Virus record (IMG/VR): IMGVR_UViG_3300042515_001753 | Span: 62,001-126,000 of that record | DNA: 64,000 nucleotides | Reading direction: 5' to 3' (one strand) | The notes under the pieces: model-generated | What the model saw: only the letters and a program-made list of their open reading frames with translations | The model's database searches: none | Told to the model about the DNA's origin: nothing | In this document: positions 1 to 64,000 of the stretch, in pieces | Layout of the letters: each line of letters begins with the position of its first letter | Numbering within the stretch: position 1 is the first letter of the stretch | Position numbers and translations under genes: made by a program

Positions 1-1454
1 TCAAGTTCTTTTGATTTTTTCTTCTCATACTGTTTTTTTGCCTCAATCATCTTCTCCTTATATACAACACGATCATTATACATTTTCTCCATTAGTTCTG
101 GAAGAAAACCACGAATGTCCTTACGGTACATAGCACCATTAGGGCAAACTGCATAATCCTTATACATATCAAAAGTAAGTTCCTGATTGAGAATTTTATC
201 CACGGTTACACTAGGATGCCTTTCTTCAACAAGTGTTTCGGGACTTACATTAAATTGCATAATCAAATGTGGATAAAGACTGTTTAAGTCAAAATTAACC
301 ACCCAATCATACTTTCCAGGAATTGGTTCTTTTACATAAGCTCCAGCATACTTGGAATCTTTATCAGTTTTTTCTTTCGGAGGAATTACAATATTCCTCT
401 GCTTAAGATAATTATAGATAATCGTATCCCACATTCTTACCTGAGAAAACACATCCTCATAGTTTACCTTACCATCATATGCCATAGTCAAGGCAAGTTC
501 AATCAGTTTCATCTTGTCTTCCAAACGGTCAACAAGTTCTACGTCAACGATGTTGTATTCTACAAACTTCTGCCAACCTTTAGTATAGAAGTCCTTAAAA
601 GTATCAAACTCAGAGTGATCCAGTTTTTTCTGATTGAGTTCTACGCTGGCAATATGATCTAGACGATAAGATTCCTGCGCTTTATAAGTGAATTTCTTAT
701 AAAGTTTAATGTAATCTAATTGACTAATACCACCAATATCATAGGAAATGTGCTTTCTTCCAGATATGTAAACTTCATCCTCAGTCACAAGACCCCAGGG
801 TGACATACGCTTCATCAATTTCTCACCCAAAACTCTATCCAGGCGACGAACGAGATAGGGAATATCATAAAGTTCACTGTTCCAACCAGTAATAACCTCT
901 GGAGTATTATCCTCAATCATCCACCAGTGAATAAAATCATTTAATAGACTATACTCATCAGAGAATCCTCGGTAAGAAACATTTGATTGATTATTATCAA
1001 ACTTACCCAATCCCCAAGTACGAATTTGTTTCGTATTATAGTCTTGAAGTGTAATGAGTAGTACTTCTTCTGCCGCATTTTCCACATCAGGAAATCCATT
1101 TTCGGATGCAACCTCAATGTCAATTGTGGTAAGTTTAATTTTACTAATATCAAACTTAATTTCATTTTCCGGATATTTGTCCGAAATATATTGATAGATG
1201 TACTTGTCGTTTCCGTAAATTTTAAAGTTTTGTACATCAGTATACTTCTTAATAAACTCTCTACAATCCCTTACAGAACCAGGTTGAATAGGTTCTACAT
1301 ATTCTCCCTGAAGTGTCGTATATTTGGTTGTTTTTTTAGACGGAACAAAAAGAGTAGGAGAGAACTTCTCACGGGTCATAAAATGTCTACCATTTTCATA
1401 ACCACGAACCAAGAAGTGGTCCCCAACCATTTGCACGTTTGTATAAAAATTCAT
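1..1454 (-). CDS. gp43: DNA polymerase, family B (T4 gp43-like); 5' part only, runs off the window
   Basis: Manual translation from ATG at 1454 (MNFYTNVQMVGDHFLVRGYENG...) is open to base 1. It contains ExoI TIDIEV, ExoII ITGWN...YDIPY and polymerase motif A FDLNSLYPHLI. Absent from the ORF track because it is truncated. Confidence 0.97.
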   Translation of the reverse strand, partial: MNFYTNVQMVGDHFLVRGYENGRHFMTREKFSPTLFVPSKKTTKYTTLQGEYVEPIQPGSVRDCREFIKKYTDVQNFKIYGNDKYIYQYISDKYPENEIKFDISKIKLTTIDIEVASENGFPDVENAAEEVLLITLQDYNTKQIRTWGLGKFDNNQSNVSYRGFSDEYSLLNDFIHWWMIEDNTPEVITGWNSELYDIPYLVRRLDRVLGEKLMKRMSPWGLVTEDEVYISGRKHISYDIGGISQLDYIKLYKKFTYKAQESYRLDHIASVELNQKKLDHSEFDTFKDFYTKGWQKFVEYNIVDVELVDRLEDKMKLIELALTMAYDGKVNYEDVFSQVRMWDTIIYNYLKQRNIVIPPKEKTDKDSKYAGAYVKEPIPGKYDWVVNFDLNSLYPHLIMQFNVSPETLVEERHPSVTVDKILNQELTFDMYKDYAVCPNGAMYRKDIRGFLPELMEKMYNDRVVYKEKMIEAKKQYEKKKSKEL

Positions 1455-1708
1455 CAGGCAGTTAATTCAAGATACTTGTTAACGATTTCGGGAGTTGGTT
1501 CTGCGATTGTGAGAATACTATCAGAATGAATCATTAATTCGGTCTGATTAGTAACCTCGGGCCAGGGTTTCATATCATCCACACTAAAAAATTCATATGG
1601 ATTAATTAACTTACAATCAGGTTCACCAAGTTCGGATCCAATCTCAACAATTTCGGTAATTAAGATAGTATCAACCTTCAAGAGAAGACACTTCACATTC
1701 CTTTCCAT
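1454..1708 (-). CDS. conserved cyanophage hypothetical protein (possible Sm-like fold)
   Basis: 84 aa ORF; its stop overlaps the gp43 ATG (ATGA); usual position between hsp20 and gp43. Confidence 0.75.
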   Translation of the reverse strand: MERNVKCLLLKVDTILITEIVEIGSELGEPDCKLINPYEFFSVDDMKPWPEVTNQTELMIHSDSILTIAEPTPEIVNKYLELTA

Positions 1709-2006
1709 TTACTTTTTCCTCATACATTTGTTTGATAGCCTCTACTGGTTCAACAATTGTCACAACCCAATCTAGACGAACTGGAATCTCATTATCACTT
1801 GTAAAGAGAATCCAGGAAGAAAATGTTACACTAACTGTACCATCTTCTGGTTCTATTGGTTCTTCTGTTAAGAAGATTGAATTGCTGATCTTCATTTTAT
1901 GCGGATTCGTGAACAAATATCCACATACTTTATCTTCAGAAATCAACTCCTTAATATCGGCAATTACTGATTCTCCAGATTTTAATAGAGCAATTTTTAC
2001 AGACAT
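1671..2006 (-). CDS. conserved cyanophage hypothetical protein (possible Sm-like fold)
   Basis: Likely start MSVKIALLKSGE at 2006, after a GAGG SD and downstream of the 2028-2055 promoter; resembles the adjacent ORF. Confidence 0.75.
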   Translation of the reverse strand: MSVKIALLKSGESVIADIKELISEDKVCGYLFTNPHKMKISNSIFLTEEPIEPEDGTVSVTFSSWILFTSDNEIPVRLDWVVTIVEPVEAIKQMYEEKVNGKECEVSSLEG

Positions 2007-2027
2007 TTTTAGTTTTCCTCTCAATTC

Positions 2028-2055
2028 ATTATAGCATAAAAAAGGGAGGTGTCAA
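2028..2055 (-). promoter_or_regulatory. sigma70-type promoter TTGACA-N16-TATAAT with extended -10 (TGn)
   Basis: Minus strand reads TTGACA CCTCCCTTTTTTATGC TATAAT. Confidence 0.8.
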
Positions 2056-2078
2056 CTGGTTTTTGCCAGTTACCTCCC
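2038..2078 (-). terminator. intrinsic terminator after hsp20
   Basis: GGGAGGT-AACTGG-CAAAAA-CCAGTT-GAC-ACCTCCC followed by T6. Confidence 0.75.
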
Positions 2079-2102
2079 TGCGGCAACGATATTCAATTAT
2101 AT

Positions 2103-2537
2103 TTATAGGTACTCTTTTCTGCTATGGTGTTCTGGAATAATCTTTCCTAGTCGAATGACAAGTAGTCCGTCTTCAAAGGTGACTTCTCGGACTTCGGTAT
2201 CGTCGGATAGTGTCCATGCTCTCTTGAAACTTCGTTGAGCCAGACCCTTGTGGACAAACGTCCTATCCGATTCTGTATCTGATTTTTGCCCCTCGACAAA
2301 AAGTTTTCCATACTCTGTGAAGACATTTACTTCCTCCTTTTTAAATCCTGCAAGTGCGATCTCTAAATGAGACTCTACATTATTTACCTGAATTAGATTG
2401 TAAGGTGGATAATTATTTGTAGTTTCGTGAAGATTAAATAGACGATCAAAATATTCGTCCATTCCAATACTATTGCGTGTAATCCTGTCCATCAAGGCAG
2501 GAAGATCCGCAGATGTGTATCTAGAAAGATTAGTCAT
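2103..2537 (-). CDS. hsp20: small heat shock protein (Hsp20/IbpA family)
   Basis: NYPPYNLIQ, EIALAGF, HKGLAQRSFKRAWTL and A/TFEDGLLVI alpha-crystallin motifs. Confidence 0.96.
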   Translation of the reverse strand: MTNLSRYTSADLPALMDRITRNSIGMDEYFDRLFNLHETTNNYPPYNLIQVNNVESHLEIALAGFKKEEVNVFTEYGKLFVEGQKSDTESDRTFVHKGLAQRSFKRAWTLSDDTEVREVTFEDGLLVIRLGKIIPEHHSRKEYL

Positions 2538-2590
2538 TATAGTATCTCCTTATAAAGCGAGGTTTGATTGTGTGGACCCCGAAGGCGTCC
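2538..2590 (-). promoter_or_regulatory. structured hsp20 5' UTR, ROSE-like RNA thermometer candidate
   Basis: GGAC[G]CC-UUCG-GGGUCC hairpin, then CUC[G]CUU-UAU-AAGGAG with a bulged G opposite the SD; -10 TATAAT at 2596-2601. Confidence 0.65.
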
Positions 2591-2615
2591 TTACTATTAT
2601 ATATCAGTTCATAAT

Positions 2616-2638
2616 AAAAAAGGGAGTGTTGAACTCCC
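2616..2638 (-). terminator. intrinsic terminator after regA
   Basis: GGGAGT-TCAAC-ACTCCC followed by T6. Confidence 0.8.
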
Positions 2639-2645
2639 TACTGTA

Positions 2646-3086
2646 TTATTCGGTTTCTTCAACCTTTTTCCTTTTAGATCCAATATTATACTTGGTTTCC
2701 AGAATCCAATCTGCCTTTTCTTTATGAGGAAGAACTTTGATTTGATTTAATGGAGCAATATCCTGAACCTTACTCACATCAACTACTTCAACCAATCCCC
2801 AATCAGCAATTAACTGAACGATACGATTACGACGCTGAATATCATTTACAGTTAAGTTTGCGTGTTTGCCATCCAGAGCAAAAAGTTCCTTAAAGTGTGT
2901 AATAAAGTAACGACCTTGCTTATGAAGAATGTGACAACTCTGATAAAGTTTCTTCTCTTTTCTTGAGGCAACTCCAATACGAGTCAAAGTTTCACGAACT
3001 TTTAAGAAATCATCTGGTTCATTCAGAATGACTTCTATCATCATATCAGGCGACCATTGTATAATCGGTTCTTGAACGACACTCAT
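2646..3086 (-). CDS. regA: translational repressor RegA
   Basis: DDFLKVRETLTRIGVASRKEKKLYQSCHILHKQGRYFITHFKELFALDG. Confidence 0.97.
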   Translation of the reverse strand: MSVVQEPIIQWSPDMMIEVILNEPDDFLKVRETLTRIGVASRKEKKLYQSCHILHKQGRYFITHFKELFALDGKHANLTVNDIQRRNRIVQLIADWGLVEVVDVSKVQDIAPLNQIKVLPHKEKADWILETKYNIGSKRKKVEETE

Positions 3087-3469
3087 TTTGTTCCTCCAGT
3101 TTCAAATTTCGATTTAATAAATGTTAGTTGTTCTTTTGTTAGAATCCTCAAAGCCTGCTGTGCCTTTTCATTACTATAACCATAATAACGTTTGACAATA
3201 TCAAGATCTTTGATTGTATCTTTACGAAGCCAAGGAGAATATCTCCTCTTAACTCTCAGAATATTTATAAGAAAGTCATATTGCATTTTTTTAGGAAGAA
3301 AATGATACTGATTCAATTCATTCACAAACATAATACAATCAATTTCTCCGGAAAGACACCGATTGATAATATATGGCGCATACCCCTTCTCAGTTGAAGG
3401 GTCTTCATCAATCAGGTTCTTCTTTGTTTGATTGATCGAGTTCAACCAGTCCTTTAGTTCAGGCATCAA
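3083..3469 (-). CDS. gp62: clamp loader small subunit
   Basis: LKDWLNSIN...YAPYIINRCLS...QYDFLIN..VKRYYGYSNEKAQQAL; synteny with regA. Confidence 0.92.
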   Translation of the reverse strand: MMPELKDWLNSINQTKKNLIDEDPSTEKGYAPYIINRCLSGEIDCIMFVNELNQYHFLPKKMQYDFLINILRVKRRYSPWLRKDTIKDLDIVKRYYGYSNEKAQQALRILTKEQLTFIKSKFETGGTK

Positions 3470-4361
3470 CCAATCCCTCCTTCTTCAATCTATCATAATT
3501 ATAACACCCATCAAAACTAAATTGTATCTTAGGACCTTTAGTATAATTGAACAACAAAAGTTCCTTTCGTTGTTTTTGGTCTCTCATATACTCACCAACC
3601 GAACGCATAGTATAAGTTAAATCAAACTCTGTGGCATTCCAGTTCTTGAATCTATCCTTTATAAGTTGGTCTGAATTATAACTCACCAATTGGTCCATAT
3701 CATTAGCATCGCAATCAGCAGCAAACTTATCGTGATCAAATCCTTTGTGCATTGATCCTTTGCGCCCATAGAGATTATCCTTAATATCATAAGGAGGGTC
3801 AAGATACATAAACGCACCTTTGTTTCCATCCATCAAATAATCATATGAATAATTAGTTATACGCCATTTCTCAATCAGTTTACAGTATTCTGGCAGTTTT
3901 TCAATTCCACGAAGACTGAAGTTGGCATTGGATGCTTGAGGAGAGAAAGAAGAACTTTCTGTGAGACCACTGAAAGAACACTTATTAATAATATAAAAAT
4001 CAACCGCACGATCAAGATTTGAACGTCCTTCTTCGTGTAATTTATCCTTACAATAAAGAAATAGATCCCTTGCTAATTCTGGGTTATTGTTTGCTAATTT
4101 TATTCCTTTAAGATTATCTTTCAGATCTGTTCCAAACATCTGAAGTTGCTGCCAGAAGTTTACCAGAGGTTCATAAAGGTCATTCACCCAAATATCCAAG
4201 AGTGGATACTTCTTTGTGATGTGAATTGCAACACTCCCACCGCCAATAAATGGTTCCCGAAACTCATCATAATTTCGTAGGTCTGGAAAGAAAGGGTCCA
4301 TCTTGACACAAGCACGGGACTTGCCGCCAGGGTATCTTAAAGGGGTCTTAAGAGACTTCAT
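3459..4361 (-). CDS. dam: DNA adenine methyltransferase (D12/Dam class)
   Basis: Likely start MKSLKTPLRYPGGKS; EPFIGGGSV (SAM binding) and YLDPPY (catalytic motif IV). Confidence 0.92.
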   Translation of the reverse strand: MKSLKTPLRYPGGKSRACVKMDPFFPDLRNYDEFREPFIGGGSVAIHITKKYPLLDIWVNDLYEPLVNFWQQLQMFGTDLKDNLKGIKLANNNPELARDLFLYCKDKLHEEGRSNLDRAVDFYIINKCSFSGLTESSSFSPQASNANFSLRGIEKLPEYCKLIEKWRITNYSYDYLMDGNKGAFMYLDPPYDIKDNLYGRKGSMHKGFDHDKFAADCDANDMDQLVSYNSDQLIKDRFKNWNATEFDLTYTMRSVGEYMRDQKQRKELLLFNYTKGPKIQFSFDGCYNYDRLKKEGLVDA

Positions 4362-4503
4362 AAGTTTTAGGATGAAAATTACAATACTCATTAAATACAA
4401 TCTTACACTCCTTATGAGTAAGATTACAATGCTCTGCTGCCTTTGGAAGATTCCACTTAGCAGTAAAAAGCATTTCCATCGCTTCTCTTGTTTCAGGTCT
4501 CAT
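4348..4503 (-). CDS. small hypothetical protein (51 aa), possible helix-turn-helix
   Basis: Not in the ORF track. MRPETREAMEMLFTAKWNLPKAAEHCNLTHKECKIVFNEYCNFHPKTYEVS; fills the gp44-dam gap exactly, with an ATGA overlap. Confidence 0.7.
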   Translation of the reverse strand: MRPETREAMEMLFTAKWNLPKAAEHCNLTHKECKIVFNEYCNFHPKTYEVS

Positions 4504-5444
4504 AGGAACTCACATTCACACATAATTTCAGTTAGACAGGCAAGTAGATTTATCTCTTGGTCGGCAACAAATGCTGATTGATATTGATACTTTGCCACAA
4601 CCAATACTGCGGCAGCAATAGAAGGTCCATCAAGAACATCATACAAGGAGTCATAGATACGACGCAAAATTATATTGATGTCATTATCCAAATTGGAAAC
4701 AACCCACTTACGAACCTCGGCAAAGTTCTTTTCTTTCAGATACCTGTTTAGTTCATTTACGGAGATGTCCGAAAAAGATGCCAAAATACCCGAATCAATT
4801 TCACCACTAACAGAATATCTTTGACATTCGTTAGTGACCCTTCTGAAGTCTGGAAAGTGCTTGTTTATCAGTTCTGCAAGGACCTTCGGATCATATCTGA
4901 CGCCCTCCCTATCCAAGATGTTTTGTAGACGCTTGAAGAAGGATCCTGCCAACTTGGTCTTTTCTTTTCCTTTGATTGTGAAGTCAATGACGGCACATCT
5001 GGAATGGAGGGGTTCGATGATTTTGTTCTTGTAGTTGCAGGTAAAGATGAATCGGCAATTACCAGCAAATTCCTCAATAAACGCCCGTAAGAGGAGTTGA
5101 ACATCGTTGCTCGTGTTATCTGCCTCATCAATAATGATGACTTTGTGTTTAGCATCTGACGAAAGTGAGACGGTCGAAGCGAAGTTTTTCGCATTGTTTC
5201 GGACAGTATCAAGGAATCTACCCTCGTCGGATCCGTTGATGACATAACAATCTACTCCTAATTCATTACATAATGCCTTTGCCACGGTGGTTTTTCCTAC
5301 ACCAGCAGGACCACACAGAAGCAAGTTAGGCAGTTCGCCACTATTTAGAAAGTCTTGAAAGGTCTTTTTAGTTTGTTCAGGAAGAATACAATCTTCAATT
5401 GTTTTTGGGCGGTGTCGTTCGCACCATAAGAAATCATTTGTCAT
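4500..5444 (-). CDS. gp44: clamp loader large subunit (AAA+)
   Basis: LWCERHRPKTIEDCILP, GPAGVGKTT, IIIDEAD, IIEPLHSRC. Confidence 0.97.
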   Translation of the reverse strand: MTNDFLWCERHRPKTIEDCILPEQTKKTFQDFLNSGELPNLLLCGPAGVGKTTVAKALCNELGVDCYVINGSDEGRFLDTVRNNAKNFASTVSLSSDAKHKVIIIDEADNTSNDVQLLLRAFIEEFAGNCRFIFTCNYKNKIIEPLHSRCAVIDFTIKGKEKTKLAGSFFKRLQNILDREGVRYDPKVLAELINKHFPDFRRVTNECQRYSVSGEIDSGILASFSDISVNELNRYLKEKNFAEVRKWVVSNLDNDINIILRRIYDSLYDVLDGPSIAAAVLVVAKYQYQSAFVADQEINLLACLTEIMCECEFL

Positions 5445-5589
5445 AATTTATATAAAAAGAATCTTTTTCAAGAAAATGTATTTTATCGTGAATTGCGTGT
5501 AACGCATTCTGTTTTATTTCCCAGTGGTCTTCATCGTCATCAACGAGAATATTTACTATTGTTGCCACCTCTACTCTAATTGCTTTCAT
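5434..5589 (-). CDS. small acidic hypothetical protein (51 aa)
   Basis: Not in the ORF track. MKAIRVEVATIVNILVDDDEDHWEIKQNALHAIHDKIHFLEKDSFYINYDK; overlaps both neighbours. Confidence 0.6.
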   Translation of the reverse strand: MKAIRVEVATIVNILVDDDEDHWEIKQNALHAIHDKIHFLEKDSFYINYDK

Positions 5590-6095
5590 ACCCATTCTGG
5601 ACGCCTTTGTGGCATACGGAGATAATTATTGCTAACCCAAGGCTTGGATGCAATATACATCTTGTAAGCAGTAAAAGTGTCAATGCTTGTGTCAAATTTA
5701 TATTCATCGGGCATAGCACGAACAAATGGAGTTACATTAGTCAATTTACCCTTTGGAAATAAGTAATAAGCATCCAGAAGAGTATTGTAGCACGAATGAG
5801 TCTTTCCGTAACGAACAGAATACTCATCACAGAGATTCATACCCCACTTGATTAACCAGTAAGCATTATCAATTGATTCTGCTGCCCACCGAGTACAGGG
5901 GTGATTGCGGAAAGCACCTTTTTCAGTTGTATATGGAGTTCCATCTTTTTTAGGAAGAGTTCCATAATTATGATACCACTTGGATGCCACAATAGAAAGC
6001 ATTTGACACGCCTCTAAGGGCATCTTCGTTATATGTTTGTCAGGGAGACAAATTGCGGACTCTGCCGGAAATTCAGAAGTAACAAAAATATTCAT
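5586..6095 (-). CDS. pyrimidine-dimer DNA glycosylase / endonuclease V (DenV)-related family protein
   Basis: MNIFVT...DKHITKMPLEACQMLS, HPCTRWA, EYSVRYGKTH, F.RAMPDEYK: typical of this phage family. Confidence 0.65.
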   Translation of the reverse strand: MNIFVTSEFPAESAICLPDKHITKMPLEACQMLSIVASKWYHNYGTLPKKDGTPYTTEKGAFRNHPCTRWAAESIDNAYWLIKWGMNLCDEYSVRYGKTHSCYNTLLDAYYLFPKGKLTNVTPFVRAMPDEYKFDTSIDTFTAYKMYIASKPWVSNNYLRMPQRRPEWV

Positions 6096-6499
6096 CAGAA
6101 ACAATATTTCTTAAGTTGATGAAGAACTTCCTCTGGTTTATCTTCTAGATAATATGCCTCTGTTTCGTAAATGGCATATGAACCAGTTGCCTTTACTGAC
6201 CTCATAACATCATTTAGTTTATACTGGTTCAGAGAAGCAGATATTCCCAACTTACCACCCTTACACGCCTGTGCTACATGAACTGCTTCGTGATATACAG
6301 TTTCATTTACATAATGCTTTACTGGACTAATTGTGTTTTTGATATTATCTAAACAAATTATAAAGTCTGGGGACTTTAGAAGTCCAAATAACTGCTTGTC
6401 TCTACAGACTGGAGCATTTTCTCTAACATTATAATTCTTTAGCATAATTTTGCTAATTATTTCCTGACCAGCAGGAGTCAAATAGAGTAGAAATTCCAT
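6095..6499 (-). CDS. small zincin-like metallopeptidase (HEXXH)
   Basis: Likely start MEFLLYLT; TVYHEAVHVAQAC followed by E.EAY third-ligand motif. Confidence 0.65.
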   Translation of the reverse strand: MEFLLYLTPAGQEIISKIMLKNYNVRENAPVCRDKQLFGLLKSPDFIICLDNIKNTISPVKHYVNETVYHEAVHVAQACKGGKLGISASLNQYKLNDVMRSVKATGSYAIYETEAYYLEDKPEEVLHQLKKYCF

Positions 6500-6515
6500 A
6501 ATAAAGAAGAAAGAA

Positions 6516-7205
6516 TCAATTAAAAGTGCTGTCTGGTTCCAGAGCAATCCAGTAAGAAAGATTGTGCTTCGTGTTGGTAAATTGTGACAGAAGTTTCCTT
6601 GACACAACTACATTATAAGCACCAGAAACAATCTTACTGATGTTCTCAACCTTGAAGTTGAAAGTAAATTGTTCGTCAGTTTCACCCACAACGATGGAGT
6701 ATTCGTTAGAAGTATCATTCTTCTTGTCACGAACTACCAGACGAATCACACCAGCATCACCGATTGCCGAAATATCGGGCAACTGATAAACTCCTGCTGC
6801 TTTCACCAGTTTCTCCAGAGCACCAGTTTCAAGTTGGAAGCACACATCCTCAGAAGGAAGTTTGATTTCTTTTTCTGGGGGAGAAATGATTACGTTAGGG
6901 TCGGCATAGAAGTACTTGACCCTACGCTTACCTTCACGAATGGTAATATAAGAATTCTCAGTAAAATCAAGGTCTGGGTCCTGATGAAGACTCAAACCAT
7001 TCAGGAACTGATTCAGGTCATAAACCGCAAATTCACGGGGGAACTCTTCGGTAATTTCTGCCTCTGCCAGAATGTTCTTGGCAATAGAAATTGTACGAAG
7101 TTTATTACCCTGCTTGACGAGAATAGACTGATTGATGCCAGCAAAGTTCTTGAGAAGAGTCAGGGTATTGTCAGAGAGTTTCATAGTGTTTTCTTTCAGT
7201 TTCAT
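6516..7205 (-). CDS. gp45: DNA polymerase sliding clamp
   Basis: MKLSDNTLTLLKNFAGINQSILVKQGNKLRTIS...LSYWIALEPDS; alternative start at 7184. Confidence 0.96.
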   Translation of the reverse strand: MKLKENTMKLSDNTLTLLKNFAGINQSILVKQGNKLRTISIAKNILAEAEITEEFPREFAVYDLNQFLNGLSLHQDPDLDFTENSYITIREGKRRVKYFYADPNVIISPPEKEIKLPSEDVCFQLETGALEKLVKAAGVYQLPDISAIGDAGVIRLVVRDKKNDTSNEYSIVVGETDEQFTFNFKVENISKIVSGAYNVVVSRKLLSQFTNTKHNLSYWIALEPDSTFN

Positions 7206-7210
7206 AATAA

Positions 7211-7654
7211 TCAGCGATTGAATTCAGTAAGTCCATTATCTTTACGAGTATAATGCCCATCAAAGTGGAGAAGTAGCATAGCATAGTGAATGACTTTCAT
7301 CAAGTCACGCTTATTGCGACCATCCTTGTCTCCATAACGAGAACCATATTTGAGGATGTTTGCCTGACAGAAACCTGCTGCTAGCTTCTTTGCTGCCATC
7401 AGGTCAATAGTCTGAATATCGGCATAACCATCACTATCACCACAATAATGCCCGTGATAGGTAGTGGTCACATAATCCTCAACATCTTTAAGGATTTTAT
7501 CTTCGTTGTATTTCCAAAGATGATTTGTTTTATCAGTCATAGTAACAGGAGTTTTTGTAACATTAAGTATGCCAGTCTCACCATTCATAGTGAGATTGAA
7601 TTTATTGATAAGATTTTGTTCGTCTTCAGGTCCAAACATAAGGGGAGAAGTCAT
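7211..7654 (-). CDS. DUF3310-like protein (T7 gp1.7 nucleotide kinase-related)
   Basis: HY...IQTIDL...GFCQANILKYGSRYGDKDG.NKRDLMKVIHY fits the DUF3310 pattern HY..IECID..GF..GNAIKY..R.GKK...EDL.KA..Y. Confidence 0.6.
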   Translation of the reverse strand: MTSPLMFGPEDEQNLINKFNLTMNGETGILNVTKTPVTMTDKTNHLWKYNEDKILKDVEDYVTTTYHGHYCGDSDGYADIQTIDLMAAKKLAAGFCQANILKYGSRYGDKDGRNKRDLMKVIHYAMLLLHFDGHYTRKDNGLTEFNR

Positions 7655-7675
7655 AATTAACCTCCCCCAATTATA

Positions 7676-8821
7676 TCAGAAAGGAAGGTCAATGTCAATC
7701 TCCCTACCACCCCCAATAGTCAGTTCAAGAGTTTCAGAAGGCATTACAAAATCAGCATCAATCTTATCATACAGTTCCAAGAAGGCAGTTTTGGTTTCAT
7801 CATCAAAACGATTGATACAAACCTGAATTGCCTTTGCCTTATCACCAAAGATGCTGTAGGCACGGACGATATGAACCAGTCGGCGGGTGGAGATGATTTC
7901 CTCAATACCACCATCATAGAAGGTCTTACGGATTACATCACCCCAATCTGCCAATCGCTTGCAGAAATCATCAATCTCGGTAAGACCCAGAGATGCTGCG
8001 ATGCCCTGAAGGATGCGAATCTCAGTAGCAGCAGCAGGATATGGTTGCTCAAAGGTCACGCAGAACCGCTCTAGGAACGCTTCGTTGAGCACGTTGGTGC
8101 CGATGAACCTACCGTCCTCAGAACCCTTTCCTTTGGTGTTTGCGGTGGCAATCACGTTGAATCCGGGAGCGGGTTTGACGAACCGTCCGATTTTTTTCAG
8201 GAAGACACCCTTACCTTCAAGAATAGATTGAAGGCACAGGATTTTATTGGAAGCAAGGTCAACCTCATCCAAAAGCAATACGGCACCACGCTCAAGTGCC
8301 TCAATCACGGGTCCGTTGTGCCAAGCAGTTTCACCATTCACAAGTCGGAAACCACCAATCAAATCATCCTCATCAGTCTCAATCGTAATATTCACACGAA
8401 TCAGTTCTCGCTTCAGTTGAGCACACGCTTGCTCCACACTGAACGTTTTACCATTACCCGAAAGACCCGTAATGAATGTAGGATAAAAAAGACGAGACTG
8501 AAGAATTTTTTTAACGTCAGCAAAACTACCAAACTTGACGAAGGTATCATCTTTATCGGGAATAAGGTTTTGGTGATGTTCGGGAAGAACTGCAACATTT
8601 TGGAAAGAACGCTCAATCTCTTCTACACGCTCTTGAGTCACTTCAAGGTTCCATTTGCCACGAGAAGTTTTGTATTGTGAGAGTTTATTACTTACGGTTT
8701 GGTAGTTGAGCGAACGAGAGGCACAGAAACCCCTGAGGTCGCCAGAAGTAATTTCAGTACCATAGAGTTCTTTGATTGCTTCAATTAGTTGGGCGTCATT
8801 CACGGCAGTTTTGCGGGACAT
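7676..8821 (-). CDS. cobS: CobS-like / MoxR-family AAA+ ATPase
   Basis: Walker A GLSGNGKT, Walker B LLLDEVD, ATANTKGKG, NEAFLERF, ISTRRL. Confidence 0.9.
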   Translation of the reverse strand: MSRKTAVNDAQLIEAIKELYGTEITSGDLRGFCASRSLNYQTVSNKLSQYKTSRGKWNLEVTQERVEEIERSFQNVAVLPEHHQNLIPDKDDTFVKFGSFADVKKILQSRLFYPTFITGLSGNGKTFSVEQACAQLKRELIRVNITIETDEDDLIGGFRLVNGETAWHNGPVIEALERGAVLLLDEVDLASNKILCLQSILEGKGVFLKKIGRFVKPAPGFNVIATANTKGKGSEDGRFIGTNVLNEAFLERFCVTFEQPYPAAATEIRILQGIAASLGLTEIDDFCKRLADWGDVIRKTFYDGGIEEIISTRRLVHIVRAYSIFGDKAKAIQVCINRFDDETKTAFLELYDKIDADFVMPSETLELTIGGGREIDIDLPF

Positions 8822-8854
8822 AATGTAGTTAGGTGGTTTTGTTTAACTGAAGTA

Positions 8855-8912
8855 ATTATACAACAAAAAAGAGGGTCGTGGGACCCCCTATGGACGGTTT
8901 TAAGATTGGACC
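8855..8912 (-). promoter_or_regulatory. early promoter cassette: dyad motif, terminator hairpin and -10 TATAAT upstream of cobS
   Basis: Plus strand TGGACGGTT-TTAA-GATTGGACC; TATAAT at 8855-8860; no consensus -35. Confidence 0.65.
8865..8888 (-). terminator. intrinsic terminator
   Basis: GGGGGTC-CCAC-GACCCTC followed by T6. Confidence 0.8.
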
Positions 8913-9094
8913 TGCTGGTTTCGCAGTTTATCTATGTACTCAAGACTCGCACAGTGACCCCTATAACCAGGATAATATTCATTCACCATAGCAGGAATAC
9001 CCATAGCAGTAATCGCACTGTCACACTTCACCCAAACTTCTTTGGTTTCGTGATTTACAACGTGTTCTAATCTCAATTTGTTAGTCTTCTTCAT
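8900..9094 (-). CDS. hypothetical protein (about 64 aa)
   Basis: Likely start MKKTNKLRLEHVVNHETKEVWVKCDS; overlaps the end of the upstream gene. Confidence 0.6.
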   Translation of the reverse strand: MKKTNKLRLEHVVNHETKEVWVKCDSAITAMGIPAMVNEYYPGYRGHCASLEYIDKLRNQQVQS

Positions 9095-9641
9095 AAGTAA
9101 ATGTTTTGTTTTTGACTTTTGTATCAAACTCACCAGTTCTTCCTGGTTTCATTTTTCCAACTCCAACATTCTTACCTTTACCAGGCCAAGATGTTTTGGA
9201 TGTTCCTTTCAGTGTAGCAGATCCTCCTGGTTTGCGTTGAATCAGAACGGAGTCCTGATCATCCTTTGATGACCCTGATTTTACATTCTTTTTGTGCTTA
9301 AGTCCAGCCTCTGTGCCCAGTTTCTCAACTGTCCTCTTAAAGATTTTCTTACCCATTTTACCAGAAGAAACTACGTGAGATTTTTCACCCACTTTTTTCT
9401 CATCTGGAGTTCCTGGGTTTTCAGTATATCTTCCGGATACTTTTGTTGGACCTGGAAGACCGGCACCTCTAATTCTTCTTTCGGTTCTTGAAGACCTTGC
9501 TTTGTTTTCTGCTTTTGATTTGTCACCTCGCTGCCCAGAAAGAATTGCCATTCCACCCTTTTCAGACTTACTCATTACGCGAGTAAGAGAAGTCTCTTGG
9601 ATAGAATAGCATTCTACCATAAATTCCTGAAAGGTCTTCAT
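9081..9641 (-). CDS. putative internal head protein with T4-type capsid targeting sequence; basic, Gly/Lys-rich
   Basis: Start MKTFQEFMVE (T4 CTS is MKTYQEFIAE); late promoter TAAATA at 9662-9667. Confidence 0.7.
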   Translation of the reverse strand: MKTFQEFMVECYSIQETSLTRVMSKSEKGGMAILSGQRGDKSKAENKARSSRTERRIRGAGLPGPTKVSGRYTENPGTPDEKKVGEKSHVVSSGKMGKKIFKRTVEKLGTEAGLKHKKNVKSGSSKDDQDSVLIQRKPGGSATLKGTSKTSWPGKGKNVGVGKMKPGRTGEFDTKVKNKTFTYEED

Positions 9642-9661
9642 TTTTATAAGCACTTTTTGAG

Positions 9662-9667
9662 TATTTA
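9662..9667 (-). promoter_or_regulatory. T4-type late promoter core TAAATA
   Basis: CTAAATAC about 20 nt upstream of the ATG at 9641. Confidence 0.6.
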
Positions 9668-9668
9668 G

Positions 9669-11840
9669 TTAAGCAACCAATTCAATAAACTCACCAAGAA
9701 TCTTCTTATTCATTTTTTTAGAACTCAAAGACTTGACAAAAGCAGATTTAATTTGTGCCTTTGAGGCATCTTCGGCAACCTTGAACTCACTATCACTATT
9801 GAGAGCAGAGGAAGAAATACCAAAGTAAGTATGATAACCAGAAGTAGTAAGGGCAAAACTGCGCTCTTTCTTCCAGCGTGTCATTACTTTGTGATATTCA
9901 TCTCCAATATATCCGGTATAATTCCGAATAAAATGCCCGGCATCACGACTATCAAGAATACGCATTCCAATAAAATTCACGCTGGGAAACTTGTCACGGA
10001 GATTTCTGAGAAGAAGGTCCGTAAAAGATGTATTGTTATTCCAAGTATTTTCAGAAAACTTATAAACATTTCCAGTCTTACGGTCACGAAGGTAGGAATT
10101 ATCTTGAATGTAATGAGTTCCTAGAAAACTTTCCTTTTCCCAGTGTCGTTTGATTTCCCGATAATACTTCAGAGGAGCTGCTTCACCATCAGTCAGAATT
10201 ACACACTGGACTTTCTGAAGTTTATGTTCTTTCTGAAAATGTGGAAGAATTTGATGTAAGGCAACAAGTGACTCATTCAGTGGAGTTCCGGAAAGAGTTA
10301 GTTTATGGGGAGCAGAATACTTACAATTACCATAATTGGAGCGGTCATACTGTTTGGCAACCCGATAGATATTCTTGAGTTGAGTATCAAGAACCGAACT
10401 TTTTACCTTGCTGGTAAATAGGTTCAGAAGACCAAATGTATAATCAACCACGAGTTCATTCTCTTTACGAACGGTATGTTCTTTAGGAGTGATTACTTTA
10501 CCATCGGCATCATATGAAGACCTATAGTTCCAATCATTTGTAAAGGCATAAACCTCAAAAGGAATATTAACCTTATTGCAGAACCAAATAAGATTATAAA
10601 GTTGCTTGACAGTATCCATAAGAACGCTACTCATAGACCCAGACCAGTCCAGAATAAAAACCAGACCGTGATTTTTACCGGTGGCAAATGTGGTTACTTT
10701 CTTGAACAAATCCTCCTGATACTTATAGGTATGAAGTTTCGTACAGTCCAGAACACCAGTCTTAGAAACTGATGCACGGGCATAGGAGTCTGCTGCCTTA
10801 CGACACTCAAACTCTTTCACTAGATAATTGACTTCCTTTTGTGCCGAACGCTTGAAATCTACATAATCGGCATCTACTGCGGTAAAGATTCCACTATCTT
10901 CGTGAATATAGATTTGATTATTCCAAGTTTCTTTACAATAATCGTGAATAATTTGATTAGAAATAATCGCAGAATCTAGATTCAATTTAGGAACTTCAAT
11001 ATAATTAGTTTCTTGAATGTTGTTATTCACTAGTTCCTTAAGGTTTTCCTCAAGAGAACTCATAGTCTTCACCTCCGGTTCAGAGTGTTCCCCACCAGTT
11101 TGTTGAGTATTTTGGTCCTCAAATTTTTCACCTTGAGTTTGTTGTTCAGACCCAGAGGTTTGTTGCTTATCGCCATCACCTTCACCATCCTCTTCGGGAG
11201 AAAGTTCTTGCTGTTCTTCAGATTGGTCTCCCGCACCAGAACCAGAAGACTTTTCGTGATTATCAAGACTGGGGAGTTTGGTAGGTTCTTCTTGCTTTTG
11301 CTTACAGTAATCATAAAGAACCTTGGCAGCATCCAGAGTTTCATCAAAGGTTTCTGCCTTACCAATCATATCAACAATTTCTTGCTCCTTATTGGTAAAT
11401 TCAAGAGTCAAGAAATTACCAACCTTGAAGTAAAGATTTGCACGGTCGGCAAGATTATGTGTTGAAAGGTCATCATCACCAATCTGAAAGAAATCTTCTT
11501 CCTGAAGTTCCCGATAGGCACCATAGAAGGTCTTTGCCAATCCGGCATAACGGCGTTTGATGAGTTTCTCTACACGAGCATCCTCACATACATTCACAAA
11601 CTGCTGAGGAACCTGAACTTGCTCACTCCAGTCCTCATCAGGCGTATAAAGTGAATGGGATACCTCGTGGGCAACCAACATATCATAGACACAATTACTT
11701 GCCTTCTGCCACATAGGAAGCGTCAGAACCCGTGTATGAACATTAAAGCAGGCAGTCTCAACCTTCTTGTGTTCCACAATCAGGTCTTCCGTTGCCAGAA
11801 GACGGGCGAGCATACCTTTTACTTCAAAATTTACGGTCAT
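9669..11840 (-). CDS. CobT-like vWA-domain protein with N-terminal HEXXH metallopeptidase
   Basis: AHEVSHSLYT (HEXXH), NVCEDARVE, acidic linker, MIDAS LDWSGSMS, LSGTPLNE and ILTDGE. Confidence 0.85.
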   Translation of the reverse strand: MTVNFEVKGMLARLLATEDLIVEHKKVETACFNVHTRVLTLPMWQKASNCVYDMLVAHEVSHSLYTPDEDWSEQVQVPQQFVNVCEDARVEKLIKRRYAGLAKTFYGAYRELQEEDFFQIGDDDLSTHNLADRANLYFKVGNFLTLEFTNKEQEIVDMIGKAETFDETLDAAKVLYDYCKQKQEEPTKLPSLDNHEKSSGSGAGDQSEEQQELSPEEDGEGDGDKQQTSGSEQQTQGEKFEDQNTQQTGGEHSEPEVKTMSSLEENLKELVNNNIQETNYIEVPKLNLDSAIISNQIIHDYCKETWNNQIYIHEDSGIFTAVDADYVDFKRSAQKEVNYLVKEFECRKAADSYARASVSKTGVLDCTKLHTYKYQEDLFKKVTTFATGKNHGLVFILDWSGSMSSVLMDTVKQLYNLIWFCNKVNIPFEVYAFTNDWNYRSSYDADGKVITPKEHTVRKENELVVDYTFGLLNLFTSKVKSSVLDTQLKNIYRVAKQYDRSNYGNCKYSAPHKLTLSGTPLNESLVALHQILPHFQKEHKLQKVQCVILTDGEAAPLKYYREIKRHWEKESFLGTHYIQDNSYLRDRKTGNVYKFSENTWNNNTSFTDLLLRNLRDKFPSVNFIGMRILDSRDAGHFIRNYTGYIGDEYHKVMTRWKKERSFALTTSGYHTYFGISSSALNSDSEFKVAEDASKAQIKSAFVKSLSSKKMNKKILGEFIELVA

Positions 11841-11865
11841 CGGAGTTCGTTTGTCTTATGAACCT

Positions 11866-11922
11866 ATTATACAAAAAAAGAGGGTCTTGAGGACCCTCTG
11901 TGTGCCAGTTTTGGAAGTGGTT
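11866..11922 (-). promoter_or_regulatory. early promoter cassette: dyad motif, terminator hairpin and -10 TATAAT upstream of the vWA gene
   Basis: Plus strand TGTGCCAGTT-TTGG-AAGTGG; TATAAT at 11866-11871; same spacing as the cobS cassette. Confidence 0.7.
11873..11898 (-). terminator. intrinsic terminator
   Basis: GAGGGTC-CTCAA-GACCCTC followed by T7. Confidence 0.85.
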
Positions 11923-11927
11923 TTTTA

Positions 11928-12482
11928 TTAGTTATGCTTTGGAGATTTGCCAATCTCATCAAATCTTTTTCTTTCAGTCTCTCTTGTAATGGCACTTACA
12001 ATTTTAGCAGACCTTTTCTTCTTTCCTTCATCACCAGTAGCAATTCCAGAGCGAGCAAGTTCCCCCGCCTTACGATACATTTTTGTTTGGGGAAGTTCTT
12101 TCTTCTCTTCGTCCAAAATACTCTGCTTCCACTCTTCACTCATATTTGCCATAATGACCAGAGCACTCTCATTAGTGTCGGCATAACCTTCGGAAACTAG
12201 GTGCTCAAGAATGGTGTCAAAAAGGTCTGTTTCCACTTCTTCAGGACGATATCCACCACTTGTTGCTGTTGGAGTTCCTCTTCCTTTACCAGCAGGAGCA
12301 ACAATCTTAGAAACTACTTTTCCAACGGGATTTGTTTTCATAAAATTAGCACCTTTCTCAAGAGCACCTTTTACAGCATCTTGAACATTCTCATCAAGTT
12401 CTTCTACTTCTTCTACAACTTCTTGAGGTTGATGAACCTGTAAATAAGCTTCATAAAGTTCTCTAACTTCTTGTTCTCTCAT
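11928..12482 (-). CDS. late hypothetical protein, probable head-packaged protein
   Basis: TATAAATA at 12502-12509 upstream; ELYEAYLQV N-terminus and DLFDTILEHLVSEGYADT..SALVIMANMSEEW module, both recurrent in cyanophage late proteins. Confidence 0.7.
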   Translation of the reverse strand: MREQEVRELYEAYLQVHQPQEVVEEVEELDENVQDAVKGALEKGANFMKTNPVGKVVSKIVAPAGKGRGTPTATSGGYRPEEVETDLFDTILEHLVSEGYADTNESALVIMANMSEEWKQSILDEEKKELPQTKMYRKAGELARSGIATGDEGKKKRSAKIVSAITRETERKRFDEIGKSPKHN

Positions 12483-12501
12483 TTTTCCAAAACTTTCTAA
12501 T

Positions 12502-12509
12502 TATTTATA
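12502..12509 (-). promoter_or_regulatory. late promoter TATAAATA
   Basis: Exact T4 late consensus. Confidence 0.75.
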
Positions 12510-12639
12510 AAAAAAAACACTCCGAAGAGTGCTTTTTCTTAAAGGCTTTGAGTCGTGCCTTTGCCTGTCGGAGTGCCTGCGGTTTGAGTCTCCGCTTCTG
12601 CTCCTTGCGTGAATGGTGTTGCCAGTTTGGAAGTTTCAT
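12505..12639 (-). CDS. small basic hypothetical peptide (44 aa)
   Basis: Not in the ORF track. MKLPNWQHHSRKEQKRRLKPQALRQAKARLKAFKKKHSSECFFL; own upstream promoter and a terminator inside its 3' end. Confidence 0.7.
   Translation of the reverse strand: MKLPNWQHHSRKEQKRRLKPQALRQAKARLKAFKKKHSSECFFL
12509..12531 (-). terminator. intrinsic terminator with UUCG loop
   Basis: CACTC-TTCG-GAGTG followed by T9. Confidence 0.85.
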
Positions 12640-12660
12640 TTTCCCTTTGCTTATGAGAAC

Positions 12661-12712
12661 ACAATACTATCTATAATCACGGAAGTCAAGAGGTCCAGTT
12701 GGGAAAGTGTCC
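12661..12712 (-). promoter_or_regulatory. sigma70-type promoter TTGACT-N17-TATTGT with upstream dyad motif
   Basis: -35 at 12684-12689, -10 at 12661-12666; plus strand GGTCCAGTT-GGGA-AAGTGTCC at 12692-12712. Confidence 0.6.
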
Positions 12713-14427
12713 TATACCTCACTTTTATATGAGAATCCATTTTTTTTCTCAAACTTAATCACACTATTAAATTTGTCCTCAAGTCCAGTCTTATGTGAAA
12801 TTACAAATACATTAGTATCCTTAATCACATAACGAATAATCTTAAGGAACTCATCAGTACCAAATCCATCAAGAGAACCATCAAACACCTCATCAAACAA
12901 AAGGATATTACAATTTGCAGAGTTCTTAACTCTTGCAATTTCTCTCCAAGCAAATACTAGAGCAAGATTAATTTTTGCCTTCTCACCCTCACTAAAAGAA
13001 CTATAAGAAAAGTTCTCGTGAATGGGTGACTTGATGCTCTCATTAAATTCTTCATCAAGATGGAAATTAATATAAAAATCCATCATCTGTAAGTAACGAT
13101 TCACCTGCTGATTTATGAACGGGAGATACTTTTTAATAATCTTCGTTTTTACACCATCATCCTTGAGTAAGGAATAGGCAAAATCATAATGAACGATTTC
13201 TTCTTTTTTATCCGAAAGGTCATCAAATGTTTTTTGAAGATTGTCTCTAAACTCTTCTAACTTCTCATTTTCAGTATTTCTATTTTTAAGTTGTTCGGTA
13301 ATAGTTTGAACTTCAGATTCAAGGTTTCGGATTTGTCTCTGACTGAGTGAAATCCGAGTATTGTTTTGAGAAATCTCATGGTTGAGTTTCGTAATCTCCT
13401 TTGATAGTGCTAGAAATTGACGCTCTCGTTCTTGTTCAAACTTCATAGTCTCCTCAAGTTCCTGAAAACCTTTCTGGAGTTCCTTTGCTTTATTTTGAGC
13501 GTCTGTAATTCTATTTAACCGAAACTCTTCCTCAATAGTTTGAGTACAAGTAGGGCATACCGTATTTTCACTAAAGAACTTGTGCTCTTTAGTAATCGTA
13601 GATACTTTCTGAGAGATTTTACCCTTAAGATTATTAAGTTTTCCTAACTTCTCTGCGGCACCAATAACTTCTTCTTGCTCTTTCGTATATTTGAAAATGT
13701 CTTCTTCGGTCTTGGCATTCTCGGTCATATAAGTACCAACTTCAGCATCTAAATCGGAAATTTTCCGTTTATTGGCATTTATATTGGCATTACCACGATT
13801 CTCAAGTTCCTCAATAAAACTCTTCTGCATTTCAACCTTGTCCTTAAGGTTTTGCTTCTTCAACTCAAGAGATTTTATTTCGTCCTTTTTAGTACGAATC
13901 TTTTCTTTGATAATAGTGTTCATCGTAGAGAATATCCGAATATCCAATAAGTCCTCAATTACCTCACGACGATTGGCAGTCGTAAGTTGCATAAAAGGCA
14001 CAAAGGTACTGGAACCCAGAATCACGATTTGGGTGAAAGATTTATAATTGACCTTTAGAATATTTTCTTCTAGTAATTTCTGATTAATACGGTCATCAGA
14101 TTCCTTATGAAGTTGTTTTCCATTTACTTCAATATCAAAGACATTTGGTTTGATTCCACGACGAACCAAATAATCACGACTATTGACAGAAAACTCAATC
14201 TCAACTAAACAATCCTTTTCGTTTGTTTGATTGATTAATTGAGGTTTGTTGATTTTGCGAAATGGTTTATTGAATAATACAAAAGTAAGAGCATCAAGTA
14301 CAGTTGATTTTCCTGCACCATTCGTTCCAATAATTAAGTTTGTATGATTCTTTTGGAAATCAATTTCTGTAAAATGCTGTCCGGTAGAAAGAAAGTTTTT
14401 CCATCGAATTTTTTTAAAGGTTATCAT
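12712..14427 (-). CDS. gp46: recombination endonuclease ATPase subunit (SbcC/Rad50-like)
   Basis: GTNGAGKST, coiled coils, zinc hook CPTC, FSEGEK signature, LLFDEVFDGSLD. Confidence 0.97.
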   Translation of the reverse strand: MITFKKIRWKNFLSTGQHFTEIDFQKNHTNLIIGTNGAGKSTVLDALTFVLFNKPFRKINKPQLINQTNEKDCLVEIEFSVNSRDYLVRRGIKPNVFDIEVNGKQLHKESDDRINQKLLEENILKVNYKSFTQIVILGSSTFVPFMQLTTANRREVIEDLLDIRIFSTMNTIIKEKIRTKKDEIKSLELKKQNLKDKVEMQKSFIEELENRGNANINANKRKISDLDAEVGTYMTENAKTEEDIFKYTKEQEEVIGAAEKLGKLNNLKGKISQKVSTITKEHKFFSENTVCPTCTQTIEEEFRLNRITDAQNKAKELQKGFQELEETMKFEQERERQFLALSKEITKLNHEISQNNTRISLSQRQIRNLESEVQTITEQLKNRNTENEKLEEFRDNLQKTFDDLSDKKEEIVHYDFAYSLLKDDGVKTKIIKKYLPFINQQVNRYLQMMDFYINFHLDEEFNESIKSPIHENFSYSSFSEGEKAKINLALVFAWREIARVKNSANCNILLFDEVFDGSLDGFGTDEFLKIIRYVIKDTNVFVISHKTGLEDKFNSVIKFEKKNGFSYKSEV

Positions 14428-14686
14428 TTTTAGGAGGAATTACAATATCATTAGTAGTAATTACGGCATACTTGTAGTTGTTATGCTTACAAGTCTTTAT
14501 GGCAAGTTCATCATCAACTTCCACGATTTCCATTTCTTTTTCGTAGTCTTCATCATACTCAAGCATCATAGCATACCGAGTGGCATCATCCTCTTCTTCA
14601 AATAAGAATAAAACCTTTTCTCCATATTGGTCTTGAACGGCATATGCCCCATCATCTTTACGACCCTTAAGAGTGAGAAGAAACAT
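14414..14686 (-). CDS. DUF3110-like hypothetical protein
   Basis: Likely start MFLLTLKG; VLFLFEEEDDATRYAMMLE resembles the cyanobacterial DUF3110 pattern VL.FE.EDDA.RYA.LLE. Confidence 0.55.
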   Translation of the reverse strand: MFLLTLKGRKDDGAYAVQDQYGEKVLFLFEEEDDATRYAMMLEYDEDYEKEMEIVEVDDELAIKTCKHNNYKYAVITTNDIVIPPKNDNL

Positions 14687-14687
14687 T

Positions 14688-15728
14688 TTACTCCACTTCG
14701 CAAGCTTGTTTATAGAGGTCTTGGAATATACCTTTGATAGTACTCTTATCAAAGTCACATTCGGATTCATCAATATAACGATTCAGAATTGAAATTGTAT
14801 TCTCTTCTTCGTCAATTACAAAGTTTTCATTTTCCTGAATCTCAAAGTTTTCAACAATCTTCAGGTCTTGAATGCCAATCTTATAGAGTTTGTCAATAAA
14901 CTTCTCAAAATCTTTTTGCTTAGATTTCTTACGGACGATTACTTTGACAATCTTATTAGAATACTCAGAGGCATCAAAAGTCTGATGTGGAGTATCTTCA
15001 TAATAAATGTTATAGAATAATTTATAAGGATTATTGATTGGAGTATGTTCTAGAGTTTCGGTATCAAAGATATGAAATCCCCGAGTGTCATTTACATCCG
15101 TCCAATACATTTCATAAGGATTACCGAGATAGAACACAGTTCCATTATCAGAACGAGTGTGGTAATGACCAGAAAATACCTTTGTGAAGTTTGAAAAAAG
15201 ATTTGCTTCCAGTCCATGCTCCTCCATTACAAGATGTTTATTGACCCGAAACCCTTTGAGTTCAAGGTGCCCCATCGCAATCTTTGCCTTTGACTTCCGA
15301 ATAACTTTTAGAGTTTCATCATAGTTCTCACTACAAATCCAAGGAATAAAAGTCATATCAATTCCACCAACCTTCGTATTCGTTGGAGAACTATATGTCT
15401 TTATGTTTGGATAATCTTTGAGAAGTAGTTCTGGAGCATTAATTTCAGTAGAATTACGAAGAAAAATATCGTGATTACCCACAATCATATGGACTTGGTA
15501 CTTTCTAAGAGGTTCTAGCACTACTTTTTTAGTCCAATCAAGACCCCAGAAATCAATACTTTTACGATTATCAAAGGCATCGCCCATATGAATGACCGTC
15601 TCTACCCCGTGTTCTTCTAGAGCAGGGAAGAAAACATTATCGTAAAATAATTGAAAATAGTCGTGAAGATTTCTTGAAGCTTTTCTGGCGCTCCAGTGGG
15701 TGTCCGTTAAAATTGCAATACGGGTCAT
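14688..15728 (-). CDS. gp47: recombination endonuclease nuclease subunit (SbcD/Mre11-like)
   Basis: Metallophosphoesterase motifs ILTDTH, HMGDAFDNR, IVGNHD, MGHLE, FSGHYH. Confidence 0.97.
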   Translation of the reverse strand: MTRIAILTDTHWSARKASRNLHDYFQLFYDNVFFPALEEHGVETVIHMGDAFDNRKSIDFWGLDWTKKVVLEPLRKYQVHMIVGNHDIFLRNSTEINAPELLLKDYPNIKTYSSPTNTKVGGIDMTFIPWICSENYDETLKVIRKSKAKIAMGHLELKGFRVNKHLVMEEHGLEANLFSNFTKVFSGHYHTRSDNGTVFYLGNPYEMYWTDVNDTRGFHIFDTETLEHTPINNPYKLFYNIYYEDTPHQTFDASEYSNKIVKVIVRKKSKQKDFEKFIDKLYKIGIQDLKIVENFEIQENENFVIDEEENTISILNRYIDESECDFDKSTIKGIFQDLYKQACEVE

Positions 15729-16246
15729 CGGTTTCCGTTTTTGTATTGAATAGCGTCTTTCATACTATTGTACTCTGAATTGTTCCCAGAAAGCAAGCCG
15801 TCATCAATTGTCATAACCTCATCATATCCGGTTCGTTCAATAATTTTATTTTTAATCTCCAATTGCTTCTTTTCTTTCTGAATTCTTCTCAGAAAGGCAT
15901 AATGAATAATTTGGGTAAAATAAGCAAAGGGATTCTGAGACCTTTCTGGATTGAAATTGTGAATGTACTGAACACAATTCTCTATTCCATCGGAGCACAT
16001 ATCCTCACGGAACATATAATTTACGAAATTAGGTTTATATGAAAGGTGAGTGGCAATCTTCAAGAAGCATTCTCCAATATAATCTGGAATTCTAGGTTTT
16101 CCTTCCCATGCACCAGACTTAGGAGGATACTTATCATACTTCTCAAAATACTTCTGTGCTGCCTTATCTACTTTAGTTCTATAAACAATAAGAGATTCTA
16201 ATAACTCTTTATTGTTCACATAATGTTCTGATTTCTTTTTAGGCAT
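15725..16246 (-). CDS. gp55: late transcription sigma factor
   Basis: HYVNNKELL...IGECFLKIATHLSYKPNFVNYMFREDM.SDGIENC.QYIHNF.PERS.NPFAYFTQII.YAFLRRIQKEKKQ. Confidence 0.97.
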   Translation of the reverse strand: MPKKKSEHYVNNKELLESLIVYRTKVDKAAQKYFEKYDKYPPKSGAWEGKPRIPDYIGECFLKIATHLSYKPNFVNYMFREDMCSDGIENCVQYIHNFNPERSQNPFAYFTQIIHYAFLRRIQKEKKQLEIKNKIIERTGYDEVMTIDDGLLSGNNSEYNSMKDAIQYKNGNR

Positions 16247-16276
16247 AGCATCGGACTTTTAGTATAAGTTGTAATT

Positions 16277-16306
16277 ATTATAGCACATACTGCAAGGGCT
16301 TGACAA
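16277..16306 (-). promoter_or_regulatory. sigma70-type promoter of gp55 (extended -10 TGC-TATAAT)
   Basis: Minus strand TTGTCA-N18-TATAAT with TG at the extended position. Confidence 0.65.
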
Positions 16307-16328
16307 GTATTGAAAAACCGTATAGACT
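16300..16328 (+). promoter_or_regulatory. plus-strand (antisense) sigma70 promoter TTGACA-N17-TAGACT
   Basis: TTGACA at 16300-16305, a 17 nt spacer, TAGACT at 16323-16328; no plus-strand gene downstream. Confidence 0.6.
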
Positions 16329-16354
16329 AGGTTTGTCCCCGTTGAAGATAAGTC

Positions 16355-16762
16355 TTAGCTTTCTTTATTATCTTTAAAGAGATTCTCCAAATTCTTTCTT
16401 GCTTCCTCTACCGAAGATACATAACCCATCGTTGATGAAGGTTTAACTTCCCCAGCCGGTTTATATACTTCTATTGAATCATCTTTAAGATAATATTCAT
16501 ATAATTGTATTAACTTAGTATCTTTTGTTTCAGTCATAGTTATTATTTTATCAAGTTTAATCAAGAACATATCATCACTAGACATTTCTATCCAAGGTTT
16601 AATCTTCACATAAGAATCACCGGTAGAGGTTGTTACAGGTTTCATTACTACAGGATTTTGTAGAATAATAATTGGATCACCATCATTCTCATCTATCATA
16701 ATAAGCGATAGAATTTCTTCACTTGATACTAACTTTAAAATGCAATAAAATTCCTCTCCCAT
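16355..16762 (-). CDS. conserved T4-like cyanophage hypothetical protein
   Basis: FYCILKLVSSEEILS...IKPWIEMSSDDMFLIKLDKIITM; usual position between uvsW and gp55. Confidence 0.8.
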   Translation of the reverse strand: MGEEFYCILKLVSSEEILSLIMIDENDGDPIIILQNPVVMKPVTTSTGDSYVKIKPWIEMSSDDMFLIKLDKIITMTETKDTKLIQLYEYYLKDDSIEVYKPAGEVKPSSTMGYVSSVEEARKNLENLFKDNKES

Positions 16763-16763
16763 A

Positions 16764-18227
16764 TTAATCTTTAAGTGGTATATTTACAATATCATAATTA
16801 AAGTTTTCTTCATTATAAATCTTGATTCTTTCTATCAAGTGATTGAGTGTATAATTCTTTCTTGACTTGTAACTAATATCATCGGCAATATCATATAAAG
16901 TTGCCTTTACTTTGTTTTCTCCTTTTCGCAAGACTCTTCCGATGGATTGGAGATTTCGTATCCTTGATTTGCTAGGCGAAGCAAATATAACATTATGAAG
17001 ATTTCTGATATTGACACCAGTAGAAAAAGTGCCGTAGGAAGCAACGATGATTGCATTATTCTCTCTTTCGGTAATTTCTCTGACTAATTCTCGTTCTTCG
17101 GTAGCAACCCCACCATGAACAAAGAATATGTGTCTATTGTCAGTTTTGCTATTATTTATGAGTTCGTAAAGTGGTTGCCCGTGACCTTCTACTCTGGCAA
17201 AAAGAACAAGACTATTACCCTTTAAATCAAGAGCAAGATTTTTTATAAAGTTATTTCTCTTTGGGTGATTAATAATATACTGAACCTCATCCTCAAATAC
17301 TTCAAACCTGTGGGGAGGATGCTTCAATAGTAAAACCTTAATGTCCAATTTGGCAAGATGACCTTTCTGCATCAGTTCATCCGTCTTGATAATTTTATAT
17401 GAAGGTCCAAATAAACCTTCCAAAACCCACTTATGAGTTTGAGACCCATCAAGTGTTCCGGTGAATCCAAAACGGTATTTTGCATCACAAAGTTTCGTCA
17501 TTATAGATATTAATGACTTGGATTTAAATTGGTGTGCCTCATCTCCTACGACTACATTAAATCTGGAAAAATACTGCTTGGGAAGTTTGTAAATAGACTG
17601 CCAAGTGGTAATAATAACTTGGGAATCAGTTTCTCTTTCCTTACCAGCGTATATCTTGTGGCAGTATGAACCAACATCCCATCCATAATCTGCAAAATCT
17701 TTATACATTTGTTCTACAAGGGAAGTCGTCGGAACAACTACGAGAATATTTTGCTGCTTCTCAACGTAGTATCTCACAAGAGAATATATCATCAATGACT
17801 TTCCCGAAGCAGTTGGAGATATCAATAATTTACGATTATGTCTTAAGGCGTCGTATACTCCCTCAATTTGATAATCGCGTGGGGCGTGTCTACTGATTGC
17901 CGTCATATAATCCTTTACACCTTCCTTTGAGATGTTCTCATTTATCTCAAAAGGAAGACCATAAAACTTATTATTCGTGAACTCATAAGTATAATTGTGG
18001 TCCTTACAGAACTGAATTACCTTATCTAAAAGACCAATATAGATTTCTCTTGTATCTACACTAAACAAATAAATTTTTCCGTCCCACCACTTATTCTTAT
18101 AAGAAGGTGAAAATTTTGCATTAGGTACTTCAAATTGAAATGCGTCTTTCAATTCATAGTAGATATGAGGTTCTGCCTCTATTTGCAGATAAACCTCATT
18201 CTTTTTTGATATCACCAAATGAGACAT
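16764..18227 (-). CDS. uvsW: UvsW SF2 helicase
   Basis: PRDYQ, SPTASGKS, VVGDEAH, GFTGTLDG, LQSIGRVLR. Confidence 0.97.
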   Translation of the reverse strand: MSHLVISKKNEVYLQIEAEPHIYYELKDAFQFEVPNAKFSPSYKNKWWDGKIYLFSVDTREIYIGLLDKVIQFCKDHNYTYEFTNNKFYGLPFEINENISKEGVKDYMTAISRHAPRDYQIEGVYDALRHNRKLLISPTASGKSLMIYSLVRYYVEKQQNILVVVPTTSLVEQMYKDFADYGWDVGSYCHKIYAGKERETDSQVIITTWQSIYKLPKQYFSRFNVVVGDEAHQFKSKSLISIMTKLCDAKYRFGFTGTLDGSQTHKWVLEGLFGPSYKIIKTDELMQKGHLAKLDIKVLLLKHPPHRFEVFEDEVQYIINHPKRNNFIKNLALDLKGNSLVLFARVEGHGQPLYELINNSKTDNRHIFFVHGGVATEERELVREITERENNAIIVASYGTFSTGVNIRNLHNVIFASPSKSRIRNLQSIGRVLRKGENKVKATLYDIADDISYKSRKNYTLNHLIERIKIYNEENFNYDIVNIPLKD

Positions 18228-18259
18228 TCATAAAATATCAGTTATGAGTATTTATTCGG

Positions 18260-18697
18260 TCAGTTGTACCCTGCCGTGAACTTATGCCAGTCTATAGCAT
18301 TCTTGATGGAGTAATTTCTATTCGTAATCATCTTAATCACTTCCTCAAGAAACTTAAGCATAACATCATAATATCTAATCTTTAAATCAATCTTAGACAG
18401 TCTCTCATCGGCGTCCATATGCCTCTGTATGGCATCCTTTTCCCTTACCTTATACGGAAATGGTTCTTCGGCATAGACCTCTGCTGTTGCCTTTCCCGTG
18501 TAGTAGTTATAGCGTTCCAACCTAACTCTGTTATGTGTTTCTCTTGCCTTTTCACGAAGAAGAGTGATGGTATTATATAGAGTATAATATTTGGAATGAA
18601 GTTGAGGTATTTTTAAAGATTCATCGTGTAAGTTATCGGGGTCTATGACAGAATCTCTTTGCCACATTTCCTGGATTTCATCAAGACTGAGGTTCAT
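18260..18697 (-). CDS. uvsY: recombination mediator UvsY
   Basis: DSVIDPDNLHDESLKIPQLHSKY...NRNYSIKNAIDW. Confidence 0.92.
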   Translation of the reverse strand: MNLSLDEIQEMWQRDSVIDPDNLHDESLKIPQLHSKYYTLYNTITLLREKARETHNRVRLERYNYYTGKATAEVYAEEPFPYKVREKDAIQRHMDADERLSKIDLKIRYYDVMLKFLEEVIKMITNRNYSIKNAIDWHKFTAGYN

Positions 18698-19248
18698 AGG
18701 GGTTGATTATTATTATCAAGAATATTATACACAGTATACTTGAAAGCTACGTCTGCTGTAAAGTACTGAATGTCGGTTTGTGTGGCATCAAACTCAAGAG
18801 AACTTAATGATACTGGGAATAAATCCTTGAATTTTACCACGGCAGTTGTATTATAATTACTGTTTAAAATATAAAGACTTCCATCACTAAATGCTCTTTT
18901 CGGATCCTGAGGTTGTGTTACGTCATTTACTATGGAGATTAAATCTTTATATTGTTGTGTTGTTTCTGGGAATCCAAGACCTGTCAACCAGTTATGAACT
19001 GCCATATAGTTCTCCATATCCTCATCAACCAAAAATCTTAAAGATAAATCACCATAGGTAATTTTATCACCAGGAACATCAATATCCTTTAAGTATGTTG
19101 GTTGAGTATTGAGTGATAATGTAATTTCTGGTATTCTTGCCGTATTGCAGAAAAAGGCAACTTTAGGTTCTTTTGCTAGTGAAAACTTAAACCCAACTGG
19201 TGATAGGAAGTTTCTATTATCAATTTGGTTGGGAAACGAACAGGACAT
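18694..19248 (-). CDS. gp3: tail tube terminator / tail completion protein
   Basis: NRNFLSPVGFKF, PGDKITYGDLSLRFLVDEDMENY, FKDLFPVSLSSLEFD; TAAATA at 19258-19263. Confidence 0.92.
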   Translation of the reverse strand: MSCSFPNQIDNRNFLSPVGFKFSLAKEPKVAFFCNTARIPEITLSLNTQPTYLKDIDVPGDKITYGDLSLRFLVDEDMENYMAVHNWLTGLGFPETTQQYKDLISIVNDVTQPQDPKRAFSDGSLYILNSNYNTTAVVKFKDLFPVSLSSLEFDATQTDIQYFTADVAFKYTVYNILDNNNQPL

Positions 19249-19268
19249 TTTTATTTTTATTTAGATAT

Positions 19269-19291
19269 AAAAAAAGGGACCCGAAGGTCCC
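19269..19291 (-). terminator. gp23 terminator with UUCG loop
   Basis: GGGACC-TTCG-GGTCCC followed by T7. Confidence 0.9.
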
Positions 19292-19312
19292 TTGTGGAAT
19301 TGTGAGAAAGGC

Positions 19313-20683
19313 TCACATTAAATTGGCAACTTTGACTCTTCTGTAGTATACGTTAGAGTCGGTTGTGATAACACCAGGATTGGTGGTATCGGAACCCTTA
19401 GCGAATGGGTTAGCAACCATACCATAACGAGTCTTGAACCCGATTTTTGGTTGGAAGCTGTTCTCACCAACGGCACGAACCATTTGGAGAGGAACATAAG
19501 GGCAGTAGAAGAGACCTGCGTCATAAGGTGAAGAACCCTTATAACCGACAACGTAATACTGATTAGGAGCAACGTTTGCCGAATATGGGTCAATATAAAC
19601 CTTATACTTACCTTGAAGAACGCCAGCAAAGGTGTTGCCGGTGTCATCAACGTTCAGGTTAGCATTAAGTGCAGGGGTGTAATCGAGAACACCAGCCATT
19701 GCAAGTGCTGAAGCAACGTCAGCAGAGCAAACGATGGTGTTGCCCTTTCCTCTACGAGTTTGCTGTGCAATTGCGTTTGCATCGCGCTCGATTTGGAAGA
19801 TAAGACCCTTGAACTTCTCAACCGACCAACGACCGTTGGAGTCAACGTCGAGGTCAAAAGTACCAGCAGTAGCAGTATTTGCCTGAGCACCTGCCTTAGC
19901 ACTCTTGTAGATGGTTCTGATAACTTCGCGGTTGATTTCAGCAAGAATCTCAGTTGAGAGAATGTTTGCTAATTCCGCTTCAGCATTCAGACCGTGGATT
20001 GCCTTAAGGTCCTGAGCGAGCTCAAGTGAGTACTCAGCCTTCAGAGCGCGTGACTTAGCAGTAACGGTGATTTTCTCGATTGAGAAAGCCATCTCGTTGA
20101 ATGCCGAACCAGCACCACCAAGACCCTCAGAGTCTCCGGTATTCATCGCTGTGGAAACGTTATAGGTTCCTCCGTTATCGTTCAGAACGCTTGGGTTGGT
20201 TCCTGACTGAGCGGCAGTCGTACCAAAACCAACGTTACCCGATGGGAGAGTTCCTTCAGCGTTCTGAGCAGAGAATCTTGTATCTGCTTCGTTGTAGAAT
20301 GCTTCAGTTCCACTCTGGGTGGTGTAACGTGAACGCATCGCAAAGATAAGTCCAGTAGGACCGTTCATTGGTTGAACGCCACACAGATCATAAGCGATCA
20401 GGTTGGGCATTGAACGTCTGATTAGTGAAATCAGAACGGGGTCGAAACCTGCTACAGGGCTCGAAGCGTTTCCACCGAATCCACCGGACGAACCAGCAGT
20501 GTTTCCACTATTAGTTGGAGATTCGTAAAGAAACTCACGCTCTTCGCGGAGTTCTCTTTCTTGGTTTTCTAGCAGGATAGCGGTTACAGATCTACGATGT
20601 GCATCTTTGATCTGATCCATTCCGGAATAATCCAGGATTGGTGCCCACTTCTCCTGCAAATATTCTGCATTGAACATTTGCAT
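19313..20683 (-). CDS. gp23: major capsid protein
   Basis: LQEKWAPIL, DPVLISLIRRSMPNLIAYDLCGVQPMNGPTGLIFAMRS, SRALKAEYSLELAQDLKAIHGL, YCPYVPL. Confidence 0.99.
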   Translation of the reverse strand: MQMFNAEYLQEKWAPILDYSGMDQIKDAHRRSVTAILLENQERELREEREFLYESPTNSGNTAGSSGGFGGNASSPVAGFDPVLISLIRRSMPNLIAYDLCGVQPMNGPTGLIFAMRSRYTTQSGTEAFYNEADTRFSAQNAEGTLPSGNVGFGTTAAQSGTNPSVLNDNGGTYNVSTAMNTGDSEGLGGAGSAFNEMAFSIEKITVTAKSRALKAEYSLELAQDLKAIHGLNAEAELANILSTEILAEINREVIRTIYKSAKAGAQANTATAGTFDLDVDSNGRWSVEKFKGLIFQIERDANAIAQQTRRGKGNTIVCSADVASALAMAGVLDYTPALNANLNVDDTGNTFAGVLQGKYKVYIDPYSANVAPNQYYVVGYKGSSPYDAGLFYCPYVPLQMVRAVGENSFQPKIGFKTRYGMVANPFAKGSDTTNPGVITTDSNVYYRRVKVANLM

Positions 20684-20730
20684 TTGTTTTACCTATTTGA
20701 AGTTTTTGTTTGATTGTTATAATTTAAAAA

Positions 20731-21903
20731 TCACAGTTTAGCGACTCTTCCTAAAGTCTGAAGGTATGATGCCATTCTCCCCTCAACTTGTGGTTGTTGG
20801 GACTGAACATCAGTACTTTCGGATAGGGTTTCCGAGTCATCTCTTTGAGTACCAGTTGTTCTGGTTGGGAAATAAGACTCCCTCAGAGTTACCAGTTTCT
20901 CACGATAGTTTGCTTCACTATCAAACTCAACATTTTCGGCAAGAGAAGCGAGTTTGTCCTTCTGAGAAAGTGCAAGACCCTCAGTGACATCTGCAAAAAT
21001 TACATCAGCAACCGACTCTGCTAATCTTCTATTCAGAGCAACATTTCTTTCAATTTGCTCGTTGAGTTTTCCTTCCATTTCATCAAGTTTATCTACCATA
21101 CTCTCGATTACATCATATCTATCTTCAGGGATTGTTACATAATGATCTTCAAAAAGACCCTTCATTCCTTGGAGGAATGATTCGGTCATTTCAGTCTTAA
21201 GACCGTGCTCAACTGCGAGTGCATTTTCAGAAATCCACTCATCAGCAACATACTCAAGGTATGCATCAACACGGTCAACAAGACCTTCTTTAATTACTTG
21301 AATTTCTTCTACAAGAGATTCCTCATAGGATGCTTGAAGTTCTTCTTTGATTTCAGCAACTTTTGAACGAATTGCTGTCTCAAAGATTGTTCTTGCTTTT
21401 TCTTGAAACTCTTCTGAGAGTTCTTCGCCAGCAAGGAGAGCATTAACATCTTCTTCGATGTCAAACTCTTCCTTCATTTCATCTTCTTCGTCCTCGTCCT
21501 CTTCATCCGCATCTTCTTCTTTAGGAGATTTTTTGCCGTTCTTTGACTTTGAACCTTCTTCTTTGTGAGATTCTTCGGCAACTACTTCTTCGTCTTCATC
21601 GACTTCTTCTCCATCAACAAGATCTTCATCTTCTTCCGTCTCTTCCTTTACACCTTTCATAGAATCTGCTGCAGATGCCTTAGCATTCACAACATCTCTA
21701 ACTTGTGCAAGAGTTGTATCCTTGAGTTTTGCCGAATCGTCATCGGGACGATAATTTTCGGGAGTAGGACCACCTAAATCTTCCCAAGAACCCGTTTGAC
21801 CGGGAGTTACAACAGGAGTTGCACTCTTTGAGGGAGTTTCGGCAGGTGTGGCTCCTTTGGTTACTACGTTTTCCATTTCTTGTAAATTTCTACCAACGGA
21901 CAT
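20731..21903 (-). CDS. gp22: prohead core scaffold protein
   Basis: Acidic; EDVNALL.GEELSEEF.EKA.TIFE, YLEYVADEW, LFEDHYV; TATAAATA at 21933-21940. Confidence 0.95.
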   Translation of the reverse strand: MSVGRNLQEMENVVTKGATPAETPSKSATPVVTPGQTGSWEDLGGPTPENYRPDDDSAKLKDTTLAQVRDVVNAKASAADSMKGVKEETEEDEDLVDGEEVDEDEEVVAEESHKEEGSKSKNGKKSPKEEDADEEDEDEEDEMKEEFDIEEDVNALLAGEELSEEFQEKARTIFETAIRSKVAEIKEELQASYEESLVEEIQVIKEGLVDRVDAYLEYVADEWISENALAVEHGLKTEMTESFLQGMKGLFEDHYVTIPEDRYDVIESMVDKLDEMEGKLNEQIERNVALNRRLAESVADVIFADVTEGLALSQKDKLASLAENVEFDSEANYREKLVTLRESYFPTRTTGTQRDDSETLSESTDVQSQQPQVEGRMASYLQTLGRVAKL

Positions 21904-21942
21904 TTTTTTAGATCTGTGTTATAATCTATATTTATTTATAAA

Positions 21943-22593
21943 TTAAAGATTTCCTAAGAAATCTTGGAACAATTGAACCTTATGCTCCTGAAGAGTTTTT
22001 TCATCTACAAGAGTATTAATTCTGCTTTTTGTTTGTTCTGCGAGTCTTTCACGAAGAATACCTCCTTCCCAAACCCACTCCTTACCTTCCATAATTCCCT
22101 GAACAAAAGCGTCGGGAGCAGAAGGATCGGCAACAATATCAGCAGCAGTTGCGAGCATAAAATCTTCACCAACAATTTTATGACCTTCATTAGTTAGTTT
22201 AAGTGAACCGACACCACGAGAAGAAACACCCAGGCAAACGCCTTCACCGATAAGAGATTTTGCAATCTTACCCATAGGAGTTTCAAGAAGTTGTGCCTTA
22301 CCAATAAAATTGCATCCTTTTTGTTCTAAGGAAACAATTTTATGAGAAACACGGTCAAGATTGACGGTAGGTCCATCGGGATGACCAAGTTCTCCAAGAG
22401 CACGACCCTTTGCAACGAAAGATTCATTATATCTCGCTACCTCACGGGCAAGAGTTTGCATAGGATACATTCTACCATTACGGTTACAAATGTCACCTTG
22501 AAGGAAAACTCCCTCAATATACATTTTCTTTTCAGCACCTTTACCTTCGGTGATAAACTTAACTTGTGAGACTTCTTCTGTGATGAGTTTCAT
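21943..22593 (-). CDS. gp21: prohead protease
   Basis: NRNGRMYP, ALGELGHP, GVSSRGVGS, ADIVADPSAPDAFV. Confidence 0.97.
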   Translation of the reverse strand: MKLITEEVSQVKFITEGKGAEKKMYIEGVFLQGDICNRNGRMYPMQTLAREVARYNESFVAKGRALGELGHPDGPTVNLDRVSHKIVSLEQKGCNFIGKAQLLETPMGKIAKSLIGEGVCLGVSSRGVGSLKLTNEGHKIVGEDFMLATAADIVADPSAPDAFVQGIMEGKEWVWEGGILRERLAEQTKSRINTLVDEKTLQEHKVQLFQDFLGNL

Positions 22594-22595
22594 TT

Positions 22596-23123
22596 TTATT
22601 CGGTGACTAACTGAACGATTTCTGTGATACTAACATCTTGAGCACCTGATGCGGCAAGAGCACTTACCTTTACGCTTCTTGCAAGATTTGCATTAGTTAC
22701 GGTAATTACTCCAACAATAGATGAACTATTATGTGAGATTGTCACAGAACCATCTGTTATTGCAGTAATTAATTTATGCTCTGTATTAATTCCTGCTGGT
22801 TGTGCATTTTGAATGGTGACATAATCACCAAGTAAAAATGGATTTGATGCATTTTCATCAAATGAAATAACAGTTGATGCTCCTGTGGTAATTCCTGCGA
22901 TTCTTTGTCTTGCAATTCTTTCCTTCAATACTTCATTACCATAGGGACTAATTTGGAAAGAATTGATGGTGGAAACCGGATCTGAACCAGTCTCAACATA
23001 CACCGATGTTAATCCGGTAGATACTCTTATATATCCACTTTTAAGAGCAATAGGATTGCTAGTAGTGGCCGTAGATACATTGGCAGTTATTCTATTTACA
23101 TTTTGTACAACCTTAATTGCCAT
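22596..23123 (-). CDS. hypothetical protein, probably virion-associated
   Basis: 175 aa beta-rich ORF in the head operon. Confidence 0.7.
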   Translation of the reverse strand: MAIKVVQNVNRITANVSTATTSNPIALKSGYIRVSTGLTSVYVETGSDPVSTINSFQISPYGNEVLKERIARQRIAGITTGASTVISFDENASNPFLLGDYVTIQNAQPAGINTEHKLITAITDGSVTISHNSSSIVGVITVTNANLARSVKVSALAASGAQDVSITEIVQLVTE

Positions 23124-23290
23124 TACTCTTGGTCCTCTGTATTGTCTTTGTCACCAAACATCGATGCCGCAACATAAGGTCGGGCAGAATCAACTCTGTC
23201 CGATGCTTTTGCGTATAATATCTCTTTAATTCTGTCGGATACATCAGATGCTGAACCATCTGTTGCAATCAAATCGATAAGTTCTTCCAT
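23123..23290 (-). CDS. small prohead core protein (gp67/gp68 position), 55 aa
   Basis: Not in the ORF track. MEELIDLIATDGSASDVSDRIKEILYAKASDRVDSARPYVAASMFG; late promoter TATAAATA at 23315-23322. Confidence 0.75.
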   Translation of the reverse strand: MEELIDLIATDGSASDVSDRIKEILYAKASDRVDSARPYVAASMFGDKDNTEDQE

Positions 23291-23317
23291 AAAAACAATT
23301 TATTATTATAAGATTAT

Positions 23318-24982
23318 TTATATCTTGCCACCTTTAGGCTCTGGGGGAGGTTCCGGAGCAACCGCTTCTTGTGGAACTTCTTCTGGAACTCCTTCTGCTG
23401 GTGGAACTTCACCACCTTCTGGAATTGGATTGCCCATTTCATCAACAGCAGCATTAGGATCTGGAAGAATACCCTTTTCAATTTCATCATCAATTTGTTC
23501 ATCAATTTCAATAATTTCCGAATCAGTTTGGTGAAGAATCTTTTTGCGGACATATTCAGTTGAGAAGTATTTTCCAATATAGGGTTCCATCGTTGTAACA
23601 AGAGTTAAACGATTTGTGAGTAATTCTGCTTCTTTTAGTTCTGCAAAATGGTTGTCATATAAGAAATCATACTGAATATGATCGCTCATTGTTTCCCAAT
23701 CTTCTGGAGTTACTATGTTCTTTAACAGAAGTTGAGTACGAAGCATATCATTAAACATATTTGCAAAACGCTTTCTTAGGCGCCCGACAAACTTAGAAAA
23801 CTTAAGTTCGTCTCTTAGAATTTCTGATGAACGCCCCAGATTGAATCCATCACCACCACCAGCAATTCTTGATTCTGGAACTCCAAGTGCCCTATAAAGT
23901 TTTTTCTGGAAATATTCAATATCTGAAAGTTCGCCAAGATTTTGACCACCGGGTAGAGTTGTGATTTCAGTACCTCTACCGCCTTCTCTTCTTGGAAGCC
24001 AGAAATCCTCAAGCATACTCATATACTTGCGATCATCACGAACTTCACCAGTCTGTGCATCATAAACTAATTTATTGCGGTAACGACTCATCACCTCCTT
24101 GAGGTATTGCTCTGCTTTTACCTTTGGAAGATTGCCAACATCAATATAAAAAATACGACGCTCTGGTGCTCTGGATAATCTATAAATCACAAGAGAATCT
24201 TCAATCATTCTAAGTTGATTGAGTGCCTTGATTGCTTTATGAAGATATGAAAGGACGGTGCCCTTATTTCTATCGATTAATCCAGAAGTGCAATAAGTGA
24301 TGGAATCTCTAGCAATTTTTACCGCACCTTTAGCGGAAGACCCAAGCATACCAGATGGATAGTTTGTTGTTGGGGTGTAGATAAAATATTCTTCAATTTC
24401 CGGATATGTAACCTGATTTACGTTAAAATTAGTAAGTGCCGATAGATTTGGTCCAGCATTATTACTCGTCTTTTTTTCTTGACGAACGTGCTTCATCTTC
24501 ATAGGATCAATATATCTCAATTCCTGAATTCCATCTTCAGGTTTTTTAACATCAATAACTTTGAGATAAAATAATCTACCGTCAATATACCAATTTCTAA
24601 AAATTTCATGAGACTTCTTATCGAAGTCCATAATTTCTTTAATATATTTAAATTCGTCTCTTATAATTTTCTTGAGTTTATCACTTGCATTTAAGTTTGT
24701 TAATTCAATTTCTACTGGAGAATCGTATAAGTCACTTACAATCGCCTCATTCACAACATCCTCAATCGCTCCATCACATTCTGGGTGAAGAGACATCTCA
24801 CGATATCTTCTAATTAGATCATATTCAGTTCTATAAACACCTTCAATATCAATAGTTTGCCCATAAAAACCCGATTGAATATAATAATCAACCCCGTCCT
24901 CATTATTAGGAGGAACGGGGGAGACTATAGACTTGGATTTTTTTTCATTATCCTCAATTGAAAAACCAAAAAGTTTCGCCAT
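23318..24982 (-). CDS. gp20: portal vertex protein
   Basis: YLHKAIKALNQLRMIEDSLVIYRLSRAPERRIFYIDVGNLPKVKAEQY, EDFWLPRREGGRGTEITTLPGG. Confidence 0.98.
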   Translation of the reverse strand: MAKLFGFSIEDNEKKSKSIVSPVPPNNEDGVDYYIQSGFYGQTIDIEGVYRTEYDLIRRYREMSLHPECDGAIEDVVNEAIVSDLYDSPVEIELTNLNASDKLKKIIRDEFKYIKEIMDFDKKSHEIFRNWYIDGRLFYLKVIDVKKPEDGIQELRYIDPMKMKHVRQEKKTSNNAGPNLSALTNFNVNQVTYPEIEEYFIYTPTTNYPSGMLGSSAKGAVKIARDSITYCTSGLIDRNKGTVLSYLHKAIKALNQLRMIEDSLVIYRLSRAPERRIFYIDVGNLPKVKAEQYLKEVMSRYRNKLVYDAQTGEVRDDRKYMSMLEDFWLPRREGGRGTEITTLPGGQNLGELSDIEYFQKKLYRALGVPESRIAGGGDGFNLGRSSEILRDELKFSKFVGRLRKRFANMFNDMLRTQLLLKNIVTPEDWETMSDHIQYDFLYDNHFAELKEAELLTNRLTLVTTMEPYIGKYFSTEYVRKKILHQTDSEIIEIDEQIDDEIEKGILPDPNAAVDEMGNPIPEGGEVPPAEGVPEEVPQEAVAPEPPPEPKGGKI

Positions 24983-25014
24983 CTTATAAAGTATGCTTAC
25001 CTGTTATAGTTTAT

Positions 25015-25605
25015 TTAGTTGATATCTTCGCCACCCGCAGCAGGAGAATTACCCCTGACTGCTTCCCACCAGAGAACTTGCATTTCTACAGTAAATTCCT
25101 GAATGGCATCAGTTTCATATGCCAAATTGATTGGGCTGATATTTGTTGGGAACAAATCATAAAAATGATATGCTCTTAGAGTTGAACCATCACGATCTAA
25201 ATGATAAACAAATGCATCTGCCTGATATAGTGCAGGATCGGTGACTCCGGTGTTATCAGAAACACGGTTGATTACATTCATCCAGTTTTCAAATGCCGAA
25301 CGAATGGCAAAATCAGTATCGTTAATAACGGTAATCGTCCAAGTCTCAAAGGTACGGTCTCCTGCCAGTTTTAGAGTTCTTCCTCTAAAGGCAACTTCTA
25401 ATGGAGTTACCGTTGATCCTGGAAGTGCTGCAGTTTTGACTAAAAATCTTGATTTGTCAAGAACATTAGTGTCAGCGGGAGCAGCATCTGGGAATGAAAG
25501 AACAACCTCAAAGAGGTTACTTCTAGCACCACCACCAGACAACTTACTCTTGAAGTCTGTAATCTTCCTTAAAGGAGGTGGATTTAATTGATTTCTGGTT
25601 GCCAT
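25015..25605 (-). CDS. gp19: tail tube protein
   Basis: GGARSNLFEV, FRGRTLKLAGDRTFETWTITVINDTDF, FPTNISPINL. Confidence 0.96.
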   Translation of the reverse strand: MATRNQLNPPPLRKITDFKSKLSGGGARSNLFEVVLSFPDAAPADTNVLDKSRFLVKTAALPGSTVTPLEVAFRGRTLKLAGDRTFETWTITVINDTDFAIRSAFENWMNVINRVSDNTGVTDPALYQADAFVYHLDRDGSTLRAYHFYDLFPTNISPINLAYETDAIQEFTVEMQVLWWEAVRGNSPAAGGEDIN

Positions 25606-25624
25606 AGTTTTTAACCTCTGTTAA

Positions 25625-28060
25625 TTAAAAGTTGCCGATTACTTCTTCAAAATCAACACCAGTCTTGGTGGCAATAAAGGTAAGACCGATGAAGTTAATC
25701 GATCTTGCTGGTTTAATGTAGATGTCTGCTCTAAACTCATTAGCATCAATAACTGCTGCTGTGTTATTGGTTTCATCAGCAATTACGACATAATCAAAGA
25801 TACCTCTCTTTGCCTGAACATCACGCAAGAATGGTTCAATAGTATTTACAAAATTAGTTCTTGTAATTTCATCGTTAAACTCAAACAGTACATCTTTAGC
25901 GGCACGAGAAATAGCATCCTCAAGATAGATGAAGAGTCTGCGAACATTAATACGATCAAATGCCGATGTTCTTCCTAATCCGGTCTTATCACCGAACAGA
26001 ATAATACCCGCTCCCGGTGAGAAGATGATTGGATTGATTCTGTTAGTATAAAGACGATCTCTCTGAGACTTATTTGGCGTATAAGCAAGTTTGACGGCAT
26101 TTAAGATAGCACCTCTTGCGGTTCCTGCTGGAGAATACCAAGGGAAGTAATTAATGTCATTACGAGCACACAGACCAGCGATATCACCATTTAGGGGGGC
26201 ATATCTGTAAGTATTTGCAAATCTGTCGTACATATACTTGTACCCAGAATCAAATACTGCATAAGAAGAAGATGCTATAGGTGAGAAGAAACTAATTACA
26301 TTTCTGGTAATATCTTCTGGCGCTCTAACAGTAATGTCTCCTTCTGCTGGATTGTCTGCAAGAGCGGCACCTCTATATGGAGTAATAAAGGCAACTGCAT
26401 CCTTTCTAAGTTCGGCAACCGAGATGAGTTTATTTGCCAGTTCTTGTGCGGTTTCCTTTGCATAACCTGCAGATCCCATCAATAAGAAATCTACTTTGAT
26501 TTCTTCTGTGTTCTCAAATAAATCATATCCATCCTTAAGTTCTGCCAGAGTTGCAGTAAGAGCACCAGCAGTATTAAGATTGGTTCCGCCATCATAGTTA
26601 AGACCACCCGCTAATGTGTAGGTATTAGAACCTGCGGCACCAAAAATAACATTTTCTGCGGGTTGGTCCCATCCATTATCGGTTGTTAGGTCAAATTGAT
26701 TCGGATCATATCCTGTTGTGGTAAGTCCGGCAGGAGCACCGCCAGCAAAGATATTTGCAGAACCTGCGGCAATATACTTTCTCCAATAAGAAGTACTTCC
26801 GGCAGAAAACTCGGCATCAGTTGCCTTAGAAAGACCTAAGTGCTTCTCAAGAATTGTTCCGGCATTACCAGTAATAGTTCCTAACTCATCAATAAGTACA
26901 ACATGAACTTCATCAAATCTAGATCCTCTTGGTTCTGCAAATGCCGAAGTTCCGGGAGACTGTGCTATATTATTCCACTGGATTGTGGTTTTGATTTTAT
27001 CAAGGTTGATGTATTGTTGACTGAACCAATCAACTTCGCTGGTATAAGCAGCACTTCCTAGTGTATTTCCTGAACTATATGTTACGATACCAACACTTCC
27101 AGTTTCGGTAAAACAGTAAGTTCCATCTTGCTGATAATCAACAGGAGTTTCTGTATTTCCGGATGATACACGACTTAAAATCTTAACCGCAACTGAACCT
27201 GCACCAACCTCAGTAATAATTCCTTTTAGATAAGAACCGGTTAATGATACTGAACTTCCAGAAGAAGTATCGGTCTTTCCTGTAAGAGATTGAGTTACGC
27301 CATAACCAACTTGAATTGTGGTTCCGGTTGTTGTGGATGTGTAACTTCCAAAAGAAAGTTCTACATTAGTGAGAGAAATGCTATTTAATGATGCGGGACT
27401 AATGAATACTGTTCCGACTCCAATTGCGGTTACAGTTGTTCCGGACCCTATAATTCCAGTTTCTACTTTTAGAGTTTGCCCAACTGCAATACCGGTTGTT
27501 GTAATACCAGTAACAGATGTGGTGGTGATCCCAATATCCCCATCAGATGCTGTTGCAACTCCAACAAAAGTAGTATTTGTTACTGAAGTTGTAGATATAC
27601 CGCTTAAAATTTGGTCTGCCTTGGAATCAATAATTGCTACTTTAATTCCGTTTGCCCAAGAACCAGGATTTCTTGCTGCTACAGTAACACCAGTAATGGT
27701 ATTTTCATCATATCCAAGTTCTTCATAATTATCCAAACTCTTAATCTTAACGCTACTTGCAGTTCCAACAAAGGCATTTTTGGTGTTGGTGTCATCTGCT
27801 CTGACTACCTGTAATGAACCACCATAAGAAAGATAGGATGAGGCAACCATCCAACTTTCATAGTGCTTATCTGTGGAATAAGGTTCACCAAAAGTATTCA
27901 GTAGATCATTTTCATTCTCTACTAATGTTGGCGAATCTACAGGTCCTTTTGCGAATGGTGCAACAATTGCTCCTACTTTATTAGAAGCTGGTTGAACTCT
28001 ACCAGAGGTTAAGTCAACTTCCCTTACTACAATTCCAGGAGATGCTAAATTTAGCGGCAT
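25625..28060 (-). CDS. gp18: tail sheath protein
   Basis: SPGIVVREVDLT, YKYMYDRF, PAGTARG, GDKTGL...SAFDRINVRRLF, KPARSINFIGL.F; TATAAATA at 28095-28102. Confidence 0.97.
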   Translation of the reverse strand: MPLNLASPGIVVREVDLTSGRVQPASNKVGAIVAPFAKGPVDSPTLVENENDLLNTFGEPYSTDKHYESWMVASSYLSYGGSLQVVRADDTNTKNAFVGTASSVKIKSLDNYEELGYDENTITGVTVAARNPGSWANGIKVAIIDSKADQILSGISTTSVTNTTFVGVATASDGDIGITTTSVTGITTTGIAVGQTLKVETGIIGSGTTVTAIGVGTVFISPASLNSISLTNVELSFGSYTSTTTGTTIQVGYGVTQSLTGKTDTSSGSSVSLTGSYLKGIITEVGAGSVAVKILSRVSSGNTETPVDYQQDGTYCFTETGSVGIVTYSSGNTLGSAAYTSEVDWFSQQYINLDKIKTTIQWNNIAQSPGTSAFAEPRGSRFDEVHVVLIDELGTITGNAGTILEKHLGLSKATDAEFSAGSTSYWRKYIAAGSANIFAGGAPAGLTTTGYDPNQFDLTTDNGWDQPAENVIFGAAGSNTYTLAGGLNYDGGTNLNTAGALTATLAELKDGYDLFENTEEIKVDFLLMGSAGYAKETAQELANKLISVAELRKDAVAFITPYRGAALADNPAEGDITVRAPEDITRNVISFFSPIASSSYAVFDSGYKYMYDRFANTYRYAPLNGDIAGLCARNDINYFPWYSPAGTARGAILNAVKLAYTPNKSQRDRLYTNRINPIIFSPGAGIILFGDKTGLGRTSAFDRINVRRLFIYLEDAISRAAKDVLFEFNDEITRTNFVNTIEPFLRDVQAKRGIFDYVVIADETNNTAAVIDANEFRADIYIKPARSINFIGLTFIATKTGVDFEEVIGNF

Positions 28061-28123
28061 CTTTATTCTCCGTTATCCCGAATTATTCTAAAAGTATTTA
28101 TAATTTCCTTCCCTTTCAATAAC

Positions 28124-29845
28124 TTATCCATAATCCCACATATAAGACCGGTCACCATATTCATCTACACTCCAAATTTCTTGTTCCTGTATTCCGTTCT
28201 CTGAGGTGGCATTCATCCATCGGTCTCCGGTTTCTTGCTCTACAAATACTTCCATATCTTCTAACCCATCCGAAATAAATCCGAATGGTGCCATATCTTG
28301 ATCAATTTGGTTTTTTTGTTCCTCATATATTCTTTTACGAATATCATTATCCGTCATCTCCTTAAAATAGTCCTGAGCCACTAACCAGGAAAAAATGACA
28401 AGACACATTACCAAGTCGTCATTACAACCTTCTTCTGCTTCAAATGAATTATGTTTTTGGGCAAATGTGGTAAGTTCACTAATGATATCATAGTCACTAA
28501 TGAATAGTTTGTCATCTTCAATCAGTAGTTTTAAGTTGGAGCAACCTAATTTTTTAACTGCTGCAGTTGTTCTAACTCCAAGTTGAGATTTTTTACCACT
28601 AAATCCAGACCCAACTAATTGCCCTGCCCTACCTCTCATAGAGCACATTAGAATATTATCATATTCCAAATCATAGTGAAGAATATTGGCAACCTGATCT
28701 CCAATATCATTTACTTCTACAAGTAACCAGGCATTATCATATCCTCTTGCCACCTCATTAATGATACTGGGAAACAGCATCGGTTTAATTTCATTATTTT
28801 TGTATTTTGCGACCACCTTATAGGGAAAGTTTGTAATGTCAAAAACCACGAATGCCGAATAGTCGTTTCCTATTCCACGAGCAACATCAACCGTAATTAA
28901 ATAACTGTGGTCTTCTATTGGATTTTCATAAACATCAAGACCTTTGCTTCTTTTTATTGGGTCATCATAGACTAATATTTTCAGTTTGCTTGGATTGATA
29001 AGTGTTCCTACCGACCCCAGAAACTCACAAAGATGCTCTGCCCTAAACTGTTCTTCGCTAGTATTAGCAATTGTCTGTGCTTTCCATTCCTCATCTCTTC
29101 CCGGAACTTCGGACCAGTGGACCTCTGTTGCCACAAATGAGTTCTTACCACGCTCTGCATCGTGCCACATACGGTAGAAATGATTCATACCTTTGGGTGT
29201 GGATACTACAATAACCTTGGTGGACTTACCAGATGAAATTGTCGGATATACAGATGCAAAGAAATCGTCGGCAATATGATTTGGAACGAATGCAAATTCG
29301 TCCAAGAAAATAATATTAAAACTCATTCCCCGAACAGCAGATGCAGAAGTTGATGCCGCAATAATTTTTGACCCATTTTCCAATTCTAATGAACCTTTAT
29401 TCCAAGATACAATTCCTTGTTGCATCCATTTTGGAAGATTCTCATAAGATAATTGTAGTCTACTTAAGATTTCTCTTGATGTTGATGCCTTGTTTGCCAG
29501 AATACCCACATTTACGTTGTCATTAAAAACAATATAATGCAATAAGTATGATACTACCGTTGTCGTTTTGCCAACTTGGCGTGGCATCTTCGCTATGTTA
29601 AATCTGTTCTTATGAAAGTTGCTGACCAATCTCTCCTGAAAGGGCCACATATTAAACTTAACAAGACCATCATCAACATTAACAATCTTGATGTATTTCT
29701 TGGCAAAATAAACAGGGTCTTCCTTACAAGTTAAGAACTCAATAATTTGTTCTTCAGTAAATTGTATTGGAGTATTTGCTCTCTTTAGATTTGGATTGGA
29801 GAGATATGCGTCCCCTATCTTTAGTTGAATGTCTTGAATATCCAT
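28124..29845 (-). CDS. gp17: terminase large subunit
   Basis: KMPRQVGKTT, IIFLDEFAF, VSTPKG, TVDVARG, DDLVMCL. Confidence 0.98.
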   Translation of the reverse strand: MDIQDIQLKIGDAYLSNPNLKRANTPIQFTEEQIIEFLTCKEDPVYFAKKYIKIVNVDDGLVKFNMWPFQERLVSNFHKNRFNIAKMPRQVGKTTTVVSYLLHYIVFNDNVNVGILANKASTSREILSRLQLSYENLPKWMQQGIVSWNKGSLELENGSKIIAASTSASAVRGMSFNIIFLDEFAFVPNHIADDFFASVYPTISSGKSTKVIVVSTPKGMNHFYRMWHDAERGKNSFVATEVHWSEVPGRDEEWKAQTIANTSEEQFRAEHLCEFLGSVGTLINPSKLKILVYDDPIKRSKGLDVYENPIEDHSYLITVDVARGIGNDYSAFVVFDITNFPYKVVAKYKNNEIKPMLFPSIINEVARGYDNAWLLVEVNDIGDQVANILHYDLEYDNILMCSMRGRAGQLVGSGFSGKKSQLGVRTTAAVKKLGCSNLKLLIEDDKLFISDYDIISELTTFAQKHNSFEAEEGCNDDLVMCLVIFSWLVAQDYFKEMTDNDIRKRIYEEQKNQIDQDMAPFGFISDGLEDMEVFVEQETGDRWMNATSENGIQEQEIWSVDEYGDRSYMWDYG

Positions 29846-29847
29846 AA

Positions 29848-31845
29848 TTACCTACTAACCTCTTCCCAGTCCATAGAACCAACTACAGTATCACCACCAC
29901 CATTAGAAGCAATAACAAGAGTAATTTCAAAAGGTGTTGATGTTAGTCCATTTCTTTCTAACTGAAACTTAAAGAGTGCTTCTCGGGGTATATCAATTTG
30001 AGTTGATCCTTGATTTGAAGCAGTAAAAAATCCACTCGCAAGTATTCTTCCACCAGTATGAGAAGTTCCAGTAATGTTATAATTCACAGCACTATCATCA
30101 CCAGCACTTACCCAATCTCCTCCCCCAGTAGTGCCAGATGCTCTAATCTGCCAATTATAGGCACCTGTATCGATTGGCATTGCCGAAAGTGCCGTGATAA
30201 TTGCAATCGCATCTAAATTATTTGGTGATGTTTTGAGTCTTATACTTACGATAGGATAAAATGTTCCAGCAGTTGTAAGAGTTCTTGGGGTGGTGATTGG
30301 TGTTCCTACTGCCTGCTGTAATCCATGAAGATTATAACCACCCTCCGAAATTACTGAAGAACAAATCTGTTTGAGATTACTTGTACTTGTGGTTATTCCA
30401 GTATTAGCAATCTCATATCTTACTGGAAGTGATGCTGTTGTGATATAAGTTGATTCAATTATGTTTGCGTGATGAAATGTATGGCAGTGAATGAATGCTC
30501 CGTCAATTACAAAACCTATTCTTACGGAACCAACACCCAACCATTCAATATCCATCCATAAGATTTGTGCTTTGGATGAATTTAATGTAAAACCAGAAGG
30601 ACCTGTACCGTCTAATTTATCAACATTCCAGTCTTCCTGTGCAACTCTTGTCGTTGTTCCAAGAGATAAACTTTTCTCTACAAAATATGCAGTATCCCCA
30701 TCAACCTCAAAATACATTCCATTATCAGCACCAAAATATCCAACTCTTTGACGAAGATTTGTTTTCTTGGGGTTCATTACAAATGTATTCAATACCAGCA
30801 AAGACTTTCCTGGTTGATATGCGAATACTTTTGTTGTTTCTCTAGTCACAGAACAACCAGCAGTAGTTCCAATTCCAATATTAATCAAACCCTGTGCGGT
30901 TACAAATCCAACTGTAGAACCAGTTCCTACAACTAAACTACTCCAGAGATTATTGTCCCTATATCTGTGAGAACTATCAAAAAGTGTGAGTGGGTTTGAT
31001 ACTCTTAAACGACCAAATGCATCACTTGAAGTTGATGGAAGTGTAACAGATGCTGATGATGTTGTAGAAATTGATACTGTTCCCGTAACTGGTAGGGGAT
31101 TACTAGAACTTACAGGAGCACTATTAAGGTTGAGTGATACTTGCCCTGTTGTTCCAATTCCTACTGTTCCTTGAACTGTAACAGTAGAACCAATACCTGA
31201 TACTGCGACTGTTGTTACTGGATTGGTTATGTAGAATGAAGTGTTAGAGATTGATACTGTATTAGCAATTGATACTGTTCCACCAACAGTTACTGTTGTT
31301 ACTGGATTTAAGACATAAAAAGAAGTATTGGATATAGAAACTGTATTTGCAATAGAAACAGTTCCACCAACAGTCACAGAAGTAACTGGATTTAGAACAT
31401 AAAAGGAAGTATTAGAGATTGATACAGTATTCAGTAATGTGGAAATGCCAACTGGAAGATATGAAAGATTTAGATTTTGTGCAGTTCCAATACCAATAGG
31501 CATATATGGAATACCTTCGTCTTCTAAAATACCACTTGAACCAACTTCTGTGATGTGCGTATGAACTGGGTCTTGTGGAGTACTTGTGACTGATACTGTT
31601 GTTCCTACATTTACATCACCAGTAATCGTAATATTGGAAGAACCTAATGATACTGGAAATGGATTGTTGAATGTGACTGGAGAACCACCTTGATTAATCG
31701 CAACAAATCCAGTTGTTCCAATACCTACTGGAAATCTATTTGTTTCACTTACAACTTCTCCATCTTTAGTCGCAATCATTGGGACTTCAAAAAGACTTCT
31801 TTCTTGATTCAGAAAGTCCTGCGTATTCTTATTAAACTGTGCCAT
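29848..31845 (-). CDS. hypothetical virion-type protein with internal 28-aa tandem repeats
   Basis: 665 aa, V/T/S/G-rich N-half; C-terminal domain begins SDAFGRLRVSNPLTLFDS. Confidence 0.75.
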   Translation of the reverse strand: MAQFNKNTQDFLNQERSLFEVPMIATKDGEVVSETNRFPVGIGTTGFVAINQGGSPVTFNNPFPVSLGSSNITITGDVNVGTTVSVTSTPQDPVHTHITEVGSSGILEDEGIPYMPIGIGTAQNLNLSYLPVGISTLLNTVSISNTSFYVLNPVTSVTVGGTVSIANTVSISNTSFYVLNPVTTVTVGGTVSIANTVSISNTSFYITNPVTTVAVSGIGSTVTVQGTVGIGTTGQVSLNLNSAPVSSSNPLPVTGTVSISTTSSASVTLPSTSSDAFGRLRVSNPLTLFDSSHRYRDNNLWSSLVVGTGSTVGFVTAQGLINIGIGTTAGCSVTRETTKVFAYQPGKSLLVLNTFVMNPKKTNLRQRVGYFGADNGMYFEVDGDTAYFVEKSLSLGTTTRVAQEDWNVDKLDGTGPSGFTLNSSKAQILWMDIEWLGVGSVRIGFVIDGAFIHCHTFHHANIIESTYITTASLPVRYEIANTGITTSTSNLKQICSSVISEGGYNLHGLQQAVGTPITTPRTLTTAGTFYPIVSIRLKTSPNNLDAIAIITALSAMPIDTGAYNWQIRASGTTGGGDWVSAGDDSAVNYNITGTSHTGGRILASGFFTASNQGSTQIDIPREALFKFQLERNGLTSTPFEITLVIASNGGGDTVVGSMDWEEVSR
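31205..31431. repeat. in-frame 84-nt tandem repeat, about 2.7 copies
   Basis: ACTGGA anchors at 31217, 31301 and 31385; unit NTVSISNTSFY(V/I)(L/T)NPVT(S/T)VTVGGTVSIA. Confidence 0.85.
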
Positions 31846-31847
31846 AA

Positions 31848-32162
31848 TTAATCAGTCCAAGTTAGTCTTTCTGGTTGATATCTTTGTGAGTTCTTAATTT
31901 TTAAAGAATTTGTTGTTTGGGGGTAAATGTTATGTACAATTGCTCCAGGATATTCTCCCTGAAGTTGCTCCGCAAGTTCATTTTTGTTCAACATCTTGCC
32001 TTCAACTTCTAATCTATACATTTTACCTTCCCAAACTATATCTGCGGTAAAAGACTCTCCAACGGGTTCTGATTGAGATTCTGAACCATTCATATAAAGA
32101 TTGCCGTTGAAATTTCCAGCAATATTAACACTTTCTGAAATAAACTGATTGAAGGATTTCAT
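31848..32162 (-). CDS. small protein with T4-type capsid targeting sequence
   Basis: Starts MKSFNQFISE|S. Confidence 0.7.
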   Translation of the reverse strand: MKSFNQFISESVNIAGNFNGNLYMNGSESQSEPVGESFTADIVWEGKMYRLEVEGKMLNKNELAEQLQGEYPGAIVHNIYPQTTNSLKIKNSQRYQPERLTWTD

Positions 32163-32163
32163 T

Positions 32164-33642
32164 TTAGTTACAGTTCCACTTTCTTAGGGATAATGTCTTT
32201 CTTGTTGGACGACCTTTTTCATCTTTCGTAGGTCCAGGCATTCCACTCATACGAGCACAGAATGATTTTCTGCGTTTTGCATCCTTAGAACCGGGTTTTA
32301 ATTTTGATGGTTTAGTAGTAACGGCAGTTTGCAATTTTGAACCTGGATTTTCTTTTCTATAAGATGCAACTCCTGCTGCGTTTAAACCACCTTCGGGATT
32401 TTTACCTTCCTTTCTTTGCCAAGCAGCGGATGCTTCATTCAGACCAAAATCCTCCCTCCAATTAGAATATTCATCATTAGATTCCTTAACCTTAACGCAG
32501 TTTGGATATCTTTTACCAAACATAGTCTTCATACCTTTTTTCTTATAACCTTTCCAACACGCCTCATCCATTGACCCTTGAACATTATGCTCACCACTAT
32601 CTAGGTAGTCGGCAGCGGCATCAATATAATCTGCTGCCTTTGTAATTTTTGATTGAACCCACGCCTCAATATTACCCTCACCATTCAGTTTGCCACGAAG
32701 TCTTTTGGCAGCAGAAATAATTGTAGAAAGTTCAGACCTTGCCATAGAATATTCGTGGTCTGGTTCCTTAGACTCATTAGCAGGATGTACCTGAGCAATA
32801 CTAAACTTCATCTGATTTGGAGATAATCTAGAAGGTAGTGAAAACATATCCCAGTACTTGGGACCATATCTGCATACATCTCTAGTCTCATCTTTCTCAC
32901 ATTTGGGGCAATATCTCATACCCATTTCTTCTGAAATAGAATCTTTTGGTGATAGATTTATTGATTCTGATTTATTTCCCCAATTAGCGGCACCAACCTT
33001 GCGACATTTTACAAGTGCTCCGGAAGCATATGCCGAAGGCCAGACAGAATATCTTGACTTTACTTTAGTATAACAAGCGTCTTTTGTGCCGCTTCCTTTA
33101 CCTTTAACATCTGATTCTTCGTTCATTTTCTTTTTGGGGGTATCTGTTGAAACATAAGTTGGTTTGGCAGCACCAGATTTTTCTGGTTGATTTGGGTCTG
33201 CGGCACTTTTTCTTCTTTGGGCAGATATTCTTTGAGATTTAGTCATACTTGCTCTTTTATCCGAAGAAACACACTTGGGTGTTTCATCTTCTTCACCTTC
33301 TTCACGGGCACAAGGTTCTCCGGAGATTACTTCAACCCAACCAGGCTTTCCTTTTTTACCTTTTGATTTTGATTTGCCAAACCAATCACGAAGACTCTCT
33401 TTCACATCCTTAAAGTTTTTATGCTCTTTTCTAGCATCAGACTCCATCTTTTTCAACTTAGTGTAATAATCTGGAAACTCATCAAGATGTTGGAGAGCAA
33501 TATCAGCAGCAAGATCTTTATCCTTAGTGTGCTCCTTTTCAATAGCAATACCCATCTTAAGTTGATTTCTTACAAAAGAAATATCCTGACGATGCTTTTT
33601 CGCAATACTTTCAACCGTCTGGTGGGGTTTTAATTTAGGCAC
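32164..33642 (-). CDS. modular basic late protein (DUF5661-, DUF5872- and DUF6321-like modules)
   Basis: IEKEHTKD..IALQHLDEFPDYYTKL; KDACYTKVKSRYSVWPSAYASGALVKCRK; CWKGY...PNCVK; AWQRKEGKNPEGGLN...RRKSFCARM. DUF numbers recalled, not searched. Confidence 0.7.
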   Translation of the reverse strand: MPKLKPHQTVESIAKKHRQDISFVRNQLKMGIAIEKEHTKDKDLAADIALQHLDEFPDYYTKLKKMESDARKEHKNFKDVKESLRDWFGKSKSKGKKGKPGWVEVISGEPCAREEGEEDETPKCVSSDKRASMTKSQRISAQRRKSAADPNQPEKSGAAKPTYVSTDTPKKKMNEESDVKGKGSGTKDACYTKVKSRYSVWPSAYASGALVKCRKVGAANWGNKSESINLSPKDSISEEMGMRYCPKCEKDETRDVCRYGPKYWDMFSLPSRLSPNQMKFSIAQVHPANESKEPDHEYSMARSELSTIISAAKRLRGKLNGEGNIEAWVQSKITKAADYIDAAADYLDSGEHNVQGSMDEACWKGYKKKGMKTMFGKRYPNCVKVKESNDEYSNWREDFGLNEASAAWQRKEGKNPEGGLNAAGVASYRKENPGSKLQTAVTTKPSKLKPGSKDAKRRKSFCARMSGMPGPTKDEKGRPTRKTLSLRKWNCN

Positions 33643-33654
33643 TTTAGGAAAACA

Positions 33655-34077
33655 CTATTCTTTATTATTTAGAAAACCTTGCTTCAGTATTTTTGAAAGT
33701 TCAGAAGTTGAACCAATAAAAACAGCATTATTAGTTACATTATTTGAAACTTTAGTATTATCTTCCTCAACATCTTTCAGTTTTTTCTGTAGGTCTATGA
33801 GTTTATCAGTCGTATCAGCAACACTCTTAATTAGTTGCCCCGCCACTTCATATGCTCTTGGACTTCCACCATCACCAGCAAGTTCCATAATTCCATTAAT
33901 TGCCTCCTGACCTTTTTCAATTAATGAATATAGATTTGCTCTTGTATATTCATAATCTTTTTTTATATCATTATTCTGTGTCGGAATAATATCAATTGGT
34001 GTGATAGACTTTTCTACCTCAACAATACTACTTTCAATATTCAGTGCTTTATCCAAATCTTCATAATTATTTTTCAT
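33655..34077 (-). CDS. gp16: terminase small subunit
   Basis: DYEYTRANLYSLIEKGQEAINGIMELA...PRAYEVAGQLIKSVAD..DKLIDLQKK...NNAVFIGSTSEL. Confidence 0.93.
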   Translation of the reverse strand: MKNNYEDLDKALNIESSIVEVEKSITPIDIIPTQNNDIKKDYEYTRANLYSLIEKGQEAINGIMELAGDGGSPRAYEVAGQLIKSVADTTDKLIDLQKKLKDVEEDNTKVSNNVTNNAVFIGSTSELSKILKQGFLNNKE

Positions 34078-34083
34078 AATATA

Positions 34084-34884
34084 TCAAATATCTCTTTGTT
34101 GAGTTGGACTATATGTTTTAGCATCGCCATATGTTTCAAAAGTTTCATTAAATCCAAAATCGTCATCCGGACCTGCGTCAATTGGGTCTGGAACAAGAGT
34201 ATATCTCATTTCTCTCTTGGCAGTTGTAGTATCAGTACTCGTATATAAATCAACTTGAACCTTACGAATGAGACCCTCTGTACTATCAGAAATTGGTCCG
34301 AACAGATAAGTTTTGGCAGTAAAATTTAAAGTATATATTAGGGTTCTCCGAGTTGAATAATCTCCTTCATAATCATCGGTAAAAGATACACTATCTAAAA
34401 CCACGGGAATATCTCTTTTTTCTCCGATAGAATCTACCAAATCTACTGTTAGATTGAATGATGGTTGAAAACTTGGAAGAATCTGTTCTACTATCTGCAG
34501 AGCATCATCTTGCAACTTCGTCATAATATTTAATTGAAACCCAATATTATATGGAACGGGCATATAAACTTTTTTTACAGTATCACCATTACCGCAAGTT
34601 TTGAATGTTTGAGTTACATTTGCCTTTCTTGTAGAATCATACTGAATAGAAGTCATTTCAAATGATATTCGGGGGAGAGTAATCTGAATTGCCTTATTCA
34701 ATTCCGATTGCTGCTCAATCCTGGCCAGAAACTTTTGCATAGGTCCATATCCAAGAGGAACCTTCATCTGACTGATTGCTACATCAGATGAATTTTTATG
34801 TTCTATGTAAATATCATTAAAAAGAGTTCCAAATGCAGTAACGGTCTTTCTAATAATTTGGTGATAAAAATAGGTCCCTAGCAT
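34084..34884 (-). CDS. gp15: tail sheath stabilizer / proximal tail protein
   Basis: YFYHQIIRKTVTAFGTLFN, KVPLGYGP, LPRISFEM, PVPYN, QIVEQILP.F.P. Confidence 0.95.
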   Translation of the reverse strand: MLGTYFYHQIIRKTVTAFGTLFNDIYIEHKNSSDVAISQMKVPLGYGPMQKFLARIEQQSELNKAIQITLPRISFEMTSIQYDSTRKANVTQTFKTCGNGDTVKKVYMPVPYNIGFQLNIMTKLQDDALQIVEQILPSFQPSFNLTVDLVDSIGEKRDIPVVLDSVSFTDDYEGDYSTRRTLIYTLNFTAKTYLFGPISDSTEGLIRKVQVDLYTSTDTTTAKREMRYTLVPDPIDAGPDDDFGFNETFETYGDAKTYSPTQQRDI

Positions 34885-34932
34885 TTTTTATACCCGATTA
34901 TCCAATCATTATCGTATTATATATTTATAGTA

Positions 34933-36339
34933 TCAATAAGAACCAAATGGATTAGATTCAGAAAAATCTAAAATAGATTCTGCTTCGGTTTGAATCTGCA
35001 AATTATCTCCGTAATTATCATAAGGATTCCAATTGCTATAAGTATTTACCGAATATTGAGCATTAGAAATTGATCCTGTAATTGTTTCACCAGGGAAAAA
35101 TCCATTAGGAGTTACATTATTAACAAAAGAAACTTTAAGAGTTTTTGTATCAAAATCCCAAGATTTAACTCTTGCTGTTGTACCAGAGTTAGATCCTGTT
35201 ACAATTTCGTTAAAGATATAGGTTCCAATTCCACTTAAAATTGGTGGTGCATCAATAACAACTTGAGGGGCAATAGTGTATCCTACTCCAGGATTTGTAA
35301 TACTTATAGAAGATACAGACTGAGCAGTTCCAACCACTGATGATATTGCAGTTGCAGTTACTCCAGAACCAACATTTCCTACAATACTTACATAAGGTGC
35401 CGTTGAATATCCAACTCCACCAGTCCATTGCAGATCTTGGTAGAGATCTATGGAAATAACACCAAACTGTGAGGTTTCAATTCCGCAGGTGGCAGCAGCA
35501 CCGACACCATTTCCAATAATTGAGATATTTGGAGCAACAGTATAACCAGTACCAGCATTAGTCAATACTATCTGTTTTATAGCGTAAAATCCAGATTTCA
35601 ATTCTGCAATTGCTTCTGCCGCCGCATTTGTTCCTCCCAAAGGTGCAGAAGATATGCCGATAGTTGGAGGAGAGGTATAACCATATCCATCATTATTCAA
35701 GGTTATTTCTCTAATATAACCAGTTCCAATGGTTGCTAATGCTGTTGCAGGTATTCCAAGTCCAATTAAATTCAACGTTGTTATATATCCTTCATCTTGA
35801 ATTTGAGTATCAATTTCATCAATAGAAGTGTCAATAACTTCATCCTCATACTCAAACAATTCACATCTTAACTCATAAACATATAATTTACCCAACTGAT
35901 AAAATGGTTGTTCGTGCTCTACAAATTTAACCTCAAATAATCTTTGTCCTAGGGGAAAATATACTAAATCTCCTTCTCTAGGTCTGGATGATAAAACAAT
36001 TTCTTCATCACTTTCTGTCTCTAAAAAAGGAGAAATAAAATCCTCAAACCTTTCTTTGGAAATAATTAAACTTAAATCATCCTTTAAACTCATTCCAAAT
36101 TTAGTAAGAATATCTCCTTGCCCACTATATCCCTCATAATTATTCACATATGCTTCTAGTGCAAAATTATCATCAAACTTAGATGATGAAATTTCTCTTA
36201 AAATGGTTTCTCTTCTTACAAATTTTCTAGGGATATAAATTACTTCTACCCCATAAATCCTCAACTGTTCGTTGATTAACTCTTGGACAAGTCTTTGTTC
36301 ATTTGGTGAACCTTGAAGAAAGAAAGGATTTAGTGCCAT
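34933..36339 (-). CDS. gp14: neck protein with inserted repeat modules
   Basis: EQRLVQELINEQLRIYG, RPREGDLVYFP, FYQLGKLYVYELRCELFEY; C-terminal DFSESNPFG; TATAAATA at 34922-34929 serves gp15. Confidence 0.92.
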   Translation of the reverse strand: MALNPFFLQGSPNEQRLVQELINEQLRIYGVEVIYIPRKFVRRETILREISSSKFDDNFALEAYVNNYEGYSGQGDILTKFGMSLKDDLSLIISKERFEDFISPFLETESDEEIVLSSRPREGDLVYFPLGQRLFEVKFVEHEQPFYQLGKLYVYELRCELFEYEDEVIDTSIDEIDTQIQDEGYITTLNLIGLGIPATALATIGTGYIREITLNNDGYGYTSPPTIGISSAPLGGTNAAAEAIAELKSGFYAIKQIVLTNAGTGYTVAPNISIIGNGVGAAATCGIETSQFGVISIDLYQDLQWTGGVGYSTAPYVSIVGNVGSGVTATAISSVVGTAQSVSSISITNPGVGYTIAPQVVIDAPPILSGIGTYIFNEIVTGSNSGTTARVKSWDFDTKTLKVSFVNNVTPNGFFPGETITGSISNAQYSVNTYSNWNPYDNYGDNLQIQTEAESILDFSESNPFGSY

Positions 36340-36341
36340 TA

Positions 36342-37184
36342 TTATCCAATAAAATCGTAGGGTGGTAATTCATAATCAAGAGCCATTCTTTGTTTTATAT
36401 CCGCCAATTCTCTTTCAGCATCTTCATATAATTCTCTACCATTCAGTTCAATTCCTCCGGGCAACTTGACTCCTCTAAATTTAATTAAATTTTGACCCCA
36501 CTGTCTTTTCATAGTGGCAGTTAAATATTTTTTCAAGAAACTATCATTATAAACATTAGTAAAGGTATTTGGATCTAAAATTCTATAACAATCAATTACC
36601 AAAAAATTACCTACTTGCTGCGCTCGCCAATCAATATCCAAATACATTCTATTTTGTCTTTTATTAAATCTAATTTGTTTATCCGTAGTTAGTAGAAAAT
36701 CAATATCTTCAAGATAAGATTTAACCATAGAGTATTGTAATAAATCAACGGAGTTAAAATAATATAAATCATTCAAAAATAACTGATATTTGATGCTGAA
36801 CATCCCACCAGAAATAGAACTGGTGTCAAACTTAAATATTTTTTCTATTCCAATTATGGAATCTGGTACTTGAATAAAATTTGATGTTTCGTAAAAATTA
36901 GAGGTTATAGTTCCCAATCCACTTACATTTGTTGATGTTCCAGTAGTTGTAACTATCCCAACACCATTGGTTGTGGCAGAACCTCTATTAATATCTGCCT
37001 GTGTCAATTGATATTTTAAATACATTCTTTCTACGCCATCAAAGTGCCTCTCCTGGAAGTACTGTAGGGCATCATCCACTAAATCATCTATTTGGTCATC
37101 GGCAAGGTTAATCTCCAGTACAGGAGCACCTAGGCGTCTTAGGCAATAGTCTATGAGATCTTGTCTACTTGCTGGTTTAGACAC
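36342..37184 (-). CDS. gp13: neck protein
   Basis: LIDYCLRRLGAPVLEINL.DDQIDDLVDDALQYF, KRQWGQNLIKF.GVKLPGGIELNG. Confidence 0.95.
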   Translation of the reverse strand: MSKPASRQDLIDYCLRRLGAPVLEINLADDQIDDLVDDALQYFQERHFDGVERMYLKYQLTQADINRGSATTNGVGIVTTTGTSTNVSGLGTITSNFYETSNFIQVPDSIIGIEKIFKFDTSSISGGMFSIKYQLFLNDLYYFNSVDLLQYSMVKSYLEDIDFLLTTDKQIRFNKRQNRMYLDIDWRAQQVGNFLVIDCYRILDPNTFTNVYNDSFLKKYLTATMKRQWGQNLIKFRGVKLPGGIELNGRELYEDAERELADIKQRMALDYELPPYDFIG

Positions 37185-37900
37185 TAATAGGTTCCTCCAT
37201 CTATAACACTAGACCAGGTTGGTATTCCTGAATTGTCAGTTGTAAGTATATAGTTAGTTTCTGATATTGCCGATGAAGTAGTACCGGTAGAAACTAACCG
37301 ATCATTTAAATCAAAATATGCAACACCATAAGGTTGTCCTATCGGATAATAAATTGATTGTCCTACTGTAAGGATTCCAGTAATATTTGCATTACGAGCA
37401 GTAAATTCATCAAATACTAAATCATCACTGATATAAAGATCGCCATCAATATAAACATTATTTTTAAAGGTTGTAACACCTACAAAAGTAGAGACACCGG
37501 AAACATAAAATTGGGATGCATTAACAATACCAAGTGTACTAATTCCGGTTGAATTAATATTAGTTAAAGTAGAGTTTACACTATTGAGTGTAATAATACT
37601 ACCAATTCCAGTTACGTTAATGTTACGAGCAGTAAATTCATCAAAGAAAATGTCATCATTAACATATAAATCACCATCAATATAAACATTATTTTTAAAA
37701 GTTGTAACACCTATAAATGTAGATAATCCACTAACGTTAAGAGATGTAACTGATGCTATGCCACCAATTACATTTTCTGCAGTAAAGGCAAGTCCACCAG
37801 CAGCTCCAGAAACGCTAGATACAACTTTAACTGTATTTTGCTGACCTACCCTAGATTTTATAGTATTTTGTTGTCCAACTTTTACTCTTATATCGGACAT
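37184..37900 (-). CDS. hypothetical fibre-like virion protein with an internal duplication
   Basis: Two copies of STF.GVTTFKNNVYIDGDLY..DD..FDEFTARN; C-terminal DGGTY. Confidence 0.75.
   Translation of the reverse strand: MSDIRVKVGQQNTIKSRVGQQNTVKVVSSVSGAAGGLAFTAENVIGGIASVTSLNVSGLSTFIGVTTFKNNVYIDGDLYVNDDIFFDEFTARNINVTGIGSIITLNSVNSTLTNINSTGISTLGIVNASQFYVSGVSTFVGVTTFKNNVYIDGDLYISDDLVFDEFTARNANITGILTVGQSIYYPIGQPYGVAYFDLNDRLVSTGTTSSAISETNYILTTDNSGIPTWSSVIDGGTY
37373..37730. repeat. intragenic direct repeat, about 127 nt, period 231 nt
   Basis: Copies at about 37373-37499 and 37604-37730; TTACGAGCAG anchors at 37392 and 37623. Confidence 0.85.
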
Positions 37901-38244
37901 TACCTAGTTACTCCTTCTCTTACGAGAACCATTCCTTCAATGACGCGATTTTTGATTTGAGAAACATCAGTAATTACAACATCATAAACATATCTTCCGG
38001 GTTTTATAGATAATGTTTCTTCGGACGATAATGATATTAATATTTTACCACTAGTAGATGGTTCTTCAATTGAAGATGTAAAAGTTATGGCTGTAGAACT
38101 ACCAGCCCACTTTCTCATCTGAGCATCAACTTCATAATTGTTCAAATTTAGTGGAGAATTGTTATCAGATCCCTCTAAAGTAAAGGACTGACTAAAATCA
38201 GAACCAGAATTGATGACTAAGTTATTAACGTATACTGCTGCCAT
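37900..38244 (-). CDS. small Ig-like virion protein (BppU N-terminal-like)
   Basis: NLVINSGSDFSQSFTL...LNLNNYEVDAQMRK...GRYVYDVVI...RVIEGMVLVREGVT; TATAAATA at 38268-38275. Confidence 0.7.
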   Translation of the reverse strand: MAAVYVNNLVINSGSDFSQSFTLEGSDNNSPLNLNNYEVDAQMRKWAGSSTAITFTSSIEEPSTSGKILISLSSEETLSIKPGRYVYDVVITDVSQIKNRVIEGMVLVREGVTR

Positions 38245-38270
38245 CTATCTTTTTTAGCTCTACAATTTAT

Positions 38271-38441
38271 TTATATCTTACTCATAGTTGCTAAAACTTC
38301 TTGCTGCCTTAAGTATAATTTGCAGTAAAGTTTTGAAAAATTTTTTAATTCCTCAACACTTAATTCGTCTATAAATCTAGAATGTTTTTCATATTCAAAC
38401 AATTTATTGATAGTTTTCAATTCAATATCATTCGGATCCAT
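38271..38441 (-). CDS. nblA: NblA-like phycobilisome degradation adaptor (56 aa)
   Basis: Not in the ORF track. MDPNDIELKTINKLFEYEKHSRFIDELSVEELKNFSKLYCKLYLRQQEVLATMSKI; keeps NblA spacing F-x11-(M/L)S-x4-K(D/N)F. Confidence 0.6.
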   Translation of the reverse strand: MDPNDIELKTINKLFEYEKHSRFIDELSVEELKNFSKLYCKLYLRQQEVLATMSKI

Positions 38442-38628
38442 TTAGCAATTCTCTCAATAAAGATTTAATTTCGCCAATATCTTGTTTAATCATATCCAAT
38501 TCTTTTTTTTGAGATTCTCTATTATTAACTATATTGAGATATTGATTATATGCGACAGAATCGCAATTAACAATAGCTCCGCTATTTTCATCCCTATAAA
38601 GATTTGTATGCCCCTTTACTCTAATCAT
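38428..38628 (-). CDS. conserved small hypothetical protein with C-terminal coiled coil
   Basis: MIRVKGHTNLYRDENSGAIVNCD...ELDMIKQDIGEIKSLLREL. Confidence 0.75.
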   Translation of the reverse strand: MIRVKGHTNLYRDENSGAIVNCDSVAYNQYLNIVNNRESQKKELDMIKQDIGEIKSLLRELLNGSE

Positions 38629-41600
38629 CTTACAGCAATCGTCCTAAGTTCTTTAATTCTTGGTGGATATGCCTGATTAGTTCCGGACATTACAATTTTA
38701 ATTACATATCCATTAAACAATCCAAGATTGTTTGCGGTAAATTCATATTCTTTGAATTGATTATCCAAACTAGAACTTACGAAAGAATCAGGTTTTCCGT
38801 TATTTAGAGAAGAATCAACTACCGAAAGTCCGGATGCCGTAGATGTAAGATTATCATAACCAGGAAATAGTTCAAATGATTGTTCAACTTCAGAAGAATC
38901 TGGTCTAGCCAAACTGTACAGAACTCTGAAATCAGCAGATTCGTGACGATATGCAGATAAAATAACTTTAAGAGAGGTTGCTGGTTGTACCAGATTTACT
39001 GCTCTTGAAACATACACTACTGCGTGTGGATCATCTAGTATGGAATTAGATCTTCCATCTAATGCATAATCGGAAACTGGACTATTTAGACGATTGGAAA
39101 TAAACTCGGTAAATGCAGTATCTAAAAATATTATGGGTGATATATTAGAATCTGTTGTACTTAGAGTTATTCCTGTTGTAAATGATTTATTTCTAGGTAA
39201 ATTATTAAGATATTCCGTTTCATTCTCTTTAGAACATACGAGTCTCACAGTTTTTAGTGTATTTAATGCATTCAACTGAACTGGTTCAAATCCATTATCC
39301 AAGAATGAAGTCTCATTTCCACTTACACTTGTTCCAGAAACAGATCTAATCACAGCGGAAACTGATGTCGAAGATCCTGGAGTAATGATGTCATATGTTG
39401 GCACCACGGAACTATAAAGAATATTTTCAGTTGCAAGAACTTTAGAACCTCCTAAGTTTGCTTCGGAGGTAAATTGCAGTTGGGGCATTCCTGCAGGAGA
39501 TCCATCACCACTTCTATCTACTCCATTTGCAGTTCTATCAATTTCCAAATAATAACCATCCAATCCGATATCTAAATCACTAATATCGTGAGTTGTATTA
39601 ATTCTGCGTAATGAAACTCCATTTAATTCATACTTATACATTAAACTATTGATACCATGATCAATTGAAATAGTAGAATCAATACCCCTGGTAATAGTAC
39701 CCAAGAATCCACTACCAATAGACTCATACTTAATTATTTCGTTTCCAATTTTTGCATATCCAGGATTAGATCCACTTACGGAAACTCCTTCAAAAGTTGC
39801 AAAGTTTGAAGTATCTCCAATTGCAACAGAAATTGTTGTTGATGTTGAGGTTAGAGATGAAGTAATTGTAACTGGTGCAGTACTAGATTCTGTATCATAA
39901 ACTCTAAGTTTATTTGTATTTCCATACATTCCGTGATCGAAATGTTCTACTCTTACATAATTTCCAGAATATTGATTAGTTGAAGGTGCAAAATTTCTAA
40001 TTACAGTACTTGCAAGAGAAACTATTGTATTGGAATTATCATAGTAATTTAATCCACCACCAACTGTAAAAGTATCCCCTTGAATATTTTCCAAGTATAG
40101 TGTATCCACTCCAGTAATTGATGAAATTGTAATTCTTGCATCACGTCCACGCACTGAAGTTCCAGTACCTACTGTAGAAGTTACAATACCAACAACATCT
40201 CCTACCGCATATCCATTTCCTAAATTTGCAGTTGTTATTCCAGTAATTGTTCCATTAGTGGCAGTAATATTCAACACAAGTCCAGAACCATTTCCAGTAA
40301 TATTATAAGTACTTACATTAGAATCCGTAACATAATTACTTCCACCCGTAGTTAATCCTACTGTTACCACTGCACTCCCTGTTCCACTTACATATCCATA
40401 AACATAATTCTTTGTTCCATCTACAATTTTTCTACCATTACTTAAATTTGAGATTACTGATGAATCTGTTGTTGTGGTAATTCCTAATGAACCAGTTCTG
40501 GGTAATGTTGTTAATGGATTATTTTCTAATGTCTGAACATATCCATTACTTTCATCCAATGTTGGATTATAGAAAAATGCTGTTCCTGGTTGATTTTCAA
40601 TAAATTGTGCCTTATAAAGTTTAAATTTAAGGTCCTGATATTGGTTTGCTGTCCATATGGATCCATTTTGGGATTTAAACAGACTTCCCATCGCAAACTG
40701 TTTTGAATAAGTGACGGCACTAACATCTGGAAGATCTTTTGTATTAACAGTTTTTTCTCCCATGACCGCAGTCCACATCTCATACTGATCACTATTTTCT
40801 GAAATAATTACAACAGCATATTCTCTCCCAGGTGGAAGATAAATTGGCTCATCAAAAGTAACTTTAGTGGCAATAGAAGCATCTGAAGAAACATTTACTT
40901 CACTTGGTCTTAATGTAACCGAATTTCCAATAACAATCCTTGTGGGTGTTCCCAGTTCTACAGTTCTTATTTCAACTTTTACCGTAGCATTTCCACTATC
41001 TTTTTTGGCAAAGAATAAATCAACGGCAGTTAAAAAGGCACCATTAGAATCATCAGTTGCCAATCCTTCTCTAGAAGAATCTGGAGCCTCTATATTTCCA
41101 CCAACAACAAAAGATTGTGCAAGAGGGTCTACAAATCTCTGGATAGTTGTTCTAGTATGAGTGTTTATCGTTGTTACTGAAGTTGTTGTATTTGTTGTAA
41201 GATTAGTGGATGTTTTTGTTGTTAGATTTTTAGTAGTTGCCGTAACAGTATTTTCCCACTGTTCAAGCGTACCATCAGAATTGAAGTTTGTTTCGGCAAC
41301 TGAAGTATCTGAACTTCCTGGAAGACCTGGATCGTTTGTTGAACTTGAACTCAACTTAAATGTTTTAGTTCCAGTAGAAATTCTTACAGTTGGAGTTGGG
41401 ATTGTATTTGGATTTCTTAAATAAAAGGTTCCAATCAAGTCTCCAAAATTATCAGAAATAAGTCTTAAATCACCAACAGTTGCCACAGCACCACTAGTCT
41501 GACCAACCAATTGCATACCCTTAAGTAAATATCCAGAATACTTTCCTTGAGCCTCTTCTGATAATGAAACAGTATCAATATTCAAAATTTTTGATGATTG

Positions 41601-44600
41601 ACTATATCCAGATGCTATGGATTCGGTTCTAATATATGGGTTAATTGTATATGTAGTGGATGGTGCATTATATGGACCATACTTATGATTTGGTGTTGCA
41701 ACTCTAAATGAAATTAAATTATTACCACCAAATGTTCCCACAACGGTTTCCCCAACCACAAATGCTTTAGATGGGTTTGATATTTCAATTAATTTTGGAA
41801 TAAAATCAACTCCACTATTTCCATCAAGAAACTGATAAAATTGTGTAGATGGTTTGATATTAGATGCAGAAAATTGAATATTTCTGGATCTCATAAATGA
41901 TTCCTTAGATGAAGATATTAATACATTTCTTATCGTTGTATCAGTATTGCTTGTGGTATCAAAATTTTCAGTTGTTGAAATAGTAGAAGTAGTATTAGTG
42001 GCAGTTGAGGACGTTACAGTATCAGTTGAGGACGTTACAGTTCTATTACCTCCTCCCCTTATAGTTGGCAAATTAACAGTTTTACTCGTTTGAGTATTAA
42101 TCGGTGTTAGAGTAACAAAAACATCACTTGTTAAATTGTTAGTAAGCGTTCTACTAGAATTTAATGTTATGTCAATATTTTTATCTGGAAGTTGAACTGT
42201 TCTCACCCAATTGTCAATTTCCGGACTTAACTTAATATCACCACTATAAACAATTACATTAAACGGATTTACATTTTCAACTGTTGTTGCAAATGCTTGT
42301 TCTATCCATCCAGTAGATTCATACTTTAAAGTTACTGCTTTTCCTGTTTTTACAACATTTGGATCTAGTAACTTAAAATTTTCCGAAAAATCTAAATTTT
42401 CATCAGTAACTGCAGATTCGGGTGCAATTTGTGATTTAAGTGAATTTCTACTAGTAATCGGTGTTATTTCATTTGTGGATGTATTAACTCTAATAGAAGA
42501 TAATCCCCTATTAATGAAGGAATAATTTTTAAAATCATCTACAAAAAATCCACTCTTAAATCTATTATTGCCATCAGCATCTTGAATTTGTAAAGTCTGC
42601 GTATTTACTTCAAGTAAAGACAATGAAGTAACTCTCTCTAAGTTTTCTACCCTATCTTCAATTAAACCAATATCTCTCATTGTATATCTTCTATTATCCT
42701 TTAATGTCACTACTGCATTTGCTGGATTATAAAGATATGGTGGTAATTTTATGGTTGCAATTTCCATTACCGCATCATTTTTATCTGGCGCCTTAGGGGT
42801 ATTTGAAGATATTCCTTTTTCTAGAATAAAGTTTTTATTCTTATCAAGATATAATTTATCAATTCTTGCTAAGTAATAATCGTAACCAAGTAGTGAACTT
42901 TCATTTGGTGATAAAATGCGTGTGGGTTCTAAAGTTCTTGATGAGAAATCAAATGGGGAAGAACTAGCTGAGGTAAAAATTGAAACTCTTGGTCTAAAAT
43001 CTAAAGTATCAGAAGATCTTACAGATCTTGGTCCAATGAAAGGAACATCATGTGTAAATCGGTCTTTGTCATAACTTAACACAGTAAATACATCGCCACT
43101 ATCATTAGAAGGAATCGAATAATAGTCAAATACAACTAAAAGTTGTTTTGATGGCTCTGTAGTGTTCTTATTCCTAACAATTTTAGAATAGTCGTAATAT
43201 TGATCTTTCTGCCCTTTATCAAGTCTATATGAATTGGTAATATCTTTATACTTTCCTGGAGTTATTGCTTCAATTTCTGTAGTTATATTTGATTCTTCGA
43301 ATGTAACAGTTTCCAAATCTTCAAATCTTTCTGAATTTAAATATACTACACTAAGAATATTGGAAGATGGACTTGAAACAACTCTTGCGATAGATTTACT
43401 ATTATTTCCTAAAATATTTTCACCAATAATAGCATTTGTCGATACATTAGCACTAGCGCCAAATTGTATCTGATCTAAGGTGGGTGCTGAAGAATCAAAT
43501 GACTCATAAACTGAAATAATTTTTACCACATCTGGGTAATTTAATGATATTTCCTCATCTTGAACTCTTAGTCCATAAAATTGATTGTATGTAAGACCAT
43601 CCCCAATTGAAGAACTAATACCAGTTCCTGATTGTGGATACTTCGATCTTGCTACAGTTAAAGTTTTACTTTTATTATATGTTTTTACTTTGCTTTGAAT
43701 TCCATTTTTAACTAATGTGACATTTACGACAACATTTGACTGAGAAGCGGACAATCCACTGATAGTTACCGTATTTCCACTCAAAACAAATTGATCCGAA
43801 GTTACAGATCCGATACTGCCATCATTATAGTGTACTGAGTATCTTTCTTCATCAAATGTTGTAAAAAATGCACTAGTAATACCAGCAACTGCTGACAAGT
43901 TAAATGTTAATACTCCATTAGAATCAGTAGTTTCTCCTGTTATTTGTTCAGAAATTGTTAGTAATGAATCTGAAAGATTTACTGAAGAAACATTAGGATC
44001 TGGTAACTGTGCATATAGGAATCCAGAATTCTCATTTCTTATTACTGGTGCTCCAATGAAAATATTATTATAAGTTCCGTTTGTAACTGAACCAGAATAT
44101 ATTCCAGAAACTCCAGGAGTTGTAGTAATAGTTAATGAAGTACCTTCAGGAGAAACTGCTGTTACTCTGTTAAATGACTCATCTCCTGTGGTAGTTTGAT
44201 ACCTAATAATTGAATTAACTTTTATGCCAGTGAAAAATTTTCCAGGACTTACTACAGTATTTCCTCCGCTGATAGTTACTTGAGTCACTCCATTTGGAAG
44301 TCTAAATCTTTCAAGAAAACAATCGGCGGTAAAATCTACTGGAAGACCAGATACTGCAGTTGTTTGTTTTACAGATTTAATATCTTCGGTTGAATATGCA
44401 GTTACGGTTTTGATAGTTCTTGGAAAATCAAGACCATTGATAATCAATTGTTCTCCAACTGAAAATGTTCCGGAAGTTTGTCTTAGGCTGATTGTATCAG
44501 ATGCTCCACCAGCAGAAACTGCATATCCACTAGCGCCGCTACTTTTTCCCCTTACAAATGATGTTGCTGGTAATTCTGTACTTGATATTGTGGAATTTAG

Positions 44601-45983
44601 AACAAGAGTTGTATAAGTTTGAATATCATAAAGATACAGATCCCAATTAGTGATATCATTACTATAGGCAGCATCAGTTAAACTAAAACTATATACTCGT
44701 GCATTACCAATTATGGATCCGGTAGAATTGAGTTGATTATATAAATCTATTGCGTATTTTGGTTTTGGTGTTCCAGATACATTATTTACTCCTATAATAT
44801 TTCCCATCTCAAAGGGAATATTTACATTTGGAATAGATTTAGTATCTCTCGGTTTATCAACATCAATAATAGTTGTTGAAATTTTTTCTATATCATATCC
44901 CCTTACATAAGCCTTTCCTGGGGATATTTTTAAACACATCAAGTCTTCTGATGGTGTGTTTTTTTGTTCAGTAATTTCTGTATTAAAAAACAAACCGTTA
45001 TTACCCAATCTATCATTTAAAGAATTATTTACGGACAGATTAAATGGCTCTACAGTATAATCACCAGATTCATCATAAGTTCTTTCTGCCATATAATCTT
45101 TAATTATATCATATTGACTTTTTTGCTCAATTATTTTAATTTTTCCATTTTCAACTCTCAAAAGTTCAACAAAATCAGTATCATTAATATCTGATATTAA
45201 TTTCTTTGTTAGAGTTAAATCAATCTTAAATCTATCTGCTCCAGGTGCTGCGTAGTTTGTAAATCCTTTAGAGGGGTCGTATAATGAACTGTCATCCCCA
45301 GCATTGAGAATTAATTCGTCAATTTTTAGACCAACCCTATATGAAGGTGTATTTGTATAATTATCTAAAATTATGGTTTGTTTAGATACATTAACAAAAT
45401 AACCTCTAATAAAATAAATTCCATCACCAATAGATGCTGAAGAACCTACAGATGTTGCGTTCAATAGTATTAATGATGCAAATGGAGTTCCTGCATTAAT
45501 AGTAGTGTTGCCATAAGTTATATTTTCTTCTGCAACTAATGATTCTCCATCTTCAAAAGGATTAAACTGAAAATTATTATCAGAATCCAAATATTTTACA
45601 TATATTGTTAAATCCTCTACATTTTCTCCATCAGGGAGCGCGACAAATTGAATTATTGCTGTTGTTCCTGATATTTGCCCTGTTATTTTTTTGCCAATAA
45701 AATTATTAATATAGATAGAAATATCAACCCCAAAATTAGTTGGATTAAGTTTTACGGAATTGAAATTTCCATCATAGGCAATATTTCCAGGAATAACTAC
45801 CGATCCCTCTTTAAATATATGACTTCCAAAAGACTTTACCTGATCCTGCAAAATAGATTGAAGAGTTGTTAGCTCTCTTGCCTGTACTGGATATCCTGGT
45901 TTAAACAAGACTTTATAAAAATTCTTTTCAGAATCAAAGTCATCATAATATGGATTGATGTTTAAATCTGTTTTCTGTGTCAT
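38625..45983 (-). CDS. large virion structural protein (DUF4815 / VrlC-like), 2452 aa
   Basis: NINPYYDDFD..KNFYKVLFKPGYPVQARELTTLQSILQ, YMAERTYDESGDY, RFKSGFFVDDF, DPLAQSF. Confidence 0.9.
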   Translation of the reverse strand: MTQKTDLNINPYYDDFDSEKNFYKVLFKPGYPVQARELTTLQSILQDQVKSFGSHIFKEGSVVIPGNIAYDGNFNSVKLNPTNFGVDISIYINNFIGKKITGQISGTTAIIQFVALPDGENVEDLTIYVKYLDSDNNFQFNPFEDGESLVAEENITYGNTTINAGTPFASLILLNATSVGSSASIGDGIYFIRGYFVNVSKQTIILDNYTNTPSYRVGLKIDELILNAGDDSSLYDPSKGFTNYAAPGADRFKIDLTLTKKLISDINDTDFVELLRVENGKIKIIEQKSQYDIIKDYMAERTYDESGDYTVEPFNLSVNNSLNDRLGNNGLFFNTEITEQKNTPSEDLMCLKISPGKAYVRGYDIEKISTTIIDVDKPRDTKSIPNVNIPFEMGNIIGVNNVSGTPKPKYAIDLYNQLNSTGSIIGNARVYSFSLTDAAYSNDITNWDLYLYDIQTYTTLVLNSTISSTELPATSFVRGKSSGASGYAVSAGGASDTISLRQTSGTFSVGEQLIINGLDFPRTIKTVTAYSTEDIKSVKQTTAVSGLPVDFTADCFLERFRLPNGVTQVTISGGNTVVSPGKFFTGIKVNSIIRYQTTTGDESFNRVTAVSPEGTSLTITTTPGVSGIYSGSVTNGTYNNIFIGAPVIRNENSGFLYAQLPDPNVSSVNLSDSLLTISEQITGETTDSNGVLTFNLSAVAGITSAFFTTFDEERYSVHYNDGSIGSVTSDQFVLSGNTVTISGLSASQSNVVVNVTLVKNGIQSKVKTYNKSKTLTVARSKYPQSGTGISSSIGDGLTYNQFYGLRVQDEEISLNYPDVVKIISVYESFDSSAPTLDQIQFGASANVSTNAIIGENILGNNSKSIARVVSSPSSNILSVVYLNSERFEDLETVTFEESNITTEIEAITPGKYKDITNSYRLDKGQKDQYYDYSKIVRNKNTTEPSKQLLVVFDYYSIPSNDSGDVFTVLSYDKDRFTHDVPFIGPRSVRSSDTLDFRPRVSIFTSASSSPFDFSSRTLEPTRILSPNESSLLGYDYYLARIDKLYLDKNKNFILEKGISSNTPKAPDKNDAVMEIATIKLPPYLYNPANAVVTLKDNRRYTMRDIGLIEDRVENLERVTSLSLLEVNTQTLQIQDADGNNRFKSGFFVDDFKNYSFINRGLSSIRVNTSTNEITPITSRNSLKSQIAPESAVTDENLDFSENFKLLDPNVVKTGKAVTLKYESTGWIEQAFATTVENVNPFNVIVYSGDIKLSPEIDNWVRTVQLPDKNIDITLNSSRTLTNNLTSDVFVTLTPINTQTSKTVNLPTIRGGGNRTVTSSTDTVTSSTATNTTSTISTTENFDTTSNTDTTIRNVLISSSKESFMRSRNIQFSASNIKPSTQFYQFLDGNSGVDFIPKLIEISNPSKAFVVGETVVGTFGGNNLISFRVATPNHKYGPYNAPSTTYTINPYIRTESIASGYSQSSKILNIDTVSLSEEAQGKYSGYLLKGMQLVGQTSGAVATVGDLRLISDNFGDLIGTFYLRNPNTIPTPTVRISTGTKTFKLSSSSTNDPGLPGSSDTSVAETNFNSDGTLEQWENTVTATTKNLTTKTSTNLTTNTTTSVTTINTHTRTTIQRFVDPLAQSFVVGGNIEAPDSSREGLATDDSNGAFLTAVDLFFAKKDSGNATVKVEIRTVELGTPTRIVIGNSVTLRPSEVNVSSDASIATKVTFDEPIYLPPGREYAVVIISENSDQYEMWTAVMGEKTVNTKDLPDVSAVTYSKQFAMGSLFKSQNGSIWTANQYQDLKFKLYKAQFIENQPGTAFFYNPTLDESNGYVQTLENNPLTTLPRTGSLGITTTTDSSVISNLSNGRKIVDGTKNYVYGYVSGTGSAVVTVGLTTGGSNYVTDSNVSTYNITGNGSGLVLNITATNGTITGITTANLGNGYAVGDVVGIVTSTVGTGTSVRGRDARITISSITGVDTLYLENIQGDTFTVGGGLNYYDNSNTIVSLASTVIRNFAPSTNQYSGNYVRVEHFDHGMYGNTNKLRVYDTESSTAPVTITSSLTSTSTTISVAIGDTSNFATFEGVSVSGSNPGYAKIGNEIIKYESIGSGFLGTITRGIDSTISIDHGINSLMYKYELNGVSLRRINTTHDISDLDIGLDGYYLEIDRTANGVDRSGDGSPAGMPQLQFTSEANLGGSKVLATENILYSSVVPTYDIITPGSSTSVSAVIRSVSGTSVSGNETSFLDNGFEPVQLNALNTLKTVRLVCSKENETEYLNNLPRNKSFTTGITLSTTDSNISPIIFLDTAFTEFISNRLNSPVSDYALDGRSNSILDDPHAVVYVSRAVNLVQPATSLKVILSAYRHESADFRVLYSLARPDSSEVEQSFELFPGYDNLTSTASGLSVVDSSLNNGKPDSFVSSSLDNQFKEYEFTANNLGLFNGYVIKIVMSGTNQAYPPRIKELRTIAVR

Positions 45984-45991
45984 TTTTTTTT

Positions 45992-47536
45992 TTAGAATTC
46001 CAGGATAATTTTAATGTCTTCTTTTTGCCTAATGTCTCTTGTTACCAGGGGTCTATTATCAATATAAATTATATCTCCTGTCTTTTTATTTATCTCAGGA
46101 TTTGCAAGACCTGCTGTAAAAGTTACTCCTAAATCTATAACTTTATTTCCAACAGTAACTTTATTTGTTGGGGTGAGAGAACCAAAACTAGTATCAATAG
46201 ATCCTGCAAATGGACTGATAGGATTTGCCGAAGATTCAAAATTATAAACTTTAGAGTTATCATTTCGGTCAGTTTGATCTAAACTATTTCCAAAAAATAA
46301 AGATCTATCTTGAAAATATTTTAATACCTTAGTTTCACTATCATATGAAGCCACATAACCTCTTGCAGTTCCATTGGTTACAGTTTGAGTCATTTCTTCT
46401 CCGATAACTGGAGTTCCAGTAAAACCTGAAGTTAATTTAATCGCCCCTAGAGATGAATATTGATTTTCCGTAAAGATAACAGTATCAGATGAAAAAGTAG
46501 TTGGATTTTTTATAATTCCAACTTGAGCAAATTTGGTATCAGTTGGAAAATCTTTTGTTGAGTCATCAAATCTGGCATATACTAATACTTTATCTGTTCC
46601 TAATTCAGTATAAATGTCATATCCATGCCCGTTTGATGGGGGAATGATTGGTATTAGTTTTGCTGGATTTGGAAGACTTCCACCAGGACGAAGACTTCCC
46701 AAGTCAACGATTCCCCAAGTATATCCAAATCCACCTGCAACAATTTGAGTAGATACAATAGATCCACTACTATTGACTGTTATAGAAACTCTACCACCAG
46801 ATCCATCACCAAGAATATCAACAACACCAGAACTATATCCACTTCCTCCATTTTGAATATATACTTTTTTGATTTGATTTGGGTTTGTATCTCCAGAATC
46901 CCCATTTTCTCTTACACTTATAATCTGAGAATCTGTTGATGTTGTCCAATCATTTGGAACAACAACATATTCTGTTGAATCAAACTTTACAATATCACTT
47001 GGAGAGACTGAAAAGAGATATTTCCAAATATAACCATCTCCACTTATTCCAGCTGCAGATGGTTCTAAATCTGTAAATGTAGGTTCATCTTGAGATTTAT
47101 TTCCCTTTAAATTTGTACCAGAAGAACCATTATCTATACAAATATAAACTCTAAAATCACTATTAATTACATAATAATTTGAGTCATATAACCTACTTGA
47201 GTTTGAATTTGGTGTTGGATTCTGAATGCTATAATCGTGTCTATACATCTCATAAGATGTATTGGAAGTCCAAGTAACCTTTCTTATGAGTCTTCTAATA
47301 TTGCTAGACGTAACTTTTTTACCAAATAAAGATGTATCTCTATAGTGACTTAAATATTCTAAATTATCAGTTGGATTTGGAGTATCATCATTCCAAGTAG
47401 TAGTTCTTCCAAATCCAACTTGTGCAGGATTATCTAAACCCAAAAAAACATAATAAGAATTACTACTATCTACAACAGAGTCTATAAAATTGCTCGCATT
47501 TAATATTCTAAATTGATCTGTTACGATTGCTGCCAT
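45992..47536 (-). CDS. gp8: baseplate wedge subunit
   Basis: AIVTDQFRILNA, YRVYICIDNG, DGYIWKYLF, GDIIYIDNR...RQKEDIKIILEF; TATAAATA at 47555-47562. Confidence 0.92.
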   Translation of the reverse strand: MAAIVTDQFRILNASNFIDSVVDSSNSYYVFLGLDNPAQVGFGRTTTWNDDTPNPTDNLEYLSHYRDTSLFGKKVTSSNIRRLIRKVTWTSNTSYEMYRHDYSIQNPTPNSNSSRLYDSNYYVINSDFRVYICIDNGSSGTNLKGNKSQDEPTFTDLEPSAAGISGDGYIWKYLFSVSPSDIVKFDSTEYVVVPNDWTTSTDSQIISVRENGDSGDTNPNQIKKVYIQNGGSGYSSGVVDILGDGSGGRVSITVNSSGSIVSTQIVAGGFGYTWGIVDLGSLRPGGSLPNPAKLIPIIPPSNGHGYDIYTELGTDKVLVYARFDDSTKDFPTDTKFAQVGIIKNPTTFSSDTVIFTENQYSSLGAIKLTSGFTGTPVIGEEMTQTVTNGTARGYVASYDSETKVLKYFQDRSLFFGNSLDQTDRNDNSKVYNFESSANPISPFAGSIDTSFGSLTPTNKVTVGNKVIDLGVTFTAGLANPEINKKTGDIIYIDNRPLVTRDIRQKEDIKIILEF

Positions 47537-47557
47537 ATTAATATTTTTTTTAAGTAT

Positions 47558-50500
47558 TTATAAGAGTTTTGGAAGTGCTCCTGTTTGTCTAATTCCAATT
47601 CCCCTTCTTTGAATCGTTGCAAAGGTTGTTAATCCAACATCCACAGTATTTCCGGTTACTCCTATTGAAATTGGAGAACCTGACCTACTAAATCCAGACA
47701 TTCTACCCCAAGAATATTTACCAACAGGATTTGATATACTTCCAGAAGAAGAGAGTCCAGTCGTAGATGTGGTTGATAATATATTACAAGTAATGATTCC
47801 AACAGTACCACTAGAGGAGAACTGATGAATGTAGTAAATATTATCTATAAAAGTTGTTCCAATTCCAACCACCGCAGAATTAGAAGTATTAATAGAAGTG
47901 ACTCCCTTCCCAACTCTTGTATCAAAGATATAAATTGGATATCCAGTAGATAGACCTGTAAATGATGAAGAATTTAAATGGAATTTAAGTGCCAGTGGAT
48001 TACCTCCACTACCTGTTGTGGTTGTAATTCCTGTAATAATTCCAGAGAATCCGTTAATTAAAGTAATATTTGAAATTAATTCTACTGCTCCACTTGCATT
48101 AGTGGAAATTCCATTGACAATTAAAGAACTAAAAGGTTCTGGACTAATAGTATTATCATACTCAAAGAATTCTGCATTATCTACAAATATTTGAGTATCT
48201 GTGGTTGAAAAATCTTTAATAATCTTAGCGGTTGGATAAATTAAAGACTCAATAGAATCTCTAGTTTTATAAACGTCTTCTCCGTTAATTTTCCTATCAA
48301 CTTTTTGCTTAATCCAACTTAATGGTTTATTATTTTCAGAGTCAACACCTTGGTTTGAATATAAATTAGTTTCAAACTTATCGGAGAATGATAAATCAAA
48401 TACTATTCTCTTGTCTTGTGTTATTGTTCCTGGAATTGAATTATTTTTAAGAACTTGTACAGTATCACCTCTTTTTAAAGTTTCATTAATTGAATCATTT
48501 ACAATAACATCAACACCATCAGTTCCTTTATAGAAGAAAATTGCAACATTATCCTCTGGTCTTGGAGCAGTTGTAAATATGAAACTAGTTCCGCCATCAA
48601 ATTGATATGCAACTCCAGGATCTTGAATTACTCCATTTATAACAATTAATAGTGCATTTGAAAGATTTACTTGAGAACCTTCTGAAGATTCAAAACTCAA
48701 TAATTCATTATTATAATATAGTGGGAATCTTGTTCTGACTCCATCCTGATAATTTTTTATAGAATCTATATAATCAAACTCACCAAACTGCCAAGCAGCA
48801 AAAGAATCTGAAAATGTATCAACCACAGTCAATTGGAACTCTGATAATGGAGATGCCAATCCTTTAGCAGTCACCAATCCAACTGGTTTAAATACATCTC
48901 CTCTTCGGAACGAGTAACCCTGTCTTGAAATACTAAATTTAGAAACTTCAAAGTATGTTGATCCTATTCCAGTTGTAGAACTTGCTCCAACTTCGACATT
49001 AAGTAAAAGACCTATTCCAGTATTTGTTGTTGCTCCAACTCCTAATCTAGATACTCCGATTACATTTAAATTTTCATATGAAGGTTCTGATACAAATACT
49101 TGAGGATTCGTATACCCCGTACCTCCTCCAACAACGGCGAATGATAAGACGCCGCCCGCTCCAACTGTTGCCGATATCGTCGCTGCTGCTCCTGTGTGTC
49201 CATTTTGATATACTGAAACTCCTACGGAAACAATACCATTGTATCCAGAACCAAGATTATCGGTAGTTCCTAGTCCAACAGATACTATACTACCCCCTGC
49301 CCCAACTACGGCAGTTACTGCTGCTCCCACAAGAGGTGCATATCCAAGACCAGTAGAAGAACCCAAGGAAACAATTATTCCTCCTCTAGGGGTTTGGTTT
49401 TGATTTACATCAAACTCCGAAGTAATAATATTAAGATTATCTGGATCTCTAATTCCAGAGAATACCACACTAGATATTCCTGAAACAGTATTTTCAATAA
49501 TACTAAAATTATTTTCTGGGTTATTGAGAGTTGTTGGAGTTTGGAAAACACCATTTATGAATAAAATTCCATTTCCTCCACTGGTTCCCAACCCTACAGT
49601 GTTTGCCCCACCGACAGTTAATGTAAAAGTTCTACCAATACCTGTAAATTGACTTGAAATATCGTCATATAGTTGATTTGATGTATAATCATTTCTCAAG
49701 AAAACTCTTCCGGTAAAATCGGAAGTTTCAAAAGTCAAATTACTAGAATCTTTAATTATTTGAGGATTTCCTCTTGGAGATTCTGCAAAGAAAATATCAC
49801 CATCAACAATATTATAAGATCCTTTATAAATTCTTACTGAAGTAGAATCTGTGTGAGTCGATGCCGATGACCCAACAAATCCTCTAGTGACTTCGACTAA
49901 ATTGATATTTCCACTATTTGTAATTGGTCCAACATTGGTTGTTCCCAATCCAACATTAATTATTCCCATATATTCATTATCAATTTTTAGAATATCTTTT
50001 GGTATAATTGTAGATATTCCACTCAAGGCAAATATTGAAGAACCTGCACTTATTTGTCCACCATTATTAAGCAAAGTGTATGATATTGGAGTAAATAATA
50101 ATGGATATTGAACTATATTATCAATAGTAATTAGTGCTTTTTCAAGTTTTTTATCCATTTCTAGTTGATGTGCATTACCGCTACCATATGAAGTAAATGT
50201 AACTGCAATTCCAGAAATAGCATTAGACTTAGTTGTTGCTAATTTAAATGTACTATCTGACAATTTGATGACATATACCTCTGAAGGTAACAATGTCGGA
50301 CCAGCACCAATTTCCATTGCACTAGCACCAACTCCAATAAATGTTGATTTTGGTGTATAGATAAGTTCTTCTAAGTTGCTGAAAAAATGGTTTTGTATAG
50401 TAAATATTCCCGTTGATGGATCTAAAATTGTTGAATTTGTAGGATTAAATCTTTTTGCAAAAATTTCAATTCCATTGGATTTTAAATTAAAATTATTTCT

Positions 50501-53500
50501 ATTAATTCTATTTCCATTAATTGCATTATACTGCTCAATATCAATCGATTCTTCTATTGTTCCATAACTTAAACTTGGAGCAGTATTTTGTGTATCTAAA
50601 GTTGTATACAAGCACTGATTAAATGCTAAAATATTAACCTCAGAAGTTACTGATGGTTCTGGATAAAATTTTAGTATGAAATTACTACCAGAATATTCTC
50701 CACCAAAAGTTCCAATTCCGTTTGTACTTCCGACAGAAAGAAAAGGTGATTGTTGAACATAAATGTTAGTTTCATCCTGCACTAACATTATTTGATGAAG
50801 AGCACTTGTTGACCCAACACTTACTTCTACTAAAGATTTGACTGCATTAAAATTAGTTTTATTCAGTGATATTACAGTTGATGCTGAAGAAACTGTAGAT
50901 GAATAAGTTGATTGATATATAGCACTCCTTTCATTTCCTGGTATTTGACCTGGAGATATGAATCTATATGTATCTGCACCCACAGATGTTGTTCCAAACC
51001 CAACAATCTTTGATCTAACATTTACTGAATTTGGGGAATTGTTAATATAGTTTAATGATAAAACTCCAGAAGAAATGCTTGCACCAAATGAGCCTATGTT
51101 ATTTCCAGAATAATAATTGCTTAAAAATTCAGAATCAAAATAATATTCTGATATATAAGTGTCTGTCCCATCGTGGTTCAAATATACTTCAACAAAGTTC
51201 ATTTGATTTGTTACTGAATCAATAATCTGAATATTTGAATATAATGAAGAAAATTTATTTGCCTGTACGGATATAATTGAAGTTTGTATTCCAGTTGTCG
51301 CAGTTCTATTTGAACCAGTTAAATTGATAAATCCAACAGAAGTTGTTCCAATTCCTGGCAAAACAGAATTAAAATTGCTATTAATTAATTTAATATCATA
51401 ATCAATATTGAATGGATCTTTTGGAACAAATCTTAAGTAATTACTATCATCTACATCATCTGTAATTAATATAAATTCTCCTATAGGTTCTCCAGAAATA
51501 TGCGTAAGTCCAACTCCAGCGTTGACTAGTGTTGATTTTTCAGCCAAAAATGAATTACTTCCATCATTCAGTAAAACTAATTCCGTTAATTGAATTTCGG
51601 TATTGTCCAGACTGGAAACCCTGACCAATATATTATCATAAGATACTCCAGTATTTAATTCTAGTAAATTAATAAATTCACTTGGATTTCCATCAGAGTC
51701 GGAAAATTGACGATTTATGTCATCTATTTTTAAAACTACATTACTTCTACACTCAATATAATCAGTTAATTTTTTATTTTTTAATTTTAAAAACTTTGAA
51801 GAAGTTCCAACTAAATCAATATCTTTTACTAAATCAAAATCATAAATTGTATCTACTCTATTTTCCTCTATTATGTCATAAAGTATACTTATATTATTAT
51901 TGGAAGTTACAACATCAAAGTTTGCAGTTGATGTAATTCCAGTATCTGCAAAATTCTTCAATCCACTTGTATGAACTAAACTATTAACTGGTGTTCTTAA
52001 TTCTTGATATGTAATTGGACTCTTTATAGTATAGGAAAGATTTTGATAATAATCATTATCAGCAACAACTTGATTATCTTGATCCAATTTACCAATATCA
52101 TTAGACCATCCAATATTTTTTTCAATTGAGTAGTCAACCTTAAATCTACCAATACCAGATTCAATTTTATCTATTGTCGCTACATTTCCAGATTCTTTTC
52201 CTACAATAATTTCCCCAACAGACAAATCATAAGTTCCAGATACTTTAATAAATGAATTTTCATAAGAGGAAATTTCTAAATCTCTCTCAGTATTATTTGA
52301 GATTAGTTTTTCTCCAATAATAAACTCAGATTGAATTTGTGTAACATTAAATATGGGATAATCTGTGCTTTTTATAATATTTCCAACAGAATCCTGAATT
52401 GTTTTTGCTATCCCCGTATTTGTGGTTAATCCAGAAATGTTAATTGTTACTGAATCAAGAGTTCCAGCATTACTATAGTTATTAATCGTAAAGAATTGAT
52501 ATCCATAATCTTCAGAATTAAATCCAGTCCCTTCAGTGCTAAATTTTTGAATTCCTTCTACAAATACTTTATCTCCACTAGAAAATGGGAAGGCGGAAAA
52601 TCCTAAAGTTGGTGTTGTTATGAAGCAAGTAAAAATTCCACTTGAAGAAGATTGAACTTGTTGAATACTAATTCCATTAGTATTATTGGTGGTGAATAAT
52701 TGTACCGTTGTTTCTGGAAGACCCTTTGGTTGTTGTATGATATTTACAGAATCAATAGAATTTCCGGACAGTTTTGCTTCTAATATTCCACTATCAATTT
52801 GTTCACCAGTGCTTGAATCCACAATTATTACTGATGGCGCATCAGTATATCCTTTTCCACCATCTGTAACTGTAATAATACCAATTGTATTTGAATTTTT
52901 AATTGTAATTAGTGGAGATATTAATGCAGTTGGTTGTAAAGTTTTATCTGATGAATATTGAAATCCTTCATTAATGATTCTTACTTCTTTTGCATTACCT
53001 ATGGACGTTGATTTTGGAGTAATGTAGGCATCTTTTCCATCGATAGAATTAGATCCTACAAATGTGGGAAGTTTTTTATATCCAGAACTACCAGAAATAA
53101 TATTAATTTTATTAATAGAACCTTTTGCTGATAATGATGTTGTGGTGTATTGCAATTTATCACACTCATTTTGAGTATATGATAATTTTTCCGGTTTTTC
53201 TGATAAAGAAATGCTAAATGTTGTTGACCCTACGCCAGAAATTGTATAATTGGAATTGTATATACTATTCACAAATAATATTTCAGAATAATTACTCACT
53301 TCTTTGTCAGAAGTACTAATATATCCGGATTTTTCTAAATTGTAGTATAATTTAGTTGGTAGATTTTCACTATAATTGATAGTTGAAGAAGCATTAGTAG
53401 AAACTCCAATGGTTCCTATACCAGATAATGTAAATAAGTCGGATGATGGAGTTGAAATAAACTCATTATTATATTGATTATCATAATAAAGTTTAAATTT

Positions 53501-56500
53501 ATATCCCACTAAAGAACTATCGGATAAGTTAAATACTAAGTTATTATTTTTAAATGATTTAATTTGTGGATTTATTAATGAAATACTTTGACTCGACCCA
53601 CCAGTACTGGAGATATTTACAGTTGTTGGAGGAACAGTTTTAGAATCTACATATGTTTCAGAAAGTTTTATTATATTTTCATTAACTCTATAAACATAAT
53701 AAAATCCAGTTGATAATCCGGATGCAACTAAATTGGATGAATATAAAACCTTATCTCCAGTTTTTAAGTTATGTGAATTAATTGAAATAGTATTTGTTGT
53801 AGTATTAATTGCCGTTGAACTAAATCCAATTGGATTAATTAAAATATTGTCAGTTATTAAATCTCTTTTGATATAAATTGATGTGGAAGTTCCAATCCCT
53901 ACAGAAAGATTTGGTTCGATACTTAAACTAATAACATCTCCACTAGAAAGTTCGTGAGAAGTTGATACTGAAACAGTAGACTTAACTCTTTCAACTTTTC
54001 CAACTATCTGTGGATATACACTTTCAAATGAATACTTATCATTATCACTACCATTAGTAATAAAAAATACCTCAGAAGAGTTGAGTGTGGTTTTTATTCC
54101 AATAGTATTAATATTCTTATCAGTTACATATACATTTTGAGGTAAATTAAATTGAGTTCCTGTTGGTGAAGTAGAAACTGCAATATTTGAACCATTATTT
54201 GTAAATGTTACTAGTTGATTATTTGTAAATGGATGATTCTCAATATAAATTCCCTGTGTTGGGACAATTCTGGTAATATTAGAATCTCCAAATTCAAATG
54301 TTAGTTTATTTGTAATTCCAGGTGTAGTACCAATTCCTACTGATTGTACTGGATTAAAAAACACCTTATTATTTACATTAGACTCAAAGTAATCTATTTT
54401 TTGTGAAATAGTAAATGAATCTGGAATAAAGTTTATTTGAGTAGTTGCCGTATGAGATACTCCAGTAGATCCTCTTTGTACTTTAAGTATATTAAGGTTT
54501 TCATATACTTCAAGCACCGATAGTGTTTCACTGCCTATTCTAATACTACTTCCTACAGATACCCTTGTTGGAAGTTGAGTAATGTAAATCTCAGTTGTGA
54601 ATCCAGATGTTGATGAGGGAACATCCTTAAGAACATTTGAGTAATAGGAAGATACTCCAATCTTATATGAATTATTTAACTTGGATAGATTGGTCGAAAA
54701 TCCCGAAATCACAACAAAATCATTATTGGAAAAATTATGATATGGTTTAATGGTAACCTTTACTTCTTCTCCGTCATTATATGTAAAAATAGAATTCTCA
54801 TAAGTTTCTACTGAAGTATCTATTTTTGTAATATCTTTTCCTTCTATTGAAGAGACTCTTGCTACTAATCCACCACCAGAAGTATTGGCACCATCAAAAT
54901 TTAAAACATCATTAACTTTATAATCGGATCCGGAATTAATAATATCAAATGCATTTACAAATCCTTCGGATACTGATTCAACAATTGACTCTTGGTTCGT
55001 AATTTCATTAGTCTCTGTTATAAAATCATTTTTTGCATAATCATCAGACACTTTATATGGTAGAGTATTTCTAAGTAAATTTGAGTTATTAAAATCAAAT
55101 GTTTGATTTAAAGTAGAATTTTCATTTAAAGTATTAGATCTATATTTGTTTCCTACAAAATAGGGAAATATTGGGGTCAAAAAAGTGTCAAGAGTTGCAA
55201 AATATGCATATACTCCATTTGGAAATTCTGGCGTTCTTCCAAATCTTCCATTATTTTCATCCAAGTCTCCAGAATTTGTATACTCATAATCTTCAACAAA
55301 AAATCCTGATGGAAATGAAGGTCTATCGACAACATTGGAAGGATTTAGTGCATATCCAGATTCTAACAATTTAGGAACAGAGTTTGAATCTTCCGAATCA
55401 AAATATCCATATGGTCCATATATTGGATTTCCATCATATGCCCATCCGATTATATTAGATACTTGCAGACCATTATCACCAAATGAATTTCTTAAATTTT
55501 CAAAATATCCACAAACAGAATACTGCAATTCATTTTCAGATTCTATTAAAATCTCATCACCAATCTTTAAGTTATTATTGACAGTTAGAGATCTAATATT
55601 AGCATTTAGAATTGCATTAGAACCTGCAGATTTTACTTCAATTATTGTAGAATTGGTGGAGTATCCAATTCCTGGATTTATTATCTTAATATCTGTTATT
55701 TTTTGGTTAGTAATGACTGGTCTTAAATCTGCTCCGGACCCTACACCAGTTAAATCAGTTACAATCAAATCGGGAATTGAATAATAATCAACACCACCAT
55801 ATTGAATATTTACAGAATTAATTTGACCGTTGGTGATAATTGGTTTTAATTTTGCCTCACTTCCGGTTTTTATTGTTATTAATGGTCTTCTTTCAAGATT
55901 TATAATTGTGGATCCATATCCAACTCCACTTTCATATAGATACACATCTATAATACTGCCTTTAACAATTGGAGATGCTACAAGAGATTGAATCTGTTGA
56001 CTTGTAGTACCAAATCCAACAGGGGTATATTGTATAGAAACAGAAATATCAGGATAACTAAAATATTGATATCCAGATCCAATAGAAGAAAATTTAATAT
56101 AATTTTTTCTAGTGTAGTTTGATATGTCAGTTCCACCAATTCCAGCATCACAAAGTCTAAAAGAATCATCATTATTTTTCAATACATAATATTGAGATAA
56201 TGTTGAAATTCCAATTGTAGATGTTTGATATTGATAAGTTACAAGTTCCCCGTCATTAAATCCGTGGTTTTTAAAATTAATTGTGTTGTTGGATGTAGAT
56301 ATTCCTGCCGAAGAGACAATTAATTCTCTATTCGTGTATCCACTACCACCATTTAATATTTTAATCTCTGATATGGTATTTTTAAATGATGCGGTAGAAA
56401 ACTTATGAATTCCTGCAGTATTAGTTCCACTAAAAGATACTGTATTGATTCCGGATAAGTAATCTGAATTAGTTTGATAGAGTCTGATAGTTCTATTGTT

Positions 56501-59131
56501 ATCAATTTTGGAATAATATGTTGCATTATTTACTAAAGTTAAATTTGTAGACCCAATACCAATTGGAGAATTTCCATTAGAATTGTAAACTATTAATTCT
56601 CCATTACTTAAATTGTGATCCGTTAAAAACGACAATTGATTTGTGGTTGAACTAATTCCTCCGGAATTTGTTGACAACCTGGCATCAAACAAAATATCTC
56701 TCTTTCTCTTTGTAATAATAGGTTCTAATACACAACCAGACCCATTACCGCCAGTTATACCAATAGATACGATTGTATTGATATCATAGTCTTGAGAATC
56801 AATATAAACTTTTTTAATTGACCCACTAACTACTGGACGAACTAATGCTGTAGATCCAGTTCCGGAAGAAACCGATATTAGCGGAGGATTAATGACATCA
56901 TATCCAATTCCACCATTTAATACACTAATAGATTTTAAGGGACCATAGTATACTTTATCATTAGATTTGTAATTATTAATTTCTACACCATTAATTAACA
57001 TTCCAATTGAACCTGGAAGTGTTAATTCTCCAGTTCCGGTATCGATATTTTCAGATAATGGAAATTTTTTAAATAATTTTTGAGCTCCAATTATGTTAGA
57101 TTTTTGAGAATATAATGTAAATCTATGAGTTTGATTAACAAAATTTGAATCTGAGAATGTTAAGAAATCATTAGTTCCAACAAATGATAATGATGAATAT
57201 AGTCTTATTTTATTGGAAGGATTTAGAACTTGCACATAATAATCTCCAGTATCTAATCCAACAATAGGTGTTCCTGATGGTTGGTAGTAGACTCTATCTC
57301 CAGTAATAAATGGAACAGGGTTTTGAAATACTATGCTTGTATAGTTATTATCTATTTCATCGGATATCTCTAGTGCAACTGATGATTTAATATCTTTTGT
57401 TATTCTGTATGTAAAATTTCCATTATATCCATCTCTACCTGAAGGTAATGAGTTAGAAGCTACATATGCATACTCATCATCAGTATATAAATTTTGAATA
57501 TCGGATAAAATAACATTATTTCCAAACTGTATTGGAACAATAGTGCTATTTGCGGTATTAATTTTTCTTCTTAAATCATATTTTGCTTCATTTTCTGGAG
57601 AAAATACCAAATTATCAATAATAACTCTATTTTGTGAAAATATAATGTCCGAAACATATGCACCCGAGGATGACACTACAGTAGTACTATCTCTTTCTAA
57701 AATTTCAACTTCATCCCCGATTTTTAAACTAGACCTGTCAATAGGACTTGTAAGGGTAAAGTTGCTGATATTTTCTATTTCATATCTAGATCCCGTATTG
57801 TATATCCAGGAATTTGCAAAAACTTCTTCGTATGTCTTATTTTGCTGTGGATTTTTAATTAAATCTCCAATATTTTTAACTGAGATTATTTGCCCTTCAT
57901 CCAAATTCAAAGTATCCGATACTTGAACAAATTTGGATAATACTCCAGTAAGTCTCAACTCAACTTTTTTGTTTAGATCTCCATCTTCATAACCATAATA
58001 AATTTCATCAGATCTTATATCATCTGTTGAGAAAATCTCAGATATAATTCCTGTACATCCAAAAAACTGATTAATACTTTTGCTAGTATAAGTAATTGTA
58101 TTGTTTCCAGATATGATTGTTCCTTGTTCTGGGAATCCTATTGTAGAATCTACTGATATTACTGATGACCCAATAGTGACATTTTTTAGACTTTTTGTAT
58201 TTGGGGTAATTGTAAAATTTCCAAGAACAGCAGAAGTATCATTATATCCAACAAAAAGTGAAATTTTAAAATATTGTACATTATTTCTAGTAAATGGTGC
58301 TATTTCAGAAATTGAGGCACTAGTACCATCATCATTAAATTTTTTAATTGTTTGACCTAGTAATTTAGAAGGATTTCCAGAAATTCTTTCTGCAATTACA
58401 ATTTCTCTTCTTATAAATTCTGCCGAAGATGGTTTAATTAAAAAATTCTCTAAATTTACTACCTGAGGAGTTACTCCATATAAAACATTAAATAAAATTC
58501 TAAATGATTCATCAGTTCCTTTTGCCTGATAAAAGGATCTTGCTTCTTTTATAAAGTTACCAACATTTAAATCTGATACAAAATCAACGTCTTCTAGACC
58601 AGGAGTAAAAGTATACTTTATTTTTTTATAAAATTCTTTTAGGAATAAAGAACTTAGATTTTGTACAGAAGAACCTTCATTATGGGATGCAGATACCGAT
58701 TCCGAAAATACTAACTCCTCTTGATTCGAATCTGAATGATAATTAGTAACACCACTAAATCCACGAACACATCCAGTAAATGTATTTGTAGTTATTCCAG
58801 TATATGTAATAATTTCATCATCAATTTTTAATAATCCATAAGTTTGAGGAAATCCTTTAGTGGAAGTAACTGTAACAATTCCCGAAGAAGATGAAATATT
58901 GGTAGATAGTTCGGTAGATCCTACAATAACTTCTGGAGTTAAATTATCTAACTTCAGATATTGGTCTAAATTTTCTGCAATATCAACTACGCCACTTTGA
59001 TATTCTTGAGAAATATAATATTGCTTTAAAAATTCTGCCGTATTTGGACTCTCATCCAAAATAAAATTTGGAAGCTGATTTTCAATAACTTGCTGAACCT
59101 TAACTCTAGATTCGAACCCAGTCTGTATCAT
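47558..59131 (-). CDS. gp7: baseplate wedge initiator, giant form (3857 aa)
   Basis: N-terminal QLPNFI...EFLKQYYISQE, FYQAKGTDESFRILF, IIGWAYDGNPIYGPYG, DNDYYQNLSY.IKS, VHTSGLKNF; located between gp6 and gp8. Confidence 0.88.
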   Translation of the reverse strand: MIQTGFESRVKVQQVIENQLPNFILDESPNTAEFLKQYYISQEYQSGVVDIAENLDQYLKLDNLTPEVIVGSTELSTNISSSSGIVTVTSTKGFPQTYGLLKIDDEIITYTGITTNTFTGCVRGFSGVTNYHSDSNQEELVFSESVSASHNEGSSVQNLSSLFLKEFYKKIKYTFTPGLEDVDFVSDLNVGNFIKEARSFYQAKGTDESFRILFNVLYGVTPQVVNLENFLIKPSSAEFIRREIVIAERISGNPSKLLGQTIKKFNDDGTSASISEIAPFTRNNVQYFKISLFVGYNDTSAVLGNFTITPNTKSLKNVTIGSSVISVDSTIGFPEQGTIISGNNTITYTSKSINQFFGCTGIISEIFSTDDIRSDEIYYGYEDGDLNKKVELRLTGVLSKFVQVSDTLNLDEGQIISVKNIGDLIKNPQQNKTYEEVFANSWIYNTGSRYEIENISNFTLTSPIDRSSLKIGDEVEILERDSTTVVSSSGAYVSDIIFSQNRVIIDNLVFSPENEAKYDLRRKINTANSTIVPIQFGNNVILSDIQNLYTDDEYAYVASNSLPSGRDGYNGNFTYRITKDIKSSVALEISDEIDNNYTSIVFQNPVPFITGDRVYYQPSGTPIVGLDTGDYYVQVLNPSNKIRLYSSLSFVGTNDFLTFSDSNFVNQTHRFTLYSQKSNIIGAQKLFKKFPLSENIDTGTGELTLPGSIGMLINGVEINNYKSNDKVYYGPLKSISVLNGGIGYDVINPPLISVSSGTGSTALVRPVVSGSIKKVYIDSQDYDINTIVSIGITGGNGSGCVLEPIITKRKRDILFDARLSTNSGGISSTTNQLSFLTDHNLSNGELIVYNSNGNSPIGIGSTNLTLVNNATYYSKIDNNRTIRLYQTNSDYLSGINTVSFSGTNTAGIHKFSTASFKNTISEIKILNGGSGYTNRELIVSSAGISTSNNTINFKNHGFNDGELVTYQYQTSTIGISTLSQYYVLKNNDDSFRLCDAGIGGTDISNYTRKNYIKFSSIGSGYQYFSYPDISVSIQYTPVGFGTTSQQIQSLVASPIVKGSIIDVYLYESGVGYGSTIINLERRPLITIKTGSEAKLKPIITNGQINSVNIQYGGVDYYSIPDLIVTDLTGVGSGADLRPVITNQKITDIKIINPGIGYSTNSTIIEVKSAGSNAILNANIRSLTVNNNLKIGDEILIESENELQYSVCGYFENLRNSFGDNGLQVSNIIGWAYDGNPIYGPYGYFDSEDSNSVPKLLESGYALNPSNVVDRPSFPSGFFVEDYEYTNSGDLDENNGRFGRTPEFPNGVYAYFATLDTFLTPIFPYFVGNKYRSNTLNENSTLNQTFDFNNSNLLRNTLPYKVSDDYAKNDFITETNEITNQESIVESVSEGFVNAFDIINSGSDYKVNDVLNFDGANTSGGGLVARVSSIEGKDITKIDTSVETYENSIFTYNDGEEVKVTIKPYHNFSNNDFVVISGFSTNLSKLNNSYKIGVSSYYSNVLKDVPSSTSGFTTEIYITQLPTRVSVGSSIRIGSETLSVLEVYENLNILKVQRGSTGVSHTATTQINFIPDSFTISQKIDYFESNVNNKVFFNPVQSVGIGTTPGITNKLTFEFGDSNITRIVPTQGIYIENHPFTNNQLVTFTNNGSNIAVSTSPTGTQFNLPQNVYVTDKNINTIGIKTTLNSSEVFFITNGSDNDKYSFESVYPQIVGKVERVKSTVSVSTSHELSSGDVISLSIEPNLSVGIGTSTSIYIKRDLITDNILINPIGFSSTAINTTTNTISINSHNLKTGDKVLYSSNLVASGLSTGFYYVYRVNENIIKLSETYVDSKTVPPTTVNISSTGGSSQSISLINPQIKSFKNNNLVFNLSDSSLVGYKFKLYYDNQYNNEFISTPSSDLFTLSGIGTIGVSTNASSTINYSENLPTKLYYNLEKSGYISTSDKEVSNYSEILFVNSIYNSNYTISGVGSTTFSISLSEKPEKLSYTQNECDKLQYTTTSLSAKGSINKINIISGSSGYKKLPTFVGSNSIDGKDAYITPKSTSIGNAKEVRIINEGFQYSSDKTLQPTALISPLITIKNSNTIGIITVTDGGKGYTDAPSVIIVDSSTGEQIDSGILEAKLSGNSIDSVNIIQQPKGLPETTVQLFTTNNTNGISIQQVQSSSSGIFTCFITTPTLGFSAFPFSSGDKVFVEGIQKFSTEGTGFNSEDYGYQFFTINNYSNAGTLDSVTINISGLTTNTGIAKTIQDSVGNIIKSTDYPIFNVTQIQSEFIIGEKLISNNTERDLEISSYENSFIKVSGTYDLSVGEIIVGKESGNVATIDKIESGIGRFKVDYSIEKNIGWSNDIGKLDQDNQVVADNDYYQNLSYTIKSPITYQELRTPVNSLVHTSGLKNFADTGITSTANFDVVTSNNNISILYDIIEENRVDTIYDFDLVKDIDLVGTSSKFLKLKNKKLTDYIECRSNVVLKIDDINRQFSDSDGNPSEFINLLELNTGVSYDNILVRVSSLDNTEIQLTELVLLNDGSNSFLAEKSTLVNAGVGLTHISGEPIGEFILITDDVDDSNYLRFVPKDPFNIDYDIKLINSNFNSVLPGIGTTSVGFINLTGSNRTATTGIQTSIISVQANKFSSLYSNIQIIDSVTNQMNFVEVYLNHDGTDTYISEYYFDSEFLSNYYSGNNIGSFGASISSGVLSLNYINNSPNSVNVRSKIVGFGTTSVGADTYRFISPGQIPGNERSAIYQSTYSSTVSSASTVISLNKTNFNAVKSLVEVSVGSTSALHQIMLVQDETNIYVQQSPFLSVGSTNGIGTFGGEYSGSNFILKFYPEPSVTSEVNILAFNQCLYTTLDTQNTAPSLSYGTIEESIDIEQYNAINGNRINRNNFNLKSNGIEIFAKRFNPTNSTILDPSTGIFTIQNHFFSNLEELIYTPKSTFIGVGASAMEIGAGPTLLPSEVYVIKLSDSTFKLATTKSNAISGIAVTFTSYGSGNAHQLEMDKKLEKALITIDNIVQYPLLFTPISYTLLNNGGQISAGSSIFALSGISTIIPKDILKIDNEYMGIINVGLGTTNVGPITNSGNINLVEVTRGFVGSSASTHTDSTSVRIYKGSYNIVDGDIFFAESPRGNPQIIKDSSNLTFETSDFTGRVFLRNDYTSNQLYDDISSQFTGIGRTFTLTVGGANTVGLGTSGGNGILFINGVFQTPTTLNNPENNFSIIENTVSGISSVVFSGIRDPDNLNIITSEFDVNQNQTPRGGIIVSLGSSTGLGYAPLVGAAVTAVVGAGGSIVSVGLGTTDNLGSGYNGIVSVGVSVYQNGHTGAAATISATVGAGGVLSFAVVGGGTGYTNPQVFVSEPSYENLNVIGVSRLGVGATTNTGIGLLLNVEVGASSTTGIGSTYFEVSKFSISRQGYSFRRGDVFKPVGLVTAKGLASPLSEFQLTVVDTFSDSFAAWQFGEFDYIDSIKNYQDGVRTRFPLYYNNELLSFESSEGSQVNLSNALLIVINGVIQDPGVAYQFDGGTSFIFTTAPRPEDNVAIFFYKGTDGVDVIVNDSINETLKRGDTVQVLKNNSIPGTITQDKRIVFDLSFSDKFETNLYSNQGVDSENNKPLSWIKQKVDRKINGEDVYKTRDSIESLIYPTAKIIKDFSTTDTQIFVDNAEFFEYDNTISPEPFSSLIVNGISTNASGAVELISNITLINGFSGIITGITTTTGSGGNPLALKFHLNSSSFTGLSTGYPIYIFDTRVGKGVTSINTSNSAVVGIGTTFIDNIYYIHQFSSSGTVGIITCNILSTTSTTGLSSSGSISNPVGKYSWGRMSGFSRSGSPISIGVTGNTVDVGLTTFATIQRRGIGIRQTGALPKLL

Positions 59132-59132
59132 A

Positions 59133-61022
59133 TTACGCTCTTATTAAATTCCCGTTTGAATAACTTGATGTGTAATAGTCTCTGGTAAATAATGTACCGG
59201 ATATTTCATCACCAGAGGCAATTACATCTCTTACCATATTTATTGTGCTTTCTGAAATACTAAAATTTAAATATAAATCTTTTAGTCCTATAACATCATT
59301 TGATTCAGGAAATGCTTGTATTTCAATAATATTGTTTTCCTTAGATGTCGATATAATATTTACGGTTCCTAATTTAATTTCACCCTTTTCATAATCAACT
59401 GTTCCGGCAGATTTTATAACAACTCTTATAGTTCCATCACTTAAAGGTTTTACTATTGACAATATTCCGGTTTTTCCGTCAGTATTAGGAACATCCGTTA
59501 GGTATACTGTATCCGAATCTATTGAAATTTTAAATCCTGTACTTTTAATATTAAAACCATCAGAATTAATATGAAACTTATTTCCAAAGCATAATTCATA
59601 TTGAGCAAACTGGTTTATCATTGCCATCAAATCTCTTCTAATTCTAACCTTAGTAATATTAGAAGTTATAGAAGTATCACTATTGTCAATTATTTGAAGA
59701 ACCTTACTATACTTAAATCTTCCACCAAATGAATTAAGATCTATAGAATTTGAGTACTCTGTTAGTGAATTTACTACTTTTGTTTTTAGTGATTCTACTG
59801 CAGATACTTGAGAATAGTTATAATAAATTGATGAATCAATCTCCACATATAATATTTTAAGATCAATTATTTTTTGATTAATTCCAGAAATAGTATATTG
59901 CTTTAATTTATTAATAATTTGTTGTTTGTTAAAATCAGAAACAAAAGTTCCATTTTTTGGTTTAATAATTATCGATACCGTACCAAATTCCGGAGGTTCT
60001 AATTCTTCACCACCAATAATAGCAACCGATTCTGTATCCGGATATATTTTTTTTATAATTGCCTCATAATCTCTTGATGTTACTGCTCTATATTGAGATG
60101 AATATATTCTTGGTGCAAAATATTTAACAGAATCTATAGATTCTATATCAGAACCATTTTGAGATGGTTGATTTGTTACGACAGAGACTGAACCTATGTC
60201 AATTGTCGCGTTACTTGCATTTCTAACACTTCCAGAAAAAGAAAATGAAGAAGCGCCATTACCCTCTTCACCATCAGTAACAATATAATTTACCGTGATT
60301 ACTGCATTATTTTCTAATTTTTGCCCGATAAGACCATCGCCAAAAAGTAATTCATATTTTTCATCCTGAACTTCTTGTAATAGATAGATTCTTGAAGACG
60401 AATTTACTTCGAGAATATTATCAACAGAAGAATATTCTACTCCAAGATCACTATCATTAATTCCTTTCACATAAACGGAAATAGTTGAGGTGTCTATGAA
60501 TGGATTGTTTAATATAAATCTTTGGTCCAGAGATCCATCCACCACAAATTGTTTTGTCAAGAAGGTTCCTTGATAAATGTCAATATTATTAAAGGATGCT
60601 GTTCCTCCAACAACATTTGATGATATACTTTCTGGAATTGAAAATGTATATGATGTATTATCAACGGACCCTACACACACCAGACCTGCCTGTAAGGTGA
60701 GTGTGGGAGTATTTGCGGCAGTAGATATGTCAAATGATACCTGTGCCTTTGCTGCCGTCCTGGAACGAGGTACATATCCAATATTTCTTGCCAGTGAAAC
60801 GACATTTTCACGAAGAGTTGCCGAATCCAAAAAGGATTCATTCACAATCATGTTTGAGTTGAATGCCGTAATATAGGTATTATACGCCAGAGTATCTATT
60901 AATACCGAAAAATTAGACCCTTCAAAGTCAAAATCCGTGAATGTGGAGTTGGCACGGAGATAATCCTTGATAGAGGTCTTTATCTGATCAAAATCTAGAT
61001 TTGTAAACTTAGTAAAAGGCAT
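59133..61022 (-). CDS. gp6: baseplate wedge subunit
   Basis: LDFDQIKTSIKDYL, DFDFEGSNFSVLIDTLAYNTY, SATLRENVVSLARNIGY, QYRAVTSRDYE. Confidence 0.96.
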   Translation of the reverse strand: MPFTKFTNLDFDQIKTSIKDYLRANSTFTDFDFEGSNFSVLIDTLAYNTYITAFNSNMIVNESFLDSATLRENVVSLARNIGYVPRSRTAAKAQVSFDISTAANTPTLTLQAGLVCVGSVDNTSYTFSIPESISSNVVGGTASFNNIDIYQGTFLTKQFVVDGSLDQRFILNNPFIDTSTISVYVKGINDSDLGVEYSSVDNILEVNSSSRIYLLQEVQDEKYELLFGDGLIGQKLENNAVITVNYIVTDGEEGNGASSFSFSGSVRNASNATIDIGSVSVVTNQPSQNGSDIESIDSVKYFAPRIYSSQYRAVTSRDYEAIIKKIYPDTESVAIIGGEELEPPEFGTVSIIIKPKNGTFVSDFNKQQIINKLKQYTISGINQKIIDLKILYVEIDSSIYYNYSQVSAVESLKTKVVNSLTEYSNSIDLNSFGGRFKYSKVLQIIDNSDTSITSNITKVRIRRDLMAMINQFAQYELCFGNKFHINSDGFNIKSTGFKISIDSDTVYLTDVPNTDGKTGILSIVKPLSDGTIRVVIKSAGTVDYEKGEIKLGTVNIISTSKENNIIEIQAFPESNDVIGLKDLYLNFSISESTINMVRDVIASGDEISGTLFTRDYYTSSYSNGNLIRA

Positions 61023-61023
61023 T

Positions 61024-61425
61024 TTATCTCGTTGCCTCTAGTATGAATGAATATTCTTGAGTTGGAAATTCTTGTCCTATAATATCAAAAATAATTGTTA
61101 CATTAAATGTATTGTCATCCGGAATAGGATCTACTTGAACTATTACATTATTAACTCTTGGTTCAAAGTTATTAATGGATATTTCAATTTGACTTTGTAT
61201 TACTGATGCAGTACCAAAATCAACAAATTCAAATAAACTTTTTGTAATATCGGACCCTAATAGAGAATTGAAGAATCTTTCTGTCGGAATAGTTTCTACA
61301 ATATTTCTTACAGATCTTCGAATTGCGTTTTCATTTTTTAATATAGGCAGATCCTTTGTCACGGGATGTGGTTCAAAGGATAAACTGATATCTTTAAATG
61401 ATCTGGATATCCTTTGAATTGCCAT
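61024..61425 (-). CDS. gp25: baseplate wedge subunit
   Basis: FKDISLSF..HPVTKD, NAIRRSVRNIV.T..TERFFN..LGS, NFEPRV; TATAAATA at 61445-61452. Confidence 0.94.
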   Translation of the reverse strand: MAIQRISRSFKDISLSFEPHPVTKDLPILKNENAIRRSVRNIVETIPTERFFNSLLGSDITKSLFEFVDFGTASVIQSQIEISINNFEPRVNNVIVQVDPIPDDNTFNVTIIFDIIGQEFPTQEYSFILEATR

Positions 61426-61453
61426 CGAACAAAAGTTTTTTATTTATTTATAT

Positions 61454-61630
61454 CTACTTCCAAGAAGAACCATAGTTTGGTTCTGTTCCATATGTCCAGT
61501 CATCATAGTCTTCATCATTACGAATTTTTTCGTGTAGTTCAACCTGTTTTTTTAGATTGTGTTTTGGTGCAATGTCATAAACAACTTCTTGAATAACTCT
61601 TTTTTGATTGTCGTCAGATTCGAATAGCAT
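61454..61630 (-). CDS. small hypothetical protein (58 aa)
   Basis: Not in the ORF track. MLFESDDNQKRVIQEVVYDIAPKHNLKKQVELHEKIRNDEDYDDWTYGTEPNYGSSWK; SD AGGAG 6 nt upstream. Confidence 0.7.
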   Translation of the reverse strand: MLFESDDNQKRVIQEVVYDIAPKHNLKKQVELHEKIRNDEDYDDWTYGTEPNYGSSWK

Positions 61631-61700
61631 TTGAAACTCCTGTTTTAATGAATAAAACAGAACTTTTATGAAGGAGGTTTCTATCTCCTATTAGTATTTA
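61631..61700 (-). promoter_or_regulatory. late promoter and structured leader with competing anti-SD helices
   Basis: TAAATA at 61695-61700, then AGGAG...CTCCT...CTGTTTT/AAAACAG...AGGAG-N6-ATG. Confidence 0.45.
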
Positions 61701-62039
61701 ACGATTTACTTCACGAAGATTATAATTATCGGAATTTAGATATTTTAATAACTCAATTGCAACTAATCTAGGATTTCCTTCACCGCAAGTATAGACATCA
61801 ATTGCTATACAACCATTTTCAGGCCAGGTGTGACAAGATACATGACTTTCTGAGAGGGCAATGACGATTGTACATCCTTGTGGAAGAAAACAATGGGAAA
61901 AAATGTTTAAAATAGTCATATTTGCCCGACTAATACCCTTCTCCATTGCTTCTTGAAGAGATATTACATCATTTAAGAGGTCAAATTTAACATCATACAC
62001 CTCTAAAAGGAGATGAGTTCCCATTGAATACTGTTCCAA
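61698..62039 (-). CDS. speD: S-adenosylmethionine decarboxylase proenzyme
   Basis: GTHLLLEVY, F.PQGCT.VIALSESHVSCHTWPE.G..AIDVYTCG; pyruvoyl self-cleavage site E|SH. Confidence 0.92.
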   Translation of the reverse strand: MEQYSMGTHLLLEVYDVKFDLLNDVISLQEAMEKGISRANMTILNIFSHCFLPQGCTIVIALSESHVSCHTWPENGCIAIDVYTCGEGNPRLVAIELLKYLNSDNYNLREVNR

Positions 62040-62062
62040 TTATTATTCTAGTAAAAAGTTAT

Positions 62063-62698
62063 TTATTTCTTCTCTAAGTCAACAATTTCGTACATATAAT
62101 GATCTGATGTTTCCAGTTTTCTCTTATTTTCTACAGAATAAACTGTCATATCAATCTCATAACCAGGATTTTTATCGATCCTATTGAATGTCCAGGCATT
62201 ATCATACCAAATAATGCGATTGTTTGGATATGCATAGTAATTTCCTGTTTCAACTTTAAATAAATGAGCACACTTATGCTCCGGAGTCTCTGAAAAATTT
62301 AAATCGGGTACTCCTTTATTCTCCCAAGACCAGTCGAGAGTAAACATGTAAGTTCCTAATACTTTTTTTCCGTCCGGACGAATGAGTTGTGCATCTAAAT
62401 TTGCAAGTCTGTGCCTTCTTTGAACATCAATATAAGGTGAAAAGCAGTCCCAATACATAATGTCTTCTAAGGGTTCTATTTCTGCATTCGAATCCCAACA
62501 AAAGGCATGTAAAGGTCTTCTAGTCCAATTTACACCATTCTCTAAGAATGCTTCGAAAAGAGGTACACGTTTTTCTATACTTGCCACAGAGTGAACATCA
62601 CATTTAGTTACTTCGCCATGACCTTTATTCTGATTATAAAGAAACTCATTACGAATGTAACAAGACCAATCTGGTAAACTATGATTTAAGTAAGCCAA
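62063..62698 (-). CDS. conserved phage hypothetical protein
   Basis: YLNHSLP...YIRNEFLY, WDCFS, Y.FTLDW, EHKCAH, YPNNRIIW. Confidence 0.8.
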   Translation of the reverse strand: MAYLNHSLPDWSCYIRNEFLYNQNKGHGEVTKCDVHSVASIEKRVPLFEAFLENGVNWTRRPLHAFCWDSNAEIEPLEDIMYWDCFSPYIDVQRRHRLANLDAQLIRPDGKKVLGTYMFTLDWSWENKGVPDLNFSETPEHKCAHLFKVETGNYYAYPNNRIIWYDNAWTFNRIDKNPGYEIDMTVYSVENKRKLETSDHYMYEIVDLEKK

Positions 62699-63063
62699 TT
62701 CATTTCCTCTTGTTGGTATGTGTTAAGTAGTTCTTCGTCTTTAGAAATGTCTTTAGATGCGTACCAAGATCCATTTTCATAATTATATTTTACATTTTCA
62801 TTATAAAGTGTATGATTAATATAATATGCACCATAAGTTTTGTTGAGATCACAATCAATCCAGAATCCTTCATCATCATTAAGAGTGATTGATTTCACTC
62901 TACCGTGAATGTTATCTGAAATCGAATTCCAAGATATTTTTATTTTTTTATTTGATTCAAATATGACTGTTCCTTTTGGAATATCCACTAAAGAAAAAAC
63001 ACCTACTCCAGCACAGACTTTACTAGGTGCTAGGTAGGTGTAGAGTGTTAAATCAGGAGTCAT
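62686..63063 (-). CDS. SET-domain protein-lysine methyltransferase
   Basis: SKVCAGVGVFSLVDIPKGTVI (motif I), YINH (NH motif), ASKDISKDEELLNTY (ELxxxY pseudo-knot). Confidence 0.82.
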   Translation of the reverse strand: MTPDLTLYTYLAPSKVCAGVGVFSLVDIPKGTVIFESNKKIKISWNSISDNIHGRVKSITLNDDEGFWIDCDLNKTYGAYYINHTLYNENVKYNYENGSWYASKDISKDEELLNTYQQEEMNWLT

Positions 63064-63066
63064 CCC

Positions 63067-63210
63067 TTATCCCTGACCTCTATATCTTTTACGAGCTTTA
63101 TTACGAGACGTAGCAGAATACTTAGTATGAGCACCACAACCTTGCTTGGTCTTCTTGGGAAGAGATTCGATTACCTGCTTTCCACCACCCGATGATTTTT
63201 TAATTGCCAT
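63067..63210 (-). CDS. small basic peptide ending YRGQG (47 aa)
   Basis: Not in the ORF track. MAIKKSSGGGKQVIESLPKKTKQGCGAHTKYSATSRNKARKRYRGQG. Confidence 0.75.
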   Translation of the reverse strand: MAIKKSSGGGKQVIESLPKKTKQGCGAHTKYSATSRNKARKRYRGQG

Positions 63211-63374
63211 TAATTTTCTCCTATAATTTCAGTTTCAATTTCATTTGGATTTGGAGAACCTGTCTGATAAAATTGTTCCGACAGATCCTCCATAGTATTA
63301 AAGTATTCTTCTTCTGTAAGATTGGAATAAATTTTACGACCCTTACAGATTATATTGTAAGATTCGTTAGACAT
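63210..63374 (-). CDS. small acidic hypothetical protein (54 aa)
   Basis: Not in the ORF track. MSNESYNIICKGRKIYSNLTEEEYFNTMEDLSEQFYQTGSPNPNEIETEIIGEN; one-base overlaps with the genes on both sides. Confidence 0.7.
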   Translation of the reverse strand: MSNESYNIICKGRKIYSNLTEEEYFNTMEDLSEQFYQTGSPNPNEIETEIIGEN

Positions 63375-64000
63375 CAAATCACTCTTGTCTTTTCGTGACC
63401 GACTCTAATACGAGGATCGCACCAAATTTCAAATCCTGCTTCCTTTGCATCCAAACAGAATGATACATCTTCTCCACACATATCCTGAACTTCTCCGGAT
63501 TCAAAGACTTGCATCTTGGGAGCAAACCAGGGATACTTCATTTCGGAGTGTTCAAATACTCCGTGCTTAATCAGTAACCAACCAAATCCTGCATAATCAA
63601 CGGTGAATGGTTTACGACGCTTTGAGATACTCTCAACAGTTTCGTGATTCATAACTCCACCATTATTACGGAAGTCATCTTCTTCCATCCAGTGAGCGAC
63701 TGATGTGGTGTGCCCATCTTCTGTTGCATACCATCCCGATGCGATATCCCTATCCATCAGAACAAGTTGCCAGAATTTTTCAGTATTAAAGACAATATCA
63801 GAGTCAATCCAAAGTTGCCAATCATACTTAAGTTTTCCATCCCAAGGAAGCTGGTCAGGTCCACGAAGAACATTTGCACCAAGGCACTTGCATCTTGCAA
63901 AGTTTACCATCGATGAATAGTCTTGGGAGATTTGAATACTTGCACCGTTCTGTACAAGATCAAAACATAATTGAACAAAACTCTTTAGGTAGGCATATGA
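63374..64000 (-). CDS. GT-A fold glycosyltransferase-like protein; start lies beyond the window
   Basis: Frame open to base 64000 (SYAYLKSFVQLCFDL...); WIDSD (DxD), GFGWLLIK, GEDVSFC, VGHEK. Confidence 0.78.
   Translation of the reverse strand, partial: SYAYLKSFVQLCFDLVQNGASIQISQDYSSMVNFARCKCLGANVLRGPDQLPWDGKLKYDWQLWIDSDIVFNTEKFWQLVLMDRDIASGWYATEDGHTTSVAHWMEEDDFRNNGGVMNHETVESISKRRKPFTVDYAGFGWLLIKHGVFEHSEMKYPWFAPKMQVFESGEVQDMCGEDVSFCLDAKEAGFEIWCDPRIRVGHEKTRVI

Follow-up and report, generated by a model that had tools for sequence, protein, structure and literature searches.

Modular anatomy and junction sites of a cyanophage T4-GC119 protein, a putative precursor polyprotein of capsid-internal mini-proteins

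The gp16-gp17 locus and the modules of the 492-aa protein

The window, i.e., the whole stretch of 64,000 nucleotides analysed here, contains gp15, gp16, a 492-aa ORF, a 104-aa ORF, a 665-aa ORF, gp17 and gp18 in this order. The 492-aa ORF starts 12 nt past the terS stop codon with GTG, where homologues align ATG or Met, and its placement between gp16 and gp17 is matched in S-SRM01 and S-B43. This region has been called a hot-spot (PMC3037559). The encoded protein belongs to T4-GC119, a cyanophage cluster of Sullivan et al. 2010 annotated as 'virion structural protein'. Membership rests on matches to phrog_727 (E 6.8e-86), DUF5661 (E 3.7e-16, residues 12-68) and DUF6321 (E 2.4e-22, residues 413-489). 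Seven further PHROGs match separate stretches of the ORF, and S-B43 has a homologue labelled 'T4-like GC0119'. The gene family occurs in 15 of 16 reference genomes, has no assigned function and ranges in length from 276 to 2985 nt. The window also encodes gp23 and a gp21 prohead protease, the latter aligning to the T4 gp21 structure 5JBL (E 1.1e-25).

Table 1 Positions of the features within the window (arrows mark predicted cut sites or boundaries)
Feature	Position	Strand	Characteristics
gp23 major capsid protein	19313..20683	-	predicted propeptide cut LYE54↓S55; E54 encoded at 20522-20524
gp21 prohead protease (Peptidase_S77)	21943..22593	-	PF03420 E 1.9e-35; proposed processing enzyme
Adjacent 104-aa ORF	31848..32162	-	start MKSFNQFISE↓S, T4 CTS-like; leader conserved in 32 loci
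Whole 492-aa ORF (P0001)	32164..33642	-	492 codons, GTG start; T4-GC119 member
Module M7, residues 404-492	32167..32433	-	DUF6321, pI 10.7, C462 and C491
Acidic spacer, residues 388-403	32434..32481	-	SNDEYSNWREDFGLNE403↓A
Module M6, residues 361-387	32482..32562	-	ACWKGY...PNCVKVKE387↓S, 27-aa beta-hairpin, one Cys pair, pI 10.0
Module M5, residues 291-360	32563..32772	-	acidic helical hairpin DHEYSMARSEL...EAWVQSKITKAADYID, pI 4.9, end SMDE360↓A
Module M4, residues 239-290	32773..32928	-	RYCPKC...C257...KYWDMFS, small beta/Cys3 unit, end HPANE290↓S
Module M3, residues 176-238	32929..33117	-	KDACY...WPSAYASGALVKCRKVGAANWG, pI 9.4, weakly DUF5872-like
Module M2, residues 83-175	33118..33396	-	LRDWF...GWV...C111...PKC124...RRK, pI 9.6, end KMNE175↓E
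Module M1, residues 1-82	33397..33642	-	DUF5661 helical bundle, pI 9.1, end DVKE82↓S
gp16 small terminase (terS)	33655..34077	-	upstream limit of the variable stretch between gp16 and gp17 that contains the 492-aa ORF

The AlphaFold2 model of the 492-aa protein (pTM 0.25) consists of seven or eight small folded modules connected by disordered linkers, without any predicted packing between modules. Segments with pLDDT <50 (residues 76-94, 168-187, 224-239, 279-299, 353-360, 385-397 and 399-403) cover every junction. The initial annotation had described the ORF as a string of unrelated short modules. Pfam, PHROG, AlphaFold2 and module swaps among homologues all uphold this, and the modular anatomy is established.

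M1 is modelled with pLDDT 90-96 across residues 11-60, and M2 matches phrog_12753/3477, with E175 invariant in 67 sequences. M3, which matches phrog_38880, takes in the spacer 227-238 and ends ISE238↓E. Its likeness to DUF5872 remains a lead only: searched alone against Pfam (E <= 10) the module reached E 0.025, below the cut-off, and a feature-based search of the ESM Atlas again returned DUF5872 clusters (score 0.89). In M4 (pLDDT 80-86), C245, C248 and E252 are invariant. M5 matches phrog_32745 and is modelled as two helices (296-318 and 327-348), the stretch A327-Y346 being nearly invariant; M6 is modelled as two strands (366-374 and 377-384). Conserved Cys residues fall into the groups C111/C124, C190/C213, C245/C248/C257, C362/C382 and C462/C491. 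Other folds were not recovered. Foldseek with the whole model found no match in the PDB at E <= 0.001, the BFVD fold search returned the same DUF families only, and Pfam searches with single modules (E <= 10) yielded, beyond DUF5872, only a chance match to SbsC_C. A resemblance to the alpha-defensin hairpin, resting on a 23-residue Foldseek match, was rejected as not significant (E 7.8, probability 0.57).

A side observation concerns M3 of two homologues (P0097 and L044), in which intein-like elements are inserted at A206^S207. A Pfam search of the insert in P0097 gave no match, and the call as an intein is inferred from sequence motifs alone (Cys1, TPNH and terminal ...GN↓S).

Hydrophobic-x-Glu sites at the module junctions

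The cleavage rule of T4 gp21 is L/I-X-E (PMC9026906). The initial annotation had recognised LYE↓S at the expected end of the gp23 propeptide, and this held: L-x-E occupies the position in 79 of 80 relatives, the remaining row being shifted by one residue, and P2 is free (Y, S, T, M, G, N, F or H). It had also listed eight junction strings in the 492-aa protein, all of which were found (VKE82↓S, MNE175↓ES, KSE226↓S, ISE238↓E, ANE290↓S, MDE360↓A, VKE387↓S and LNE403↓A). Six of them are hydrophobic-x-Glu sites. The other two are weaker: KSE226 has K at P3, and its Glu is invariant but belongs to the module end NWGxKSE, while ANE290 has A at P3, where other homologues carry F-P-E or M-P-E instead.

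The protein contains only seven [LIVMF]-x-Glu sites, and six of these (E82, E175, E238, E360, E387 and E403) reside in linkers, at junctions on that list. The seventh, LDE55, is situated inside a helix with pLDDT >90. The total is ordinary (7 versus 6.1 +/- 2.2 in shuffles). Placement is non-random, with six of seven sites in the linkers, which make up 24% of the residues (binomial p = 0.001). A hydrophobic residue occupies P3 for 6 of the 16 linker Glu as opposed to 1 of the 22 module Glu (Fisher p = 0.015). Of the six exposed sites, two have I or L at P3 (ISE238, LNE403), whereas the other four carry V or M in place of the L or I that T4 prefers.

Conservation was assessed in 70 diverse homologues. 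An [LIVMF]xE motif resides no more than 8 residues upstream of the module start in 260 of 362 cases (72%), compared with 14.5% for random positions. Note that the homologues are related and that junction counts are not independent events. The motif precedes M3 in 58 of 58 cases, M6 (CWxGY) in 54 of 61, M7 in 60 of 62 and M1 following a further module, M0, in 11 of 13; upstream of M4, the spacer-carrying forms have V/I/L-x-E. Whatever module precedes, Glu is fixed at P1, P3 is L, I, V, M or F, and P2 is free. Double sites with 6-aa spacers occur (e.g., KKMKE↓ELELQE↓A), and two junctions of locus L167 read K-N-E. Counting against the polyprotein reading, the motif also turns up inside conserved modules, as LDE in DUF5661 and, in some homologues, as VTE or LNE in DUF6321.

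Since a column scan of the E-INS-i alignment proved too noisy in the linkers, the anchor-based test described above was combined with one based on breakpoints. Breakpoints in BLAST homology lie no more than 4 residues to either side of a hydrophobic-x-Glu site 2.4 times as often as expected, and when each of the 20 possible P1 residues was tried, enrichment above 2-fold was confined to E and N, the latter a rare residue (3% of positions). At the disordered junctions, modules have been added, lost or exchanged among homologues. M1 is absent from 409-aa homologues, which begin MGSLRKWF at residue 83, and inserts of 30-150 aa take the place of the spacer 388-403. Both the placement and the conservation of the sites are established. 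The suggestion that modules can be shuffled at protease sites was borne out as far as position goes, as homologues shuffle or insert modules, or split them into separate genes, at these putative cut sites. Lack of conservation of the junction Glu had been named as grounds for refuting a polyprotein; Glu is kept in most of the diverse homologues examined, and the reading survives.

Of the phages examined, the four whose modules are fused (the window phage, S-SRM01, S-B43 and the siphovirus S-SKS1) all encode an S77 protease, which is absent from the three that carry single-module genes (CRP-7, HTVC168P and P-GSP1). The presence of the protease is plain, while the association rests on seven genomes only. 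The fused-module protein of S-SKS1 has the junctions GMSE↓, TILE↓, LVDE↓G and QIDE↓L. This siphovirus was considered as a counter-example and dismissed; as it also encodes an S77 protease, it is not evidence against the polyprotein reading.

Free-standing modules, capsid targeting leaders and virion evidence

Modules of the 492-aa protein also occur as genes of their own. In CRP-7, a DUF6321-like protein, M3 (gp64) and M2 (gp63) are encoded by three adjacent tiny genes, and DUF6321 (M7) stands alone in the T7-like phages HTVC168P and P-GSP1, the copy of HTVC168P being 60% identical to M7. M3 is carried by 1,792 small proteins of 31-100 aa. Single modules share 50-60% identity between Synechococcus and SAR11 phages and can still be recognised in a Roseobacter phage. 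Seven loci encode M0 separately, as a gene of 51 aa; five of the seven genes end ...P[VI]E directly before a stop codon that overlaps the polyprotein start (TAATG), and this split boundary coincides with F-x-E↓M of some fused forms.

Overlaps of this kind allow for a different explanation, in which the junction Glu codons are fossil or working ribosome-binding sites or starts and the modules are produced from internal translation starts. In its favour, Met often precedes M4 (EEMGM-RYCPKC, ETQMI-RYCPKC) and the split versions have overlapping TAATG junctions. However, most junctions lack an in-frame start codon, and the P3 rule acts at the level of protein, not of nucleotides. We regard this explanation as very improbable. 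Fossil ribosome-binding sites as the cause of the junction Glu were rejected: the codons are mixed GAA/GAG without GGAG or GAGG context, and most genes of the phage lack Shine-Dalgarno sequences.

In T4, the capsid targeting sequence (CTS) reads MKTYQEFIAE (10.1101/2021.01.19.427310), and the roles of its residues 4, 7, 8 and 10 have been given (PMC9026906). With Asp at position 10, T4 still targets the protein to the capsid, while processing is blocked. The leader of the 104-aa ORF resembles this sequence, which makes its product a candidate packaged internal protein. Altogether, three ORFs in the window genome have CTS-like starts, and the CTS-like leaders use I-S-E and M-V-E. One of these ORFs encodes a protein of the cytidylyltransferase family known from S-SM1 virions; a related NMNAT-like enzyme has been detected in those of S-SCSM1. 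The 492-aa ORF itself begins MPKLKPHQTVES and has no CTS-like N-terminus, and the fused forms with M0 likewise lack a CTS, which leaves their route of entry into the prohead unexplained. In relatives, M0, M6, M3 and DUF6321 are placed directly behind a T4-type CTS. Locus L167 encodes both MKTFNQFQAE↓-M6-M3 and MKTFNQFQAE↓-M6-Cys module-DUF6321, and CTS-M0 genes are present in seven loci. Module genes led by a CTS are therefore shown to exist. Many stand-alone M3 proteins begin with a leader of roughly 10 aa, the last three residues being hydrophobic-x-E.

Evidence for virion association comes from relatives. A T4-GC119 member was identified in CsCl-purified S-SM1 virions with a modest 13 peptide counts, the Syn9 homologue was not detected in the virion proteome, and a relative in S-SCSM1 is annotated 'Virion protein'. 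The supplements of PMC3037559 and PMC9602691, both tryptic shotgun proteomes, provide counts or nothing and no peptide termini.

Proposed processing in the prohead and competing readings

Unrelated modules with a conserved site of the prohead-protease type at their junctions imply that the protein is probably cut inside the phage head. On balance, we lean towards the 492-aa ORF encoding a precursor polyprotein of capsid-internal mini-proteins; cleavage, location in the head interior and function are inferred. The precursor would be made late in infection and taken into the prohead core, where the activated gp21-type protease would cut after Glu in the exposed hydrophobic-x-Glu linkers, i.e., at E82, E175, E238, E360, E387 and E403, with E226 and E290 as possible extra sites. 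About seven pieces of 2-14 kDa would result, and these would remain with the packaged DNA. Five of the seven predicted fragments are strongly basic (pI 9.1-10.7, 3-10 kDa). Four of these five have one conserved Cys pair each and the DUF5661 piece has no Cys; the acidic ones are fragment 239-360 (pI 5.4), which has three Cys, and the spacer 388-403 (pI 4.0). The initial annotation had called several modules Lys/Arg-rich or endowed with Cys pairs. This held, although the predicted products are not all basic. Its overall interpretation, a polyprotein of basic head peptides cleaved by gp21, is supported in silico: the parts testable by sequence comparison came out as predicted, and we rate it as rather more credible than not.

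In principle, the same anatomy could belong to an uncleaved or merely trimmed 'beads-on-a-string' virion protein whose modules act together, and this remains possible. Hydrophobic-x-Glu would then reflect the structure or fusion history of acidic, flexible linkers that balance basic modules. Several observations are in line with this: the linkers are rich in Glu (16 of 38 Glu in 24% of the length), the total number of motifs equals the shuffle expectation, the ORF lacks a CTS, and shotgun proteomics detected the family as one gene product without reporting any processing. On the other hand, this reading does not explain why linkers that are hydrophilic elsewhere have a hydrophobic residue exactly at P3, which is found at nearly 100% of the M3, M6 and M7 junctions, whereas LIVMF make up 15% of the linker residues. 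Furthermore, other phages use the modules as separate genes, no packing between modules is predicted (pTM 0.25), and the boundaries of split genes match the motif.

It is also conceivable, but in our view unlikely, that the polyprotein is processed and its products do not reside in the mature head, being either scaffold-like aids that are expelled or effectors acting in the cell; in the effector variant, cleavage would take place outside the mature head, through gp21 or a different protease. T4 gp22, gp67 and gp68 are indeed cut multiple times and for the most part lost from the head (PMC9026906), M5 with its acidic helices resembles a scaffold, and the gene lies in a hypervariable region of the kind in which host-interaction genes are typically found. 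However, family peptides were recovered from CsCl-purified virions and the S-SCSM1 relative carries its virion annotation. Moreover, the modules are basic like the internal proteins that T4 retains and unlike the acidic scaffold debris that it expels, and their sequences are highly conserved across phages of unrelated hosts.

Returning to the capsid-internal polyprotein, each linker site is self-contained, so modules could be added, lost, swapped or split without harm, and we propose that the length range of the family arises because modules recombine freely at these sites. What the modules do remains a guess, as was the original proposal of effectors or DNA-binding peptides. Possibly, they neutralise the charge of packed DNA or organise it, or they are delivered with it. 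The similarity of modules across Synechococcus, SAR11 and Roseobacter phages favours a universal partner over a host-specific target.

The closest parallels are the T4 internal proteins, small basic proteins carried in the T4-type head, released from precursors by the prohead protease after hydrophobic-x-Glu (location and release being inferred in our case) and encoded by gene sets that vary strongly between related phages. A T4-like CTS (MK[ST]F..F..E) is shared by the adjacent ORF and module genes of relatives. T4 internal proteins, however, are encoded by single genes and cut once beside a leader of 10-19 aa, while here a single leaderless ORF holds about seven unrelated cargo modules separated by predicted cut sites, and P3 in the cyanophage family includes V, M and F. 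No likeness of the 492-aa protein to IPI, IPII or IPIII was found by Pfam, PHROG or PDB fold search. Multiple X-x-Glu cuts in the prohead, again inferred here, are known for T4 gp22/gp67 and for head proteins of phiKZ, 201phi2-1 and SPN3US, which are processed by a gp21-family protease and leave some fragments in the head. These are single-lineage scaffold or inner-body proteins, often acidic, and not independent modules with free-standing gene versions. Adenovirus pVII and pX (mu) release basic DNA-associated peptides in the capsid through a packaged viral protease. This serves as an analogy of mechanism only, as virus, protease and proteins are unrelated and each precursor yields one main product. 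Members of T4-GC119 (Pfam DUF5661, DUF6321 and DUF5872; PHROGs 727 and 3477) have identical domains and the same gp16-gp17 place and are annotated only as structural or hypothetical proteins. In the literature searched, we found no description of the modular junction motif of T4-GC119, of a polyprotein reading or of a cyanophage CTS, and no papers on DUF6321 or DUF5661.

A bolder reading, for which the balance of evidence falls a little short, is that a combinatorial cassette with the protease site as a universal 'splice point' exists in cyanophages as well as in one or more siphoviruses that encode a gp21-type protease. Under the same joint assessment, and thus with no greater assurance, the mini-proteins of the cassette would be cationic for the most part, and the majority would have a conserved Cys pair. 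We are equally hesitant about loading, where entry into the prohead would occur as a polyprotein or behind T4-type leaders and the protease would free the pieces. As to scope, the hosts of the cassette would be T4-type cyanophages, marine and freshwater, while protease-less podoviruses of SAR11, Prochlorococcus and Roseobacter would use free-standing genes; this, too, we would not yet favour. That all this amounts to a widespread, unrecognised class of DNA-companion or co-injected phage proteins is held with the same reserve.

The ocean's most abundant viruses include T4-like cyanophages, and the polyprotein reading would give an unassigned family a testable biochemistry. If correct, it would account for the extreme length variation of the family and its home in a hypervariable region, and it would extend the T4 system of CTS and gp21 to cyanophages. 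Small basic genes that neighbour capsid and terminase genes in pelagiphages, roseophages and cyanopodoviruses would then share a single function. CTS-like leaders together with the cleavage sites might also allow foreign proteins to be packaged in the heads of cyanophages, as already practised with T4.

Modular architecture of the ORF product and its locus

The initial annotation had described the 492-aa ORF product as a string of unrelated short modules, and this part of the claim held, as family matches fall on separate stretches and are complemented by an AlphaFold2 model. DUF5661 matches the N-terminus and DUF6321 the C-terminus, distinct PHROGs match the stretches between them, and the model, built with 67 homologues (pTM 0.25), consists of small well-predicted units connected by stretches with pLDDT below 50 (residues 76-94, 168-187, 224-239, 279-299, 353-360, 385-397 and 399-403). 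Module M1 is absent from close relatives, which start with MGSLRKWF at residue 83. Other homologues carry 30-150 extra residues between M6 and M7, a swapped C-terminal module or an additional N-terminal module, M0, with the pattern WSxKYKKSIDCxNPKGFSQRAHC. In two homologues, protein P0097 and the one at locus L044, similar inserts interrupt M3 at one shared point (WPSAYA^SGALVKC). Their shared motifs are Cys1, a TxxH block (TPNH or TDNH) and, at the end, ITGN/S (a slash marks a proposed or, here, splice-like junction). A Pfam search of the insert gave no match, such that its identification as an intein rests on motifs only; if correct, their presence singles out M3 as a unit under strong conservation.

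The source of the window is a T4-like cyanomyophage (146-kb record). Among isolates, S-SRM01, a Synechococcus phage from fresh water, is nearest, with an ORF homologue 64% identical at the protein level. Every gene around the ORF lies on the minus strand, in the order gp13/14, gp15, gp16 terS, ORF, 104-aa ORF, 665-aa virion protein, gp17 terL, gp18, gp19, gp20, DUF7243, gp21, gp22 and gp23. A homologous-protein search run with the full-length ORF showed that it is conserved among thousands of metagenomic proteins. Two further observations concern the neighborhood: the N-terminal half of the 665-aa protein contains about three tandem copies of a unit of about 28 aa (NTVSISNTSFYVLNPVT.VTVGGTVSIA), and two giant ORFs upstream of the neck genes likely encode giant cyanophage structural proteins.

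Coordinates of genes, modules and predicted pieces (nucleotide positions refer to the window unless a locus is named; L numbers, fetched loci; aa, residues of the respective protein; mass, pI and Cys apply to predicted pieces)
Feature	Position	Strand	Mass (kDa)	pI	Cys	Remarks
gp15	34084-34884	-
gp16 terS	33655-34077	-
Polyprotein ORF	32164-33642	-				492 codons, GTG start, 12 nt past terS stop
104-aa ORF	31848-32162	-				phrog_1742, unknown function; CTS-like start MKSFNQFISE
665-aa virion structural protein	29848-31845	-				phrog_1645
gp21	21943-22593	-				clear Peptidase_S77
gp23	19313-20683	-
186-aa ORF	9081-9641	-				ATG at 9641; CTS-like start MKTFQEFMVE
439-aa cytidylyltransferase/NMNAT-like	G000:C1:92163-93482	+				outside window, locus L166; CTS-like start MKSFFQFISE/A
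2452-aa giant ORF	38625-45983	-
3857-aa giant ORF	47558-59131	-
M1	aa 1-82		9.7	9.1	0	DUF5661
M2	aa 83-175		10.2	9.6	2	LRDWF...C...PKC
M3	aa 176-238		6.7	9.4	2	KDACY...WPSAYASGALVKCRK
M4	aa 239-290					RYCPKC...C
M5	aa 291-360					acidic helical hairpin
M4-M5, one predicted piece	aa 239-360		13.8	5.4	3
M6	aa 361-387		3.2	10.0	2	CWxGY...NCV beta-hairpin
Spacer	aa 388-403		2.0	4.0	0	acidic
M7	aa 404-492		9.7	10.7	2	DUF6321
P0097 insert	aa 193-459					267 aa
L044 insert	L044:2995-5064
HTVC168P basic mini-genes	L003:5727-6228
P-GSP1 basic mini-genes	L084:3468-4216
Leader-DPBB_1 ORFs	L088:4553-4969; L099:1891-2292					MKTFKQFVIE/A

A hydrophobic-x-Glu motif at the module junctions

While the total of [LIVMF]-x-E motifs in the ORF product is ordinary (7 vs 6.1 +/- 2.2 in shuffles), their placement is not: six of the seven lie within linkers, which make up 24% of residues (binomial p = 0.001). 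Expressed per glutamate, a hydrophobic residue at P3, the third position before the proposed cut, precedes 6/16 linker Glu vs 1/22 module Glu (Fisher p = 0.015). The sole non-linker site, LDE55, is part of a confidently modelled helix (pLDDT above 90).

The analysis was extended to 70 non-redundant homologues, drawn from 80 IMG/VR loci and word-search hits, with identities down to about 45%. For 72% of module starts, vs 14.5% of all positions, the motif lies no more than eight residues upstream (M3, 58/58; M6, 54/61; M7, 60/62; M1 following M0, 11/13), regardless of which module precedes. P1 is Glu throughout, P3 is L, I, V, M or F, and P2 takes many values; several junctions carry double sites six residues apart, e.g., KKMKE/ELELQE/A. 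BLAST homology between differently built homologues ends within four residues of the motif in 40% of cases vs 16.8% of positions, and a P1 scan of these ends over all 20 residues found only E (with rare N) enriched, about 2.4-fold. It should be noted that the homologues are related and that junction counts are not independent events. Nevertheless, the variety at P2 and P3 shows that the junction pattern is maintained during evolution and not merely inherited. All eight junction strings listed in the initial annotation, as well as LYE/S in gp23, are present, and the junction Glu sites proved conserved among homologues, as that annotation required; its K-S-E and A-N-E strings are the weaker candidate cut sites. 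An origin of the junction glutamates as fossil ribosome-binding sites was rejected at the nucleotide level.

T4 gp21 cleaves after L/I-X-E (PMC9026906). The gp21 of the window phage aligns to the T4 gp21 structure 5JBL (E 1e-25), and 79 of 80 related cyanomyophages have L-x-E/(A/S/T/Q/G)P at the T4 propeptide-cut position of gp23, the remaining row being shifted by one residue, with Y, S, T, M, G, N, F or H at P2. By sequence comparison, the ORF junctions bear a hydrophobic-x-Glu signature like that of the recognized gp21 site of this clade, with a wider choice of residues at P3.

Stand-alone modules and capsid-targeting leaders

Sequence comparison shows that the modules can stand on their own. 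Upstream of its terL, Roseobacter phage CRP-7 has a row of three very short genes, one each for a DUF6321-like protein (84 aa), M3 (47 aa) and M2 (80 aa). The T7-like pelagiphage HTVC168P has a stand-alone DUF6321 (81 aa) and two other very basic mini-genes between its scaffold and capsid genes, and DUF6321 is also a stand-alone gene in cyanopodovirus P-GSP1. A search with this one domain alone found M3 in 1,792 database proteins between 31 and 100 aa long. M0 forms a separate 51-aa gene in seven cyanomyophage loci, in five of which it ends in P[VI]E before the stop codon and overlaps the polyprotein start (TAATG); where M0 is fused in some other phages, F-x-E/M occurs at the point matching the split-gene boundary. 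The boundaries of naturally separate genes thus coincide with, or lie close to, proposed cut sites. Tiny, very basic genes adjoining DUF6321 are common to HTVC168P and P-GSP1 (e.g., MAKRGLYANIHAKR..., 49-50 aa), in the latter just upstream of the small terminase, and may share a functional class with the modules.

In a small sample of seven genomes, fused multi-module genes occurred only where an S77 protease is encoded (the window phage, S-SRM01, S-B43 and siphovirus S-SKS1, with junctions GMSE/, TILE/, LVDE/G and QIDE/L in the last), and the three phages with single-module genes have no S77 protease.

The 104-aa ORF adjoining the polyprotein gene starts with MKSFNQFISE/S, a leader that 32 related loci keep as MKSF[QKNR][QDE]F[ILM][STQ]E and that closely resembles the T4 capsid targeting sequence (CTS) MKTYQEFIAE. 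In the latter, residues 4 and 7 serve targeting and 8 and 10 processing (PMC9026906); the cyanophage leader has F4, F7, I/L/M8 and E10, making the 104-aa protein a candidate packaged internal protein. A record-wide scan revealed three CTS-like starts. The 186-aa ORF, with a sub-threshold Pfam match to S-adenosylmethionine lyase (27.5 bits vs a cut-off of 28), could possibly be a packaged anti-restriction enzyme. The cytidylyltransferase/NMNAT-like enzyme belongs to a family, T4-GC190, found with 25 peptide counts in S-SM1 virions (Sullivan et al. 2010), and an NMNAT-like enzyme was detected in S-SCSM1 virions (S-SCSM1 study). In this case the leader thus points to a protein already known to be packaged, and we infer that it would account for the presence of T4-GC190 in S-SM1 virions.

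Leaders also precede modules. At locus L167, one gene reads MKTFNQFQAE/CW...NCVPKNE/AAGEKDACY..., i.e., leader-M6-M3, and a further one joins MKTFNQFQAE/ to M6, a Cys module and DUF6321; MKTFKQFQEE/ precedes M0 in seven loci, and among M3 proteins encoded alone, many begin with roughly ten leader residues, the last of them hydrophobic-x-E (e.g., MKEEIELTE/V, MKKEEVQVTE/G). Across all loci fetched, 47 distinct CTS-like starts were found among 11,083 Met-started ORF candidates, where a rough residue-frequency estimate predicts less than one by chance. Such a leader is also joined to a DPBB_1 lytic transglycosylase domain (E 2.3e-12, from the L088 copy alone) in an ORF near gp23 of related cyanomyophages, whose product is a candidate packaged muralytic enzyme.

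Proposed processing in the prohead

An uncleaved, beads-on-a-string virion protein remains possible as the main rival explanation, but it leaves the P3 rule, the split-gene boundaries and the leader-module genes unexplained. We lean, with moderate confidence, towards a precursor polyprotein cut by gp21 in the prohead, whereby both cleavage and location in the head interior are inferred. Against this reading, cleavage data are lacking, the ORF itself has no CTS leader, four of the six proposed sites have V or M at P3, and some motif copies fall inside modules. The ORF family, cluster T4-GC119, is present in 15/16 genomes with gene lengths of 276-2985 nt. Its detection in S-SM1 virions, with 13 peptide counts, is evidence for a place in the particle, yet this count is modest and the cluster was not detected in the Syn9 virion (Sullivan et al. 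2010), which speaks against the polyprotein reading. The S-SCSM1 homologue is annotated as 'Virion protein', which was not confirmed within the shotgun virion proteome of that phage (45 proteins; S-SCSM1 study).

According to the polyprotein model, the precursor would enter the prohead and gp21 would cut after E82, E175, E238, E360, E387 and E403, with further cuts possible at E226 and E290. Acidic, helical M5, nearly invariant from A327 to Y346, might bind the scaffold core and so bring the leaderless precursor inside; this is speculation without binding data. Each of four of the five basic predicted pieces has one conserved Cys pair, which may form a disulfide once the particle has left the cell. 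Single modules are 50-60% identical between Synechococcus and SAR11 phages, and for the M3 of a Roseobacter phage the figure is 47%. Because the modules are so alike across these phages, our guess is that the inferred function of the pieces involves a universal partner, such as packed DNA or the ejection path, rather than host-specific anti-defence.

The proposed mechanism follows that of T4 internal and core proteins, which relies on gp21, L/I-X-E and a targeting leader, with L or I at P3 in only two of the six sites proposed here. It differs in that the ORF would join shuffled mini-proteins, each viable by itself, into one polyprotein, and its product, a member of the T4-GC119 and DUF5661/DUF6321 families, has neither homology to the T4 internal-protein families nor a leader. 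The literature searched contained no paper on DUF5661/DUF6321, a polyprotein reading or cyanophage targeting leaders; within this scope the arrangement is new, while the underlying T4-type mechanism is known.

The first 16 residues of the window gp21, MKLITE/EVSQVKFITE/G, contain two hydrophobic-x-E sites. For a comparable site in T4 gp21, LIE-9, self-cleavage has been considered as a possibility.

What the first reader, a model, noticed from the sequence alone, without database searches (positions are those of the whole stretch)
38271..38441. Hidden NblA-like gene inside the late structural operon
Seen: a 56-aa ORF below the ORF-track cutoff that overlaps the upstream gene by 14 nt. It aligns by eye to NblA (IELSLEQQF-SIRSFATQVQN-MS-HDQAKDF-LVKLYEQM versus IELKTINKLF-EYEKHSRFIDE-LS-VEELKNF-SKLYCKLY). 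Established: NblA targets phycobilisomes to Clp proteolysis, and some cyanophages encode active NblA. Inference: late-expressed antenna degradation to supply amino acids for virion synthesis and reduce photodamage; this also implies a phycobilisome-bearing host.
Basis: partly seen in the sequence, partly recalled or inferred. Interest (0 to 1): 0.7.

Follow-up and report, generated by a model that had tools for sequence, protein, structure and literature searches.

The report
Divergent NblA-like gene in a cyanophage
A real, conserved 56-codon gene in the tail/baseplate gene block of a freshwater T4-like cyanophage belongs to an already published family of divergent NblA-like proteins, which probably help the phage dismantle the host's light-harvesting antenna, so it is a new member of a known kind.

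Summary
The ORF exists exactly as described: 38271-38441, minus strand, 56 aa, with a 14-nt overlap with the upstream 66-aa virion-protein gene. It is a real gene. It has hundreds of homologues, and their differences follow the codon-position pattern of a protein under purifying selection.

It does not match Pfam NblA (PF04485), and neither do 64 diverse relatives. Three other lines link it to NblA:
- It is clearly homologous to a multi-copy small-protein family of picocyanobacteria (hhalign 98.7%, E 2e-16).
- Its AlphaFold model (pLDDT 94.6, helix-loop-helix) has NblA crystal structures at ranks 1, 2 and 6 of 48,161 PDB chains.

The syntenic orthologue in Synechococcus phage S-SRM01 (71% identity) was already listed as an NblA homologue by HHpred (96.9%) in a 2022 paper.

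Function, late timing and dimerisation are inferred, not shown. The homodimer test gave no verdict. A phycobilisome-bearing host is likely on other evidence, but nblA alone does not imply one.

Verdict: a new member of a known kind, of modest interest.

The parts
38271..38441 (-). nblA-like ORF, 56 aa (MDPNDIELKTINKLFEYEKHSRFIDELSVEELKNFSKLYCKLYLRQQEVLATMSKI). Predicted helix 11-25, loop, helix 29-53.
   Evidence: ORF. PHROG 27081. Homologues. AF2 pLDDT 94.6. NblA chains 1ojh_A, 2q8v_A and 3cs5_A at ranks 1, 2 and 6 of 48,161. hhalign.
38428..38441 (-). 14-nt overlap (ATGGATCCGAATGA) between the start of the nblA-like ORF and the end of the upstream gene. This arrangement suggests translational coupling. 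A purine-rich GAGAGAA lies 8-14 nt upstream of the ATG.
   Evidence: In the tblastn coordinates the upstream-gene match runs into the start of the nblA-like match by about 8-11 nt in nearly all relatives.
38428..38628 (-). Upstream 66-aa gene, a small virion structural protein (PHROG 473).
   Evidence: E 1.1e-20. Directly upstream of the nblA-like gene in 79 of 81 related IMG/VR, S-SRM01, S-SCSM1 and S-TIM5 loci with enough flank. Annotated 'virion structural protein' in S-SRM01, S-SM2 and Bellamy.
38625..45983 (-). Giant 2452-aa gene of the same transcription block (PHROG 358; annotated 'VriC' in S-SRM01).
45992..47536 (-). Baseplate wedge subunit gene (PHROG 438), the first gene after the nearest upstream late-promoter motif.
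   Evidence: E 1e-157.
47555..47562 (-). TATAAATA, a T4-type late-promoter motif 19 nt upstream of the baseplate wedge ATG. It is the nearest such motif upstream of the nblA-like ORF and the inferred start of its late transcription unit.
   Evidence: all 10 copies in the window lie on the coding strand, and 7 lie 19-38 nt upstream of ATG starts listed. That it functions as a promoter is inferred from T4 biology.
38268..38275 (-). TATAAATA motif overlapping the stop codon of the nblA-like ORF, 24 nt upstream of the next gene's ATG (38244). This is the inferred late promoter of the downstream LtfC-like gene, so the nblA-like ORF is the last cistron of its unit.
37900..38244 (-). Downstream 114-aa gene, an LtfC-like beta-sandwich (PHROG 3304, 'L-shaped tail fiber protein assembly').
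   Evidence: Present directly downstream in 62 of 82 related loci.

Best explanation
The ORF encodes a divergent member of the NblA superfamily. It is of the type found in multiple copies in picocyanobacteria (Synechococcus, Cyanobium, some Prochlorococcus) and in a set of T4-like cyanophages.

Shown here:
- It is a real, constrained gene.
- It is homologous to chromosomal small proteins of picocyanobacteria.
- It is predicted to fold as a short-helix, loop, long-helix hairpin that best matches NblA crystal structures.
- Its profile aligns to canonical NblA in one register over helix 1, the loop and helix 2.
- In this phage lineage it sits as the last, overlapping cistron of a baseplate gene block bounded by T4-type late-promoter motifs.

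Inferred:
- Like cellular NblA and the tested viral NblAs (Ma-LMM01, PaV-LD, the marine MAG G1 protein, S-TIP37), it forms a dimer that binds phycobiliproteins and hands them to the host ClpC-ClpP protease.
- This strips the antenna of the infected cell, a freshwater Synechococcus/Cyanobium-type host. It frees amino acids for virion protein synthesis and lowers light harvesting.
- Here it is probably made together with the virion proteins, that is, late.
For: Real gene:
- (see the observation check).

Host homologues:
- The family profile hits 147 of 201 picocyanobacterial genomes. Larger genomes carry several copies, genomes of 1.3-1.8 Mb carry one, and many of the smallest carry none. This is the distribution described for picocyanobacterial nblA in PMC12695635.
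- Pairwise BLASTP to a chromosomal 58-aa Synechococcus protein gives 44% identity, E 2e-8.
- hhalign of the phage family against the host family gives 98.7%, E 2e-16.

Link to canonical NblA:
- hhalign against 50 PF04485-positive NblAs scores 22.8, P 5e-4. Of 150 column-shuffled controls, none reached it (mean 10.3, sd 2.3, max 16.2); the reversed alignment scored 11.2. The host family against canonical NblA scored 25.1.

Structure:
- AF2 pLDDT is 94.6, with helices 11-25 and 29-53.
- An exhaustive VIA-align search ranks 1ojh_A (Z 6.5, rmsd 1.4 A, 50 of 52 residues), 2q8v_A (Z 6.2) and 3cs5_A (Z 5.0) at 1, 2 and 6 of 48,161 chains.
- The host homologue's model independently ranks 2q8v_A and 1ojh_A at 2 and 3.
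- In the ESM Atlas shape search, the only similarly sized match that carries a family name is an NblA/ycf18 cluster (TM 0.71/0.64). The language-model neighbours that carry a Pfam family carry PF04485.

Literature:
- The S-SRM01 orthologue QPX48163.1 (71% identical, same synteny) has HHpred best hit NblA of T. vulcanus at 96.9%. S-SCSM1 ORF237 (55% identical) has NblA of Nostoc 7120 at 95.5%.
- Viral NblA speeds infection and directs phycobilisome degradation in S-TIP37.

Mobility, as expected of an auxiliary gene:
- In S-TIM5 it lies among tRNAs, ferredoxin and glutaredoxin genes. In S-SCSM1 it lies next to a helicase gene.
Against: - There is no Pfam PF04485 match for this protein or for any of the other 64 family members, even at E<=10.
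- HMMER profile-to-sequence scores against canonical NblAs are at decoy level.
- HMMER profiles of the family against all PDB sequences do not find NblA.
- Foldseek finds nothing in the PDB or in Swiss-Prot models.
- The hhalign 'probability' against canonical NblA in my small alignments is only 8-31%.
- VIA Z-scores of 5-6.5 are in the range the tool warns can reflect a common helical arrangement.
- No member of this cyanomyovirus/picocyanobacterial clade has been tested experimentally as far as I found. Of two marine viral NblA-like proteins tested by Nadel et al., one failed to complement.
- The C-terminal tail is not conserved in this family. From my memory of Bienert et al. 2006, that tail carries the phycobilisome-binding residues in Anabaena NblA.
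- A position in a late structural block differs from the replication-phase expression of S-TIP37 nblA.
Confidence: 0.68

Rival explanations
1. It has the NblA fold but a changed role. It could be an adaptor for proteins other than phycobiliproteins. Or it could pair with the host's own NblA paralogues, either activating them or blocking them, and so tune antenna turnover rather than simply degrade the antenna.
For: - The hosts carry several homologous copies with which a heterodimer is conceivable.
- Nadel et al. proposed a host partner for the non-complementing viral G1b protein.
- S-TIP37 NblA also directs degradation of non-phycobilisome proteins, and nblA occurs in Prochlorococcus and its phages, which lack phycobilisomes.
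- The C-terminal tail is variable in this family.
- The homodimer prediction stayed just under the mark, which is no evidence either way.
Against: - Nothing in the sequence points to a different target.
- All 23 cultured phages carrying a homologue were isolated on Synechococcus, which has phycobilisomes.
- The simplest reading of homology is conserved function.
Confidence: 0.17
2. It is a small structural or assembly factor of the baseplate/tail-fibre module, and the resemblance to NblA is just that of a generic helical hairpin.
For: - Its place between a small virion protein and an LtfC-like tail-fibre assembly protein is kept in 79 of 81 (upstream) and 62 of 82 (downstream) related loci.
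- It overlaps the upstream structural gene.
- No Pfam or HMMER link to NblA exists.
- Z-scores are below 8.
Against: - Homologues are chromosomal in 147 of 201 picocyanobacterial genomes, in a housekeeping context. That makes no sense for a virion assembly factor.
- The gene sits outside the structural module in S-TIM5 and S-SCSM1.
- The S-SCSM1 paper does not name it among the virion-associated proteins it discusses.
- NblA chains, rather than any phage protein, top two independent structure searches.
Confidence: 0.1
3. It is a chance open frame with no product.
For: It is short, lies in an AT-rich genome and overlaps another gene.
Against: - Hundreds of homologues exist and the codon-position pattern is that of a coding sequence.
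- In some relatives it is more conserved than its neighbours, for example L019: 78% against 55% and 48%.
Confidence: 0.01

Closest known systems
Synechococcus phage S-SRM01 gp198 (YP_010670173.1 / QPX48163.1)
   Same: It is 71% identical over the full length. The gene order is identical: giant 'VriC' gene, 66-aa virion protein gene with overlap, this gene, LtfC-like gene, baseplate wedge gene. It comes from a freshwater host. It is listed as an NblA homologue by HHpred (96.9%) in Table S4 of PMC9602691.
   Different: It is 58 rather than 56 aa. GenBank annotates it only as 'hypothetical protein'. The surrounding 3-kb locus is only about 73% identical in DNA, so the window comes from a different, uncultured lake phage.
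S-SCSM1 ORF237 and S-SCSM2R 'NblA' (annotated phycobilisome degradation protein)
   Same: Same family: 55% and 43% identity, tblastn E 1e-8 and 5e-7. The assignment rests on the same kind of remote-homology evidence (HHpred 95.5%).
   Different: In S-SCSM1 the gene stands alone, with a 112-nt spacer after a virion protein gene and before a helicase gene. It does not overlap a structural gene. The hosts are marine.
Picocyanobacterial small proteins described as divergent NblAs (Nadel et al. 2019; PMC12695635)
   Same: Clear homology (hhalign 98.7%, E 2e-16; BLASTP 44% identity, E 2e-8). Same length and the same predicted hairpin. The shared motif is roughly L-x-L-x(3)-F-x-x-E-x-x-S-R-x-I-D ... 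D-x-E-E-L-R/K ... A-K.
   Different: They are cellular, chromosomal and multi-copy, and public databases name them only 'hypothetical protein'. The phage family has its own conserved K-L-Y-L-K-Q-Q-E in helix 2. I infer that these are the same proteins the papers call NblA from their distribution and sequence pattern; I could not check this by accession.
Canonical NblA (Pfam PF04485; Nostoc PCC 7120 1OJH, T. vulcanus 2Q8V, S. elongatus 3CS5)
   Same: Similar size, and a helix-loop-helix with a short first and a long second helix (rmsd 1.3-1.4 A to 1OJH and 3CS5, 3.0 A to 2Q8V). The conserved L and F of helix 1 (LSLEQQF) align with the family's nearly invariant L8 and F15. The loop S/D and the following E-E/Q also align.
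   Different: No Pfam or HMMER match. Only 10-14% identity in the structural alignments. The conserved Q residues of LSLEQQF and the C-terminal tail are not kept.
T7-like cyanophage NblA (S-TIP37), the experimentally characterised marine viral NblA
   Same: A small viral auxiliary gene, often overlapping its upstream gene. Its proposed role, antenna degradation that feeds virion synthesis, has been demonstrated there.
   Different: It is a different branch of the superfamily, closer to canonical NblA. [quoted passage not shown] Here the gene lies inside the morphogenesis block.
Freshwater cyanophage NblA (Ma-LMM01, MaMV-DC, PaV-LD)
   Same: A phage-borne nblA in phages of freshwater cyanobacteria.
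   Different: Those are recent host acquisitions that match PF04485 outright (all hits carry PF04485) and lie next to nrdA/nrdB. This one is ancient and divergent and does not match the Pfam model.

Membership tests
Canonical NblA / Ycf18 (Pfam PF04485) | Match to the Pfam NblA model at or above its gathering score (25 bits) | tested here: not met
   No hit at E<=10 for the protein or for any of the 65 family members. No PF04485 match anywhere in the 146-kb virus record. The model also finds nothing in Synechococcus WH7803 at E<=1, so it does not cover the picocyanobacterial branch.
Canonical NblA / Ycf18 (Pfam PF04485) | Profile-profile similarity to bona fide NblA over the whole domain, in one register | tested here: inconclusive
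   hhalign against 50 PF04485-positive NblAs scores 22.8, P 5e-4, probability 31%. None of 150 column shuffles reaches it (max 16.2), and the reversed alignment scores 11.2. The result is significant against the controls but below the usual 90% bar. Published HHpred with large alignments gives 96.9% for the orthologue.
Canonical NblA / Ycf18 (Pfam PF04485) | Protein of about 55-65 residues folding as a helix-loop-helix with a shorter N-terminal and a longer C-terminal helix | tested here: met
   56 aa. AF2 pLDDT 94.6 with helices 11-25 and 29-53. 1ojh_A, 2q8v_A and 3cs5_A rank 1, 2 and 6 of 48,161 chains, each covering nearly the whole chain. An Atlas NblA cluster gives TM 0.71.
Canonical NblA / Ycf18 (Pfam PF04485) | Functional form is a dimer | tested here: inconclusive
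   Complex prediction with two copies scored 0.39 against a mark of 0.42, with controls at 0.00. The tool's verdict is 'no answer'.
Canonical NblA / Ycf18 (Pfam PF04485) | Binds phycobiliproteins and ClpC and triggers phycobilisome degradation | not testable with these tools
   This needs expression, complementation and pull-down experiments. No data exist for any member of this clade in the papers read.
Canonical NblA / Ycf18 (Pfam PF04485) | Conserved helix-1 motif L-S-L-E-Q-Q-F and a conserved C-terminal L-x-K region | tested here: inconclusive
   L8 and F15, both nearly invariant in the family, align with the L and F of the motif. The Q residues are not kept. In this protein M53 and K55 align with the L and K of the C-terminal region, but that tail is not conserved across the family. 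The importance of those residues is recalled from the literature and was not tested.
Cyanomyovirus / picocyanobacterial NblA-like family (PHROG 27081; S-SCSM1 ORF237 type) | Significant sequence similarity to named members | tested here: met
   PHROG 27081 at E 3.5e-18. S-SRM01 71%, S-SCSM1 55%, S-TIM5 50%, S-SCSM2R 43%. Host family hhalign 98.7%. BLASTP E 2e-8.
Cyanomyovirus / picocyanobacterial NblA-like family (PHROG 27081; S-SCSM1 ORF237 type) | Occurs in cyanophages and picocyanobacteria | tested here: met
   All 23 phage records with a match are Synechococcus phages. 147 of 201 picocyanobacterial genomes match. The window's phage carries psbA and comes from lake water.
Virion structural / assembly protein of the T4-like baseplate module | Confined to phage structural modules, with no cellular homologues | tested here: not met
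   Chromosomal homologues lie in a housekeeping context. The gene lies outside the structural module in S-TIM5 and S-SCSM1.

The most novel reading that the evidence does not exclude
In this large clade of freshwater and marine T4-like cyanophages, the NblA-like gene has been fixed as the last, translationally coupled cistron of a late baseplate operon. It might therefore be made only with the virion proteins. It might even be packaged and delivered with the particle, so that antenna dismantling in the next cell starts before any phage gene is expressed. Alternatively, it might act by pairing with the host's own NblA paralogues rather than on its own. Either would be a mode of action not described for viral NblA.
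Probability: 0.1. Interest if true: 0.6.

Novelty: new member of a known kind. Interest (0 to 1): 0.3.

Why it matters
Viral NblA has recently been shown to speed up infection and to cut light harvesting by marine picocyanobacteria, but only for T7-like phages. This locus adds an uncultured lake phage to the much less studied T4-like branch. It also shows two further things:
- This branch is common in environmental viral contigs. 448 IMG/VR stretches matched, and the 80 kept (at least 64% identical) almost all have the gene at the same spot in the structural module.
- Its closest cellular relatives are the multi-copy, unannotated small proteins of picocyanobacteria.

If the protein does degrade phycobilisomes, the impact of viral NblA on photosynthesis extends to freshwater picocyanobacteria and to myoviruses. 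The late-module position raises a testable question about when antenna degradation is useful to the phage. As a discovery it is incremental, because the family and its NblA assignment are already in print.

Tried and rejected
- **Pfam.** hmmscan of the protein and of 65 family members gave no NblA hit.
- **HMMER against the PDB.** Profiles of the family found only chance hits, such as a bacteriophytochrome kinase and AcrIIA15, at E>0.4.
- **Foldseek.** Searches of the PDB and of Swiss-Prot models gave nothing below E 2.8, as expected for a 56-residue hairpin.
- **HMMER against 50 canonical NblAs with 2000 shuffled decoys.** The phage profile was indistinguishable from decoys. The host and merged profiles were only slightly above them.
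- **Homodimer prediction.** Complex prediction scored 0.39, under the 0.42 mark, so no verdict. I do not use it for or against dimerisation.
- **A sigma-70-like site inside the upstream gene.** This site (38573-38545, TTGTTA-17-TATAAT) could be a private promoter. It is not conserved beyond what the coding sequence explains, and promoter-like sites are no more frequent than in shuffles. Rejected.
- **RNA evidence.** No RNA run holds this phage. Two marine metatranscriptomes hold relatives. One 1.7-kb contig of a relative about 89% identical spans the LtfC-like gene, the nblA-like gene, the 66-aa gene and the end of the giant gene. The tool warns that this does not show transcription or a single transcript, so I do not count it.
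- **Genome-contig scans.** A scan with Ma-LMM01 NblA found nothing. I reached cyanobacterial genomes through the phage's psbA instead.
- **Other antenna genes.** CpeT (PF06206) was not found in the phage record, which is 68% complete.
- **Host gene neighbourhood.** One homologue lies among housekeeping genes with no phycobilisome genes nearby, and the adjacent small ORFs are not paralogues.
- **Database names of host homologues.** All are 'hypothetical protein'.
- **Supplements of PMC12695635.** These are not held, so I could not match accessions.
- **Fusion proteins.** Pfam scans of natural fusions containing the domain were uninformative.

Full report
**1. The observation**

The upstream ORF 38428..38628 (66 aa) ends 14 nt inside it. 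The shared letters are ATGGATCCGAATGA.

Every ORF of 100 aa or more that looks like a gene in the window lies on the minus strand. The neighbours are T4-like morphogenesis genes, in order:
- a baseplate wedge subunit (45992..47536)
- a 2452-aa protein of PHROG 358 (38625..45983)
- the 66-aa 'virion structural protein' (PHROG 473)
- the ORF in question
- an LtfC-like protein (37900..38244)
- a baseplate-wedge-like protein, head-tail adaptor, head closure protein and tail sheath stabiliser

The window is part of a 146-kb IMG/VR virus record estimated to be 68% complete. Lake-water metagenomes of 2020 and 2024 hold it. The nearest isolate is the freshwater Synechococcus phage S-SRM01, at about 73% DNA identity over this locus.

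**2. It is a gene, not a chance frame**

- The protein matches PHROG 27081 at E 3.5e-18.
- It matches 320 proteins in the 5.8-billion-protein collection, 448 stretches in IMG/VR and 116 clusters at 50% identity.
- It matches 23 cultured phage records, all from phages isolated on Synechococcus.
- Against 83 homologous loci, nucleotide differences fall 1123/424/1839 on codon positions 1/2/3.
- In several relatives the protein is better conserved than its neighbours. In L019 it is 78% identical, against 55% for the 66-aa protein and 48% for the giant protein's C-terminus.

**3. Is it NblA? The negative tests**

Pfam PF04485 gives no hit at E<=10 for the protein or for any of 65 diverse family members. 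Nothing in the whole virus record matches it.
- HMMER profiles of the family do not find the NblA chains in the PDB.
- Foldseek finds nothing.
- Against 50 canonical NblAs and 2000 shuffled decoys, the phage profile scores no better than the decoys.

The Pfam model is also blind to the host lineage. It finds nothing in Synechococcus WH7803 at E<=1, although it finds NblA in 40 of 121 sampled genomes across the cyanobacterial phylum. This agrees with Nadel et al., who report that picocyanobacterial and marine phage NblAs score poorly against PF04485 and needed a purpose-built profile.

**4. Is it NblA? The positive tests**

*(a) Host homologues.*
- A profile of 65 phage-family members hits 147 of 201 genomes of the WH7803 family. 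Larger genomes have several copies, genomes of 1.3-1.8 Mb have one, and many of the smallest have none. That is the pattern PMC12695635 describes for picocyanobacterial nblA.
- These are chromosomal genes in a housekeeping context, named only 'hypothetical protein'.
- The window protein is 44% identical to one of them (BLASTP E 2e-8).
- The two families align at hhalign probability 98.7%, E 2e-16.

*(b) Canonical NblA.*
- I collected 50 PF04485-positive NblAs from diverse cyanobacteria.
- hhalign of the phage family against them scores 22.8 (P 5e-4, probability 31%). The host family scores 25.1.
- None of 150 column-shuffled versions of the NblA alignment reaches these scores (mean 10.3, sd 2.3, max 16.2 for the phage family). 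The reversed alignment scores 11.2.

*(c) Structure.*
- AlphaFold2 with the family alignment gives pLDDT 94.6, with helix 11-25, a three-residue loop and helix 29-53.
- Aligned to every one of 48,161 PDB representatives, the top two are NblA of Nostoc 7120 (1ojh_A: Z 6.5, rmsd 1.4 A, 50 of 52 residues) and of T. vulcanus (2q8v_A: Z 6.2). NblA of S. elongatus (3cs5_A: Z 5.0) is sixth.
- The Z values alone are in the range the tool calls unremarkable for helical proteins. What carries weight is that all three NblA entries come out at the top.
- A separate model of a host homologue (pLDDT 83.8) again puts 2q8v_A and 1ojh_A at ranks 2 and 3.
- In the ESM Atlas shape search, the only similarly sized match that carries a family name is an NblA/ycf18 cluster. 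The language-model neighbours that carry a Pfam family carry PF04485.

*(d) Literature.*
- Table S4 of PMC9602691 lists the S-SRM01 protein QPX48163.1 with HHpred best hit NblA of T. vulcanus, 96.9%. One search shows this is the syntenic orthologue gp198.
- S-SCSM1 ORF237 (55% identical to the window protein) is annotated 'phycobilisome degradation protein' on HHpred 95.5%. S-SCSM2R carries the annotation 'NblA'.
- According to PMC9602691, Nadel et al. (2019) predicted an nblA gene in S-TIM5, and the S-SCSM1 gene and its myovirus homologues cluster with it. S-TIM5 gp189 is 50% identical to the window protein.

**5. What I conclude about identity**

Membership of the cyanomyovirus/picocyanobacterial NblA-like family is firm. 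That this family is a divergent branch of the NblA superfamily is well supported by profile-profile and structural evidence and by published HHpred. It is not supported by profile-to-sequence methods. I put homology to NblA at about 0.85.

**6. How it probably works**

*Shown:* the fold prediction, the homology and the gene's position.

*Inferred from cellular NblA and from the tested viral NblAs:*
- A dimer binds phycobiliproteins and recruits ClpC-ClpP.
- The antenna is degraded, which frees amino acids for virion protein synthesis and lowers light harvesting.

The homodimer test gave no verdict. No member of this clade has been tested, and one of two marine viral NblA-like proteins tested earlier did not complement. 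I put the functional claim at about 0.6-0.7.

**7. Expression**

- TATAAATA, the T4 late-promoter consensus, occurs 10 times in the window. All 10 are on the coding strand, and 7 lie 19-38 nt upstream of an ATG. The total count is not above chance; the strand and position pattern is what counts.
- One copy overlaps the stop codon of the nblA-like ORF and lies 24 nt before the next gene's start. The nearest copy upstream is at 47555, before the baseplate wedge gene.
- The ORF is therefore most simply the last cistron of a 9.3-kb late unit, translationally coupled to the 66-aa gene. This is inference; there are no transcript data for this phage.
- A sigma-70-like site inside the upstream gene is not conserved beyond coding constraint.
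- Late expression would differ from S-TIP37, whose nblA comes on with the DNA-replication genes.

**8. Synteny and mobility**

- Of the related loci with enough flank, 79 of 81 have the 66-aa gene directly upstream and 62 of 82 have the LtfC-like gene downstream. The loci counted are 80 IMG/VR loci at 64% identity or more, plus S-SRM01, S-SCSM1 and S-TIM5.
- S-SRM01, S-SM2 and Bellamy share the arrangement.
- In S-TIM5 the gene lies among tRNAs and small auxiliary genes. In S-SCSM1 it lies between a virion protein gene and a helicase gene.
- A gene that has cellular homologues and moves between modules behaves like an auxiliary metabolic gene, not like a virion part.

**9. Host**

nblA does not by itself imply phycobilisomes, because it occurs in Prochlorococcus phages. 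Three other lines point to a phycobilisome-bearing picocyanobacterium here:
- the lake-water origin
- a psbA fragment 97-99% identical to those of freshwater, brackish and marine Synechococcus/Cyanobium
- the host of S-SRM01

**10. Novelty and score**

The family, its presence in T4-like cyanophages including the freshwater S-SRM01, and its NblA assignment were published in 2019-2022. The biological importance of viral NblA was shown in 2025. This locus is a new member of a known kind.

What this analysis adds:
- a control-calibrated profile comparison
- two independent exhaustive structure searches
- the breadth of the host family
- the conserved late-module position

Interest is 0.3.

Noticed in passing
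L085 (G000:C1:133184-136843, outside the window): 901-991, 1326-1563, 2138-2364, 2439-2691: The phage's psbA gene is split. Rfam finds three group I introns (108, 98 and 58 bits) and a PhotoRC-II RNA motif just upstream. The exon ORFs end and restart around the introns, and a 206-aa ORF follows at 2900-3520, which I did not identify. Three introns in one phage psbA seems unusual.
   Followed up: partly
window 2100, 3262, 12502, 21933, 23315, 28095, 34922, 38268, 47555, 61445 (all minus strand): All ten TATAAATA motifs lie on the coding strand, and seven sit 19-38 nt upstream of ATG starts of long ORFs. They look like T4-type late promoters that divide the structural region into units.
   Followed up: partly
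window 47558-59131 and 38625-45983, minus strand: Two giant structural-module ORFs of 3857 and 2452 aa. The second matches PHROG 358 end to end and is annotated 'virulence-associated VriC protein' in S-SRM01. I did not examine the first.
   Followed up: no
P0127, P0131, P0176, P0177, P0179 (metagenomic relatives): Natural fusions of the NblA-like domain. P0127 is a tandem of two copies in one 134-aa chain, which would fit a dimeric working form. Others carry an extra domain of about 75-85 residues, before or after it, with no Pfam match. The Atlas shape search also hit a 137-aa 'T4 protein Y07B domain' cluster at TM 0.93 over the hairpin.
   Followed up: partly
L019, L021, L023 and similar loci: In more distant relatives the NblA-like protein stays 74-78% identical to the window's, while the flanking 66-aa protein and the giant protein's C-terminus drop to 48-62%. 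The small gene is under tighter constraint than its structural neighbours.
   Followed up: no
window 37931-39651: A 1720-nt contig in a marine metatranscriptome run (X22), about 89% identical, spans the LtfC-like gene, the nblA-like gene, the 66-aa gene and the 3' end of the giant gene. It has an 11-nt deletion in the spacer at 38264. It may reflect transcription of a relative's locus or carried-over DNA.
   Followed up: partly

What the first reader, a model, noticed from the sequence alone, without database searches (positions are those of the whole stretch)
62686..63063. Phage-encoded minimal SET-domain methyltransferase beside SAM-metabolism genes
Seen: all three SET signature segments in 125 aa, with no Cys-rich post-SET region. 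It lies in a tightly packed run with a glycosyltransferase, a Lys-rich peptide and speD. Established: SET enzymes methylate protein lysines; the chlorovirus vSET targets histones and plant SET enzymes methylate Rubisco. Cyanobacteria lack histones. Inference: a phage protein-methylation system with an unknown target, such as a host Rubisco, ribosomal or nucleoid protein, the adjacent Lys-rich peptide, or virion proteins.
Basis: partly seen in the sequence, partly recalled or inferred. Interest (0 to 1): 0.7.

Follow-up and report, generated by a model that had tools for sequence, protein, structure and literature searches.

The report
Phage SET methyltransferase with fixed partner gene
A marine cyanophage carries a real, minimal SET-type protein-lysine methyltransferase gene. 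Its one constant companion across many phage lineages is the overlapping 211-residue virus-only gene long mislabelled 'purM', not the nearby SAM-decarboxylase gene or the lysine-rich peptide.

Summary
ORF 62686-63063 (minus strand, 125 aa) matches Pfam SET over the whole model (E 2e-10, 41.5 bits, cut-off 22.4). It keeps the GxG, NH and ELxxxY motifs in 26 relatives that are 49-95% identical to it. Its model is closest to chlorovirus vSET (Z 10.6).

The proposed links are not supported. speD lies near 2/10 SET-bearing and 15/70 SET-lacking loci. The Lys-rich peptide is in 443 phage records against 7 with SET, and it is absent from the non-cyanomyovirus SET contexts.

It overlaps the SET stop by 13 nt and starts at a TTG that shares two bases with SET's Trp123 codon. 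P211 sat beside the SET gene in 80/80 IMG/VR loci and in about seven other neighbourhoods, in both gene orders. Some of those phages look related to phages of heterotrophic bacteria.

P211 usually occurs without SET. It has no PurM domain. Its model shows two small beta-barrels.

Best reading: an active lysine methyltransferase that works on or with P211. The target is unknown. The SET gene is already annotated in related phages; I found no paper describing the pairing.

The parts
62686..63063 (-). Minimal SET-domain gene (125 aa). Motif codons on the minus strand: G19 63009-63007, G21 63003-63001, N83-H84 62817-62812, Y116 62718-62716, W123 62697-62695.
   Evidence: Pfam SET E 2e-10, full model. 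Invariant motif residues in 26 relatives. Structural match to vSET 3kma_A, Z 10.6, rmsd 1.7 A over 70 residues; all 50 listed matches are SET or SMYD proteins. The family profile aligns to the MLL3/MLL4 SET domain at E 6e-6.
62063..62698 (-). P211: a 211-aa virus-restricted protein (phrog_3704; legacy names 'PurM' and 'ferredoxin'). It is the constant neighbour of the SET gene.
   Evidence: Adjacent to SET in 80/80 IMG/VR loci and in further contexts L005, L008, L010, L013, L014, L016, L178 and L181. No Pfam, NCBIfam or PDB sequence match. The model has two small beta-barrels. All structurally similar Atlas clusters are viral.
62686..62698 (-). 13-nt overlap of the SET 3' end (AAT TGG CTT ACT TAA) with the P211 start (TTG GCT TAC TTA A..). 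The P211 TTG start shares two bases with SET's Trp123 codon.
   Evidence: Read from the sequence. The same 13-nt overlap occurs in 65 loci, 49 of them with a TTG start. P211 genes without SET start with ATG in 65 of 71 loci and with TTG in 2.
63067..63210 (-). 47-aa Lys/Arg-rich peptide (phrog_516). Context only: a core cyanomyovirus gene, not specific to SET.
   Evidence: phrog_516 E 8e-23. Found in 443 phage records. It lies 9-60 nt upstream of P211 in most loci without SET. Absent from the non-cyanomyovirus SET loci.
61698..62039 (-). speD (S-adenosylmethionine decarboxylase, 113 aa). Context only.
   Evidence: PF02675 E 2.9e-30. It occurs beside P211 equally often with and without SET.
63210..63377 (-). 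55-aa ORF (phrog_3252, unknown function). Context only.
63374..64000 (-). Gene running off the window end (phrog_1574, unknown function; weak glycosyltransferase match). Context only.
   Evidence: phrog_1574 E 3e-112; phrog_34859 glycosyltransferase E 3.4e-7; no Pfam family.
61445..61452 (-). TATAAATA (T4-type late-promoter-like motif) just upstream of the gp25 baseplate gene. It separates the SET-P211-speD run from the baseplate genes.
   Evidence: All 10 matches in the window are on the minus strand, but the total count is not above chance.

Best explanation
ORF 62686-63063 encodes a catalytically competent minimal SET-domain protein-lysine methyltransferase. It belongs to a phage-specific family of about 120-145-residue proteins. 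The family is not free-standing. It is an optional add-on to a second phage gene, P211 (62063-62698), beside which it is always encoded.

In this window the two genes overlap by 13 nt. P211 starts at a weak TTG that shares two bases with SET's Trp123 codon, so P211 is probably translated by ribosomes finishing SET.

The most likely mechanism is that SET uses SAM to methylate a lysine either of P211 itself or of a protein that P211 binds. The only lysine invariant in every P211 examined is K142, in the E-x-P-E-H-K motif. Methylation would then tune whatever P211 does during infection.

Shown: SET identity, motif conservation, fold, and the strict gene linkage. Inferred: catalytic activity, translational coupling, functional or physical coupling to P211, and the identity of the methyl acceptor.
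For: SET identity:
- Pfam SET match over the whole model.
- G19, G21, Y80, Y81, N83, H84, E111, L112 and Y116 are invariant across 26 relatives that are 49-95% identical to the window protein.
- AF2 model with pLDDT 80.8. Its best structural match is vSET, and all 50 listed matches are SET or SMYD proteins.
- The family profile aligns GxG, NHS and EELxxY to MLL3/4.

Family size:
- 156 clusters at 90% identity.
- 212 IMG/VR stretches.

Linkage to P211:
- P211 is directly adjacent in 80/80 IMG/VR loci: downstream in 77, upstream in 3.
- It is also adjacent, or one gene away, in unrelated neighbourhoods. These are nrdA-(homing endonuclease)-P211-SET-nrdB, near PolB, among repair genes, among glycosyltransferases, and beside a TylF-type methyltransferase.
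- The linkage persists for distant SET variants of 143 and 197 aa, and with either P211 subfamily, which are about 31% identical to each other.
- On a P211 tree, SET presence needs at least 10 gains or losses, always at P211's side.

Overlap:
- The genes overlap by 1-13 nt in 95 of the 98 loci where SET lies upstream.
- The P211 start is TTG in 49 SET-bearing loci, against 2 of 71 loci without SET.
Against: - No biochemical data exist.
- P211 exists without SET in most phages: 112 phage records against 7, and 70 of 80 sampled loci. P211 therefore does not need methylation.
- No P211 lysine is conserved specifically in SET-bearing loci.
- Most of the 80 loci are cyanomyoviruses that share this arrangement by descent, so the number of truly independent contexts is about seven, not eighty.
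- Only 80 of the 212 SET-bearing IMG/VR stretches were examined.
- Adjacency could reflect a two-gene mobile cassette without any direct interaction.
- P211's function is unknown.
Confidence: 0.55

Rival explanations
1. SET methylates a host protein, such as a ribosomal, nucleoid or translation factor protein, or Rubisco. It does so independently of P211, and the two genes merely travel together as a small mobile cassette.
For: - P211 usually occurs without SET.
- No SET-specific lysine was found in P211.
- Homing-endonuclease or HNH genes lie next to the pair in some loci, which fits mobility.
- Known bacterial and archaeal SET proteins methylate chromatin-type proteins (PMC3980110, PMC2904774).
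Against: - The pairing holds in both gene orders, with two P211 subfamilies about 31% identical to each other, and over SET divergence down to about 34% identity. That is hard to sustain by hitch-hiking alone.
- The genes overlap, and the P211 start codon is changed to TTG to fit the end of SET.
- A Rubisco or other cyanobacterium-specific target fits poorly with contigs whose nrdB and PolB are nearest to proteobacterial phages.
Confidence: 0.25
2. One reading: SET, speD and the Lys-rich 47-aa peptide form a phage methylation system, with the peptide or virion proteins as substrate and speD tuning SAM supply.
For: - All these genes lie on one strand within 1.5 kb in the window.
- The peptide is rich in Lys and Arg.
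- speD lies within 3 kb of one non-cyanomyovirus SET-P211 pair (L014).
- One bacterial small SET gene sits inside a speD-speE operon (L182).
Against: - speD frequency is the same with SET (2/10; 14/80 in the other sample) and without it (15/70).
- speD is absent next to SET in S-B05-type phages, Sf-CH1b and SynMITS9220M01.
- The peptide is in 443 phage records, nearly all of them without SET, and it is missing from the non-cyanomyovirus SET loci.
- The polyamine context did not recur in the other bacterial and archaeal relatives examined.
Confidence: 0.08
3. The protein is a degenerate SET fold that binds a ligand or partner but no longer transfers methyl groups.
For: - It is very short and lacks pre-SET and post-SET regions.
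- It has no PHROG family.
- Single-sequence matches to solved SET proteins are weak.
Against: - All SAM-binding and catalytic motif residues are invariant over the family.
- vSET, of similar size, is an active enzyme (own knowledge).
- The C-terminal D/N-W is kept even at the cost of the P211 start codon.
Confidence: 0.07

Closest known systems
vSET of Paramecium bursaria chlorella virus 1 (PDB 3kma)
   Same: A virus-encoded minimal SET protein of about 120 aa with no pre-SET or post-SET domain. It is the best structural match to the model (Z 10.6, rmsd 1.7 A over 70 residues).
   Different: Only 23% identity over the aligned core, and not found by sequence search. vSET belongs to a virus of a eukaryotic alga and methylates histone H3 (own knowledge). 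This protein belongs to bacteriophages, whose hosts have no histones, and it always comes with the partner gene P211, a linkage I know of no report of for vSET.
MLL3/MLL4 (KMT2C/D) SET domains
   Same: The closest solved structures by profile sequence search (E 5.6e-6 to 1.7e-5). The GxG, (Y/F)INHS and EELxxY segments align.
   Different: These are catalytic domains of very large eukaryotic proteins. They have a Cys-rich post-SET region and depend on WRAD partner proteins. The phage protein ends just after the catalytic Tyr.
Bacterial and archaeal SET proteins (Chlamydia NUE/cpnSET; Methanosarcina SET; reviewed in PMC3980110, PMC2904774)
   Same: Small prokaryote-world SET proteins thought to methylate non-histone or chromatin-like proteins. 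Distant small SET relatives of the phage family exist in bacterial and archaeal MAGs.
   Different: The cellular relatives examined lack P211 and lack the phage family's C-terminal E-x-D-W/F ending. The pathogen examples are secreted effectors that act on host histones.
SET genes already annotated in cultured cyanophages (Sf-CH1b XYM57557.1 'SET domain-containing protein-lysine N-methyltransferase'; RN05-S XYR95748.1 'methyltransferase'; S-B05, S-B43, RB11-B)
   Same: The same family (51-54% identity) in the same position: 47-aa peptide, then SET, then 'PurM', upstream of gp25.
   Different: These are annotations only. The searched literature holds no functional study and no mention of the SET-P211 pairing. 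In SynMITS9220M01 only the last 64 codons of the gene are annotated.

Membership tests
SET-domain protein-lysine methyltransferases (Pfam PF00856) | Match to the family HMM above the curated threshold, over the whole domain | tested here: met
   E 2e-10, 41.5 bits against a cut-off of 22.4, model positions 1-105 of 105. Confirmed in six frames.
SET-domain protein-lysine methyltransferases (Pfam PF00856) | SAM-binding GxG motif and (R/Y)F/Y-x-NH motif | tested here: met
   G19, G21, Y80, Y81, N83 and H84 are invariant in 26 relatives. They align to GLG and YINHS of MLL3/4.
SET-domain protein-lysine methyltransferases (Pfam PF00856) | C-terminal ELxF/YxY motif carrying the catalytic tyrosine | tested here: met
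   E111, L112 and Y116 are invariant. They align to EELTYDY of MLL4.
SET-domain protein-lysine methyltransferases (Pfam PF00856) | SET beta-fold with the pseudoknot at the active site | tested here: inconclusive
   The fold matches SET structures only (Z up to 10.6). Foldseek global TM is only 0.44-0.48, and the knot itself could not be inspected.
SET-domain protein-lysine methyltransferases (Pfam PF00856) | SAM-dependent methyl transfer to a lysine | not testable with these tools
   Needs an enzyme assay.
vSET-type minimal viral SET | About 120 aa with no pre-SET or post-SET region | tested here: met
   125 aa. The protein ends 9 residues after Y116, with no Cys cluster.
vSET-type minimal viral SET | Close sequence kinship to chlorovirus vSET, and a histone H3 target | tested here: not met
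   There is no sequence-level hit to vSET, and identity in the structural alignment is 23%. The carriers are bacteriophages.
PurM / AIR synthetase (the legacy name of the partner gene P211) | AIRS (PF00586) and AIRS_C domains | tested here: not met
   No AIRS or AIRS_C family appears among the Pfam hits up to E 10 for 25 members. AIRS is absent from the virus record while the control finds it in 14/14 cellular genomes. The model is almost entirely beta-strand.
Royal-family methyl-lysine readers (Tudor/chromo/PWWP/BAH/Agenet), considered for P211 | SH3-like five-stranded barrel | tested here: inconclusive
   Residues 3-70 and 90-170 each align to Tudor, BAH, chromo, PWWP and Agenet domains at Z 5-6.7. 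They also align to KOW, SH3 and integrase barrels. Z below 8 may only reflect a common arrangement.
Royal-family methyl-lysine readers (Tudor/chromo/PWWP/BAH/Agenet), considered for P211 | Aromatic cage and sequence-family membership | tested here: not met
   No Tudor, chromo, PWWP, Agenet or BAH Pfam match at E up to 10 in 25 members. That part is untested.

The most novel reading that the evidence does not exclude
Phages carry a portable two-gene 'writer plus reader or substrate' module. A minimal SET lysine methyltransferase is translationally coupled to P211, a virus-only protein built of two Tudor-like barrels, and either methylates P211's invariant Lys142 or is steered by P211 to a universally conserved bacterial target. 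This would be a chromatin-style methyl-lysine signalling pair working in bacterial virus infection. It would also mean that the cyanophage 'purM' gene counted as a purine-synthesis gene in ocean surveys is something else.
Probability: 0.2. Interest if true: 0.8.

Novelty: new variant of a known kind. Interest (0 to 1): 0.55.

Why it matters
Protein-lysine methylation by SET enzymes is a hallmark of eukaryotic chromatin, and its role in bacteria and their viruses is almost unexplored. This work gives a concrete, testable pair: one small enzyme and one constant partner. Both genes are present in cultured Synechococcus phages (S-B05, RN05-S, Sf-CH1b), so the substrate question can be tested at the bench.

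It also removes two tempting but unsupported ideas, the link to speD and SAM supply and the Lys-rich peptide as substrate. In addition, it flags that the widespread cyanophage 'purM' auxiliary metabolic gene, still used as a purine-synthesis marker in ocean metagenome studies (PMC9983427), has no PurM domain and has a different predicted fold.

Tried and rejected
- **Complex prediction of SET with P211.** It returned no verdict (score 0.01). This is not evidence for or against binding.
- **Search for a P211 lysine conserved only where SET is present.** None was found. The differences follow clades, and K142 is invariant everywhere.
- **Sequence searches for P211.** Pfam, NCBIfam and PDB searches, with a single sequence and with a profile, gave nothing. 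The ESM Atlas feature search returned only unnamed clusters.
- **Fold searches for P211.** Foldseek against PDB and AFDB gave only weak Tudor-like hits (E 0.01-0.4, TM about 0.2). I treat these as a lead, not a finding.
- **Polyamine link.** One bacterial small SET gene lies in a speA-speD-speE-SET-...-deoxyhypusine-synthase operon. The context did not recur in the other relatives found in genomes, and speD is not enriched beside phage SET genes. Rejected as an explanation.
- **Promoter and terminator scan of 60900-64000.** Not above shuffled expectation, so the operon structure stays unresolved.
- **Literature searches.** Searches for phage or cyanophage SET proteins found no functional study.
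- **PHROGs.** No PHROG family covers the SET protein.

Full report
**Where the window comes from.** The window is part of a 146-kb uncultivated virus record from IMG/VR, estimated 68% complete. Its gene content around the finding is that of a T4-like cyanomyovirus (Kyanoviridae). It has gp25 and gp6 baseplate genes and a 3857-aa baseplate protein downstream. The nearest cultured relatives are Synechococcus phages at about 80-82% DNA identity over parts of the region.

**The observation.** ORF 62686-63063 (minus strand, 125 aa) is a SET domain.
- Pfam PF00856 matches over the entire model (1-105/105) at E 2e-10 and 41.5 bits, against a curated cut-off of 22.4.
- A search of 5.8 billion proteins found 156 clusters of relatives, most of them 119-128 aa long.
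- In an alignment of 26 members that are 49-95% identical to the window protein, the residues that define SET chemistry are invariant: G19 and G21 (SAM-binding GxG), Y80-Y81-x-N83-H84 (the NH motif), and E111-L112...Y116 (the motif carrying the catalytic tyrosine).
- A profile of the family aligns these three segments to the GLG, YINHS and EELTYDY segments of the MLL3/MLL4 SET domains at E about 6e-6.
- The AlphaFold model (pLDDT 80.8) matches only SET or SMYD proteins. The best match is chlorovirus vSET (Z 10.6, rmsd 1.7 A over 70 residues).
- Foldseek global TM scores are modest (0.44-0.48), so the fine structure, including the pseudoknot, is not verified.
- There is no post-SET region. The protein ends at N-W-L-T, nine residues after Y116.

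speD is real (PF02675, E 2.9e-30). The 47-aa basic peptide is phrog_516. The upstream gene is phrog_1574, with only a weak glycosyltransferase match. None of these is specific to SET.
- The peptide occurs in 443 phage records, almost all cyanomyoviruses, whereas SET occurs in 7.
- In loci without SET the peptide gene lies 9-60 nt upstream of the next gene, P211. In cyanomyoviruses SET is therefore an insertion between these two genes.
- speD lies within 3 kb in 2 of 10 SET-bearing and 15 of 70 SET-lacking loci of one sample, and in 14 of 80 SET-bearing loci of another. That is no enrichment.
- In the cultured SET-bearing phages speD is not adjacent.

**The neighbour that was missed.** Between SET and speD lies a 211-aa ORF (62063-62698), here called P211. 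It overlaps the SET gene by 13 nt. SET ends AAT TGG CTT ACT TAA, and P211 begins at the TTG that shares two bases with the TGG of Trp123. I then looked at where relatives of the SET gene lie.
- In all 80 IMG/VR loci retrieved with the SET profile, a P211 gene is directly adjacent: downstream in 77 and upstream in 3.
- Contigs carrying more distant SET relatives (33-48% identity, 126-197 aa) show the same pairing in quite different neighbourhoods.
  - Between nrdA and nrdB, in one contig with a homing endonuclease (L052, L055, L078).
  - 1.4 kb upstream of a PolB gene (L016).
  - Among repair and replication genes, with one small ORF between the two genes (L013).
  - Among glycosyltransferase genes, with the gene order reversed (L008, L010).
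  - After a gene run that begins with a TylF-type methyltransferase (L014).
  - With a SET that carries an N-terminal extension (L181).
  - In 220-250-kb cyanomyovirus-like contigs with a 143-aa SET (L178-L180).
- The adjacent ORFs in these contigs were confirmed as P211 homologues: E 3.6e-103 to 7.9e-111 by BLASTP for L005-L016, and E 1.6e-42 to 7.5e-116 against the P211 profile for L178-L181.
- The nrdB and PolB of two of these contigs are closest to those of Xanthomonas, Erwinia and Proteus phages and of the Pseudomonas phage PA5oct (55-59% identity). The pair is therefore not confined to cyanophages.

**The linkage runs one way.** P211 occurs in 112 phage records, including pelagiphages and Flavobacterium phages. 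Of the 80 IMG/VR loci with the most similar P211 genes, only 9-10 have SET.
- On a tree of 132 P211 proteins, SET presence needs at least 10 changes, 4 of which are forced by well-supported branches.
- P211 comes in two subfamilies about 31% identical to each other, and SET is found beside both.
- P211 is much more conserved than SET: 65-92% against 34-52% identity for the same pairs of loci.
- Where SET lies upstream, the genes overlap by 13 nt (65 loci), 4 nt (29) or 1 nt (1).
- In 49 of those loci the P211 start codon is TTG, against 2 of 71 where SET is absent.
- SET's conserved C-terminal D/N-W forces the T of this TTG. The end of SET is therefore kept at the expense of P211's start codon, and P211 is probably translated by coupling to SET. 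This last step is an inference.

**What P211 is.** It is annotated 'PurM', 'phosphoribosylaminoimidazole synthetase' or 'ferredoxin' in phage records. It is treated as a purine-synthesis gene in the cyanophage literature (PMC1079782, PMC3037559, PMC9983427). The name does not hold.
- No AIRS or AIRS_C family appears among the Pfam hits up to E 10 for 25 members, and no hit is significant or shared by most members.
- There is no NCBIfam or PDB sequence match.
- The AIRS domain is absent from the virus record, while the control finds it in 14 of 14 cellular genomes.
- The model (pLDDT 71) is almost entirely beta-strand.
- All structurally similar ESM Atlas clusters are viral.
- An exhaustive structural comparison splits the model into two small barrels (residues 3-70 and 90-170). 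Each resembles SH3-like barrels at Z 5-6.7. Most of the hits are Tudor, BAH, chromo, PWWP and Agenet methyl-lysine readers, but KOW, SH3 and integrase barrels also appear.
- At these scores only the general fold can be claimed.
- Invariant residues include R16, E18, E49, W83, Y117, D122, E137-x-P139-E140-H141-K142, Y157-P-N-N160, D166 and E190-N191.

**Mechanism.** I commit to the following.
- The SET protein is an active SAM-dependent lysine methyltransferase (probability about 0.8).
- It is functionally tied to P211 (about 0.65).
- P211 is either its substrate or the subunit that brings it to a target. K142 is the only lysine invariant in all members.
- P211 works without SET in most phages, so methylation would be an optional modulation.
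- A host target shared by cyanobacteria and heterotrophs remains possible. A cyanobacterium-specific one such as Rubisco is less likely.
- The complex prediction gave no verdict and is not used as evidence.

**Comparison and novelty.** The protein works like vSET and other minimal SET enzymes and meets the sequence-level membership tests for the SET family. It is not a close relative of vSET. The gene is already annotated as SET or methyltransferase in Sf-CH1b and RN05-S and in JGI metagenomes, so its mere existence is not new. I found no paper on phage SET proteins or on the SET-P211 pairing. I rate it a new variant of a known kind, with moderate interest.

Noticed in passing
window 62063-62698 (minus strand), and homologues in P-SSM2, P-SSM4, P-HM1, S-SM1 and HTVC008M: The gene called 'purM' (or 'ferredoxin') in cyanophage and pelagiphage records has no PurM (AIRS) domain. 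Its predicted fold is an almost entirely beta, two-barrel one, and only viral clusters resemble it. Ocean surveys that count it as a purine-synthesis gene may be counting something else.
   Followed up: partly
window 63067-63210 (minus strand): The 47-aa Lys/Arg-rich peptide (phrog_516) is present in 443 phage records, nearly all cyanomyoviruses. It normally sits 9-60 nt upstream of P211. Its function is unknown.
   Followed up: partly
L184:2021-6032 (uncultured archaeon MAG) and L182:1186-8068 (bacterial contig): Distant small SET genes in cellular genomes lie beside a PurD-like (GARS) ATP-grasp gene. In L184 three small genes stand in a row after it: two were confirmed as SET by Pfam and the middle one by similarity to the query SET. 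An M29 peptidase and a radical-SAM/SPASM gene follow. In L182 one SET gene lies inside a speA-speD-speE-SET-GARS-arginase-deoxyhypusine synthase run. This hints at peptide or amine modification systems.
   Followed up: partly
L078:3663-5363 and L052:875-1874: The P211-SET pair is inserted between nrdA and nrdB. In L078 it sits together with a homing endonuclease (phrog_655), at the same kind of site where T4-type phages carry mobile endonuclease genes. The pair may spread as a cassette.
   Followed up: no
L002:4001-4363 (Synechococcus phage SynMITS9220M01, MT408532.1): The SET homologue matches over 4001-4357, but the record annotates only a 64-aa 'hypothetical protein' at 4169-4363. The gene is under-called or has a disrupted 5' part in that record.
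   Followed up: no
window, ten sites; e.g. 61445-61452 and 47555-47562 (minus strand): All 10 exact TATAAATA (T4 late-promoter-like) motifs lie on the minus, coding strand. Several are just upstream of structural genes (gp25, and the gene after the 3857-aa protein). The total count is not above chance, but the strand bias is complete.
   Followed up: partly
L181:4001-4594 and L013:4411-4629: One SET variant (197 aa) has a roughly 70-residue N-terminal extension of unknown nature. In L013 a 72-aa ORF sits between SET and P211, and by eye it resembles an Smr-type small domain. Neither was tested.
   Followed up: no
window 47558-59131 (minus strand): A 3857-aa ORF follows the gp6-like gene. It corresponds to the giant 'baseplate wedge initiator' or YHYH-domain proteins of related cyanomyoviruses.
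   Followed up: no
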